DNA of 64,000 nt from Gekko japonicus (lineage: Eukaryota), in contig NW_015169227.1 of the NCBI RefSeq assembly GCF_001447785.1, positions 1 to 64,000 of the forward strand, in the 5' to 3' direction. Both the position numbers and the translations under genes were made by a program. The notes beneath the pieces were generated by a model. That model was given only the letters and a program-made list of their open reading frames with translations. It made no database searches and had not been told where the DNA came from. Of the stretch, positions 1 through 64,000 are shown piece by piece. Positions within the stretch are counted from its first letter, which is position 1. The number at the start of each line of letters is the position of its first letter.

Positions 1-127
1 GATGTGAAGGACCTCTAGCTGAGACCCTGCAAGGCCACTTATAGGACTAAGCAAAACTGACCTTGATAAAAGGCAGCTTCATACATTCAATGCTTCTCTC
101 TAATTTTCATCTTTGATAGTATGCTAC

Positions 128-404
128 AGTGTCATCCTAAACAAAACAAAGTTTGCGTCCAGTGGCACCTTTAAGACGAACAAAGTTTAACTCGGTAGAG
201 ATCTAAAGTGTCCATGCACACGAAAGCTTATGCCCAGAATTAAACTTTATTCATCTTAAAGGTGCCACTGGACTCAAACTTTGTTCTGTTGCTTACGACC
301 AACATGGCTACCCGCCTGAATCTATAATAAACAGAGTTATACATTTCTAAACCCACTGAAGTTAACAGGACATGAAGGGTGAAACTCTGCTTAGGATGGC
401 ACTG
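128..404. mobile_element. Short hairpin MITE (cagtgtcatcctaa...ttaggatggcactg) interrupted by a Penelope-like inverted-repeat fragment (about 145-325)
   Basis: Outer inverted termini. Inner inverted repeat tccagtggcacctttaaga / tcttaaaggtgccactgga flanks cacacgaaagctt. Confidence 0.6.
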
Positions 405-749
405 TTAGGTTCCTATTTTTGAGATATTGTCTTTATACAGTAAGGACAGTGAGATTTATATCACACACAACAGAAATAAATGCCAAGAAATAGATTAACC
501 TCAGTTTTTAAAGCAAATTTCTTGACTATTTCCTGAACAGCTTACACCTGTTCATCTTCCTACTGTTCAGTGCTAGATATGTTTTAAGGTTACACACATA
601 GAAAGGAAAAGAATTAAGCAATGAGAACCAAAGATGCAAGGACAGTAGAATATTTAAAACGACAGCAAAAGAGAAAACAATAAATATGTATTACTGAAAA
701 GCTAGTGTGAGTTTATACTCACAGTAAGACATTTCATTTTTGGGCTCCC

Positions 750-1776
750 GCATTCCCAGCAAGGCCTGGGATTTGCCTGGCTTGAATATGATGAGGGCTT
801 TCGCATGAGGGCTGCAATGAATCCAACTCTGAGGTAGGATCAGATCCACCCTCCCTCACCTGTGGCTTCAATCTATGTCATTCTCCTGGCCATCTGGAGG
901 TGTGCATTCAGACAGTGGCCATGTGGTTCACAGACTGCAAGGGCAGCCTAGTGCCAGGTCCCAGATGGGGCAGGCCACGCAGAAACGCCCACTTTGTTGG
1001 GAGTTCACCTCGCAGGGCACCTGTAGCAGGACGGCTTGTTCCTTTTGGCATGAGTACCCACTGTGTGCAGGTCCCCATGCATTCTCAGGCTGCCCCAAAG
1101 CAAGGGCCCGTCCGGGAGTGGGGGGGGGGAAACGCACGGCAGGTGGAGCGGGCCACAACACTGCTACTGACAAAGGGCCCCAGTCCAATTAGAGTGGAGG
1201 TGTTAGCGCACATGTTATGAGATTATCCTAATTTATGGGGTGGCAGTTACCTGTTAGAAGGGTTTGCATTGGTTTTAAGATACCTTACCAGGGTGACAGG
1301 AGGCCATATTGGGCTCCTACTCTGAGGTCTATTAAAGGACTGGAGGAAGTGACCCATTGGGAGGCGGCAGCAGCATTTGAAGAAAACTCCTGCTTTTAAT
1401 TAAGGATTTTCTAAGTTTTACAACATTTTATCTGTTTTTTTTAAAAGTCAGCCAGACATAAGATCTTCCTGCAGAACTCCCAGACTGCTGGTCTTCAACA
1501 AACTGACTGGAGAAAGTAGTGCATCAAAAAATCACTAAGGAATGTAAAGAAGGGAGAGTTTTAGGTCCATTCTCTTCACCTCCAGTACCCAATTTAAGAG
1601 TGTCCCCATTGGGAGTGGTACCTAAGAAAGCCATAGGAGAGTACCAACTCATCCACCATTTATCCTACCCTCAGGGTGGCTCGGTGAATGACGCGATACC
1701 TGAAGAACTATGTTCAGTTAGGTACACTTCCTTTGATCAGGCTATGCAGGTTGTGCAAAGTTGTGGATGTGGGGCT
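750..1776 (+). mobile_element. DIRS/Ngaro-type tyrosine-recombinase retrotransposon fragment (gag-like C-terminus plus RT N-terminus), degenerate
   Basis: GFAWLEYDEGFRMRAA, Cys/His knuckle CWEF..GTCSRTACSFWHEYPLCAGPH, and overlapping RT start GRVLGPFSSPP.PNLRVSPLGVVPKK..GEYQLIHHLSYPQGGSVND. Contains stops and frameshifts. Confidence 0.85.
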
Positions 1777-1948
1777 GTTGGTCACTGGATAGTTTTATGT
1801 GGTTTTTATGTCTCTGGGCTTGTTTTAATGGCTAATGATTTTCATTTTGATAATTTATTATTATAACTGTAAACTGCCTAGAGCAGAACTCTGAAGGGGT
1901 GGCCAGAAGGTCCTAAATAAATAGAACATACTGGTCATCCCAAGTCAT
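1771..1948 (+). repeat. Local direct repeat copy 1 (L2 3'-end-derived)
   Basis: Near-identical to 3476-3655. Confidence 0.9.
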
Positions 1949-2289
1949 TCTTTAATAAAACAAAAGATTGAAAAATGCACGACATTTTCATATCAACTCT
2001 GTGAGAATTTTATGTATTTATTTAAGATATTTCTACTATGATTCTATGTGGTAATTGGTTAATCATGAGAACCTGTGCTCGGTTGTATAACCAGAATGGA
2101 GGGGGGAATTAGGAGCAGTTGCCGACATCCTCTGGAAAGTTCCTCAGAAGAAGATCCCTGATTAGACCAGAGTGACCACCTGATGCCATGAGGTAGAAAG
2201 CTATAATAAGGGTGTAGGCCAGAGAGAGTCATGCTAACACCATGCTAGCATGCTTAGACAAGTTATACTTCATCGTGATGGACTGCAAC

Positions 2290-2901
2290 TAGGGTTGCCA
2301 GTCCCCAGGTGGGAGTGGGGTATCCCCTGATTTCATGGGCTCCTGACTGCTGGCAGCCAGCTGGCCAACGGGGAAAGCCCAACACCCAACAACCACGACC
2401 CCCAGGCAGTGTTCCCTCTAAGCTGAGTTAGTGAGAGCTAGCTCACAGTTTTTTAGCCTCAGGCTCAGACATTTTTGTCTTAGCTCAGGAAGGATGGTTA
2501 CAGAGCAAACTAATTTATGCAGTGGCCAAATCGCTCACTCACAACAACAGTAGCTCAGAAAGTAGAATTTTTGCCCAGAGGACTCCACATCTTAGAGGAA
2601 GCATTGACCCCAGTGATGTCCTCAACGTGATGATGTCACGTGAAAGTGACATCATCATACCAGGGACATCGTGTGGCAACGCTCTGGTTTTTGGGCAAAA
2701 CTCTATGGTTTGAGCCAAATTTTACCACAGAGTCTGCCCAAAAACCAGAGCCTCATCACACAATGTCCTTGGAATAATGACATCACTTCCATGTGATTAT
2801 CACATTGGGGATGTTGCGTGTGTCAATGTCACCCCGCCCCTGACTCCCAGAAAGTTCCCTCTCACCCCCCGCCCACATAAGGAAAGGACCTGACAACCCT
2901 A
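2290..2901. mobile_element. Non-autonomous hAT (Blackjack-like) element
   Basis: TIRs tagggttgcca / tgacaacccta; 8-bp TSD actgcaac / actgcaat. Confidence 0.8.
2407..2606. mobile_element. Non-autonomous hAT (Tip100-like) MITE nested in the previous element
   Basis: TIRs cagtgttccctctaag / cttagaggaagcattg; degenerate 8-bp TSD cccccagg / accccagt. Confidence 0.75.
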
Positions 2902-3204
2902 ACTGCAATGTATAGAACGTTTTTGTGCTACTGCTTGGATTTTATGCTGCAAGAAGATTTGCCATCTAATACTCAGGTATACAGTGTATTAAATAAAAAA
3001 GTTAGCTTCTATGTTTTCTTGTTACTAAACTGTTGAGATTGCACTGTGTAGTGAATTCTTTTAATCATTTAATAAACCTTTAGATATTTATATATGATTT
3101 ACTTGTGTGCATTCAACCTTGAGGACCCACAGGTCTGGGAAATTGTTCAGGGGTTCACGCAGGAAACCTAGAGCTACCCAAGAGGACCCAGGCCTCTGAC
3201 ACCC

Positions 3205-3385
3205 ACCTTTCTCCACACCATTCTCCTCTCCCCCAATTTATCTTCACAACTCTGTAAGGTAGGTTAGGCTGAGAACATGTGACTGACCCAAAGTGACCCA
3301 GTGAGCTTCCACAGGAGATGGAGGATTTGAACCTGAGTCTCCCAGATACTAGTCCAAAACTCTAACAAGTACACTACACTGGCTT
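3205..3385 (-). mobile_element. Squam3-like tRNA-derived SINE
   Basis: Reverse strand begins agccagtgtagtgt...ctgggagactcaggttcaaatcc; core ctcagcctaacctacc. Confidence 0.75.
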
Positions 3386-3419
3386 TCATGGATGGCTAAT
3401 GTTGAATAGTAGCAAGTAT

Positions 3420-3655
3420 CAAGCCCTGGGTGAGATAAGGGCAAATAAATTGAAGTTTAATCCATACAAGACTGAGGGGCTGTTGGTCATTGGATAGTTT
3501 TATGTGGTTTTTATGTCTCTGGGCTTGTTTTAATAGCTAATGATTTTTATTTTGATAATTTATTATTATAACTGTGAACTGCCTAGAGCAGAACTCTGAA
3601 GGCGTGGCACAGAAAGTTCCTAAATAAATAGAACATACTGGACATCCCAAGTCAT
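3420..3655 (+). mobile_element. L2 LINE 3' fragment, includes local direct repeat copy 2
   Basis: NKLKFNPYKTE RT C-terminal motif, T-rich 3' region and aaataaata tail. Confidence 0.7.
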
Positions 3656-3676
3656 CTCTCCCTTATTATATTTGAG

Positions 3677-4319
3677 TAGTGGGTGCCAAAGTTCTAATTC
3701 TAAAATGCACTCCCTTAGTGTATGGCTGATGGAACTGCTCCTCAGCATATATCGCCACCAATCAGAAGGCAAAGCCCGGGTCAGAAGATGCTGGCTGGGT
3801 TGACTGGCTGCTTTGTGCAGTCCTGCCCAGCGTTTCAAGGTCTTTTGCATATGGAAGCTGATTGGACTTCACTCCATTCCACACCTCAAACTCCCCCCCC
3901 ACAAGGCGCAGTTGGAATTTTCAGTTGCATATGGGAACTACTGTATTCTGAGGTAACATATGTCCTCACTCAAAATGGCCACAAGCCATTTCAGACCTCC
4001 CTTCCCTCCCTCCATTTCCAAACGGAGAGGGGGAAAAGGGAGGTCTGAAATGGCTCGTAACCTTTTAAACCTAACAGCTGATTGTTGGGTCCACCAGCAC
4101 TCTCTTTCGCTTCCCCCTTACAAAGGAGGGGGGGAACGAAATAGAGTGGTGAAATGGCTGCTACTGCTAGCCACTATAAACCAAATAATCTGAGTTTCCC
4201 AAATACTTCCTGAATCCAAATATCATACCGATATTTCGATTTGGGAATATTGGCAAATACCGATATTTTCTGGGTTCAATAAACACGAAAAATACCAAAT
4301 TATTTTTTGCACACCCCTA
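3677..4319. mobile_element. Non-autonomous DNA transposon with TAGGGGTGTGCA-type termini
   Basis: Right end tgcacaccccta with ccgaat/ccgatat subterminal repeats. Related ends near 11049 and 28125-28293. Confidence 0.5.
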
Positions 4320-4719
4320 CTGTAGACTACTGCCGATGTGTTTATGAGCGTTCCCTGTTCTCCCGGAATAAATTCTGTGGGTAGCAGTAGGAGGCAATTT
4401 TGCTAACATTGCTCCACTCATAATACTATGTATCCAACTCACAGAGTTTTGAAAAGGGCTCAGCAGATAGGAAAAAACTCTTATGTGTTTTATTGGCTTT
4501 ATTTATGTATATAGGTATACATACTCTGTCTCTCTGTGTGTGTACATACTCGGACCCCATGCTAACAAGGTGCTCTGATTGCTAGACAGTTAGTTGGAGG
4601 GGGAGAAAGAAATGGGCAGAGTTCTTAAGCATCACTGGTCCAAAACATGGCAGTCAGGCAACTGATACGGATGGATTCAGGGACGGTAGCACCCCTGTGC
4701 TGAAAGGGGTCTGCACTGG

Positions 4720-5195
4720 CTAGTCATCTGTTTCAGGGCACAATTCCATGTACTGATTCTTACCCTTCAAGCTCTAAATGACTTGAGACCAAGGTATGGG
4801 AAGGACCACCTCCCTCTTGTACTTTTCAGTCTGTAGTTAAGATCCTCTCTCCAAGGTCTGCTTGCTGTGCCCCTGCCTGCAGATATGAGGTTGGTAGCTA
4901 CAACAGAAAAGGCTTTTTCAGCGGTGGCAGCTTGTCTTAGGATGCCCTCTCACTTGAGTGCAAGACCAAAAACATTTATTTCTACCCAGGCTTTAACTGT
5001 GCTGTTCATCTTTATAGTGCTTCTAGTCTGAGAAGTGTTTTATGAATACTCAGTTTTACCTGCAGAATAGTGTAATGATGCTTTAATGTCCTGGTTTCAT
5101 GGACTGTTTTATGCTGTAGGTTTTATGATTTTATTTTATGGTTTACTTTGTGACCTGCCTCTGGAAAGGTGGCATATGAAACTAAAAATATAAAT
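4720..5195 (+). mobile_element. L2 LINE 3' fragment
   Basis: LHWL...RAQF.VLILT-like remnant, RAFSAVA motif, T-rich 3' UTR and A-rich tail. Confidence 0.7.
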
Positions 5196-5295
5196 GATAC
5201 CCACTTACAAATGACAAAAAAAAATTCTCATAGTATATTGCTGCTCACATGGCATTCTTGGTGTTTTAACCATAATGTTGCTGGCGACACCCTAC

Positions 5296-5448
5296 CTCTT
5301 AGTACTGATTTCAGATTCAGCTTGGCTTGACGGTGCAGATCTTCCACGCATGGTGGTCTTGTGGAGGGTAGAAACACATTCTCCTGCTGATGCCAGGGGG
5401 CAGTGTAATGGACCGTCCATCTACTCTCTTCATCTAGATTGGAGACAG
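5296..5448 (-). CDS. NHSL1: NHS-like protein 1, common internal coding exon (C-terminal part of the WAVE-homology region)
   Basis: Translates as [51 protein letters not shown], recognised as NHSL1 (the NHS paralogue reads VSNLDIESKL...). Acceptor tctgttttacag| and donor AGAG|gtaggg; 153 nt, phase 1/1. Confidence 0.96.
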
Positions 5449-5809
5449 CTGTAAAACAGAAAGGCAGAGACTTTAATGTTGTGATTAAACTCAGTTGTGG
5501 CAGCGCTTCAAAAACTGTCAAAGTAACTAATCAGCTTGTGGAAATGTAAGAAAACACAGACGCTGTATCCCATTATCTGTATGTCAGCACATTTTAAAAG
5601 TGCGGGCACCAGTCCTAGATACAACACATTAGCCATCATCACTGAACAAGTCGTAGCCTTCTGCCTTCAACTGCAAAACTTGGTCACAGCTAGGCACCAC
5701 TCCCACCTGGGCTTCTATCAGTTTTGCTTCTTAGTAGCAAAACAGCACTACTATTTATTGCTCACTGGCAATGGCCTGTTTTGCCCTCACCTGGACAGGA
5801 CAGGCTAGC

Positions 5810-5985
5810 CCCTTCTCATTAGAACTTAGAAGCTAAGCAGGGTCAGCTCTGGTTAGCATGAGAGATGGCCAACTAATACCAGGGTTGCAACACAGAGGCA
5901 GGCAATGGCAAACAACTTCTGAAAGTCTCTTGCCTTGAAAGCTATATAGGGTTGCCATAAGTGAGCTGTGACTTGATGGCAACAA
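5810..5985 (+). mobile_element. 5S rRNA-derived SINE with RTE/Vingi-like 3' end
   Basis: gaagctaagcagggtcagctctggttag resembles the 5S internal control region. Tail ggcaatggcaaac...gggttgccataagt...gacttgatggca. Confidence 0.7.
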
Positions 5986-6973
5986 AAAAGCATATTTTAA
6001 AAGGCAAAAAAAAGGGGAGAGATTACTCATGTTATGACTTTTGGATATTGCCAATTCTAAATCTAAATGAAACAAGTTACACTCCCAGTTTTCCATAACC
6101 CCACATATATCAAGCTACAGGAATAGAATATCACTGAATGGAACTTCTAGGGGTATTTTGGCTTTCCTCAAATAGCATCATGGTTTCATAGAAGGGTCAT
6201 CTGTTTTTAACTCCTTGTGACGTATTGTCTGGCAAAACCTTCATAAAAGTTTCATTACCAACTGCTGGATCTTCACACCACCATAAGATGTATACACATC
6301 CACACTGGATGGCCTACAGAAGGGTGGACTGGCTGTTTAACTTACAGGGGATGTTCCCTGTGGGCCAATGCCCTGCATGGATACTAGCAGCCAGGAAGAA
6401 GCAGAGCCAAGCCCCAGTAGCTTTGCAAGCACTGCAGGGTCTGCTTAGCTTGGACCTTTTGGCACAACTGCTGGTTGGCAACAGAGCAGGTGGAGACAAT
6501 GGGTGACTTTCCACCTATTGTTGGTGCTGCTGAATTTGAACTGAGTGGCTCCTGAACTGCTGGTTCACAGAGCCACCGATATTACTGAGCTTGAACTTGC
6601 TTCTGAGCCAGGACTCCCCAGTCTACCTCTGGTTCTATAGGAATTGTGGCATAAATGGCTGGGAAGTTAGGAAAAGCTCCAGACTTACTCTTATGCTTCA
6701 GCACATGAGCAGACTCTGAGATCCCTTGGAACTGGCTTAATTAGTGTACTTGCACCAAGTAACTTGTTTTTCCCATCACAGCAGCAACTTATATTGTAGT
6801 ATTTCAAAATCCCAACAGTAACTCTCTACTTTTGTGCCGTAATCTAACACAGCATTCCATTTTTAAATCTCATATACAACTTCCAATCAAGAGACCTAAA
6901 CCAAAACACAAATCAGCTAGTATCTTACATTTCAGTAAATGTCAGTTGCAATAGCACTTTGAATCAACCTGTT

Positions 6974-7294
6974 TGTTAAGTCGCTCGCTTAACAAAGTAG
7001 TCGGAGAGTGATTCAGCAAAGATTCAGCTTTATTCCACAACAAACACAACTCCAACACGGATCAACATCTGATAGCCAGAATAGCTTTTACATTGTAGCT
7101 GTCCTGCATTTAAACTCTCCCGGCTAATGTAGCCACACTTACTGTACATTTACCAACCAATAAGGTTGTATGCATAAGGACCAATCACGGACGTTCCCGC
7201 TAAGGGAGCTTGCTGACAAGTGATTGGTTAGTTCTTCCTGGGCTATTAATGCGATTGGATGGATTTGGATCCTAGCCCAGGACGAAGCTTAACA
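6974..7294 (-). mobile_element. Solo LTR (Gypsy/ERV type)
   Basis: Inverted termini tgttaag / cttaaca, CCAAT boxes, TTTAAA TATA-like motif, AATAAA on the minus strand near 7028-7033. TSD not evident. Confidence 0.65.
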
Positions 7295-8988
7295 TGGCAA
7301 GTCAATTATGTTGTTCACATACAGTTATGCATTCAATGGCAGCTATTGAATACATTACACTGTGCTAGCAGGAAAATGGTGACCAGTAGGAGAGGGGGAG
7401 GTAGAAAGTCAAGGACACTGTATTGTTCTCCAGGCAACATTTGGTCCATATGTTTGTCACTCTCTTACCTTCTATGCTTTTACCCTAAATACATGCTACA
7501 TACATGTGAACTTACCCAAGACTGCACTCATCACTTCCCTGTGACTGAATCTGCATCATTTCTTGTTGCTTAATATCAAGACCACACCTCTTCAGTGCCC
7601 CACACAGAGAAATTCTCCCCCTCCCTAAAGAAATATACCATCTTTGCAAAACCCTAACATCTACTACCAGCCACTTCATCAACCTTGGAGATCAGGCATG
7701 GAGGAACTTAATAAAATGCTGACTCTCTCTCTCAACATGAGATATACTTGGGATAATGAGTAAGCCTTGTACTGCTGGTTACTGTACATACAGTAATAAC
7801 ACACACCCTTGCAGCACTATTTCACTTTAGAAACACTGTATGCCAAAAGGTATAAAGGTGGTGGGAAATCAATCAGCAGCATATAGAAGTGATTTGTTTC
7901 TTGATGTAGCAAATTAAGTGCACTGCATTCTGTTCCTTTTGCTAAGGCATTCTCAGGTACTCTTTATTCTTGATAACAAATTGGGCAGGTGAGCATGGTA
8001 CACATTTCCCTATTTAATCATCATTCCAGCACCTTCCTAAGTACATGTACATGATCTGTTTGCCCTTAGATTCCCTCGTGCATTGTGCTGCTGACCTCTT
8101 TTACATCTAAATTCATTATATTGGACACGACCAGAAACACATCATGCAGCAAGGCAGATAATGCTGACACCATACATGACCAACTTCTCTGTCCTTCCAA
8201 ATCAAAGGTCAAAGCCAAAAGATAATGAACAGAGATGACACCCAACTACATGATCACATCAGTCATTCTTGTATTACAGAAAATGAAAGATGTGTTTATA
8301 TAATGAAAAGGAGAGAAAATCCACCTTTTTATAGGGAAGCTGACAAATGCTGCTTGGCAGATTTTATCATCATGCCCCCCTCCCCAGAGCCTAGAGCTCG
8401 AACCGTACCACATTAAATTCAGTTTGGCGCTACATACAGAATACTTTTTTAAAAAAGAAGAAGAAGAAGAACATGCCTGTTGCTAACATGATTAACTCTG
8501 GTATGTTTGTTTTTTGCTATAAATGAAAACCATTTGAGAATCATGTTGGAACCACTAAAACATCAACTACAAGTTTGTGCTATCACAGCAGAAGATGTTT
8601 AAGTACACAGAAATCAGTCTAGACTATGTTTTCTGCATGTAGTTGTTTCTGCACACAACTGATGCAGCTGTACTATACTGCATTGTAAGAAACAAAAGAA
8701 AAACTCATTCTGCTTTTCCGATGGTGCCCTTGACAAACAAGGAAAATCCGCAGGCTAAGATCCAAAAGTTTTGAACAACAAAAAGAGAGCAGGTGCCCAA
8801 GGACACTGCTTTTAATAAGCTACCTGCACACATTATGAAGTGACAAACGAAACGAGTTATTCCATAGGAAAAAGAAAGCAAGTTACTTAACATTTCTGTA
8901 AGGCTGATTCAGTTATTTTACCTAAAATATCTAAATGCATTCCAAGTGCAAATTAAAAACTGAAAAGAGAGCAGCCACATTTACTTAC

Positions 8989-9046
8989 TCTTTTTCTTGA
9001 AAAATTTGATTAGGGATTTGAGCTTTGTATTGATGAACACCACCAT
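8989..9046 (-). CDS. NHSL1: NHSL1 alternative first coding exon, MVVFINTKLKSLIKFFKKK(T)
   Basis: ATG at 9046 (gaaATGg), 19 codons plus 1 nt, donor A|gtaagt, in frame with the 5448 acceptor. Matches my recall of the human isoform start MVVFINAKIKSLIKLFKKKT. Confidence 0.92.
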
Positions 9047-9750
9047 TTCAGAGAAGCTTGTCTATGCTCCTGCAGTTTGTATCCCATAGAAAGCAAGAAT
9101 TTCACGTGGGAAAACTAATTTCCAGAGCTTTCAAACAGTTCTTGCAAACCCTACTAACTTTGTGCCTCCCCTTGCCACCGCTCGCCCCCCCCCTTTGTTT
9201 CTTCTTCCTGTGAAACTTTGAGTTTGTCCTTAATGTCCTATCAATTAGAAGCCATTAACAGTCCTTGAACCTGAAAGCTTCCTTCTGAAACATAACGCCG
9301 CTGACTGCAAACAGCCAGTTACAACATGCAGGGAAAGGATGGAGAGAGGAGAGCCAATCTTTGTCCATGTTTGCATGGAAGCAAGATGGAGATTTCTGCT
9401 TCAGCGCTCCTTCATACATGTCTCCCCCTGCCTCTCCTACAGCAAATCAACAGTTCCCCCCTCTATTTCTTCTGTCATTCCAGGTTGTACTCCACAACCA
9501 AGATGAATAATTGTAAGAAATCCCCCCGGACACTGCTTTAATAGAATCTTCACAATCTTTTACAGGACAGAAGATCCAGTGGATGCTTTCGTGCCCATGC
9601 TTTCTATTTTCCCAAGCTAATTGTGAGGATATGGAATTTGAACTGGCTGGGACAGTGAGACTCTCAACTATTGTTTCCCAAACCCGTCCCCGCCTCTCAG
9701 CCCCTCCTTCCCATTCAAAGTACTGCAGTTATGCTCTGCAACAGACTACA
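9047..9750 (-). promoter_or_regulatory. Probable 5'UTR/promoter of the MVVF first exon
   Basis: Repeat-free sequence directly upstream of the ATG, with GC-box-like motifs (cccgtccccgcctc near 9683-9696, cgctcgcccc near 9179). TSS not determinable. Confidence 0.5.
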
Positions 9751-11050
9751 CAGAGCTGTGAAGAGGTGTTGCTTTTTTGTGCAAATTTCACCCTTTTATT
9801 TGTCTCTTAATCACTTTATCTAACTTGTTTCTAACATGCTTGCTTCTTGATGCCATGTTTCCTAAACAAAACTCCACACATCTGGTCTGTCAGCTACAAA
9901 TTGATAACAAACACGGTGGACTGCATGTTCTATCTTTCATTCAGCCACTCATGTGCTTTGTTCAAAGCAAGTTTAGAAATGATATGACAAAAGAAAAAAA
10001 TGCTTAATAATTAATTAAGCAAGACCATTTGGCTTCACAGAAAATGCATCCTCCTAGAAACTTAAAAAAAAAACCTCCCTAGGGTAGTAAATGAAGAGCT
10101 TTTGAAATAAAACATTTATGCTATTTCTAGAAATGAGCATATCTTTATCCCATTAGAAGCGACTCACAATTTTGCAGAGAAAAATGTTAAGCAGAGCTTC
10201 AATGTGCTCAGTGGGGCATGCCTGTATCACAATGGTGAGGCTCAAGAAGTCAGCCTGCCCTTTCAGAGAAAGCTGGGCAATGCATTGGCTTTATGTTGAA
10301 AAGAATTCTCTTTCCCCAAAGAAACACCAACAGCAGGGGCCGGCCAGCCACTCTGCTCCAAATGAGGTCAACATGGGTTGGAACCTTTGGGGGTAGTACA
10401 TATAGACAAAAGAAGCTGCTCTTGAGAAACAGTTCAACCCTCAGCAAATGTGCCTGTTACAGATTATAAGTACATAAACTTTTCCTGCAGGAGAAATATA
10501 AAACAGTCCGATTTGTAATTTACATTATCTTTCATTATTCGGAAGGATCTGACCATTCGTAAGCCTTGCCGTTTAATGCCACAATCATTTTTATTTAGCC
10601 GTAACAGAATCTCCGAAAGAGAACTGTTTGTTCTCTTACTAGCTGCCTTCTGAAAAGAACACTCCTGACTCTGTTCAATATGTGCAAATGGGGGGGGGGG
10701 GGAACCATGTAATTCTGATCAATGACATACATTTAGCTGAGGGACTAGAGAGGATGGCATCATTGCAAAAAGTTACATAACTTCACTGGCATTCTCAACA
10801 CAAAACATAAATTCTGTACATGCCTATCTTACCCAGCCTACCTTTTGAAGACACATCAAAATAGCACAAATAAGCAAGATGACCACTAAAGAGTAAATAA
10901 AGGATTTCAATCTCACACTCCAAGATTCTACCACTTTTATGAAGCAATTTAGGTGGAGTTTTGCATCAATTCAGTCCGACCTGAGCTGACCCAAAACAGC
11001 TTATTTGGGGTGTAATTTTAGTTTCGGTATATCTGAATGCACACCCCTAC

Positions 11051-11052
<2 letters not shown>

Positions 11053-11086
<34 letters not shown>

Positions 11087-11099
11087 TGTGCGCGCGCGC
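11053..11099. repeat. (TG)n(CG)n microsatellite
   Basis: Directly visible. Confidence 0.95.
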
Positions 11100-11102
11100 A
11101 TT

Positions 11103-12780
11103 AAGTGCTGTCAAGTCATAACCAATTTATGGTGACCCTAGCAAGGGGCTTTCAAGACAGGTGAAAAGCATCTTTCTCTGCAGAGTCTTCCTCGGTGGTC
11201 TCCCTTTTAAGTATTAACCCAACACTTCCGCCCAAATTAGATATAATTGGCAGGGTCAACTCACCGCTAGCTTCCAAACCAACAAGGGTGTGAAACAAGG
11301 CTGCTTGCTTGCTCTGTCCTTATTTAATCTATTTGTTAACAATATGATTCCATTTGTGAAATCACAGGCTAGACATCCCCCTTTTCTCGCAAACACACCA
11401 ATTTCAATTCTTCTTTACGTAGATGATGCCATCCTTCTCTCTAAAACAGGACTAGGTCTAAAATCAGTAATTAATGCATTCATTACCCATTGCAATAAAG
11501 AGGACCTTAAAGTTAATTACTCCAAATCAAAGGTCCTTAGGTTCTCTAGAACCTTTCATAATGGACCTAAGGTGATAAGCACACTGGGTGGGACCTTGGA
11601 GAGAGTCCCCTCATTTAACTACCTGGGTATCATTTTTAACTACAACCTATCATGGAAACAACATATTCAGGCGGCCCTCAAAGCTGCGAATATCACAATT
11701 AAGGCGATTTAAAAATTCTTTTATTCCAAAGGTGCTAAACATATACCAGCTGCCATTAAGATTTTCAATGCGAAGGTTGCCCCGCAGATCCTTTACAGGT
11801 GCGCGGTGTGGATTGAAGGTGTATCTGACATCCTTGACTCACTCCTACACACTTTTCTGAGGGAAACTGCGGCAGTTTCGAGATGTGTAGCGGGAACCGC
11901 ACTTAGGGTTGAATTTGCCCAACCATCAATGGAAAAGAGAGCCTGGCTCGCAGCTTTCAAACTGTTTGTGAAGAAGGGCGCCCAGGGTGGTAGCACAAAT
12001 AAAGTGGGCTTCTCACATTTAATCCCCTGCGATACCTACAAGAACAGTCGATCAAAGCGAAGAAATTAACAACTTTGGGGATTGATATAAAAACTCCATT
12101 GTTAAACGAGTCACTCAGAGAAATCAAATCAAAACAAAAGGATCTTGACTTCAGCAGTACCTTCCAAAGAGCTCGACGTACTTGCTCTGGTCTATCCTTG
12201 GGTCTTCCCCCCCGCCCCCGAGGCTATCCCGTCATATTGCTATACTTTAAAGATCCCAAGACAACGCAGAGCTTTCAACTTGGCGAAACTTAATTCCTTC
12301 CCCTCTAAGGTGCTCTCTGGTCGTTTCTTGGGACTTCCATTTTCGGAACAAGTTTGCGATTGTGGACAAGAGATGATAGAAACTATGGATCATATAATGC
12401 TTTTCTGTCCTACGTGGAATAAGGAAAGAGAAAGATATATCATTCCCGTTATGAGAAAAGAAAAGCTTCCCCTCCTTCCTTGGGTAGTTTCAGTGCTATT
12501 GTCTGATAATTCCCCTGACAATCAAACCACGGCTATAGTGGCTTCCTTTCTAGCCGTGGTGATTAAGAAAACAAATCTCCCTGAGTTTAATTAGTTTACT
12601 CCTGATAACTGTCGACCTATATACAAATTTGACAATTTTAAGTGTGTGTTGTTGTTTTTTTAATCCTGTACAGTTGCTATGGCTTTCTTGCTAATGCAAT
12701 AAAGATATTATTATTAAGTATTAACTCTGCTTGCCTTCCAAGATCTGATAAGATCAGGATATATCATGCCACCTCCACCA
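11103..12780 (-). mobile_element. 5S-derived SINE split by the LINE insertion at 11219-12714
   Basis: ggtggtctccc...aagtattaac | tctgcttgccttccaagatctgataagatcagg joins into reverse-complement 5S-like sequence. Confidence 0.7.
11219..12714 (+). mobile_element. 5'-truncated non-LTR retrotransposon (RTE-X-like), RT C-terminal half plus zinc knuckle
   Basis: GVKQGCLL...LFN, LLYVDD, FNYLGI, CDCG...ETMDHIMLFCP; AATAAA plus (TAT)n tail; 11-bp TSD taagtattaac at 11208-11218 and 12715-12725. Confidence 0.85.
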
Positions 12781-12992
12781 CCCCCATGGTGCTTCTTAAA
12801 CTGAGTTCCCAAAGGGAGCTCACTGAAGGAGTCCTGCTGCCAGTCCCTGTGGTGATCACATGGTAGATTTTACATGTAGTTGGACCTTAGTTATACTCCA
12901 ACGTATAATCAAGAGATGGGTGGGTTTATGAATAGAGCTATGTAACTATTTAGGGGCAGGAAAGCTTACCTGCCCAATTTGTTATCAAGAAC

Positions 12993-13544
12993 ATCAGTTC
13001 CCAGCCTTTTTGGTATGGTGACCCACAAGTTCAAATTTAGTTGGTATGGTGACCCGTCCAAAGCAGACCCAAGGGTTTTTGGTGCCCTAGGCAAACTATG
13101 ACCTTGGCACCCATCTAGGTCAGCATCCCATTTTCTACACTGGCCAGCCAGATGTTTTTGAGAAACCAACATCACACAAAGGGCACAGCTATATGAGCCC
13201 CAAGCAAGTGATGTTATGACATACACAGTCTTTCATATGGAGGCTACATTCCAGCCTTTGACCACCCTCTCCTTCATTATGCTCTCTAACCCCCCCTCCA
13301 AGATTCTCACTCTAGTAACTATCAGAACACATTTTACTTGATCAACATGCCTATACAGTGAAAAACATATCAATTAATATATGACATGGAAGATACAGTT
13401 TCTATGGTCAGTTCTTTGTTTCCAAAATACAAGAGAGAGCAATGGAAAGGGCAGGAGTGGCCATTATGGAGGGCTAGTCTGTGATACACTTTCAGAGAAT
13501 TCACAACTCACTTCTGAGTCCCCACCCACAGGTTGGGAAACACT
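12993..13544. mobile_element. hAT-Charlie-like non-autonomous element, degraded
   Basis: Ends cagttcccagcctttt / ggttgggaaacactg. Confidence 0.5.
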
Positions 13545-13931
13545 GATCAAAAAGATATAATAAATGTCAGAGGCTTCCATAAAGTGTTTCAGGGCTGTAG
13601 GGGAGGAGACTGAAGATGAAAAAGAGGAAAATAAAGGAAACAATCAAATTATTACAACAAAAAGAATTATGCTAGATGAAGCATCAGTACCATTTATTTA
13701 TATCCAGTTGCCAATACAAAATAATATTTAAGACACTATTCACAGAGTCTTCTTCTTTCATTCCTAATAAGATGATCTACCATTTCCTGTTCATATAAAA
13801 CTGCTATAATGTTGCTACTTTTAATGACTTTCCCAAATGACAAATTTCCAAAATGAGGAAAGGTGCCAGTAACCGGTTTTATGTAGTTTATCGAGGGAAC
13901 TACTCTACCTATCCTCCATCTCATAATTTAC

Positions 13932-14049
13932 CCTCTTTACGAATATATTTCCAGTTGACCTGCTCCATCAGTCCTCTGGGACACGCTCCATGGCAGTCTG
14001 AATCATATAAGAGGTCTTTTACTATGAAACAATGGGAAATATTTTTCAT
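13932..14049 (-). CDS. NHSL1: Candidate NHSL1 alternative first coding exon (MKNISHCFIVKDLLYDSDCHGACPRGLMEQVNWKYIRKE)
   Basis: 39 open codons plus 1 nt, donor GAGG|gtaaat, phase 1, in unique sequence. Homology not verified. Confidence 0.45.
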
Positions 14050-14232
14050 TAAATTAAGTAGATTCCAGATGAATTATCCATCTGAAAAGTCTACAAAAAA
14101 CATTATATTAGGAAATGATAGTTTAATTATCTAACTTAAAAATACTTCTAACAGATAAGAAACAGACTATTTATGAATATGAATGACTAACGTTGCAATT
14201 TTGTGACAACAATATATAGGTGAAAATCAGTG

Positions 14233-14470
14233 ACAGCCAGTGTGGTGTATGTACAGAATGTCAGCAGACCAGAATCTGGGAGACCCAGGTTCAAATCCCT
14301 AACTTTGTCATGGAGGCTTGCTGGATGACCTTGCACCGGTCACACTCTCTCAGCCTAACCTACCTCACAGAATTGTGAAGTTAAAAGTGGAAGAGAGGAG
14401 AATGATGTAAGCTACCCTAGGTCCCCACTGGGGAGAAAAGAGGGGTATAAACGAAGCAAATAAATAAACA
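14233..14470 (+). mobile_element. Squam3-like tRNA SINE
   Basis: agccagtgtggtgta...ctgggagacccaggttcaaatccc head; L2-like 3' end and aaataaa tail. Confidence 0.8.
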
Positions 14471-14519
14471 TATTCAGTACCGATCAAACAGTCCAGTCCT
14501 ACAAATTGAGAAATTTAAA

Positions 14520-14654
14520 TCAATTCATAATTGCTGGATTTGGACTTTATCGGTATTCTAAAACTGATAAAACAGGCATTGATCAATTCATAATCGCTGG
14601 ATTTGGACTTTATCAGTATTTATTGGTATTCTAAAACTGATAAAACAGGCATTG
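14520..14654 (+). repeat. Imperfect tandem duplication, unit about 63-70 bp
   Basis: tcaattcataat.gctggatttggactttatc...ggtattctaaaactgataaaacaggcattg occurs twice. Confidence 0.85.
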
Positions 14655-15417
14655 CTTAACCAAATAAACACACAGTACTAGCACCATGCAACTTTCTAAA
14701 ATTCCAGAAAGCCGCAGATTTGCTAGTGAAGCCAAGCACATTATTGCTGGTAATATTCCAGGCATCTCTGATGTACAACCAAATAATTTTGCAGAGGGGA
14801 AAATAGAGAAACAAAGTAAAGACATTTGTTCAGATCAGCAACACACCTACATACACATGTGCCTCTTTGAAATGCACATTTGTTCAAATAAAAATTTTGC
14901 ATGCACACTTGTACTTGCATGACATCTTTCCATAGGTACACAGTGTGGATCTACTCCATATTTGCTATATGTATGCCAGGGTTCCTCACAGCAAACATAC
15001 TGGCAGCATAGTGTGTAGATCACCACAACTGACAAATGCTGACAATAGGGGTGTACATTTTTAAAGAAATCATTGAAACTATTACAATTTTAATTAAACT
15101 TTTAAACATTAACGATTAGCAACACCAGGCTCACCTGCTTCGGCTTTCTCCCAGCCTCCCCTTCAGAACTGGGGTCCTTCCTCCTTCCTACTACTGTTGT
15201 CTCCTCCCCTTCTAGCTGGTGGTTCCCTGTCACTCTCATCTCCTTCTCCCTCATTCCACACCAACCTCCTTCCTCCTCCTTTGAAGAGCTAGTCTTTACC
15301 ACCTCTTCAGATCAGTCCCATGATCTTTCCCACTCTGTCTTTTGTATCCTCTACTTTCTCCATTTCTTCTTGCTGGCTGCCTTCTCAAGGCTATTTAGAG
15401 CCCTCCATCACTTACAG

Positions 15418-16477
15418 GCTTCAACAGTACGTGGATAGAGAACTGCCAGAAGTATAAGCTGGGTTTCGAAGAGGTAGAGGAACTAGAGATCAAATTGCCA
15501 ACATTCGCTGGATTACGGAGAAAGCAAGAGAGAACCAGAAAAACATCTACTTCTGCTTCACTGACTATGCTAATGCCTTTGACTGTGTGGATCACAACAA
15601 ACTATGGCAGGTCCTTAAAGAGATGGGAGTACCAGACCACCTCACATGTCTCTTGAGAAACCTGTATAAGGGCCAAGAAGCGACAGTTAGAACCGGATAT
15701 GGAACAACTGATTGGTTCAGCATAGGAAAAGGAGTACGACAAGGATGTATACTGTCACCTTGCTTATTTAATATATATGCAGAGTACATCATGCAAAATG
15801 CTGGCCTGGATGAATCACAAGCCAGAATTCATCCGGCCCCATCACTCCTTGGCAAATAGAAGGGGAAGCTGTGGAAGTAGTGACAGACTTCACGTTCCTG
15901 GGATCCCAGATCACCGCAGACTGTGACAGCAGCCATGAAATTAAAAGATTTCCTTGGGAGGAAAGTGATGGCGAACCTAAACAGCATGATAAAAAGTAGA
16001 GACATCACCCTGCCAACAAAAGTCCGCATGGTCAAAGCAATGGTATTCCCAGTAGTCATGTATGGCTGTGAGAGTTGGACTATAAGGAAGGCCGAGCGCC
16101 GAAGAATAGATTCTTTTGAACTATGGTGCTGGAGGAGACTCTTGAGAGTCCCTTGGACTGCAAGAAGAACAAATCAGTCAATCCTCAAAGAAATCAACCC
16201 TGACTGTTCCCTGGAAGGCCAGATAATGAAACTGAAGCTCCAATACTTTGGCCACCAAATGAGAAGGGAGCACTCACTGGAGAAGACCCTGATGCTGGGA
16301 AAGATTGAAGGTCAAAGAAGACGGGGACGGCAAAGGATGAGATGGTTAGACAGTGTCATAGATGCAACGAACATGAAGTTGAGCAAACTTCAGAGGACGG
16401 CGGAAGACCGGAAGGCCTGGCGTGATCTGGTCCATGGGTCGCGAAGAGTCGGACTCGACTATGTGACTGAACAACAA
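15418..16477 (+). mobile_element. Bov-B (RTE) LINE, 5'-truncated, with internal deletion
   Basis: AFDCVDHNKLW, GVRQGCILSP, VFPVVMYGCESWT, RRRGRQRMRWLD; (CAA)n tail; 12-bp TSD catcacttacag at 15406-15417 and 16478-16489. Confidence 0.95.
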
Positions 16478-17034
16478 CATCACTTACAGAGCCACACCTA
16501 CCAAGCCAGATTTCACCCTCCCTCCTCTGTTCCACCCTCCCCAGGTGCAGTTGATGGTAAGTTGCCCAGCTGGGGAGCTTGGCACCAGGAGCTGTCCAGC
16601 TAACCCTGCCAGCTGGCTATCAAGTTTGGGGTCAGGCATGTTGGTGTTTTCCCATCTGTCTCCCTCTGCTGCTGAAGGATGGCCCCTTTCACAGCTTCTT
16701 CCACTGGGTAAGGGATTGAGAGCCAAGCCCAGGACATCAACTCAGGCAAGTGGCAACAGCTGCATTACAGATGTATGTCCCATTGCATCTCACTGGTTGG
16801 TATTGATTTGGCAGATATGATTGAGCCTCTGCTCAATATGGTGCTATGGAAATGAGGCACTCGGTAGTAATGCAGGTTATCACAGTGTTTTGTAAATACA
16901 TTTTCAGAGGAGGAAGCACACACATAATCTTGACAACTGCATGCAAAAAAAAAAGGAGTAATGACTTTTCAAAAAATAATTGTTCAAGGCTTGTGTAAAC
17001 ATTTAAGCTTTTACAGCAATATAAAATAGATACT

Positions 17035-17225
17035 TTATTTATACCCCTCCTTTTTACTTAACAGGGACCCAAAGCAGCTTACATAGTTCTCTTCCTACAT
17101 CACATCCTCACAAATAACTCTCTGAGGTAGGTTAGGCCGAGTGTCCCAAGGTTGCCAGCTTCCATGGCAGAGTGGGGATTCAAACCTAGGTCTCCCATAT
17201 CCTAGTCCAACACTCTTAACAGCTA
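17035..17225 (-). mobile_element. Squam3-like SINE
   Basis: gaggtaggttaggc core and tRNA-like head on the minus strand. Confidence 0.7.
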
Positions 17226-18954
17226 TTCTGGCAATGATAAATGAATGCTTGTCATGTAAAAGTTTAATGTTTGATCTCTAGCTGCTAATGAGCAGCAGAC
17301 TACACGTCCTATTTCTGTTCCGGATAACAAAAAGGAAACTCTCTGTTAGGGCCTGATTCAAGAAAACAGTACGGCCTTTCTCAGATGTAGGAGTTGCATA
17401 CTTCTCCTGATTTTTTTAAAAGATAAACAAGATCTAATGAAGGGATGTTAGTCAAACCTACACTTATTAATCTTGAAATAAGCATCTATGAATATAAAAA
17501 AAGTTTGAAAAAGCCATCAAGTCCTGCCTACTAGTATTCCAGCATTTATCTGATCACCCTTTCTTACTGAAAGGTTTCAAAAGTATTCTTCTACAAGAAG
17601 CAAGATATAAATAATATATAAATTATGAGGCATTCTGTTCCCATTTGAAATTAGCCAAGGTATTTTTCTTGAGAACAAAACCAAGTTCCCACCACAAAGG
17701 CAGCCCCAAGAGGCAATGAATTCGGCTGCCCCTCCCATCTAAAACTCAAGTCATTCACAGTGGCCTCTTTCAACCAAGCAATCTCACTCTTCATGCATCT
17801 TGATACTTCTCCAGCTACTATGGAGTGATAATTATTTAAAGCAGGGAGCCAGGGAGGAAAAATCAGTGAAGTTTTCTCTTAACAGTTGTAAAAGAAAAGA
17901 GCTGTATATGACTCAACCCACAGGGGAAACGATGCATACAGTGGGGTTTTGGAAGGATTACCGAGTAGGAAACTACTTTACAGAAAATCATGGCAGCTCT
18001 CTCATTGTCCGCACAGGAGATTAGAAACCTCTGGGAAGGAGGCTAGGGGAATGATGAGCAGACAGAATGGAGACACAATGCAGCATAAAGAATATAGAGG
18101 GGGTGGGACAGAACTTATTGCAGTAATCCTGTTTAGCCAAAACATAATAAAGCAGAATTATTATTTCCCCCTACTTTCTATCCAATCTCTCTCTACACCA
18201 ATTTGAAAGAATTATCATTACCACCATGAAAACTAAACACAGGATATGCAAGGGTCACAAATATCTGCAAGGGTTTCCTATTTTTGATATATTTCACAGC
18301 TTTAGGATAAGGTAGGACAAAAGTGAACCATAGATGCCTGATGCAAGGAGCTTTCTAGCAAAATAACTTGAAGAGAATGAAAATCATTTAGCTGCTATGA
18401 ATGTTTAATTTGCCCCTACATTCAATACCTGTTAGCCTGCTAGATACATTCATTCAGATCTCCCTCTCTTTTTTGCACAAAAACTCATATTTTAAATTTC
18501 CAAACCTTTACAGTTCACTGATGACACTGGACCAGTTCACTACTGATGGCTGAACTCTCCCCGGTATGATTCTGAATCAGACCAATTACATCAAATTGAT
18601 CTGGAGAACATTCATTGGACATTCAAAATTAATCCAATTTTAAAACTGGGCCAGTGAAGAAAAACCCGTCCCTCTATAACTAAGATGAAATATTTTGTGT
18701 GCCCCATCAAAGGTTGGGAGTGAGATCCCTACCCCTTGGCCACCCCGACTCAGGCATAGGACCTCAATCTTTGTTGGATTCAATTTCAATCGACTCAGTC
18801 TAAGCCAACCAGCCACAGCTTTAAATATTGTTAAAAATATTTATTGTTAAAAAAGCATACAGCTTTTAGCTTAGGCTATTAGATTGGATTCTCATATGTC
18901 TGTATTCCTTTTTAATTAATTTGTTGACTTTAGGCTGGCCCTGGTTGAGGCTAG

Positions 18955-19200
18955 GCGGGCATCTTTCGGGCCAAGGACAACCAGTAGATGGCTATCCGCA
19001 GAGCATCTTCAGGGCACATACAGGGAGAGGCAGTCCTGCAGATATGTCAGTCCCAGGCCGCATAAGGGTTTAAAGGTCAAGATCAGCATCTTGAAACGAA
19101 TCCAGTACTTTGCTTTGAATGAGGGTCTGGCATGATGTGGTTCATGGGGTCGCAAAGAGTTGAACTCGACTGTGCGACTGAACAACAACAACAACAACAA
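18955..19200. mobile_element. L2 fragment (minus) joined to a Bov-B 3' tail (plus, about 19117-19200)
   Basis: RFKMLILTFKPLCGLG..YLQD L2 motif; ggggtcgcaaagagt...gactgaac(aac)n. Confidence 0.75.
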
Positions 19201-19774
19201 AATACAAATGCTACCCAGATGGAGGTTTTAAATCTGCTTCTGACATTTTAGAATTTTATTAAATAGAAAAATCAGGAACTACCTCACAGCTTCTTAATAA
19301 ATATTAAGTGCACTAACTATTTAAAGCCTCAAAACACTCTACACAAATATTTTGTATTAAATAATAGTAATATTTTAAGAAATTTTGGCCACAGTTGCCT
19401 CAATTTAAGGGTGGAAATGGGGTGGTATTAGAATGATTTATGTTGTCCAAGACTTTTGGGTCATTGGATTATTTAAAATAAAGATTTTAAGAAAATGAAA
19501 AACAAGTGTGTATTTTCTCACAAGGGAACCAAGTCTACATAGCCATCTGTATAACAGAGTTTAAATAAATTTTCATCCAGTAACACCAGGAAAATTCCCA
19601 CAAACTCACTGTAAAACTCTTTGAAAAATCCTATTCCAAATGCTTTGTTCCACCTAACTATATTCTTATTACCTGTCATAACCCGCCAAACAATGTTGCT
19701 GGGTAAATTAATTTTTTCTCCGTGTTTTCATCTTTTGAAGAATGTGGAAATAAAATAAACAAGGCTTCCATATA

Positions 19775-19911
19775 CCCTGTTTCCCCGAAAATAAGACCTA
19801 CCCCAAAAATAAGCCCTAGCAGGATTTCTATGCATTTGTGGTATAAGCCCTAGTGTGTCTTCTTGAGAAAAAATAAATATAAGACAGTGTCTTATTTTCG
19901 GGGAAACACAG
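19775..19911. mobile_element. pogo/Tigger-type MITE
   Basis: TIR tgtttccccgaaaataagac / gtcttattttcggggaaaca, flanked by TA on both sides. Confidence 0.85.
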
Positions 19912-21087
19912 TAAATGCTGGGTAATATTTTTATTAAAAACATAAATACTTTCAAAAACCAGAATAAAATTGGGTTCAAATGGATTTCTGTAGCTAAAGG
20001 GTTCCCAAAGTGATACGCTTTACAAAGCTCCCAATATCCCAATCAATTTTATTTCCCACTCTGAAGAAATCCTAACAAAGCCTTGCCTCACCACTTGTTT
20101 TCAAAGGCAGATGTGCTTATATAAGGAAAATGTGTCAGGTCCCAGACTGTTAACGGCTTCTGAGGTAGTAATCAAATTGCACCTAGAAACCATTTCAGTG
20201 CAGCTGCTTTAATACAACACCATACAATCTCATATCTCAAGCCCAAGGCTGGATTTCTGCTTTCCATTCCAGCTGAAACTTTATGATATTTCTAAAGAGC
20301 TGCTCCACAAAGAATATGATTCAGAAGTTCATTCTTGAACTTGACATGAAGGTTAGGACCTACTTTCAAAAGAACTCTGAACTCCCCAAATTCAGACTCT
20401 GGACCAACACTTGCTCAAATTTAAAGGTTTTGCTTATTTTCTCTACACAGCCATGTCTGTGAATACCCAGTTTCTGGGAAAACATATTAGCATGAACTAG
20501 TCATCACACTGAGAATGTTGTGAGGAAGACTAATACAGTCTGATTAATGAAAGTATGGGGCAGATTTCTGTTGGAAGTAGAATATACCCTACATGGCTAA
20601 ACTTTGAAGATTCCCAGCTATCCCCAGTTGGATGGCTTCAGGTTACATTGTTTCCCTTTTGTCTATACATAGTTCTCTCACACAGAATATAATGAAAACT
20701 AGAGTTGAATATTATTAGTGTACTGATGGTAATTGAATCCTGGCCTCTCAGCACAGTCTTTTCCTATGTCTCTACAGTAGATGTAAAACAAAAACAAAAA
20801 GAAGACAGATCCTGTGGTTCCACACAGGAGTTTTAAAATAATCCCATGTAGCATTCTGTAAATTAGTCAAAAATTGTTTCAATCAGAGTCATCCCCCAAC
20901 TTCCAATTTCACTCTATAATAATTGTATCAATGTTTACTAGCCCACTATCAAAACTGTCAAGAGCTAATAAGACCAACACAGGACATAAAACCCTGTTGA
21001 TCTTATCCAGCAGGGCAACTAAAGCTGTCTCTGACCCTAAACCAGTCTGCAACCACATTAGGAGTTTAAACAGCCTAAGAAATTATG

Positions 21088-21183
21088 TTACCTAATCTAA
21101 ACCTAGTGTTGTGCAGCAACCAAGGGATGATACAAATACCTAATCTAAACCTGGTGTTGTGCAGCAACCAAGGGATGATACAA
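21088..21183 (+). repeat. 48-bp tandem duplication
   Basis: tacctaatctaaacct(a/g)gtgttgtgcagcaaccaagggatgatacaa occurs twice. Confidence 0.9.
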
Positions 21184-22159
21184 CATTTTATTAAAATAGC
21201 TTCTTTTGGAGGAATTATCACTCCTCCTCACATGCCACTTGAAACCACCTCTTTCTTAACAATGTTAATAATTATATCTCTCAGAATTAGGTCACTCTTC
21301 CCCCACTGATCTAATTAGTCATGAAGGACAGGGGACCAAGAACATGTGGTTGCACACACTCCCACTAGCAGCTTGTCAACATCCACTGAGAAAATCCATT
21401 AAAAGTTGAAATGTATCCAAACAGCTGATCCAAATGCCAATAGTATTTCTATTTTGGATTATGCTTTAACTGCAGCTACAATTGACAAGATTTAGTAAGG
21501 GTTTTCTGTCACTTGAACTTCAAGACATCTCCATGGGCATCTCAAAGACCTTCAACTGCTCAACATAACAAGGTGTTTTTTTTTTTACTTTCGCTCCCTC
21601 AAATCCTGGAACAGGATGTCAAGGAACCACCAACCTCCACCCGTTAGCTACCTATAGGCAAATGGTAGTGTGACCATAAGCAGATAAATCCAACAGAAAA
21701 GTCTGTTCCACAGTCTCCCACAGCAGATAAAAAGCAATTATATAATACAAGATAATAGTCCATCTATGGCAAGGGTGATACACTCCTACTAAATACCAAA
21801 CCCGTGCTCTGCTTCTTGACTCAGCCCATAATATACAATAATAATCCTATCATTGCTTTGGTGACCATGAACCCCTAGCTATGCACTGGCGAGTGCCTCA
21901 GTATAGATGCTGAAGCCCACTTACACATTTAAATTGAAATTCCACACATCAGTGCCAGCTGCCACCATAAAACTGCACTACTCTCCATATGACAGGAATA
22001 AACCATGTAGCAAGTCAATCATATATGTCATGGCATATGTAGATATTTCATAGCATGGAATCATTACTAGGCATTCTTCATGTGACTGGTGGTTCTTCGA
22101 TCTAGAACTATTATTGAAGAAAGAAATATATAGGAATTGAAGAAATATGAAAGTAGAAC

Positions 22160-22823
22160 ATTTAAGGGTGGACTGAAAGTTAAACGTAAACAGCCAGTGT
22201 GATGTGGCAACAAAAAAGGCTAATGCAATCTTGAGGTGTAACAACAGAGGCATAACATCCTAATCACAAGATGTGATAGTTACCACTGTACACTGCATTG
22301 GTCAGGCAGCACCTGGAGTATTGCATGCAGTTCTGGAAGCCTTACTTCAAAAAGAATGTGGACAGAATGGAGTGTGTACAGAGAAGAGCAACGAGGATGA
22401 GCAATCAGGGGACTGAAGACCAAGCCCTATGAGGAAAGGCTGAGGGACTTGGGAATGTTTCCTCTGGAGAAGAGGAGGTTGAGGGGTGATATGATTGCTC
22501 TCTTTAAGTATTTGAAGAGCTGTCACTTAGAGGGGCAGGGAGCTGTTCCTGTTGGCAGCAGAGGATAGGACTCGCAATAATGGGTTTAAATTAAGGGCAG
22601 GAAGGTACCGACTGTATATTAGTAAAAACTTTTTTACAGTAAGAGTTGTTCAACAGTGGAATCCGCTGCCTAGGGAGGTGGTGAGCTCCCCCTCCCTGGC
22701 AGTCTTTAAGCAGCATCTGGACAAACACTTGTCAGGAATACTGTAGGCTGATCCTGCATTGAGCAGGGGCTTGGACTAGATAATGTGTATGGCCCAGTTC
22801 AACTCTGTGATTCTATGATTCTA
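22160..22823 (+). mobile_element. CR1 LINE 3' fragment
   Basis: KKANAIL.C, LYTALVR.HLEYC.QFW, FFTVRVV..WN.LP motifs; (attctatg)n tail. Confidence 0.92.
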
Positions 22824-24184
22824 TTAACTAAGACCTCAAAGAGCATGATATTGACTGGAGCACCAGTGTGATAAAAAAAGACACAAGAATTTAAAAGAAA
22901 GTTGTTGGAAAGCTTGAAATGGTTCTCAGCTCCTTTCGTTCTGTCTGCATGCTGTTCAACACAAGAATCTCTAACTTAGCATAGTTTACACTCAGACCCA
23001 CTACCTCACTTTATTCAATATCTTATATAATTTCAGTATCACTTCTTTATTACTTCTCTTTCATACACTTAATTAAATTCTAAACAAAGTACCCAATTAA
23101 GTAAGATGCCTAATTTGAATGTAAACATTTGAGTCAGCAAAACAGAGAAAAATCAGATATATTACTGAAATTCAACGGTAGATCAAAGGCAGTACTGGTT
23201 GTAAAAGATAAAAATTTGATTAGAGTGTAGAAAAGTCAATGATATAATCAATACAACTGAATTACCAATTCCCTGGGGAAAGCCCAGTGAATAAAAGCTC
23301 AAAACTGCCTGTTTACCATGCCTGTGTTGTGAAAAGGCTTAGTATTTCTTTGCCTTGTTATATACAAAGCACCAATGGAGACCCCCGGGGGCAGAATTCT
23401 GAAGCACAGTGAACTCACGTCCCCTATTTACAATGGAAATTCTGACTCCTTAAATAAGTGAGCAGTTTCATTCACGATCAACTGTGGTTTGTAAACCATA
23501 TTTCTTTGTGTTTTCTATTTTAAAAAATCCTGGGTAGTTGTAGCATCTGAATGCACATGGTCCAAAAAGACAGAACTGGTTGGTTAGCACCAAACCAGGA
23601 ATCCAAACTAGGGTTTGTAGCTGGTAAATTTATTTGTGTTTGTTGTGATTTATTTTGATATCTGAATTTGCAAAACATGGATTGCTGAGCAGCTCTATGC
23701 CTTGTGCCTGCTTACCCAAAGAGACAGCAGTACAGGGGAGATGACCTCCCTGAGGGGAAGTTGAGAGCAGGTAAGAAGCAGATGAAGTTGGGATGACAGC
23801 CTTCAACAGCGACCTGGGGAACCCCTGGAATTACAGTTCATTTCCAGAGATCAGATCCCCTGGAGAAAATGGCAGCTGTGGAGGGTGGACTCTGTGGCAC
23901 TGTACCCCACTGAGGTCCCTGTCCTCCCCAGGCTCCACCCCCAAATCTCCAGGAACTTCCTAACCTGCATCTGGCAAACCTACCCCCCCATCCCCCACTG
24001 GTGGCCAGGAGGGACCTGACGACCTTAAGATGAAGTGGGGTGTCTATACATAAACGGACTACCTAGAGTTTGTTGCATAAACCACAGTTTAAACAGACCA
24101 CAGTGTATTGTGATGTTTGAATGCAGCCTCTGGATTTCAAGTCTATACCTGTAAACATGGAAATATCAGTATTGCTCACAGAGG

Positions 24185-24383
24185 ATTGGATCCTATGAAT
24201 AGGTTTTGTGCGCCCTAGATAGTCTCTGCCACAGAGCATGCTTCCTCTTCCACTAAAACTCTCATTTGCGCAAGTGCCCATTTAAACCACTGATCTTGCA
24301 CAAACTGAACTTTTAGCAGAAGAGTATTCATGGCTCTGTGGCTCTTTCTACTGTACATGGAATTCATTCATAGGATCTAAGCC
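24185..24383. mobile_element. Palindromic MITE
   Basis: Ends ggattggatcctatgaat / attcataggatctaagcc. Confidence 0.6.
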
Positions 24384-24847
24384 AGAGCTTCTGCGAGTAC
24401 AGAACTATCAGTTCCCATACTAACAGAGGGAGATAGTTGATCCTCATTTAAGGTAAAATATAAACAGCCTAATTCACTGTGTGTTTTTTTTAAAAAAATC
24501 CATGCTTTTCACTGAATGCTACTGTCTGAAAAAATAAAAATTTACTAAAACTAGAAGTTATGTTGTCATTTACTTCACCTAATACTAATTGTGCATTATG
24601 ACAGCATAGTACAATACACAAACACAACCTTTTTGGCATAGTACAAAAATCATCACTGTACAGGAACAGCAACAAGTTAAATCTGCATTTAATTGTATAC
24701 TGAAAGCATACTTCCATCTCTGATTCTATTGAATTATTTAAACTCACACTATGGTTACCATCTGCTCAGCATTCTGTTTGTTCACTTTCAAACCATGAGC
24801 TCTGTCTTATTGACCTACCCCTGCTATCATGGCTTTAGGCTTAGGTA

Positions 24848-25198
24848 AAGTAAAGGTAAAGGTTCCCTTGCTCGAAAGCCAGTCGAATCCGACTCTAGGG
24901 TTGCGGTACTCATCTCCGTTTCAAAGCCGAAGAGCCAGCGCTGTCCGAAGATGTGTCCGTGGTCATGTGGCCGGCATGACTAAACACCAAGGCGCACAGA
25001 ACGCTGTTACCTTCCCACCGAAGTGGTACCTATTTATCTACTTGCAGTTTCTTGCTTTCGAACTGCTAGGTTGGCAGGAGCTGGAACTAGAGATGGGAGC
25101 TCACTCCATCATGCGGCACCCGGGTCTCGAACTGCTGAACTACTGACCTTCTACAGCCTGCAGTTCAGTGTCTTAACCACTTGAGCCACCGCAGCTCC
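24848..25198 (-). mobile_element. Sauria SINE, full length
   Basis: (ACCTTT)n tail and tRNA-like head on the minus strand; 13-bp TSD ttaggcttaggta. Confidence 0.92.
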
Positions 25199-27419
25199 TT
25201 AGGCTTAGGTACTGGACAGCAAAAGACAATGCAGTTACCAAAAATAAAGAAAAAAGTTGAGGGAGACTAGCTAAATAGAGAGACTGCCAAGTTCTGTGAC
25301 ATAAGTAATCAAGGTCATTAGGCCAGAGCCCCCAAATTACGGCCCACAACATATAAAGAGAAATCTTCTGGAGAAAGGAGTTAAATTACATGCAGAATGT
25401 ATGTAAATTATTTGTGGTGAAGAGACTATAATCACCAAACTGATATAGAACTAAATGAGTAACTCTAGTGCTCCAAGTGACCTCTATCGAGGAGAGTTAA
25501 AGTTTGTTGAAACAGATGAATGGACAACTGTACCTACACTTCCTTGAGTGTGCTATAATTACAGTGAACATGTCAGTGCCTTTGATTCCCCCCCCCCCTA
25601 AACAATGTAAGGAGCATAAGTTGCAATAAACATGCTCAATCAGATCATAGTACATTTAGGACATTGCATAATCATCTGGAAAAATTTCCAATTCCAGTTT
25701 TTATAGAAAACCCACAACACTGCTCTCTGGGCAACATGAACATAAACAAAATACTTTCAGAACACACATGTAAGAGTGGTGCTAAAAGGCCACTAAAATC
25801 ATACTGAGGTATCCAAGCTGGCGGACTTTAGATCTTTGAGACTTATGTTTTCACATTTGTATGTGTGAGAAGCAGGTTAGGCTAAGAAAGTTGGCATGTT
25901 GAGCTGGCAGCTTGCAGTCTCAGGAATCCACATCAGAAATTATATCATAATTTCATGTAACCTTTTTGGCCCAGGGTAATCTGAATGTTTTGTATCATCC
26001 TGGGGAACAAAAGTTTTAGCTGCTGCCAGCCATTGAGTTCTGATTCCAAACTATATGAAAGAACGGACACTATCTAGCCACCTGTGGTTCTCCTTCAAAG
26101 TACCAACTCCTACGATTTTCTTCAGAAAGCAAGTAATGATTTATGACATAAGAAATCTCAGGAGCTCAAAGAGGGGAAAGGTGTGGACACACCACAATGG
26201 GAAAGTGTTTAAAAGTAATTTACATGGAGCAACACATATCACTGTTTGCCACGATTAACACCTCTGGCAACATCATGCCACCAGTCTGGAACGTGGTTAA
26301 CTGTATCATGCAGACAAGGCCTAAATTATCAAGAATATTCTGAATAAGGACAGTAAACCTATGCTCCCTTATGTTACAGCAGGGATTTGCAAGGGATTCT
26401 TTCAATAAACCTTTTTATGCACAAGAAAAAAATGGCATTTTAGATTAGCATTTCCTGCTATAAAGCCCAATATGTACATTCAATAATTTCAGACAATTTC
26501 ATCCTATATTGCTTCATCCATCTAGTACATTTTAATGCCACTCTTCCTCCAGTGCACTCAGAACAACATACATAATTTTGCATCTCTCAGTTTATCCTTA
26601 CAACATCCCAAGAAAAGGATTAGACTGGGAGAGTAACTATCCCAAGATCATCTAGCAAGCTTCATCATCAGAGACGGATTTGAACCTATGTCAGACACTA
26701 ACTGCTCCAATACAGTAGCTCTCATCTAACAAAATCAGCAGTCCTTAAATGATTGACAGATCATAAAGTTTAGTATATTTGTCCATCACAAACAGTGACT
26801 GAAATAGCTAGAGAAAATGTAATGAAATATTGTAGAAATATCATTCTTTATCATACTGGAATGGCAAACTACATGTATTTAATGTTGAAACAACCAGAAC
26901 AGACACAGCAGCTTGTAGTGTACTGAGAGACATGTGCTTGAGCAAAAGAACTTTAAGTACATTCACAAGGAGGCAGTATATGAGTTACCTGTTATATTAA
27001 TTTCAGAAATATAAAAAAGAACAGATGGTTGGGGTGGGAAGAGAAATTTAATTAGCTGCCTCCCCAAACTGTAAAAATCTTCAGAATCAGCAAGAAAGCA
27101 AAATGCTGCCATCTGCAGGAAGCCACCCTAGTTCTCAACACTCTACACACTAATAAGAGCAGAACATATTATCTTCACCACAAGAATCTGTAACAACTAC
27201 ATTATTATCATGTATCTAAAGGCAGCAACCAACAGAGAAGTCTGAATTTTCTGTATAAACTGAATGTACAAAGCATTCTGGTCACAAAACTACTTTCATT
27301 GTTTAAAATTGCATAAAGTACTGAACTTAGAGTAATGAACAAGGAAGATATCCCAGCAGAGCTATGACAATAGTTCTGCATAGTAAAACAAATAGTCTGA
27401 TTTTAATAAATGTCTATAT

Positions 27420-28060
27420 TCCTCCCCTTTCACTAAAAGTCCAATTAGATTAAGCTTGGAGCTCCCTAGAGAGTTATATAGTAAATCTAATTGCGGAGCA
27501 TCCAGAGGCCAATGTTTTACTTCTTGGAGATTTCAATGCTCGCCTTGGCCCAGATGATCCAAGTCTGGAATTTAAATATAAGGAATTTTTAATGACTCGT
27601 GCGACTCTTATAAATTTTCTCCTCTTCCTAGGTGTTTTAAGGATTCCACTTCAAATGTGGCAGGTTTATATCTAGCCAAAATGGCCTACAAGTTGGGTCT
27701 GTACATTTTAAATGGTACTTTCTTGGAAGATTATCCGGCTGAGTTTACCTATATGTCGGGTCAGAGACTTAGCACTATTGATTATATGCTAGCGTGTGCC
27801 TCTCTATTACCTCTAATAACTAACTTTAAGGTGCTTCCATTTTTTGATAGTGACCACTTCCCCCTCTTCGTCCAATTTAAGTTTTCTTCTTTATTTCAAG
27901 CCACTTCCCTTCAGCCTTTACATGAAGGTTCCCAAGTATTAGGTCATAGGGTGAGATGGTCTCCCCAGATGCAAGCAAAACTCAGAAAAGTAATTGAGGC
28001 TAAAGGTTCCCAAATTTTCAAAACTATTTATCAGGAATTTAACATACAGCAATACCTTTA
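27420..28060 (+). mobile_element. Non-LTR retrotransposon APE endonuclease fragment (RTE-X-like)
   Basis: LLGDFNARLG, ILNG, FTY..., STIDY, SDHFPL motifs. Confidence 0.85.
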
Positions 28061-30181
28061 ACATGTCAATGTGGACCCTGATGGGAAGGGGAAAAGAAAA
28101 GGGCAAGGAAGTGAAGACCTGGGTAGGGATGTACACCTAAAAAATTGTATTTTCCAGATCTGGTTATCAGGGAGCTGAAAAATATCAGTATTCTCGGTTA
28201 TCCAGTTTCCAATTGGTTTGGTATTCCTTCCCCCCTCTCCGAGCATTTTTCAGATACATATTTGGACCAGATATATCTAAACGCACATTCCTAAAGCTGT
28301 GTTAGATTTAAGATAGATTTCCCAGTCAATGAAATACAGCTATTACGCACACACAACTACAATTGTTTAGCTTTATTATTAAATCTAATTCAGTTTTGTA
28401 ACATAGAGAGCAAAAGGAAAACAGATGGGTCATATTAGGATGATTTACACATCTCCCACCACTGTTTTCTGCTCCCTGAAAATACAATTGATCTTTCGTT
28501 TACCCTTCTCTCATAATGAATTTGCCTCAGTGCATTCAGAGATGGCTCCCATATGGTTAAGATGCATGCATTAATTAATATGCAATTAATAAAACTCTCT
28601 GATCATCAGCTTTTGTTCAAAGAGGCAGCTTGTCCGCATATCAAATGCTAATTAGACAAATGAAGATAGACCACTTTTGTTCAGCAATGAACTGATAGGC
28701 TACTGTAACCAGTCCTCTTAAGATTTTCTGAAAGGGCGTCAATAAGCAGAGTGCAGAAGATTCAATTCCCACAAAAAGGAACTATTACATCAACAAATTA
28801 ATGGATCATTACAAATAGTGTAAAGCTCCTGGTGCTCTCTTTTTTCTAACAGGCAATACATGAACTACTCCAGAACAATCTTTGGATTTGAGGGTAGATT
28901 AAAGTAAAATTGAGGGTTTTTTTCAGCAAACAAGGTCAGACACTATTTGCTGAAAAGTGCATACTGTTGAAGCTGTTACTGCTTTTTATTTCAACACCCC
29001 CAACACTAGAAATGCTGTTGAGAGAGAAAGCTTCACTACTGCTTTCTAAACATTTTTAAAGACATTGGTGCTTTCTAAGCAGGTATCAAAACAGAGACAC
29101 AAACTTTCATTGTCATCAGAAGGAACACTTACTTCACCATACTAACAGGGACTATCCTAAACAGAATTATATCACCTTCTAAATCCATTGAAGTTAATGG
29201 GTTTAGAAGGAAAGAACACTATTTTGGTTTACACCGTACATAGGGTTACAAGGCAGTGGGAGACTGGGGGATGATGAGGACATGGGAGGGATGGCTGCTG
29301 GCAACATAGCAATATCACTTCTGGGAAAAACCCAGACGTGCCCAGACGTGATGTCACGCCTCTCCATGAATTGCTGAAAACTCTATGGCAAGGACCAACA
29401 TTACTTCCAGGGTTTATCCCCTGGAAATGATGTCATACTGTTGGGCAGATCGCCACTTTGTTGTTGATTTCTCTTGTTGTTGCTCCAAGCAGCAGCAGAA
29501 AACAAGTGGGGTGCAGAGGATCCCCCAACTCCATCAAGAGCCTAGCAGCTGGAACTGTACATTTTGTAGATAGTGTTCAGATTGTCAATAGCTCTTTTGC
29601 TAGCAGCTACCATATTATTTAACTCTCAAAAATCAGGAAAATAAGATCTCTACAGGTTTTCTTGCGGGTGACAAGTTGTTTGTCAGGGAAGGTAGCCAGG
29701 CACTGTAACTGGCTGTAGCCCAAGCTCTTTAGCAGGTAAGCTGTTAAAATTTCTCCAGTGTCTTTACTGTAGATATGGCAAAGTCTAGATGAGCCACTAT
29801 TGAGCTTAGAGTCCAAGTACATCTTATGCCATTTTTATTTTAACCAGCTGTTTTTACATGCGAGCATAGTTTCCAGGATACACTCACTCATTCATTCATT
29901 CCATTTGTATCCCGCTGTCCCCCACTTGTCAAGGAGGAAAATGGCACAGGAAGAGAGGAAGACTTTAACCCTTTCCTCCCGTTTCCTCACTAAGAAATGC
30001 TATCCCCAACCTTCTTTTACCGCCTGTGGAATCTGTAAGTTCCTAATCAACTGAACCTGTAAATTCCTAAACAACTACTGAAAAGTAATTTGGTCACTGC
30101 CACAAAACAGTAAAACTCTGCTTCACTGGAAAGTAATCAAAACTTTTGGTGTCATTGGGAAAAGCTAGAATTCTCTACTGG

Positions 30182-30540
30182 AGCCCCGGTCACATGGGCC
30201 GGATATCGCAAGGGGGGAGGCGTGGCTAATTGCCCCGGCGCAGTTTGATCCACAATCAGATGCGCCGGCGGCACACCACTGGTCCTTCCCTCGGCGCCGG
30301 TGGGTAAACGAGGGACCGGAGGGGAATGCCACGCGCTGGCGCAATCACACCACGGGCGTCTGGAGGTACCCTGTGGCAAACGTTTACTAGTACCTTGGAG
30401 GTACTAGTTTTTTAACGCGCATTGTCAGCAGTAAGCCATGGGTGCGCTCCACTTCCCAGATGTTGGGGTGTGATTGCGCCCAGATAATCCGCCCACCATC
30501 CGTGCCTCTCCCGCGGCAACTTTGCCGTGTGACCAGGGCC
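30182..30540. mobile_element. CpG-rich MITE (PIF/Harbinger-like termini)
   Basis: Ends gccccggtcacatgg / ccgtgtgaccagggc; central hairpin actagtacct-tgg-aggtactagt. Confidence 0.7.
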
Positions 30541-31779
30541 TACGTTTGGCTTTTAAAAGTCAGAGTTTTCGGCATCTTCAGTCTCAGTTTGACTGTGATA
30601 CATGAAAATTAAGTACATGCCTTTCTTCCCTCCTCACAACATCAACACTATCTGACCTGAAAGTACTCTTCGTGCATACGAATAGGTAGGCATTCCACTG
30701 CAATTTGAGAGCATCTCTTAATCAAGGCCAGTGACTTCCTCTAGGCCAGGAGAAACATGGACGCATGGATGAGCATACAGCTCCTTGAGACAAAAATCTA
30801 CTACCATCAGGGAGATTAAAGAGATTACAATGAGTACATTTTCTAAAACCCATCATTCCCAATATATATTATAGTCTGAACGTTTTGTGTTTAAGCATAC
30901 ATCATTTCCAGCAGTCAATTCTTTTAAATTCCAGAGGTTTCAGCTGTAAAGCCTGACAATAAACTGCAGAGTGATTTCATATACACAGAGCACAACCGAG
31001 ATGAGGATAGCACACTTAAGCATTCTGACCAATGCACATACGAAAAGGGAATTTGCAACTCCACATACAACTAGAGAGCACACAGCTCCCTAGAGGAAGA
31101 TAAGAATTTCCTTTTTTAAACATGAGAAGATGTTTCAGAGAGCAGTAGCATAAGCGCACCTGTAAAACTGCTTTTTGCAACGTTTTGTAAAGTGCAAAAC
31201 CAGCCTAGCAGAACAAAGTCAATAACCTTCATGCAGAAATACCTCCCCCTTTTCTCTGTAGTTTTCTCCACAAATTCTAGCAAGTTCTTAATTTTATGAT
31301 GAGCTAGCAAAATACCCAGAAGTGTGATTAGTATTAACTGCAGACAGAACTATGAGTGAATAGCACTACCAACAACCTGAAGAGAAAAAATGCCCTGCCC
31401 CTTTAACAGAGACTTAATGGGATGTGTATAGAAAAATTGCTTTCTGCTTTCTATATCCACATGCCTTCTCCTGTGATTACATTATGATAACATGCTGTGT
31501 ATTATTTCCTGTTGCAAGCCAAATGGTGAGGCCACATGGCCTCAACAGCCACATTCTTTCACACCTTCATGCCAAAAGCCAGACCTCATGGCTCCACTTC
31601 CTGGCCCACATAAGACAAGTCACGTACACAATGAAGTAGCTGGACTTTGGGGTCACATGACCGCAGGCGGGATCTCCAAACTCCTAGCCAGTCTATACAC
31701 ACACCTTATGTGCAGCTATGGCAACCTGAAATTGGTCACACACCCCTGCTGCTCATGATTGGCCGAATGGCCACAGCTA

Positions 31780-32446
31780 ATCATGATTAGATTGGGGTAT
31801 AATTGTTTGATCCCTATGGGAGTGACTCTCTTCTTGTTCTCGAGTCTCTTGTTCTATTAGCTCTGAGGCTCTTGCTGCCTGTTTTATTGCACCTGAAATG
31901 CTGTCTCTTGGAAAACAAAGACCTGCTTGGTGACTTGGAGCACATGGGTGTGCAAAGATGGGATTTCCCTTCAAAATCCCTTGGACTATTCTGGACTGTT
32001 GGATGTTCCTGAATTGGTAACTATGTATCTTTAATGTGTAGTTAAGGCAAAGAGCCATAGGTTTTTCTTGTTTTCAGTAATCTCTGATAGTCTGTTGCTA
32101 AGCTCTGTACTGAATAAAGATCCTTCTTATTGCTAATTTGTCTCTGATGTTGTAACTTGAATTCCAAGTCTAAATCTTGTAGCTAACCCTGACCACTTAA
32201 GCTACCTTGGTAAGAGTAAAAGTGGGCATCTCTGGATTGAGTTGCTAATGTGTTCTGTCCCAGATGCCAACTAAGGGCTGAATCTCTCCCTTAGGAAAAG
32301 CAGGGACTATTGAAATGAGATTCTGGTGGCAATTGTTCTGAAACCAGAGAGGGCATAGACCATCTCGTGGTTTGTTGTTTAATGTACTGAAAAGTACAGG
32401 ATTCCCTCTCATCCCTGGACTGGCCTGGGTGGGCTAATCCTGTACA
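31780..32446 (+). mobile_element. LTR-like element
   Basis: gggtataa TATA near 31796, AATAAA near 32114, ends ...cctgtaca. Boundaries uncertain. Confidence 0.4.
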
Positions 32447-32951
32447 GGATGTTATTTACCAAGGGATGCTATTTGCCTACATGCCATGAAAAGCTTCACC
32501 TGGCCATTTGCACACTAAGTCTCTATAGGGAGGGGCAGGACATTTTTCTCCAGGCTGTTATTAACCTTAGGAGTGAAAGTCACCACACATATGAGTATGC
32601 ATGCATATGCTCATATTCAGCAGGTTCTTACAAGTGTTAGTTGGACAATATATTCCTGCCCAAGTCACAACCAAAAGAGAGGAAGGAATTGTTCTCCTCC
32701 TACCCACCACCACAGACCTCATAACCAACAAGAACATTCTTTAACTCTCACAAGCTCTACTGGTGTGTATCTGTACCTCCTAGGTCAGAGGAGAACACAC
32801 TGCCTCAGAAGCATGCAAGGCTTGAAAGCAAAGATATTCATTGTGTTAATAGTGCATCTGTTTAATTTGACTTCCATGGAATGCATTTTTAATATGTGGT
32901 ATCTCTTTGCCCAGTATTGATGTAGCATAAACAGGTAATAATACTTGCTTA

Positions 32952-33293
32952 CAGGGGTCATTTCGTAGAAAAAGAGCTAGGGGAACTCATTAGCATAACT
33001 CATTAGCATATGCCACACCCCCTGACATCAGGGGCCCGGCGGTGGACCTGCAAGGCCAGCGGGAGTGTGAGGAAGCCCCGCCAAGGCCCTCCCTGGCCCC
33101 AGGCAGGCAGGGGTGGGGAGAGGCGGGGAGGAAGCAACTTACCCTCCCTCTTCTCCTGCCTCCTCCTGGCTGAATGAGGGCTGGAAGCAAGGCGGCCGGA
33201 AGCAGGGGGCGGGGCTTCATCATGTGCCCTGCCCCCCTGCACCTCACCCGGGGAAACTGCGTTCCCCCGCATTCCCCCCCGAAATGACCTCTG
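32952..33293. mobile_element. Young non-autonomous hAT element
   Basis: TIR caggggtcatttcg / cgaaatgacctctg; perfect 8-bp TSD cttgctta. Confidence 0.92.
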
Positions 33294-34427
33294 CTTGCTT
33301 ATATTTCCAACTTAACTATCCATCATGTGCATTTTAAAGCATCAGAACCTTGGCATTTGTTTCAACTTTTTTTGCTTTTCTGTCTTAAGAAGCAATAAAA
33401 CAATGCTTGTTAAAAACAGACATTGAAGTGTCATGCCAGAGATGTTAAAGAGATACTCATAAAGGCAGACTGAAATAATAAAAAAAATGTTTCTTTGCAA
33501 GTGAGAAAAGTTATTTTTATTAACTCACCATCATGAAAAGATACTGAAGCAATCATTCTAATTTAGCTGTAGACATGAGTGATCAGTTCTAGAATAGTCT
33601 AATTTAAAAATAAGGGTATTTTATTATGAAGCACTTACCCTAAAGAATTCATAGCTTCTGAAAAAGAAATAGCTAAATGTTTTAAAAGCATATAGTCAGT
33701 TATGGTGTAAACTGATGCTGAACAGGCATTTCTGACACAGTATACGTTTAGCAGTTTAAATCCTGTTCCCTGTGCTTTGTCACTGGCTGTCTGCCAGAAG
33801 TCAGTCCAGGTTGTTGGGTTTGTATGTCACTGTGGACGTGCAAGCTATGACAGAAGGGATATCACAGGATCAGTTAGCTTGTCTACTGCTTCCCTTTTGT
33901 CCTGCCTTCTCAACTAGACAACGGATGATTTTCAATATGCTATCTATACAGAATAAATCTCAAAGACAGAATTATATACCTGTGCACTTTGCAACTAACT
34001 ACCTTATGTATTCAGAGTATTATCACTGAACTGGAGCATTTTAAACAAACTTGTCTGTCAATATAAAGTTTTTAACTTGGAAGAGGCAGAACCTAAATGA
34101 TGGGCAAAGGCTGGGCCCAGGAACTAGGCAAGTAGTGTGGTTGGTAGAGAGTACAGAAGCTAATCATTGTCATCAACATTATTGTATTCCAAGAAAAACC
34201 AAAATTTACATGTTTACTTGAAATAACCAAGAGGAGAAAGAGATTTGGTCCAAATCTTGTTCCATGCAAATTTTTTAAAAGTTGATGAAGCTATATCCCT
34301 TAGCCTATCTGCATGGACCAGCATTATTGGAAGCCAATGCAATTACTGTTTTCACAGATTTTTGTTTTACATACAAACTCCCTCATAGGAATATTAAATA
34401 CCTGTTTTCCATTAAGCAATCTTAAGA

Positions 34428-34832
34428 CTAAGAACATAAGAACATAAGAGATGCTAATGTTGGATCAGGCCAATGGCTCATCTAGTCCAACACTCTGTCA
34501 CACAGTGGCCAAAAATACCAGGTGCCATCAGGAGGTCCAGCAGTGGGGCCAGGACACTAGAAGCCCTCCCACTGTTGCCCCCCCCCAGCACCAAGAATAC
34601 AGTGCATCACTTGCCCCAGACTGAGAGTTCCTATCTATATCTTGTGGCTAATAGCCACTGATGGACCTCTGCTCCATATGTTTATCCAATTCCCTCTTGA
34701 AGTCATCCATGCTTGTAGCCACCACCACCTCTGTGGCAGTGAATTCCATGTGTTAATCACTCTTTGGGTGAGGAAGTACTTCCTTTTATCCGTTCTAACT
34801 CGACTGCTCAGCAATTTCGTTGAGTGCCCACG
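34428..34832 (-). mobile_element. CR1 LINE 3' fragment
   Basis: RTDKRKYFLTQRVINTWNSLP; (aagaacat)n tail seen on the plus strand. Confidence 0.88.
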
Positions 34833-34905
34833 ACTACAACAAGCTCTCCAGCCCTCTCTGACAAGGTGGCTTATTCCACCCTGCTTTTGGTACTCCATTG
34901 CAACA

Positions 34906-35075
34906 AGGGTTGCCAACTGTGGTTTGGGAAATTCATGGAGACTTTGGAGGGGGAGCCTGGGGAGGGTGGGGTTTGAGGAAGGGAGGGAACTCAGCAAGGT
35001 ATGATGTCATAGGGTCCACCCTCCAAAGCAGCCATTTTCTCCAGGGGTACTGATCTCTGTCGCCTGGAGGCTGTC
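34906..35075. mobile_element. hAT Blackjack-like MITE fragment (related copies near 23790-24028, 29240-29540, 43110-43200, 47254-47545)
   Basis: agggttgcca terminus and shared internal ccaccctccaaagcagccattttctccagggg. Confidence 0.7.
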
Positions 35076-36017
35076 AATCCTAATTGTAACTGGACACATT
35101 TTACATTTCCGGTGCTCAATCTACCAATTTTGGGGTTTTTTCCCTAATACTATGCATATACAATGTGAAAATCATCATCATCATCATATCCTCAGTCTCT
35201 GTACAAGTTGCTGACCTTTCAAATGCCTTTTTTCAACCTTATCCTCACATGTGGCAATAGGGAATGCAAAGCAGGCAGCAAGGCAAAGCAGCAGATGCAC
35301 AGGGACTGGTAGTAGCCCTGAGGTCAAGAGGTACAGTTTTCTCAGCAGTTAATTGAGTTGCACTGCCTTAAGTCTATACTGACCTATTCTGTCCCTTTTC
35401 ACTTTGATTTGCACCTGCTACTGAGCTCAATTAGACAAGGAGCTCGACTCTGTTTTGGTTCAGGTTAACCAGTGGAAGCATGATTTCTTTTACCACTATT
35501 AGGAAAGAACCTCCCTAACCAAAATTTCCTTCTGCAGGGCACAGGGCGGTAAGATGAGGCTTGCAGAAAGAAAGTGAAAAATGTTTGCTGTTGTTGTGAT
35601 CCTTAAAAATAAAGCCAAAAGTCAACTTACATTCATAAAGATTATCCTTCCAATAAGCACATACTGGACACCAAAATCAATCATTTTGTTCCTAGATCTT
35701 GGCTTTACTCCTTGCACACTTTTTCATTAAGATAACATTAACAAATTGTTATGGCAAAGGGGAATATCTTTTCTCTGGCTTCTACAGTAACAACTAATTG
35801 TAACACTTCTTTAGATGTGAGTTTTCAGAAAGTATGAAAACATGCTAAAAATGACTTTCCCCAACATTTTTAACTACTGGTTTGCTTATTAAAACAAAAG
35901 TATTCAGTAAAAAGGAACTTAAAACATAAACATATATATTCTTAATAAAAATAATGATGACCATTTCTTTAATCCACTTTAATAGTAAGAATAAATTATA
36001 GGTAAGAGGCAGGGCAT

Positions 36018-36115
36018 TGAGCAAACTTCAGAGGACGGTGGAAGACAGGAAGGCCTGGCGTGATCTGGTCCCTGGAGTCGCAAAGAGTCGGACTCGACTG
36101 TGCGACTGAACAACA
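36018..36115 (+). mobile_element. Bov-B 3' end, about 100 bp
   Basis: Bov-B terminal sequence; 14-bp TSD aagaggcagggcat. Confidence 0.9.
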
Positions 36116-37249
36116 AAGAGGCAGGGCATGCATATTAAGGCATTTGGATGAATCAGGGGACTAAAAACAGAGCTTTAACTCTAATATAACAGAACTAAGC
36201 CATTGTACTTAGTTATTACTGTCAAGTTCCTTGTAAATTACCTTAATTTTAATGGAGGACCTTTTGAAGGACTGAAAGCTATCTGTAAGGTTTAGTCACA
36301 GAACAAACTTTGTTGTGAAATACTCTGCTGGTCACTTGATTTGCAAGTTACAGATGAAGAGGTATAACCTATTCACCCTTTGACTGGCAGTGATCTTGAG
36401 ATTGCTATTAGATTAAAAAATGGTCAGTTAAAAAAAGAGGAGCAAGTAAGTGCAAGGAATGTAGTTCGGGCATTTTCATGAGTGGGGGATAGTAAACAGA
36501 TCGAAAAGTAGCATGACTGGAAAGATAAGGAATCAGCAGAGCTGGAGGTTAGTTTGTTCTCTAACTCCAAAACATCAGCAGGGAGTTGTTAGGAAAATGC
36601 TTTTTCCTCTCTCACATACTTTCCTGAGCCATCCCAAGAACTGCTAGGTGCCTTACTCGAACACAGAGATTAAGAGAGAAGCAAAATTATAACTATGGGC
36701 TGAACTATTTGGCTTGATCCCACCCAACATAGCCACTGACAGAAAGATTTCTGTTAGCAGAAAGTAACTTTCTCACCTCCCATCTCCTGCTGGACTGAAA
36801 GCCCCCCCCCCCCCCCTTCCCGGGGGGGAGGGAATAAAGGGGGCAATGATGGACGTGCTATAGGTGGGGTTAACTGGCAAAAAACTTCTATGGATTGATT
36901 CCGACTCTTTGAGTAAATTGCAAGATTTGGTATTTTCAATACAGGAGATCGAAAGCTAGCTTTATGGAACAACAACAAAAAATCTCCTAAATTTATAAAA
37001 CACTAGTTAACAGCATCAAATTTCATTTTAATGTAAATCAAACACTTTTGGTGCTAAATAAATATTAAATAGCGGTATGTGTCATCTAGTTCTTTAAAAC
37101 ATTCATACAATGATAAATTATATTTACCTAAGTCGTAAGAGAAAAACATATGTACTTCTCTATATGAAAGAAGTTATATATATGAAAGAAGTTATACACA
37201 AGGCATCTGAAAACAGAAATTATTAGTAACACACAAGAACTATTCTTAC

Positions 37250-37436
37250 TTGGCCACAAGGTACTGTCATCTCTGCTCAGCAATGTGTTTCCAAGGTGCT
37301 CATGGACTTTAGTGTGACTGCTGGAATAGAGTGGAATAAGTTCTTCTTCATCGTCATTGCAACTGAGCTGCCACTTATTTCTGTGCAGGCAGCAAACTAC
37401 CGGATCTGAAGGCAGGCACTGCATATAGGCAATCAT
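37250..37436 (-). CDS. NHSL1: Candidate NHSL1 alternative first coding exon (62 aa, MIAYMQCLPSDPVVCCLHRNKWQLSCNDDEEELIPL...STLWP)
   Basis: aaaATG, 62 open codons plus 1 nt, donor CCAA|gtaaga, phase 1, in unique sequence. Homology not verified. Confidence 0.62.
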
Positions 37437-40400
37437 TTTAAGAAGGAGATTCAAACAATAAATAACCTTGGTATTTGTGATGCCCTACACAAAAACCCTA
37501 CAGGTAAAGAGGGACAGCAGACTAGAGATCTTGCTGTTCTAACTCAGCTGGAGCAGATGCAATCGTATGAACTATTTGGCAACTGATTTTACAATCCCTA
37601 AGCACAGATTTGACTTTGTCATTTCAAGTGCTAAATGGAGTCTCAGCGCTGGACTAACTAACCCAGAAGAATCCAACAGCAGCCCTTGGACACCTAAAAC
37701 AGATCTGAAACCTCTTTATGCTTCAGATGAACTCTGATGCTTCTCTTAAGCTTTATCCCAGATTATTTGTAACTGTCTGAACAGGTACTACAGTCACCCA
37801 CACAGATGGCTATATCTTAAAAGCTTATTTAAAGCTGCATACACTGCAGCAGACAGAGCATCAAAAGCAGGGGGGAAAGCATGCCACACTTCCTTATTTC
37901 CCACTCAAAAAATAAAAGAGCCTCGCACAAATTTTAAGAAAGAAAATAAGAATAAAGCACTGTCACATGTGGATTGGAATAAAATCATTTAAACTAGAGG
38001 AGAGTTTTTAAAAAATCCCTTACTTGCCTAACATAAATTCCTCCAAACTCTGACCTTCTACTGAATTTGCAGTAAGTAATAATTAAATGTACAGCATGTT
38101 ATAAGGATAAATAAAAACAGGCAAATCCTTAGAAACCTCCTTGAGGGAAGCATTATCCCTATTAAAAGATGAGAACAGAGATTCAGAGAGGTTTAGTATG
38201 CTGTCTGTGCTTTGAGTGTAAAAGCCAGGATTAGAAGAAACATCTAGGGTCCCACAGCTCCACCCACAGTTAAATGTCACCTCTCCCAAATGGAATGGGA
38301 TGGTGGAAGAAAAGGATCATGAGTAGACAAATCAATTGAATTAAAAAAATATTGTTGTATTAACTATAATTCCAGTTTAAGTAAAACAATCCTTTTCAAT
38401 TCCATTTATATTTTCCTGTACTGGTACATAATTAAAAGTAGTGATTGCCTTTTCATACATTTTGATAATCTTTCCACATTCACTACACAGTTGTTTAAAG
38501 CTTCATCCCTGCCCCCCCCCAGTATTTTATCCATATCTTGAAAAGTAGAGATTCAAATCTGATTTCAAGTGGAAACTGAAGTCCCTTTGCACATCTTTCA
38601 CTACAAGTTTTACAGTACATTTCTAAGCATGCTTACTTAGAAATACAGAGGAGGTCAAATGGGATTTACTCCCAACACTCCTAAGCGCACTTTAATTTTA
38701 ACTATTCAAAACTATTCTAGAGGTGAAAGGTGTATATTCTTCAGTGGCAACAACTGAGACACCTGACAAATGAGACAGAAAGCGGGCATAGTGGGCTAGA
38801 GACAGGGCAATAGGAAGAAGAAAGGAAGAAGAAAAAGGATTACAGAACAACAGCCTAGAAGAAAAGAGGTTTATAACACCTCTTTGAGGGTGGCTGACCT
38901 TGGAGAGCAAAGCATCAAATAGCACCCTAACACAACTGATGGCAGGCTGGTATGAGTACTTCACCATTTAATACCAAATAATTCCTAGACTGAAGGCAGT
39001 CTTGAGCTTAAAGATCAGTAAGTAATAAGCAGAGGGAAGAAATCCAAGGGCCAAAGATAAAATTTGGTGAGGAGAGTCTTATTCTCTTCATTTCCATGAC
39101 GTTTAAACTATGATCCCTTTGGGGGTTAGAGATTATTTGAATTATGAAAAACAGAGATTACATATTCTAAACCCAAGAGATAGAATGGACTATAGATAAA
39201 AACAATTAAGTAAAAGCATTCTTCCAAGGTGCTTGCTGATGCTGAAACAAAAACTATTATTGCTTCACAATATTAGAAGTTTAAACCAATTGCAGCTCTT
39301 GAGGCATCTGAAAAACATGGGACCAAAGATGCGCTGCCAAAAATAAATAAAAAGAAATGTCTCTAATCTATAGCAACAATGGAATGACAAAACTGCTAAG
39401 GCTGGTACGTCCTAGCACTATGACAGCAAAACATTCTTTACATCTGTGAAACGCAGCTAAATTTACAGCTGGCGTTAAGTAGCAATTCAGATACAGTTGG
39501 CGCAAGATTACCAATGTCAGGCCCACTAATTGCAACACATTACTGTCCTGTTAAACCAACAACAACAACAACAAAACCCATTTCCATTATCCCTTTGGCA
39601 ATTTAAAGCTCCAAAAGGAAGTATCCTCTTCTGGCCATTATTAGGCACAATCTTATTATTTTTCTAATGCTTAACTCTTCTTTATGAGCTGCAGGGTTCT
39701 TGAAATACACACATTAAAGACCAGTTCTGGATGACACTGCATGGGATGGTGAAACAGGTCGCAATAGGCAGTAGAAGCAATATGTTCATGGACTTTCCTG
39801 AATCCAGGTTTGGTCTTTTGCAAGTTTGATCCTAGCATACCTTTGAGAAAGAACAGGTTGGAAGATGATGGAATCTTAAATTGACATATTTCTACATTTA
39901 ATGCCAGTACTGGTGGAAGACATCTAATGCATGTCAAAGGAAAGAGGGTATCATAAAAGAGGCAGTCATTCTGCTTCTTAGAATGTAAAAAAGTCTATGC
40001 AAAACTTTACTTCAAAATAATCTAAACACCATTCACAAAAGGAACTAGGAATACAGGCTTCAGCTGTGCGTAATTATTACAGCATGCTATGCTATAAGCA
40101 CAGGAAGTGTTGTATTTTGCTACTCAATCCAACACAGAGACAAAAGGATGCCATCTTTCACTACATACCTCATGGCTTCCTACATTTTAAACACAATGTT
40201 CAGCATGCACAACAGTCATAAGGTTTACTCCCACCTGCATAGGCAAGAGAGCTAGTGTCAAATGTATTCAAAGAGATCTGGAATTAACAAAGAATTCTAC
40301 AGTTGTTTGGGGCACCACTTGATGTATTCTGAATTTAAACATAATGAATTAATTTTCATCCCAAAAGGGCAAATGCTACAGAATAGCCTTTGAATAAAAT

Positions 40401-40559
40401 GGACCAAAATTTTAAGTTTTTACAGCTCATGAAATCTATGTTCTAAATATAACTAGTTATCACATTAGAGCACAGATAGTTAAAACCAGCAATTTCCTAC
40501 AGACAGCCATCAGTATGGGCTAAACCAGATAAGACACTGTCCCTGGATTCATGCCTCCA

Positions 40560-41290
40560 TTTTGCTGATACAGGGTATGATGCCAGCAGGGGCATGTTGG
40601 CAAATAATACCCCCCTGGGTGCAATTTCAAGTTGGAATATATAATTCCTGCAGTTCCCAAGGCCTTTAATGTTAAGGTTATCCCACAGGTTTTATTTGGG
40701 GCAAGCATTTGGATTAATGGGGTCACTGAGTTTATCGACCATCCACTTCTTCAGTTTCCCCATAGACTTTCCTTCAGTAAATGTAAAAGACCAACCCCCA
40801 GGTTGTTTGTGCAGTTTGTGCAGCGCTCATTGGAGTCCAGGGCCAGGTGCCTTCAGCTTAAGAACATAAGAGAAGCCAATGTTGGATCAGGCCAATGGCC
40901 CTTAAGACTGAAGTCCCTCTTTTCAAAGTCCAGTACCTGGGGGTTGGTCTTTTACATTTACTGAAGGAAAGTCTATGGGGAAAAGAAGGAAGTGTGTGGG
41001 GGAAATGTGTGGATAATCTATTAGAGTGTCTTGGTTTCTCTCCTATTGTGGTTAGGGATATGAGCTATACTAAAGCTGTAAGGCTGGTAAGGAAAAGGAT
41101 ATTGAGCTTAACTATGCCAGCACGCAGGCCCATGCAGGAAGTATATGTTCTATGTTTGCAGGCGCTCTGACACTAAGCCTCCTTACAGCTCCTAGACATA
41201 GGCATGCTTTTACATTAGGCAGACTGAATGTTCTGCTAACTGCAGGGGTTAGGGGGTGTTTAACCAAAACTCAGGGCCAGCATCTTGTCT
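40560..41290 (+). mobile_element. Old RTE-X-like LINE fragment with a short CR1 3'-end insertion (about 40860-40900)
   Basis: AFNVKVIPQVLFGASIW parallels the 11.7 kb element. The insert matches 34438-34478 and is flanked by cttaaga. Confidence 0.6.
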
Positions 41291-41924
41291 AGTTTGGCCC
41301 TATGTTTATGACTAGTGCTACCAGTTTCTTATGTTGGACACTGTAAGATGAATTAACGGAAATCTGATTACATTTGAAGGCAAGTGACTGGTGTTCTGGA
41401 TAACTTTTGGCATAAGACGTTTTAATCAGAAAATAAAGAGTTAACAAAAACTAGAATCGTCCATGTGCAAAAACATCAAGGCACTCACATACAGCACAGC
41501 GGCATGGCATATCATGCTTTGCCCAGAATTATAGCATTTATCTTTCATTCCAGCAATTTTTCTCTTAAATTGATGCATACTGTGAAGCTTTACTACAATT
41601 GCTGCTCCAAACAGCATCTCCTAGCATTTAGAAGCAATGATATAGTGCAAAAACCATGTAATTGTGAACAAAGAATGTCAGCAAGTGATAGTTAAGGTGT
41701 CTTTTGGTTGTCTTGTACTGTCTTACTTGATAACAGCTGTATTAACGTATTCTTCAAAATTTGGTAACAGAAAAAAAGATAAAATAAAAAAATTGAAAAA
41801 GCTAAATGTGAAAAGGTAGCAACCCATCAACATCTGAATTTGCTACTGTTTTATTTAGCAACATCTATTGCAACATGCTGTTTGTCTGATGGCAAAAATA
41901 CAGGGCTCACAAGACTTTGCTCAC

Positions 41925-41936
41925 CTTTCATATAAA
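41925..41936 (-). CDS. NHSL1: Candidate 12-nt cassette microexon of NHSL1 (adds xYMK in phase 1)
   Basis: ctctgac...tccttgtctttaccctattttgctcccatatctctgcag|TTTATATGAAAG|gtgagc: branch-point-like CTGAC, long pyrimidine tract, strong donor, length divisible by 3, no stop in phase 1. Confidence 0.6.
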
Positions 41937-42573
41937 CTGCAGAGATATGGGAGCAAAATAGGGTAAAGACAAGGATTTTTGTGTCAGAGTTGTGAAACAC
42001 AGACTCTTCTATTGATGCTGTGCAAAATAATGTTACTAGATTATTTAAACCCACAAAACCTCTGAAGTCAAAAGCATGTCAAGGTTATATCTGAAATGAG
42101 GAGAAGTGGCAACACCTATTAAAAAGATATAAGCTTTACTATCTACGTTGTGTTGAATAATCATCAGACAAGGTCTCAAGTAATTTCTGGCCCCTTCCTA
42201 ATATCAGTACTAGCAGTTGCTTGAAATAATGTGAAAAGTCTAGTAATTGAGGCCCTCTGTTTGTGGAGCGCTAATAAGGCAACACTTACACAACCTGAAA
42301 TAATGCCAGAGAGATTCCCCCCCCCCAATCTGTACATAGGTTTAGTTAAACTATGTGTAACTTATTTCACATACAACATCAGTGCTACATTCTTTCCACA
42401 ACTACAGTTCTGAACAGTTGCACATACTTCTCTGACATGCTTGAATACTTGCTCTGCTATGAATACATTTAAATTTTAAAATAAGTCATGTTAACTAACA
42501 ATCTCAAGTTGTAGAATTCAGTGCCCAGCGCTAGAAGAAGCATATACACTGTGAGTCCTGAAGATTAGCCCAT

Positions 42574-43099
42574 GGTTGTGTTCAGACTGGCAGTTTGGCC
42601 CCATATAGGCACATTTTACAAATGGATTAAACAGGCAGGATCACACAGTCACATCTGTCAGGTGTTCCCCGGGTGTACTCGCCCCGTCAAAGGATGAGTT
42701 GGGGCCGGGTTAAAAAGCCACCACCTCCAAAGTGGTGTTTTTGTTCCCCTGTGCATTCATTGCGCAAGGCCGGATGTCTGAACTTGGGGGAGTACGTGCA
42801 GAACTGATTTGGCAGTGTGAACCTGCAGGTCTGTTCTGCAGCTTTGGAGGTGGTTTTTTAAAAGACTTGCCTATGTGCGCATGCGTGCGCATGTGCACTA
42901 CGCACACACATGGTGTTTGGATTTTTTTTGCAGTTCGCTCCATGGCTGCGGCGCCACAATAATGTGGAGGCTTTAGCACGGGATGTCTCCGTGAGTAACC
43001 CACAGCAGTGCTGTGTGGCTGATATATCCCACTACACTTTAACCCAGTTCAATTAGAGGCGGCACCATATCACGCCAAGCCGCCAGTGTGGTGACAGCC
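42574..43099. mobile_element. MITE with Harbinger-like termini
   Basis: Imperfect TIR ggttgtgttcagactggc / gccagtgtggtgacagcc; internal inverted repeat aaaaagccaccacctccaaag / ctttggaggtggttttt. Confidence 0.6.
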
Positions 43100-46000
43100 T
43101 TAGAGTGACAGGCTTGCTGAGCTCTCTCCCCAAAGTCTGCCCTCCCCAGGCACAACTCTCAAATCTCCAGGAATTTCCCAAGCAGGATTTGGCAGCCCCC
43201 CAAACCAGCCAAAATACTGCCCCTCAGAGTGCAGGGGCCTCCTCACAATAAGATAAGCTGCACAGGAAGCTACAGTTCAAATAGGAAATCCACAGAAATC
43301 ATAGCGACAGCCCCAAAGACAGCTTGAGCTGAACTGAATCAAAATACGGTCTCCAAATTAAATTCTGTCTGCTATTCTGTAGAGCTCATAGTTTAAAAAC
43401 AAGAACACTTTCCTCTTAATAAAAGAAACAGAAAGGTGCACCTTTAAGAACTGCTACTGCTTGCCTAGCTAAACTGAAAAAACGCTTGCGCTCTAAGACA
43501 CCAGAAACAATCTGTTTCTGATATTTGCTAAGAATGTTGCCAAGAAAAGAATTCAAGGAATGCCATTACATGCACACTACACATAAGACAACTGGTGAAC
43601 AGACCATTGATGTATTTTCAAAGAATAGAAAATAAATCAGCATTTCTAGAACGGATCTTTCCTCTAGGGAGCAACGACCACATGCCCAGGATTTTTCAGG
43701 AATGGTATCCAACATTACTTATTGCTATTTTTAGCAGAAAATATTCTCTCTGCTTTCTTTCCTCAGATCTACAGCTGTAAAACAAGCAGTAGTATGGAAA
43801 ATGGTTCTTAAACGTAGCCAAACTAAGTTTACAGTACTCCAGGCCATACGTTCTTTACAGTGAAATCATAACATGGTTTAGACAAGCAGGAACTCTTGTT
43901 TCAGTACAGAATAAAATATCATGTTTGGTATGATTTTTCTAAAAAATTACTCTAGAAGCGACAATATTTTCATCTCCAAGGTCTCCCTTCTTTCATCCCC
44001 CTAATCCAAACTATTCAAGATATATAAATAAACTCCCTATTTGAATTCCAGTATATTGAGAACTCTTACACATTCTAATCCAACAATAATGCATCATAAA
44101 ATGGTCGGTCTTATTAATTGTACAGACTCAGTCAATGAAACATAAATTACTAGTTCTGCTTGCGTGTTTGATTAAAACAAGTAGGTTCCACGTTCACAGC
44201 TTTAACACCCAAGGAAGTTTAACTTTCAAAAAAATGCATCCCACAATTCTCAGTCACATGGCTCCCAAGGTCTCTAACAAAGAGATGAACCAGTGATTAC
44301 TAAATCATTTGAAGTACCACATCAGTAAAACACGAGTCAACAACACATAAAATAATACAGTATATAGAAAAAAATTGTTTTGGAGGGAGGGAACATCAGG
44401 AAAAACAAAAAATATGCTCCCAAAGCACTCAGAATTAACAAAGAATAAAATTGTGAAATCACTCAAAAGTCAGGTGATTAATACAGATTAATACAAAAAT
44501 GTATTAAATTGGGTGCTAGGTAGATGGCAGGTGGGTGGGTGTGTCCACAACTGAAGCCACCACAAAGAGGTTCTATTTTTAACAGCCACCTACCACAAAT
44601 CTGAAAGTGGGGACATACAAAGTAGGCTATTTGCATCCCTCTTTTCCAAGGGCTCGGGATGAAATCTAATATTTCTCAACCTCTTATCTGTAATTAAAAT
44701 GATTAGAAGCAACTTGTGTCCTGTACTACTTCCTGCTACATCCAGCACAAAACCCTCCATCCTTTACTTTTTCAGCATTAACTCTGCTAAAGTTTTATAT
44801 TTGGTCAGTGCTAACATGGTTAGTTTCATCTGGGTTTTAAGAAGAACTATGACCACTGGTTCAGATATAACCTTGGTGCATATCTGTCACTACACTAATG
44901 AGGAAAAGCAGGAGAGAACTTGTGCAAGATGTGAAGGAAGTTCTTGAGCTCAAAAGGTAGTCTCTGAACTCTCTGCTTAAGTGATAGCTCAACTACCTTT
45001 GACAGCCAGCCAAATTTTGTGTTTGCCAACTTTCTACTTCACAGTACTTCCAATGGAACTGTAGCATGCTTCTGCTGAGCCCCAGAGAACGCCATACTGC
45101 CCAAACATGCATAAACACGACTTGTTATCTCTAAAATAAAATTACATTGGGTCAAAAAAAAATGGTAGACAGACATAGCAATGCTGTGTACCACAGCTGA
45201 ATGGGATGCAGTGGTGCACAGTGGGTTGGATCTAGACTAAATTGTCAACTTCCACTGATTGCCCCTTCCCACTGCAGACGCCCCTCATGTTACTGTTCAG
45301 GATCTCCTGTCTCCAAGGTCCAGCATTTTGTGCAGATCAAAGGACTGCAATGGGAGGGGGAGGCAGGAAAGTTCCATTCAGCCATTAGTCTGGCTCCAGC
45401 CCAGTATCTGTCTGGATCACTTAGTCCTGGATGGGCCACCCAGAATTTTTTTGCTATATTACTATTTCCTCTCTCCCTTCCTTCTGCTTCCTATGAGAGT
45501 GCATGGCAAGCCAAGAGTCTTGAAAGAGGTAACCACAGGATAACCAGCCTGTAAATGAGCCAGAATAAAGGTGGCATATGAGAGCTGTGTGATATCTTAT
45601 CTGTAGTTCCAATGGAGACCCATACACCTGAACTTCTGAATTCTGTCAATTAGGGGTGCAACTGGCCTGATAACTCGACAATTTTTAATCCTATCCCATG
45701 AGTAGCAAGCATATTATTTGCTGAAGCAACTTGCTTCAGTGGCCCCTTGTCTTTCTGCCACAATGTAATTTTTAAAAAAAGCAAACAATTCCTGAGCTAG
45801 AATCATAAACATAGAGTCAAGAAACAAATTTCTGCACACAACTGCTGCTGAGACACACACATATATATATATATATTAAATCAAATTGCCAGTGCTCATC
45901 AAACTTTTTGTAGATATACTGATAATTATGCCCAAAGGACAGTAGGAGACGGCACGTAATCTTTCATGCTGTCTTTCATAGCTTTCCTCTGAACTTGTTC

Positions 46001-46404
46001 CTTAGCTGTATGTAAATTGGATAGCTAGACTAAAACAAACATCTAGAAACCACTGAAAAGAGCCAACGAGTTTTTAAAAGTATAACAGATAGAAGGGAAA
46101 AAAGAAACTACTGCTGTTAACTGTATCTCAAAAACTTTGTTTCCAGAATCTCATATATATATTAGGAAGCACCAAACAATTCCATTCTACAAAGTGGCAC
46201 TAGGCCCTATTTGCAATATCATCACTAACAGTCACTGGAAGGTCCTCGGAATGCACCTCCTTGCATAGTAAGATCAACACTCGCTGCTGCCTGTAAAAAT
46301 TTTCTCAGTCAATTTTTCTCATTCTACAGCTGTGTTTTGAAGACCAATAATCTAGTACCTTTCTAGCCTGCCTTTTCTACAAGCAGTTAAGGGCAGCACA
46401 GTGT

Positions 46405-46612
46405 AGAGCCATTGTAGTGTAGTATACAGAATGGTGGACCCTGGGTTCAAATCTCCTACCATGGAAGCTTCCTAGTGACCTTGGCCCCATCACAAACTCT
46501 CGGCCCGACCTACCTCACAGGGTTGTTGTAAGAAAATGGAGGAGGATAAAACAATCTTCTAAGCCACTTAAGAACCCAACTGTGGGGAGAAAAGCAGGAT
46601 ATAAATAAATAA
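46405..46612 (+). mobile_element. Squam3-like SINE
   Basis: Head gagcca...gtgtagt, core cctacctcacagggttgttg, (taaa)n tail. Confidence 0.75.
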
Positions 46613-47850
46613 ATGCCAAATGCAAATACATACGTGGTTGTCCCTTCCCCAATTTATCCTTACAAGAACCTGTGAGATTGACTAGGCTGACAAAGAACAA
46701 CTGGCCTTAATAGTGCAATCCTATTTATTATTTGTTTATTTATTTATTTATTGAATTTGTACCCCGCCCTCCCCTCAGGCTTACACTGGTTAAAACATAA
46801 ATAACAATTAAGATACACATAAAATCATCTAAACAACTCAGTTATAAATAATTCATAGTTCATAAAATGCTGGCAATGTTTAATTGGTTACTTAAGATGG
46901 CATACCGTCAGGGTGCATAAAAGAGGTCCTTCGTAATATGAGCGGCGGCACAGGCTAGGTAAACTGACTTCCATGGACTTGGAAGGGTATAACTCACTGA
47001 GTTTCATGGCAAAGTGGGAATCTGAACTCTGATCTCCTGGACCCTAGACCAAAACTGTATTGCCACACTAGCTCTCACTGGCTGTATCAGTAATTACTAA
47101 TGTGAATAATGATTCCAAAGAGATTTTAAAAATACAGTACATGTAACAATAGGAAGGGTGAGAGTATTTCCGCCGTCTAACAAAGATATGCAAGAAGAAT
47201 CCCATAATCCACTTCAACTCAAACCAGGCTACATTTAGTTAGCAGCTGTGGGGGTAGGGTTGTTGAAAGCACCATGGTCAGAGCAGGGATCCCCTGCCCC
47301 CCCATTTCCCTTGCTGCCACTGCTCTGAGCAATGGCCATTGGACTGACAGCATGACATCACTTCCAGGAATATCTGGAACTGATGGCATTGCTCTCTAAG
47401 AATTGCCAACACTTCTATGATTTCTCCAGTGATTCCTAGAGAAGACTGACATCACTTCTAGATATTCCCAGAAGTGATGTCACATTGTCACTGATGCCCC
47501 CACATCTCCCCCACTCTTCCGCTGGCTGCCAGCCCTGGCAATTCTGGGGGAGGGATACAGATAGGGTTTAACTTCCCCCACTTCCACACACACACACACA
47601 CACACAAAATCATCAAGGATATACAAACTGCCAGCCTTTCCTTTTTCCACTATGAGGGCAGCAATAGGAAACAGAACCTGCTGGGGAGATGGCAAGTGAT
47701 TAATTCCAAACCTCATCCTAATTAAAGGAACAAGAAGCACAGCACACTCCTTTTGCCTTGATTTCTGAGTCAGCAATCCTCCCAAAGTACTCGGCCAAGG
47801 AGGCAGCAGGAAATACTAGTGGATCCTTGAACACTGCTCATGGCTTGCTT

Positions 47851-48198
47851 TAAGGTAAAGGTTCCCTTGCTCGAAAGCCAGTCAAGTCCGACTCTAGGGT
47901 TGCGGTGCTCATCTCCGTTTCAAAGCCGAAGAGCCAGCGCTGTCCGAAGACGTTTCCGTGGTCACATGGCCGGCATGACTAAACACCAAGGCGCACGGAA
48001 CACTGTTACCTTCCCACCGAAGCGGTACCTATTTATCTACTTGCAATTTCTTGCTTTCGAACTGCTAGGTTGGCAGAAGCTGGAACTAGAGATGGGAGCT
48101 CACTCCATCATGTGGCAACTCGGGTCTCGAACTGCTGAACTACTGACCTTCCACAGCCTGCAGTTCAGCGTCTTAACCACTTGAGCCACCGCAGCTTC
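47851..48198 (-). mobile_element. Sauria SINE, full length
   Basis: Near-identical to the 24848-25198 copy; 12-bp TSD catggcttgctt. Confidence 0.92.
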
Positions 48199-49319
48199 CA
48201 TGGCTTGCTTCAGCTGCCCTTTATTGGCACAATCACAAAAAGGTAGATGCAGATGGGGCTGTGAGAAATGACTCCCGTGGTGCTGTCAGGTCATTTAAAA
48301 GAGGTATTTGTTTCTGTGTTCAAAGTTCTTGAGATGTACTCAGTATATGCAATATTTTGCCACCAAAAATATATATTCTCTGTATCTCATCATGATATAG
48401 AGCACGAAGAAACTCTCTCAGAGAGGAAGAGCATAAAAGCATGATGCACTCTTATAAATTTGAATACCAAAAGGAATTAATACAAACTTAATATGCTAGA
48501 AAAGGGCTCTATTCTTCTGTACCTCCCCCCCATCACAAGATGAACAGAGTCCAGTAGCCCTGCGTTTAAACAATTACATATCATTGAATTGAGAACAATG
48601 AATAAATGCAATTATTTGAGAAGCAGACAGTTCTAAAGGCATGCACAAACCTTTTCACTAATTAAAAAAGGAAAGGAATAAAACTTAACATCAGGTTTCA
48701 GCAAACAAAGAACCTTGAATTTTTGCTTCTCATCACACAGGTTTTTTTATCAGCACAACTCTTTATGTAGGACTCAGTTTCAAAAGAAACTGCAGGCATA
48801 GCTAGCATTTGCATTTATTATAAAGTGAAAATACATTTATATCCTCTCCTCCAGGCATTCATTAGACCTCATACCCTTTTGGGAATAATTAAACAATGGT
48901 ACTGTTTGACAAAGAGCTATTAAGCAACACTGCCAGACCTCATACTTCCCCACAACTATCTCAAAGTTCCCAAAACACAAACAATGCATTTCAAATGCTT
49001 AGCATGTTCAGCAATTTACAACCGATAAGGCAGCCTTTTGTATGGAAAGGGTGTATGTGTGTTTCAAGCTTAGCTTAGCATGGGAAGAATTCCAAGGAGG
49101 GAAAAAAAATGATTTTCCTGCTGCTTATAAAGGACAAAGGGTTAAATGAGTTTTGCTGTGCTCCTGTTTCAGATCCAGGCAATAAATCAAACTCCGATAC
49201 TTCCAAGAGTTGTTAGCACAGCTGAGAGTTTACAGTCAGAACCACACTGCAAAAAAAGCAGCACTACAGCCCTGTCAGGAATTCCAGCAAAACTACATTG
49301 CGACTAAAGTGTCACTTAC

Positions 49320-49335
49320 CTTTCAAACAAAACAT
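49320..49335 (-). CDS. NHSL1: NHSL1 alternative first coding exon, MFCLK(A)
   Basis: aggATG TTT TGT TTG AAA G|gtaagt: consensus donor, phase 1, preceded by a non-repetitive CpG-containing segment. Gives [13 protein letters not shown], an N-terminus I recall for vertebrate NHSL1 isoforms. Confidence 0.8.
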
Positions 49336-49560
49336 CCTGAGACAGTTCCATGGAGGGAAGGCAAAAGGGCCCTGCTTGCAAGAGAGTGCAATGCGCGCCA
49401 GTGCCAGGTACAGCTGTTCCCCAGTCCTCCCCATTCAAGCGCACAGCCGGGGAGAAGCCTGGCGATTAGCCAGCTCTGGTTGTTCTAGGAAGCAGCTGCC
49501 CAGCCCACTGATTTCTAAACAACACAACTGACACCTCTTATCTCCCTAGTCCTTGTATTC
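49336..49560 (-). promoter_or_regulatory. Probable 5'UTR/promoter of the MFCLK first exon
   Basis: Repeat-free and locally GC/CpG-enriched (tgcgcgcc, agcgca, ccggg, ggcga), with CAGCTG E-boxes. Confidence 0.5.
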
Positions 49561-50245
49561 TTAAAAGGCAATTTAAAAGGGGGCAACTGTGACTCTTCAG
49601 CCATGCCCAGCACTGTACAAAGCTGCATACATTTGTTTTACCTCCTCTCACAAGGGTTTTCCACTGAAAACAGTCCATGCCTGGAAACCGGTCAGGGCTA
49701 GGAAAAACAAACCACCCTTAATCTACCTCAGTCTATGAAAAGTAAACTCTGCCTCTCTGCACTTTCTTCCAAATTGTCCTGGAATTCATTACTTCTCAAG
49801 TGCTTTGCCTGGATAGCCTTCCATAACCCATGTGCATTTTGTACACAAAATGTACAAAAAACAACAACAAAAGACAAAAAAAGAAGACACAGTCATCATT
49901 GTCCTTGAACATCAATCACAAGCTCTTATAAATTAAACTGTCCTCTAAAAATGCTAGAACTATTTCTTTTCATGTTACTTGAGATCAAGAGTACCTCACC
50001 AAAGACTCCTGAGTAAACTTAGTAGTCATGGGATAAGAGGACAAGTTATTTTATGGACTAAAAACAGGAAGCAAAGAGTAGGAATCTATGGACAGTTCTC
50101 ACAATGGAGAGAAGAAAGCAGTGGGATCCCACAAAAGTCAGTATTGGGGCCAGTACTATTTAATTTATTCATCAATTATCTGGAACTAGGGGTGAGTAAT
50201 GTAATGTAGTGGGCAAGTTTGTTTGTTTTGGTTTTTTAGCCCCTC

Positions 50246-50531
50246 AAAGAAGAAAAAGAGATTGGATTTATACCCCGCCCTTCACTACCCAAAGGTGTCT
50301 CAGAGCGGCTTACAAACTCCTTTCCCTTCCCCTCCCCACAACAGACACTCTGTGAGGTAGGTGGGGCTGAGAGAGCTCTTGACAGAAACGGCTCTTTTTC
50401 AAGGACAGCTCTGAGAGAACTACGGCTTGCCCAAGGTCATCCAGCCAGGTGCAAGTGGAGGAGTGGGGAATCAAACCCGGTTCTCCCAGATTAGAGTCCG
50501 CGCACGTAACCACTACACCAAACTGGCTCTC
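50246..50531 (-). mobile_element. Young Squam3 (long, gecko-type) SINE
   Basis: gagagccagtttggtgtagtggtta...gaaccgggtttgattcccc head with A/B boxes; gggcggggtataaatccaat plus CTT tail. Confidence 0.88.
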
Positions 50532-51119
50532 ACATCAAACTGGCTCGAAGGGGAATTTTTTTATTTATTTTTGCATTTTCTACACACTACACACTACAAA
50601 TATGGGATGAGGAAAGGAATACTAATGCCCTGTCACTATTATTATGGGAATTGGATCAGGGAGATCTAGATACATATAGTCTACTGGATAGGGGAAGGAA
50701 AACTACCATTCTATTCTAAATCTCCTACTGGATATGGGGATAGGGTAAAGACTAATACAAATCGCGATCTGAAAAGCTAAGAGAATAGATCTTTTTAACC
50801 TATTAGTACAGGTTATACAGAGATTCGTTCGATTAGTTATTAGCTTGGTACAATTACTGCCCTTAGCACTCATGCTTTAGTTTTAGAGTCCTCTCTTCTT
50901 AGATTTCTTCGTATTCTGCAGTTTGGGAGCGGCCGCTTCTTTCTCTGATTCAGATTATTCTGATGATGAGGAAGTTTGGCTTGTTGAGTCCTGTGAGTAG
51001 GACTCCTCCTCCTCTTCTTCCTTCACATCCGGTTTTAGATTATTTTCCTTCTGCTTCTTTTTTACATAGAACATGTGATCCGAATTTTAAGTAAGTTTTC
51101 CCTGGAAGTTTATTTATCT

Positions 51120-51600
51120 TTATAAAATCCGGATAAGTCCTGTATCCATATCCTTAATTAAGTCTTCTTGTTTATAGTCCATTAGTGGGTCCAAGGCAAC
51201 CGCCAAAAGTTCCTTTGAGTCCTCATTCTTATCCTTAGGTATTCCATGGAAGCGTAGAACATACATGGATCTTTCCAGCTGGAGCTGAATTAATTGGGTT
51301 TTATCTGAGAAACTCTCCTTCTCTGCTTCATCCACTCTTTTATTAATACTCTGTCTGTTTTTCCATCTTTTTCAACATTTTCTCGGTTGCTGTGGTTCTC
51401 TTATCCATCTGCTTTAACTGCTTTTGCACATTATCTAGTTTGGTGTTGAGAATAGTCATCTGATTCATTAGAGGGCGCAGTGCATTTGCTAACAACAAAG
51501 AGAAGTCTGTAGATGCTTCCTGGTTCTGGGAGGGAGTCGTTGGTATGTTATTTCCGGTCACCAGTTTTTTCTCCGGTGCTCTCTGTCCTCTCCCAGCCAT
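51120..51600 (-). pseudogene. Frameshifted L1 ORF1p-like reading frame
   Basis: MAGRG... heptad-rich coiled coil, then ERSMYVLRFHGIPKDKNED, similar to the L1 ORF1 RRM start. Frameshift near 51340. Confidence 0.75.
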
Positions 51601-51714
51601 AATATCAACAAGAAGTAAGTTTTCCAAAACAAAGCAAAAGTTATGCGTTTTAATTCTGCTTCATATATTTTAGAAGCTTTTGCGTTTGTTTAACTTCTTA
51701 TACTCTTGGTTTGA

Positions 51715-52653
51715 TCTCTCGAGAGATCAAATTGCCAACATTCGCTGGATTATGGAGAAAGCAAGAGAGTACCAGAAAAATATCTACTTCTGCTTCATTG
51801 ACTATGCTAAAGCTTTTGACTGTGTGGATCACAACAAACTATGGCAGGTCCTTAAAGAGATGGGAGTACCAGACCACCTCACATGTCTCTTGAGAAACCT
51901 GTATAAGGGCCAAGAAGCGACAGTTAGAACCGGATATGGAACAACTGATTGGTTCAGCATAGGAAAAGGAGTACAACAAGGATGTATATTGTTTGGGGAT
52001 GGTGGTTCCACATGTCTGTGCATTTTCATAATTGTGGAGCCAGTTTATTTTATTTATTCATACCCCACCTTTCTCTCCAATGGAGACCCAAAGTGTATTA
52101 GAAGAAGAAGAGAAGAAGAGATTGGATTTATACCTCGCCCTTCACTACCCATGATAACAGCATGATAAAAAGTAGAGACATCACCCTGCCAACAAAAGTC
52201 CGCATGGTCAAAGCAATGGTATTCCCAGTAGTCATGTATGGCTGCGAGAGTTGGACTATAAGGAAGGCCGAGCGCCGAAGAATAGATTCTTTTGAACTAT
52301 GGTGCTGGAGAAGACTCTTGAGAGTCCCTTGGACTGCAAAAAGATCAAATCAGTCAATCCTAAAAGAAATCAACCCTGACTGTTCCCTGGAAGGCCAGAT
52401 AATGAAACTGAAGCTCAAATACTTTGGCCACCAAATGAGAAGGGAGCACTCACTGGAGAAGACCCTGACGCTGGGAAAGATTGAAGGTCAAAGAAGACGG
52501 GGACGGCAAAGGATGAGATGGTTAGACAGTATCATCAATGCAACGAACATGAAATTGAGCCAACTTCAGAGGACGGCGGAAGACAGGAGGGCCTGGTGGG
52601 AGATGATCCATGGGGTCGCGAAGAGTCGGACTCGACTGTGCGACTGAACAACA
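51715..52653 (+). mobile_element. Bov-B LINE, 5'-truncated, centre replaced by SINE-tail sequence (about 51991-52155)
   Basis: CFIDYAKAFDCVDH, GVQQGCIL, MYGCESWT; 12-bp TSD actcttggtttg. Confidence 0.92.
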
Positions 52654-52855
52654 ACTCTTGGTTTGGCTCAAAGTCTTTTTGTTTTTGCTTTAAAACCGTT
52701 TTTACAGTTACGTGAGAGGAGACACGTCCGAGCGGTGAAATGCTTAAACCGGAACTGTAGTGGGCAAGTTTGCAGGTGACACCAAATTATTCAGGATGGT
52801 AAAAACCAAGGCTGACTGTGAAAAAGCTCCAAGAGGATCTCCACAAACTGGGTGA

Positions 52856-53087
52856 AGATAAAGGTAAAGGTTTCCCTTGCTCGAAAGCCAGTTGAATCTG
52901 ACTCTAGGGTGCGGTACTCATCTCCGTTTCCAAGCCAAAGAGCCAGCGCTGTCCAAAGATGTTTCCATGGTCATGTGGCTGGCATGACTAGATGCCAAGG
53001 CACACGGAATGCTGTTACCTTCCCACCGAAGCAGTACCTATTTATCTCCTTGCAATTTCTTACTTTCAAACTGCTAGGTTGGCAAGA
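52856..53087 (-). mobile_element. Sauria SINE, 5'-truncated, inside CR1
   Basis: aaggtaaaggtt tail and Sauria body. Confidence 0.85.
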
Positions 53088-54145
53088 GCTTTTCAATTTA
53101 GACAAGAGACAACTAAGGGGAGACACGATACAGGTTTATAAAACTATGCATTGGATAGAAAGAGTCAACAAAGATAATTTTTCTCCCTCTACCAAAATAT
53201 TAGAACTCGAGGGCATCTAATGAAACTGACGGGCAGTAAGTTCAGGATGGACACAGTGAGTGATTACAATGTGGAATTTACTGCCAGAGGATGTAGTGAT
53301 GGCTACAGGAATAAACAGCTTTAAAGGGGGATTAGATTCATGGAGGATACGTCTATCAATGGCTACTAGCCACGGTGGCTGAGGGGAACCGCTACATTCA
53401 GAAGCACTAATCCTCTGAATCTGAGTTAGGAGGCAACATCCGGGGAAGGAGTCAGCCTCTATGCCCTGTTGTTGGCCGTCCAGTGTGGCCCCTGTGTGAG
53501 ACAGGATGCTAGACTAGACAGACTATTGGTCTGATCCAGCAGGGCTCTTCTTACGTTATTAAGAGGAGGAACATTTTGCAAACAGGGTAGAATCAGATGT
53601 GATGGCAGCAGAACCATGTCTTCAAATGTGGGTTGTCAAACAAGAGTGAAGCGGAGGGAGTGATTTCAAGCAGAAAAGTGATAGGTGGGATAGGATGTTA
53701 AAAACCCCTTGATCTACCCCACACCCACACAAAAACCTAAAGTCATTTTTCACCTGGCTAAAAATATTTTGATCTTGTGATTAATTAACATTAACTATCA
53801 CTCAGACACAACTCCGGACCTTCAGGAGCTGGCAGTCCTGCAAAACCTCCCACAAAACAGGCCTCTTTGTAGCTACAATAGACACATGCATGTGAAAGTA
53901 CAAATTGTTTTATTCTGCAGAACCTCTCATTAATCCAGATTATACACTTACTGGACATCAATTGATTTTATCTCTTTAATGGAGGGGTGGAGTTTGGGAA
54001 ATGGCTCTAATCAGTGTGCAGACAGGGAACAAAGGGTACATTAAAGTTACCCCTTAGTCAACCCAGTCAGAGGTCTGAAGCAGAAGGTGTGCAGATCAAC
54101 TGAGAGTATCAGTGATTTATTTGCAGGCCCAAGCCTAAAGAAATG

Positions 54146-54285
54146 CTCACAACAACCCTACTGAGGTAGGTTATGCTGAGAGTGTATGACTGGCCCAAGG
54201 TCACCCAGCAAAGCTTCCGTGGCAGACTGGACATTCGAACCTGGGTCTCCCAGATCCTAGGTAACATTCTAACTACTACACCTCC
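54146..54285 (-). mobile_element. Squam3-like SINE fragment
   Basis: gaggtaggtta...gactggcccaaggtcacccag...gaacctgggtctcccag. Confidence 0.75.
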
Positions 54286-55531
54286 AGAATACAGAATCCC
54301 TAAGAGATACCGTTTGAGAGAAGAAGTGGAACAAGGACAGGGCAAAGCGGGCAGTGGTAAAGGAGAGGGTGCTGACGAAAATATCATCATGTAGACCTTT
54401 AAGCAGCAGCAAAGGCAGAAAAAGGAAACATTTGAATCACACTGAAGCATGAATAGAGGGTCTGGATCCTGGGGTGGAACACATGCCAGAGTAAGAAGTC
54501 TGAGGCAAAAACTGTTCAGAAGTCACTTCTCTGCAGAAGTGCTAGACCGTCTTTGATCCTCTACTGCCATTGTTTACTATTTTATTCCTTTCTTTATTCT
54601 CCCTACACAATGTTCAACTTCATCTGGTTCTGTAAAAGAAAGGATGCAACATGTGATGACTGAACAAGCTTCATCCTAGAAACAGTATGTAAAATGAATA
54701 CTCTTTGTGGTTTTAACACTGCTATTTAATAAATGTGCATTATTTGCCATTTTGCTTATTGGGAAAATGTTCAAAAGATGACGTTTTACACATGTGTACA
54801 TGCACACACAAATATGTGCTTGAACAAGCACTTGGATAATAGCCACAGCGCCTGTTAAGTTCAGCCTTTTTAAATTCATTCATTAATTACTTGGGAAGGG
54901 GAAATAAACAACACATTAATGAAGTTCCCAAGGGGCAATAAATTGTGAGCAGCTGTGAAAACCAGTACAGACTGAGGAATACAATAAGAGATCATTAAGG
55001 CATAAAATACATGAATGGAAACATACGTGCGCATAATAAAATCAGTATACAACTGAAACCTAAAATGTAGCAAAAGGTGACAGCAGTGCTGAAAGATCAA
55101 ATTAAAAATTGTCCTCCTATATAACCAACTAACTATGAATCAGTATTTTTGAAAAAAGGCTAATTCCTGTGAAGTAGCTATATACACCATTATCAAACGT
55201 TCCAGCACAGCTCCAGCACAAATATTTTAAAGCCTCTTCAGAAGCCATTTCCGCTATGCTGCTGCAGTCAGAAGGCTGCCAATTTATAAAACTACAAATA
55301 AAACCCATGTAAAAAATTTTATTGTATTTTAATCTTTTAATGTGAGCCGCCCTGAGCCTGCTCCGGCAGGAAGGGCAGGATACAAATTGAATTAAATAAA
55401 TAAATAAATAAAAATATTGTTTATTGAGACTAATCAAAATGAAACGAAGTAGTATGCATGGCTTTGAGTTCTCAAGAAACCTTCATCAGCTGTATGTTAA
55501 AAGGATGGTTTTGCAGGTGGCCTGAAACATT

Positions 55532-55564
<33 letters not shown>

Positions 55565-55729
55565 TCCCATCCTTTTTGTTTATTTTATCATCCAGCCTGA
55601 AGTCAGCTAGCACGCCATTCTGTGTCATTTGGGTCGGTCTTAATAAATGGTATTTACATGGATTGGTTTGAAGACCAGTACAGCCACTTGGAACTTGTAT
55701 CAACTTTTAAAACTGGCTCCTGTAGCTAT

Positions 55730-56038
55730 TTTTGTTGTTGTTGTTCAGTCACACAGTCGAGTCCGACTCTTCGCGACCCCATGGACCAGATCACGCCAGG
55801 CCTTCCTGTCTTCCGCTGTCCTCTGAAGTTTGCTCAATTTCATGTTCGTTGCATCTATGACACTGTCTAACCATATCATCCTTTGCCGTCCCCATCTTCT
55901 TTGACCTTCAATCTTTCCCAGCATCAGGGTCTTCTCCAGTGAGTGCTCCCTTCTCATTTGGTGGCCAAAGTATTTGAGCTTCAGTTTCATTATCTGGCCT
56001 TCCAGGGAACAGTCAGGGATGATTTCTTTTAGGATTGA
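55730..56038 (-). mobile_element. Bov-B 3' fragment
   Basis: KLKLKYFGH...RTRLCD; (CAA)n tail; TSD ctgtagctat. Confidence 0.92.
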
Positions 56039-56571
56039 CTGTAGCTATATTCCTCAGCAACTTGGTTTGAAGCCAGTAGCAGGTGATAATGCTTATCTCC
56101 ACACTAGGAATAAAGTCTGCTGCCTGCTAATTCTCAAACTGCAATTGGGGGCTAGCATTCCCACAAGACAGGTGTTGCTTGAAACACTCCAGTTACATGG
56201 TCTGAAATCTGCATCAGAGAATTCCTACTACATTAATGTAAAAAGAGGGGAGAATCTCAGCTCAGTTCTCCTTGCCAATAAAGTATTACAATACTGTGTT
56301 GACTATTCTATTGGAAAGGCATGGTAGAAATATTTTTTAAAATAGAGAAGGTACAAAGAAAGTTAGGCAAAGTTACGAGGAACTTCTGAAACAAACAGGC
56401 AGTAAAAGCAGCAATAACTCTGTTTATTCAGTCTACCAGTATTTAGGAATAGAAAAAGCCACTCACAAGGAGAAGAGCCTATGTAAGATCACAGAATCCA
56501 TGGACACAAACTCACAGCAAAGATCCACTGATGAGAAATGGGAGGAGCAGCAGCACTGCTCAGTCTGTGGT

Positions 56572-56765
56572 GCCGGAAAGTGCTGTCAAGTCACAAATGC
56601 CTTATGGTGGCCCTGAAGATGAACAGAAATGGCTTGCCCTTGCCTGCCTCTGCGTAGCAATCCTGGACTTCGTTAGTGGCCTCCCATCCAAGTGCTAACC
56701 CGGGCCAATCTGGCTTAGTTTCTGAGAGATCTGACAAGATCAGCCTAGCCGGGGCATCCAGATGC
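56572..56765 (-). mobile_element. 5S rRNA-derived SINE
   Basis: ctcccatccaagtgctaacc...gcttagtttctgagagatctgacaagatcag closely follows reverse-complement 5S rRNA; same tail as 5810-5985. Confidence 0.78.
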
Positions 56766-59700
56766 AGGTGCTCAGTATATAGCTCTTGATTTTTTCAGTG
56801 TACATTCTATTTTTGTATTACTGGGTAGACCGTATACCAAAGTTTCCAAAGAAACTGAGGCCAGAGAAAATGCTCTGAAACGTGCTGTTCATATCATTAT
56901 CTACAATGGCCTGCCTCGGAAAAAATACAAATCAACATACAAATCTGCCTTACACTAAAATCAGAGCATTTGTCCCTCTAGCTCAGTGTCATTCTGACTG
57001 GCAATGGAACCCCCCACATCTCAGACAGAAAGGGGCCTTTCCCAGCCCCAGCTACTGGAGATCCTTTAACTGGCGATATTGCGACTCCCCCCCCCACACA
57101 CACATGACAACAAAATTATGCAGTCAGCCAATCTAAAGTCAAGTAATAAGGAAACAGGCCCCTAGTCATCCCCACATATAAATGTCTTACCCTATAGACT
57201 CTATACACATGGACTATGGCTTTACCTTTACCCCCCACCCTCTGGCTCCAGTTACTTTACCTTGAGCCTGGACATTGCCATTGCAGTCCCACAGACATCT
57301 GTTACTATGAGCCCTGTTCCAGGATTAAGACTATTAGAAGCTATAAAGGCTGTTCTCTGGCCACAGTTGACACATCTCTGTTAGTTCTGGGTTGCAACAC
57401 AGGCCAGTAAAAGTGTGATGGCAACGACACTGTCTGGCCTTGCCTGAACACTCAGGATGTTGGGAAATTCCACAGTATAAAAATGGCAAAAACACCAAGA
57501 GTACCATTGCCCGCAGCTGCTCCACAACTACAGAAAGTCCTATACCCAGAGGTCTCTTCAACCCTCAGCACTTTCTGGAACAGTGTTGGGTTTAATCTTT
57601 GGGCTGAAATATGGTGATGTGAGTTTTAAAAAATGTAAACATATTTTATATGTTGGGGTTTTTTAAACATGTTACTTGTCCTGCTGTTTCACAAATGAAA
57701 GACACAGAAGTACCAGCAGTCACTCCAAAAGACTGGACAACTCTTCTTTTTGTACTACCGATCAGTTGAAGTCTGTTTTTATTCAGCTTTCAGTGAGTTC
57801 TCTACAAGTAGCCTCTGGGTCTGCCACTGCTCAGCTCTTTTTAAACAAAAAAGAATCAGTTAAGCCAGTAAGACTCTTAATGAAGCCAAATCTCAGCCTT
57901 GAATAAAGTTAGCCTCACGTTAACAGCAAGTCAAACAAAAGCCATGGAACATACAAAGGGAAAACACCTCCTGGGCCAAGAGGAAAACCTCTGTAATCTT
58001 AGTTCTCCAAACATATATTTTTTTAAGTTCCTCAGCAAAAGACATATGTAAAAGCAGCATTCCTCAAAGTATTAGAGTTCAACATGAAGTCAAAGGGGCA
58101 ACTATTTAATAAGACACTAGACAGTGGAGACATTTGCCTTGTTTCGTCTTCACAGGAGGCATATAGATTTTTTATATTTGCTTAACACACTCAGATGGGA
58201 CAAAGTGGATCTTCCACCAGTCCCTAACACTTTATAGCTGCCCTCACAGGGGAAGTGGGAACGTGTACAGCTCAGCAGCTCAATTTTGGCTAAAATCTGT
58301 ATTCCAGCTTCAAGCACACCTCTTCTGTGCCTCAGCACATGAAAACTGGGGCAAACCAGAGTAGTTCATCTCTATAAAGACCTGGTTTGCAGACAGCTTC
58401 TTCAGTCTGGACTTATCAGACATGAACAGATTTAATTCCAGTCTGAGGTTGTTTGGCCCTCCCTAGTCTACCTAGCAGAGTTTACCTACTGTTAGGAAGG
58501 GAGTTTACCTACTGTTATTTTATTGCACTTATCTTTATTTGAAAAGGAATTTCCCTTCAAAGTTCATTATGCAACACCTCTTTCTTCCCCACTTTTAGTA
58601 AAGGTCAGGTTTTATCTGTCGCCTGGAACACCTTGTGGATGGAGTCACCATGAGTCAGTTGTGACTCAACAACATGTATTTATTTAGATATTTGCCTATG
58701 ACACATTTCTCTGATTATTTCAGTCACACAGAGTTCCCTTGATGGAAACCAGGTGGTAGTGAGACTTCAGTGGAGGCAGTCAAACTCGAGTAGGCTTATA
58801 CTTGGTGGCAGCAAAGAGTGATTTTATACTAGGGAGAGAGCTGGATAGATATTGGGTGCGGGGAAAACTGCAGTGCTAACATCTCCTAGTCATGGGTCAG
58901 GCTAGAAGCTGTTCTGTCATGGCAGTTATGACTCACAAAAAATGATAATTGACACAGAGGAGAAAAGGAAGGGCCACATAGCCCAACCACATACAAGTAA
59001 ACAACAGTTGACCGTTCTTAGCAAACTCAAGAAGACAGACCACCATAGCTAAATATCAAGATATTGTTTTGAACTGGGCCAATAATTGGTTTAAATTATC
59101 AGTTTATCAAGTTATAGAGATCGTGGCAAACAGCTATAGTCAAAATATGCAGCAATGACACTAGAATCCCACAAAGTACTTTGAAATAAAAGGCAGTACT
59201 GTTAGGACATCATATGTAGTGTGAAGCTCACATGGACCTGTCATGTGTGGGGTGGTCTTCCTTCTTGCTTTCAACTAGGGAAGTCTCTGTGTTGTCCCCT
59301 CATTCAACTAAATGAAAAGTCTGCTAACTAAATGAAAAGTCTACAAGAAAATGTCACATTGAGCCAAAAATGTTTCCACTTCAGCTATTTGTTGCCAACT
59401 TTTCTGCCAACTATTGTGTTGCCAACTCTTGAAAGCAAAAATTCTTGTACGTAGGTAAGACCTGGGGAGGCACAGCCATCTGGGTCAGGATATGGAATCT
59501 ACAAGAGTTTATATAGCAATTGTAGAGTCAAAGTCTTTATTAATACCGTCATAGACAGGCACAGATAATGACTGCATTTGCTGGATCCAGTGGGACAGTC
59601 TACTATTTAAAAAAAACAAAAACAGTTAAGTAAGGGGAGAAATGGTCTTGGTCCTTATTTTTCCAGCAACTGGCCATGTTTTTTGTTTCATTTTCAGATT

Positions 59701-59767
59701 ACTGGCATTCTTGAGGTACTAAACGTTCTGGAGTATCAGCATATATATCACTGATTACCAGCTCACT

Positions 59768-60267
59768 GGGTGCGTTCAGTCGGGGGCTTTCTGCCAGCAT
59801 AAACTGCACCGGTTCCTTTCTGCCGGCATAAACGCAATCATACTCACCCTCCATTTTGCGGATCCCTCCGTTGGATGCCCGCTCACACGCTGCGGGCATT
59901 GGCGGGGTTTTTTTTTAAAAGCAGTTTGAGCATGCGCAAAAATCGCCATTCTCTGAATGTCTGCCTATGCGCATGCTCAAACCCCCCCCCCATTCCATTT
60001 AAACTTTAAAGGAAAGTTCTTTCCTTTAAAGTTTAAATGGAATGGGGGGGGGGTTTGAGCATGCGCAAAAATCGCCATTCTCTGAATGTCTGCCTATGCG
60101 CATGCTCAAACTGCTTTTAAAAAAAAACCCCGCCAATGCCCGCAGCGTGTGAGCGGGCATCCAACGGAGGGATCCGCAAAATGGAGGGTGAGTATGATTG
60201 CGTTTATGCCGGCAGAAAGGAACCGGTGCAGTTTATGCTGGCAGAAAGCCCCCGTCTGAACGCACCC
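59768..60267. mobile_element. 500-bp fold-back (palindromic) non-autonomous DNA transposon, probably PIF/Harbinger-type
   Basis: 249-bp arms around a TT centre; termini gggtgcgttcag / ctgaacgcaccc; 3-bp direct flank ACT on both sides. Confidence 0.88.
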
Positions 60268-60608
60268 ACTGTGTTATAATCTGCAGCTATGCTTGATTTA
60301 CAGATATTAAACAGGCTACAAAAATGCAGATAACTTGCCAAATGTTACATAGTCCTTGTAGTCACAGTTGATTATTCCCATTCAATTTGTTCCTTATGAG
60401 ACAAACCAGAAAAAATTGTGAAGTTTGCCTTTTGTGTGAAAGACACCTGTTACAAAGCAGTTCAAGCCATTTTGGAGCAAACAAGTTGTTTCCTGCACAG
60501 TGACTCAGGGCTATTTCAGAGCAACAGGTAAACTGGATCACCATGCACAGCAAACAGGACATAAACAAGGTTTTTTTACTAAGTCAAGAACAAAGTTAGG
60601 AAAATAAA

Positions 60609-60666
<58 letters not shown>
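60609..60666. repeat. (AAT)n microsatellite
   Basis: Directly visible. Confidence 0.95.
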
Positions 60667-60670
<4 letters not shown>

Positions 60671-60898
60671 CCCTGCCTTTCCAATGGCTGTGGGGTGGGG
60701 AATGCAGTGAGTTGTTCTATCTGAGCAAAGGATGCTTTTGATCATGGTTTTATTCCTAACTTTAAAAAGAACATAACATTGATTATATCATTTTTTAAAA
60801 AATGCAATTTCTATTGCATCCTAAATTCCTCATGGACTAGTAGGGATGTGATAAATGTATCAATGGGAAAAAATTAAACATTTATTGATTTATCAACA

Positions 60899-61251
60899 GA
60901 GCTGCAGTGGCTCAAGTGGTTAAGACGCTGAACTGCAGGCTGTGGAAGGTCGGTAGTTCAGCAGTTCAAGACCCGAGTGCCGCATGATGGAGTGAGCTCC
61001 CGTCTCTAGTTCCAGCTCCTGCCAACCTAGCAGTTCGAAAGCAAGAAATTGCAAGTAGATAAATAGGTACCACTTCGGTGGGAAGGTAACAACGTTCCGT
61101 GCGCCTTGGTGCTTAGTCATGCCGGCCACATGACCACGGAATCGTCTTCGGACAGTGCTGGCTCTTCGGCTTTGAAACGGAGATGAGCACCGCAACCCTA
61201 GAGTCGGATTTGACTGGCTTTCGAGCAAGGGAACCTTTACCTTTTACCTTT
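60899..61251 (+). mobile_element. Sauria SINE, full length
   Basis: gagctgcagtggctcaagtggttaag head; accttt-type tail. Confidence 0.92.
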
Positions 61252-61273
61252 ACAACAGCTATCCCCAGATGTA

Positions 61274-61503
61274 GAGACAGTCAGTATGATACAGTGGTTA
61301 AGAGTGCTGGACTAGTATCTGGGAGATCCAGCTTCAAATCCCTACTCGTGCCATGGAAGCCCAGCTGAGTCACTTTGGGCCAGTCAGCCTAATCTACCTC
61401 ACAGGGTCACTGTGAGGATAAAATGAAGATGAGAATTATGTAAGCTGCTTTGGGTCCCCACTGGGAGAAAGGCAAGGTTGAATTAGTTAAATAAATAAAT
61501 AAA
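61274..61503 (+). mobile_element. Squam3-like SINE
   Basis: tRNA-like head, cagcctaatctacctcacaggg core, (aaat)n tail. Confidence 0.78.
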
Positions 61504-64000
61504 ATTAAAATGTACCTCTGTATTCAAAAGTAAACGCTTTACCGTGCAGATTTTTGTTTTAAACTTCAGAACAAATGCTTCTTGTTTTGTGTTCTAAATA
61601 CTTTTGGATATATTCTAAAGCTGCATATCTTAAAATGTCAACATAGTTTATCTGCAATTAACTTTTGGCATAAATCTATTTGGAACAATGAAGATCAAGG
61701 CCTTTGGCCATAATGTGGTTGCTTTCTCATGTTTTAACCTATCTAAACAATAGGCACAGAAATGCTTTGGGAGATTATTACCTTGGCTAACTGCATAATG
61801 TCACTGTTGTAATACAATGGTATACAAAGTTAACTGTACAAAACAGAACTGTTGGTTGATATTGAGACTGCCTTCTCAAATATAAAACACATTTTCTCTC
61901 CACTACCACTGGAACATACATTTAGACAACAAGAAAACAATTATGGATCAACTAAGCATGCCTGCTAACATGGCCAGAATCATTAGAGTATGCAAGCTAT
62001 ATTATATAAGTACAGTAAAGAAAGTTTAACAGTAAACAAAAATCTGAAAAGGCTTACTTCAGCATGAGAGGCTGAGGAAATGCAAGAGAATGAATAAAGA
62101 AGACAACAGCCATCATTTGAGATTTACACCAGTGGCAATAGAAGCGTTTGCTTTGCTCTAGGGATGGTCAGCAGGTGCAGCTAATCAGGCAAAGTGTATT
62201 ACTGTGCTTGACTATGCTATCTTCCAGCAGGGGAACATGATTTAAGTTGGAAGTCATTAAATCAGGCTTGCAAATTTGAAAAGATGATTCCTTGCCCTAT
62301 GGCTAATGGCTACGCTACATTTGCATGTCTTATGATTAATCGTAACAATGTATTAGAAAGCCAACAAAAACAACATTTTTAATAAAGGCGGAGATCATGT
62401 GATATGATACTTGATATGAAAACAAAAATATATTACATCTTAAATTCTCTGTTCCAAATATTACTAATTTAGTAGAAAGATTATTCCCAGCTTTGAAACC
62501 TCTAGTCACGAGGTAAATAAATAATCAAAACCTATACCTAAACTATCATGCTTTCTTCAGACGTTAGGCGATATGAGCAAAGCCACTATTGTTATTCAGG
62601 CATAACTATGGTTTTGTTTTCATCTTGTGGTATTTTTGAATATGAAAATTAACATTCTAATTCTACAACAGGGCAGTAAGACATGGGATTGGGCCACAGG
62701 AATTGGATGCTGATAAGGCACGACAGCTCTGACTTCATTTAAAATTGGCACAGAACTTTCCATTTATAAAGCACAGCAAAACATTTGTTGTGTTCACCCT
62801 TAAAACAGCCCCAAGAAGGATAAATAAGTGTTTACTGATGAGAAAATGAAGCCATTCTATTGATGAGAAAATTAAGGCTGCAATCCTAAACACAGATGCC
62901 TGGAAGTACATTGCACTGAAACTGAATTTCAAACGAACAGTTAAAAAGTTAAGAATTTCAGAGTCCTTCATACTTTTGGAGATGCCACTCAAAGAAATAG
63001 TGATGCCTATATGAGAAACATACACGTCTACTTGTGTACAGGCATTTGAAATCTAAACTGACTCAATAAGGATAATCTCTGTCTGAGGTGCTGGAGATCC
63101 AGTTCCAATCAGAGTGGACAGTACTGACGGCCTACTCCCTTTCCATAAGGCAGCCAAGCATGTTCTCACTGAATTCACTCTGAATGCCGTGTGTGAGCTT
63201 CACACAGGTTAAACACAGTTGGAGCAGACCAGGGACAGGTAAGAGGATAGATTGCACACATGTACCACTGGCTAGTTTCTAATTGGCTGCCTACTGCTAG
63301 GATTCTTGCAAAGAATGCTGGAATAAGTGGAGCTTCATCTGATCCAGCAAGGCACTCCAGAGATCCTCAGTTATTATTTAGGATTACTTAACACAGATTA
63401 GTTTTGAATTAATGAGTCAAGAATGCTATGTAAGTTTAAGAACACATATTGCTGAACCACAGTGATTCTAGTAAAAAAGTAGACCATACGAGACTGAATT
63501 CAGCCTTCCTTGGAGAAGGCTATAGGGAGTTTTACTACAATCTTGATTGCAAGTCCTCTAGAAACCTGCAGCTTAACTTCTGGCATAGGACTGACATATG
63601 CTGCCATTGTTTATTTATGTATTTTTACTAAATTATGTTATAATTTTAAATGTTATTTTTAATTGTTTAATTGTTTTAATGTCTTTATGTTCATCGGGGA
63701 ACCCTGAGCCAGGTGGAAAGGCAGCATAAAAATGTTTTAAATAAGTAAGCTCCAGCAAACATACGAGATAAGCCTTACATTCCAGTGTAAAGAATACTTC
63801 CTGTGCATCACAACAGCCAAAGAAGATCACCGCAAATAATTTCACATAGCAATTGCCACCCCATGGTTCATATATAGTGGTTTACCACTTGGAGAGTGCA
63901 GTTTTCTGTACACCACTGGAAGTGTGTGGTTCTATTCCCCTACCTCTCCCACACACAGATGGTGAGTGGCATTCAGTCTATAATGGTATGTGCACACACA

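Follow-up and report, generated by a model that had tools for sequence, protein, structure and literature searches.

A 500-bp palindromic element of Gekko japonicus with one nested loop pair in direct orientation, probably a MITE carrying a single inherited loop flip

This locus raises the question of how a palindrome can be almost perfect along its arms and still hold a pair of nested loops that face the same way. We analyzed a window of 64,000 nucleotides from Gekko japonicus (contig NW_015169227.1, positions 1 to 64,000, with no N anywhere), in which a 500-bp element occupies positions 59768-60267. It is the longest of the 56 inverted repeats of at least 20 nt in the window. Its layout on the + strand is T s L s' A tt A' s L s' T', with T of 156 nt, s of 15 nt, L of 29 nt and A of 34 nt, so that two arms of 249 nt face each other across a TT centre. 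Aligned against the reverse-complemented right arm (60019-60267), the left arm (59768-60016) pairs at 233 of its 249 positions. Fifteen of the 16 unpaired positions are within the 29-nt loops, and the other is 59780, a T opposite the T at 60255. Outside the loops 219 of 220 positions pair, homopolymer runs included, in agreement with the first-pass annotation, which had described near-perfect arms around TT with one mismatch. That annotation had also placed 29-nt loops in direct orientation on 15-bp sub-hairpin stems, and it was right to do so: the loops at 59939-59967 and 60068-60096 are identical at 29 of 29 positions on the same strand, rather than being reverse complements. The complete 59-nt stem-loop-stem unit is an exact direct repeat with a spacing of 129. 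The parts of the element are:

59765 to 59767, no strand: left target-site duplication ACT (or CACTG at 59764-59768 if the element starts at 59769)
59768 to 59923, + strand: left trunk T, 156 nt, with a G-rich terminal repeat (about 59768-59786) at its start
59780: lone arm-to-arm substitution, in left trunk T
59787 to 59804 and 59816 to 59833, + strand: two subterminal repeats of 18 nt, period 29, alike at 17 of 18 positions
59875 to 59899, + strand: small hairpin with an 8-bp stem and a 9-nt loop, not flipped in the other arm and hence an internal control
59924 to 59982, + strand: side unit 1, with a stem at 59924-59938, the loop at 59939-59967 and a stem at 59968-59982 (stems 15 bp)
59983 to 60052, no strand: central 70-nt hairpin, made up of A (59983-60016), TT (60017-60018) and A' (60019-60052)
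60053 to 60111, + strand: side unit 2, an exact direct copy of unit 1, with its loop (60068-60096) oriented as loop 1
60112 to 60267, - strand: right trunk T', the reverse complement of T, terminal repeat included
60202 to 60219 and 60231 to 60248: subterminal repeats of the right trunk, within T' (60112-60267)
60268 to 60270, no strand: right target-site duplication ACT (or CACTG at 60267-60271)

The 18-nt subterminal repeats are candidate binding sites for mobilizing proteins. The loop shares at most a 6-nt exact match with the terminal repeat, which we did not take as a hint to its orientation, and segment A is not significantly similar to other parts of the arm (shuffle fractions 0.41 and 0.21).

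Older palindromic relics, 59-81% self-complementary, are found at 140-290, 2619-2811, 3973-4066, 19769-19917 and 47345-47490. Among six other palindromic relics inspected for the appearance of a flipped loop, one (47345-47490) has a direct 12-mer shared between its halves. At 40739-40999, arms of 65 bp that are 91% complementary surround an unrelated 131-bp middle; this middle matches a repeat at 34437-34477, and the structure is either a local inverted duplication or a nested insertion.

The ends of the element can be parsed in two ways, as ACT-GGG..CCC-ACT (500 bp) or as CACTG-GG..CC-CACTG (498 bp). In the 498-bp parse the element runs from 59769 to 60266 between 5-bp direct repeats at 59764-59768 and 60267-60271. 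Among eight symmetric boundaries tested, only these two have a duplication of at least 3 bp; the chance expectation for each single boundary is about 0.0014 for a repeated 5-mer and 0.019 for a 3-mer. The ACT that had been annotated at both ends is present, with the 5-bp CACTG parse also possible, and both parses lead to the same empty site, C-ACT-G, which is semi-palindromic around its central C. Transib and CACTA elements (CMCT), with 5'-CA..TG-3' termini (PMC12730594), were rejected, since the ends are GG..CC, not CA..TG, at both boundaries that have a duplication of at least 3 bp. LTR-like TG..CA and CACTA/Transib-like boundaries were likewise rejected, the duplication there being no longer than 1 bp. 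The right junction (60267-60273, - strand) bears what we take to be a resemblance to a V(D)J recombination-signal heptamer; the left side agrees at only 5 of 7 positions, that boundary region has no duplication, and the likeness is probably due to chance.

The G-rich ends, the subterminal repeats, the short duplicated target and the whole-element palindromy together describe a MITE. Its terminal inverted repeats start with G or GG, as do those of PIF/Harbinger MITEs (PMC4482050), and like them it is short (500 bp) and non-coding. Its target centre, ACT, is not the TWA of PIF/Harbinger sensu stricto, and it differs in this from the TNA/TWA Harbinger MITEs. Groups of PHIS elements are separated by target into TWA, ANT (Pangu), CWG (NuwaI) and C-TNA-G (NuwaII) (PMC4482050). 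NuwaII elements have GG ends and the same ambiguity between a 3-bp and a 5-bp target; they include 15 turtle families and 3 non-autonomous frog families of 402-440 bp, and one NuwaII fish family, SENKUSHA1, has the target C-NNN-G (PMC4482050). The gecko element has the C and G flanks and the GG ends of this type, and it shares the 3-versus-5-bp ambiguity and, in the ACT parse, the C/G-bounded 3-bp target with NuwaII-type families such as Harbinger-2N1A-C_XT and SENKUSHA1 (PMC4482050), but its centre is not TNA. Its single insertion site agrees in letters with the ANT of Pangu, and the ends of Pangu/Harbinger2 elements may also start with GG (PMC4482050, PMC12730594); membership of that group, however, is decided by the phylogeny of the transposase, and a non-coding element has none to offer. 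Because none of the 34 Pangu families listed in PMC4482050 is from a vertebrate, while NuwaII holds turtle and frog families and the C-NNN-G fish family, we infer that the Harbinger subgroup is probably NuwaII-like, without making this a firm filing. On the basis of one insertion and its end motifs, the element looks like a young non-autonomous member of the PIF/Harbinger-type MITEs. Harbinger activity in squamates is documented in sea kraits (PMC10379679).

The youth of the element is apparent from its composition. It contains 28 CpGs, 14 per arm, with an observed/expected ratio of 0.84 versus 0.25 for the window, and the arms differ at 1 of 249 positions (0.4%; 95% interval 0.01-2.2%). Arm identity alone could be the result of homogenization, but the high CpG ratio and the near-identical arms together point to a young element. 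The intact CpGs and the young insertion proposed earlier are supported, as is a duplicated target.

We found no coding capacity and, within the window, no second copy. The longest stop-to-stop frame overlapping the element, among 28 frames listed, is 71 aa, and a coding element was therefore rejected. Pfam searches of the 142 frames of at least 72 aa in the window gave four reverse-transcriptase matches, one NHS match and two weak matches below cut-off, and no transposase or Rep/NS1 domain. An autonomous PIF/Harbinger partner would encode a DDE transposase together with a Myb/SANT protein and would have the same ends as the element. In the 64-kb window, BLAST and nhmmer matched the element only to itself, and none of 836 tile alignments was a convincing copy (best score 37 versus a mean of 23.4). 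The terminal 14-mer, with up to 3 mismatches, occurs at 9 sites in the window versus 2.4 expected; two of these are the element's own ends, and the other seven are degenerate and could not be paired into a related element. A generic scan of the window for end pairs gave six pairs, two of them from the element, versus 0-6 in 20 shuffles. A degenerate stretch at 42574-43100, not among the top tile alignments, resembles Harbinger at its start, contains a T-run with GCGCATG-type repeats behind it, and recalls the element's arm.

Long hairpins are hard to sequence, and the structure could in principle be an artefact of assembly or library preparation, produced by a fold-back, by a chimera of two family copies or by a polymerase switch. 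Near-perfect arms with matching homopolymer lengths could come from polishing across arms. However, such polishing would be expected to give reverse-complementary loops rather than direct ones, and the arms keep one difference in a window that has no N. The palindrome also ends at element-like termini within unique flanks that carry a 3- or 5-bp direct repeat. The element has no match in phage and plasmid records, and its gapped stem pattern has none in bacterial and archaeal genomes; a bacterial, phage or vector origin was rejected for lack of matches in those collections. We consider an artefact very unlikely.

A close structural comparison is the Xenopus consensus Harbinger-N12A_XT, a 342-bp palindrome with GGG..CCC ends from a family of 3,521 copies (PMC12676858). 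Two sub-hairpins are nested in each of its arms (stems of about 19 and 13 bp; loops of 9 and 21 nt), and in both pairs the loops are reverse-complementary, apart from 2 mismatches in the longer pair (PMC12676858). We read this structure by eye from the supplement of PMC12676858, and a consensus hides minorities. The gecko element resembles it in the GGG..CCC ends and in the motif at bases 10-14 (4 of 5 alike), and more generally it resembles vertebrate palindromic PIF/Harbinger MITEs in its length of a few hundred base pairs, lack of an ORF, GG(G) ends and nested sub-hairpins. It differs in having a nested loop pair in direct orientation; the loops of both Harbinger-N12A_XT pairs are reverse complements. 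The Xenopus element, compared by eye, is an analogue and not a homologue, and perfect palindromy appears to be its default. Since a catalogued Harbinger MITE has side hairpins of this kind as a normal feature, the branched arm of the gecko element is ordinary and not a special design, and only the direct orientation of the loops needs explaining. The 15-bp stems of the gecko element have what we presume to be a likeness to an NRF1-type motif. NRF sites are enriched in Harbinger-N12A_XT (PMC12676858).

The loop pair has the properties of a micro-inversion. Each loop is the exact reverse complement of the other arm's state over 29 of 29 positions, well above a threshold of at least 15 nt, and perfect 15-bp inverted repeats abut both loop edges with zero offset. 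Between human and chimpanzee, 59 definite micro-inversions of 17-33 nt have been reported, all flanked by inverted repeats of 3-75 nt and 45 of them exact (PMC8755829). Published micro-inversions (PMC8755829, PMC8794818, PMC7954356, PMC9653739) and the gecko loop are thus alike in exact reverse complementarity, in size, with 29 nt inside the 17-33 range, and in the repeats abutting both edges. The gecko case differs in that the reference is the element's other arm, not another genome, and in that the change sits in a mobile element able to multiply it. Double template switching is accepted in PMC8755829 for long perfect repeats, with microhomology-mediated repair as a general route, and homologous or site-specific recombination is excluded there at this size. 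A forward interstrand switch inverts a hairpin loop (PMC8794818), a four-point model of template switching has been described (PMC7954356), hairpin inversions are called common in plastomes (PMC9653739), and template switching in gap repair has been invoked for the birth of MITEs (PMC3814204).

The best explanation, which we regard as probable, is a PIF/Harbinger MITE in which a single loop flip, made by template switching or repair in the source copy, was inherited. A transposase acting in trans would have inserted a MITE that is a palindrome over its whole length, duplicating the C-ACT-G target. The ancestral form would have been a perfect palindrome with short inverted repeats nested in each arm. 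A double template switch in one arm would then have reversed precisely the 29-nt loop that lies between the 15-bp stems: a jump to the opposite strand at one stem, backward copying of the loop, and a return at the other stem. Microhomology-mediated repair is an alternative route and would give the same product. The unflipped arm would serve as a built-in record of the old orientation, although either loop may be the flipped one. The flip would have occurred once, in the source copy or during repair of an excision gap, and would have been passed on by insertion. This reading retains the earlier proposal that one loop was inverted between its own stems by template switching, to which the size and anatomy of published micro-inversions lend support. 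The alternative offered at that time was that the family conserves a branched design. The branched arm is ordinary, as described above, and the two alternatives are compatible, since one flip in a source copy would leave the whole family with direct loops.

The published rates bear on the timing. Micro-inversions arise at 2e-13 per nt per generation, compared with 1e-8 for substitutions, or about 2e-5 per substitution (PMC8755829). With about one substitution in the element, a flip private to this copy would be improbable at such a low rate unless the site were a strong hot spot. It is more likely that the flip came with the source copy, a soft preference given that the rates are from primates and that a scan selects oddities.

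The same arithmetic can be turned in favor of recurrent flipping, in which excision gaps are repaired across strong hairpins and the family becomes a mixture of loop isomers through host repair. A flip in an element with about one substitution is unlikely at genome-average rates, gap repair with template switching has been proposed for MITEs (PMC3814204), and hairpin inversions are called common in plastomes (PMC9653739). However, one copy cannot show recurrence, and a single inherited flip explains the element. The consensus of Harbinger-N12A_XT has the default orientation in both of its sub-hairpin pairs, although a consensus hides minorities, and the 8-bp-stem hairpin of the gecko element is unflipped. 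One arm contains six perfect inverted repeats of at least 6 bp. The longest (15 bp) alone is flipped, and two are unflipped; the other three are uninformative, as they enclose the mismatch or the flipped loop. We regard recurrent flipping as rather unlikely. A bolder version is that active palindromic Harbinger MITE families are mixtures of loop isomers, produced by high-rate template switching at excision-gap repair, in which flipped isomers are favored by interrupting an unstable 237-bp palindrome; we would give it only a small chance, and offer it as speculation.

It is also conceivable that nothing was flipped. The parent could have been a 371-bp MITE with 171-bp arms around a 29-nt loop, whose central 59 nt were duplicated directly when a staggered break at the base of a cruciform was filled in from both sides and a 70-nt hairpin was captured as filler. 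This would account for the exact direct repeat of the 59-nt units, for the simple 371-bp palindrome that remains when 129 nt are removed, and for the unlikeness of segment A to the rest of the arm by the shuffle fractions given above, and it needs no separate origin for the 15-bp stems. It requires several events instead of one, and a palindromic filler for which the window offers no source. The catalogued Harbinger MITE shows that side hairpins nested in the arms are normal. A 371-bp form might just as well have arisen later by deletion. Deletions of 129 bp, leaving 371 bp, are predicted by the 59-nt direct repeats that surround the 70-nt hairpin. We consider a history of this kind unlikely.

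The flip has a large effect on the predicted folding of the element. The folding z-score is -43.5, and none of 100 shuffles was equally stable. Energy is lowest for a rod in which the loops form an internal bubble, with uninterrupted helices of 158 bp and 48 bp. As DNA, the rod (-312.4 kcal/mol) is ahead of the cross (-302.5 kcal/mol) by 9.9 kcal/mol; as RNA, the values are -470.2 and -453.1 kcal/mol, a difference of 17.1. The probability of pairing in the side hairpins is 3e-7 for DNA and 2e-11 for RNA. The cross described in the first-pass annotation can indeed be drawn, with a trunk of 156 and an apical hairpin of 34 bp, but it is not the predicted fold, since the rod is favored at equilibrium. 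We also folded the NHSL1-sense strand at eight growing lengths, as equilibrium folds and not as a kinetic simulation. The first side hairpin was seen at 215-285 nt and was absent from 300 nt on. Hypothetical perfect-palindrome isomers have a DNA energy of -352.0 kcal/mol, so that the flip costs the rod about 40 kcal/mol.

These energies are relevant to whether the arrangement is a selected design, in which a cross-shaped single strand or the loop orientation is needed for mobilization or for an RNA function. The flip narrows the gap between rod and cross from 48.2 to 9.9 kcal/mol (DNA), and the two side hairpins are identical, as such a design might have it. The rod nevertheless dominates, by the side-pair probabilities above. 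Cut-and-paste transposition acts on duplex ends. None of 22 Rfam matches reached the gathering score, the matches being to generic hairpin models, and a known structured RNA family was rejected. We find a selected design highly improbable. A single inherited flip would have no designed function. As a by-product, the uninterrupted central palindrome, which would be 237 bp without the flip, is about 49 bp per arm with it. Perfect palindromes of great length are unstable, and this shortening may aid the persistence of a flipped copy.

A likeness to the flip/flop isomers of parvoviral ITRs had been suggested, and it does not extend beyond formal shape. The configurations of the AAV ITR arise through Rep-driven replication. 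The systems are alike in that a segment between complementary stems takes two orientations, so that two ends give four configurations, and for the AAV ITR, at the ends of the genome, all four are equally frequent (bioRxiv 10.1101/2024.05.07.592296). Parvoviral ITRs, however, cap a linear single-stranded viral genome, whereas the gecko element is internal and chromosomal, lies between unique flanks with a target duplication, and is seen in one configuration. None of the 142 window frames (at least 72 aa) matches a Rep/NS1 Pfam family. With no terminal position and no Rep gene among these frames, the gecko element is not a member of the flip/flop systems.

Both the type of element and the kind of mutation are already known, and the gecko case is a neat example and not a new system. 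In the literature searched, where subscription journals were thinly covered, we found no description of a flipped nested loop in a MITE. That literature also yielded no palindromic Harbinger elements in lizards or squamates, a search for teleost Harbinger elements was likewise empty, and a search with four motifs of the element returned nothing related, only one unrelated paper on a fly. If one flip was inherited, the element is little more than a tidy instance of template-switch micro-inversion in nature and a diagnostic marker of a MITE subfamily. If flips recur, palindromic MITEs with nested hairpins would supply many internally controlled events and would allow a direct test of whether excision repair drives micro-inversions, events that are rare and difficult to identify by genome comparison (59 definite cases for human and chimpanzee; PMC8755829). 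Were families truly mixtures of isomers, they would be self-referencing reporters of template switching that need no outgroup, and in any vertebrate genome one could relate flip rates to stem length, loop length and the history of transposition. There is also a practical warning: when a consensus is built for a palindromic MITE, the orientation of its loops can be hidden or scrambled.

The gene context of the element was examined through the exons in the window:

5296 to 5448, - strand: shared coding exon of NHSL1, 153 nt, bounded by AG and GT (Pfam NHS, E 4e-33)
9008 to 9046, - strand: start of an alternative, proximal NHSL1 first exon, agreeing with a gecko isoform at 12 of 13 residues (E 0.057, weak by itself)

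The earlier identification of NHSL1 is confirmed by the Pfam match and by protein matches to the shared exon; within the best 120 of 1038, almost every named match is a vertebrate NHS-like protein 1. Of 24 named NHSL1 isoforms from reptiles and birds, a single one starts with a short exon, and this exon matches 9046-9008. The remaining 23 have long first exons for which the 64-kb window offers no credible match; these presumably lie beyond 64000. The element is about 51 kb upstream of the proximal start and is probably in an intron of the long isoforms. Because it is upstream of the proximal first exon, it would be in the pre-mRNA of the longer isoforms only. The long double-stranded RNA that had been predicted in NHSL1 pre-mRNA is possible as helices of 158 bp and 48 bp, but only if long isoforms span the site. 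A 158-bp RNA duplex deep in an NHSL1 intron might conceivably have effects, but these would be expected of any palindromic MITE.

Several other repeats are present in the window. LINE reverse-transcriptase fragments at 15458-16600, 51674-52655, 55733-56041 and 36016-36116, which we take to be RTE/Bov-B-like, are 94-97% alike over 100-500 bp and were recently active. A different, older LINE fragment (11218-12594 and 27582-28061) has its reverse-transcriptase match at 11218-11709 and, at 27582-28061, a frame that looks endonuclease-like and gave no Pfam match. A SINE-like repeat, presumably Sauria-SINE-like, is present in three 345-bp copies that are about 95% alike (24852-25197, 47852-48196 and 60899-61244), one of them 630 bp from the palindromic element, and in an older partial copy at 52851-53090. 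An (AAT) microsatellite of about 22 units is located at 60603-60667, and the flank of the element contains short tandem duplications at 59306-59342 and 59385-59427.
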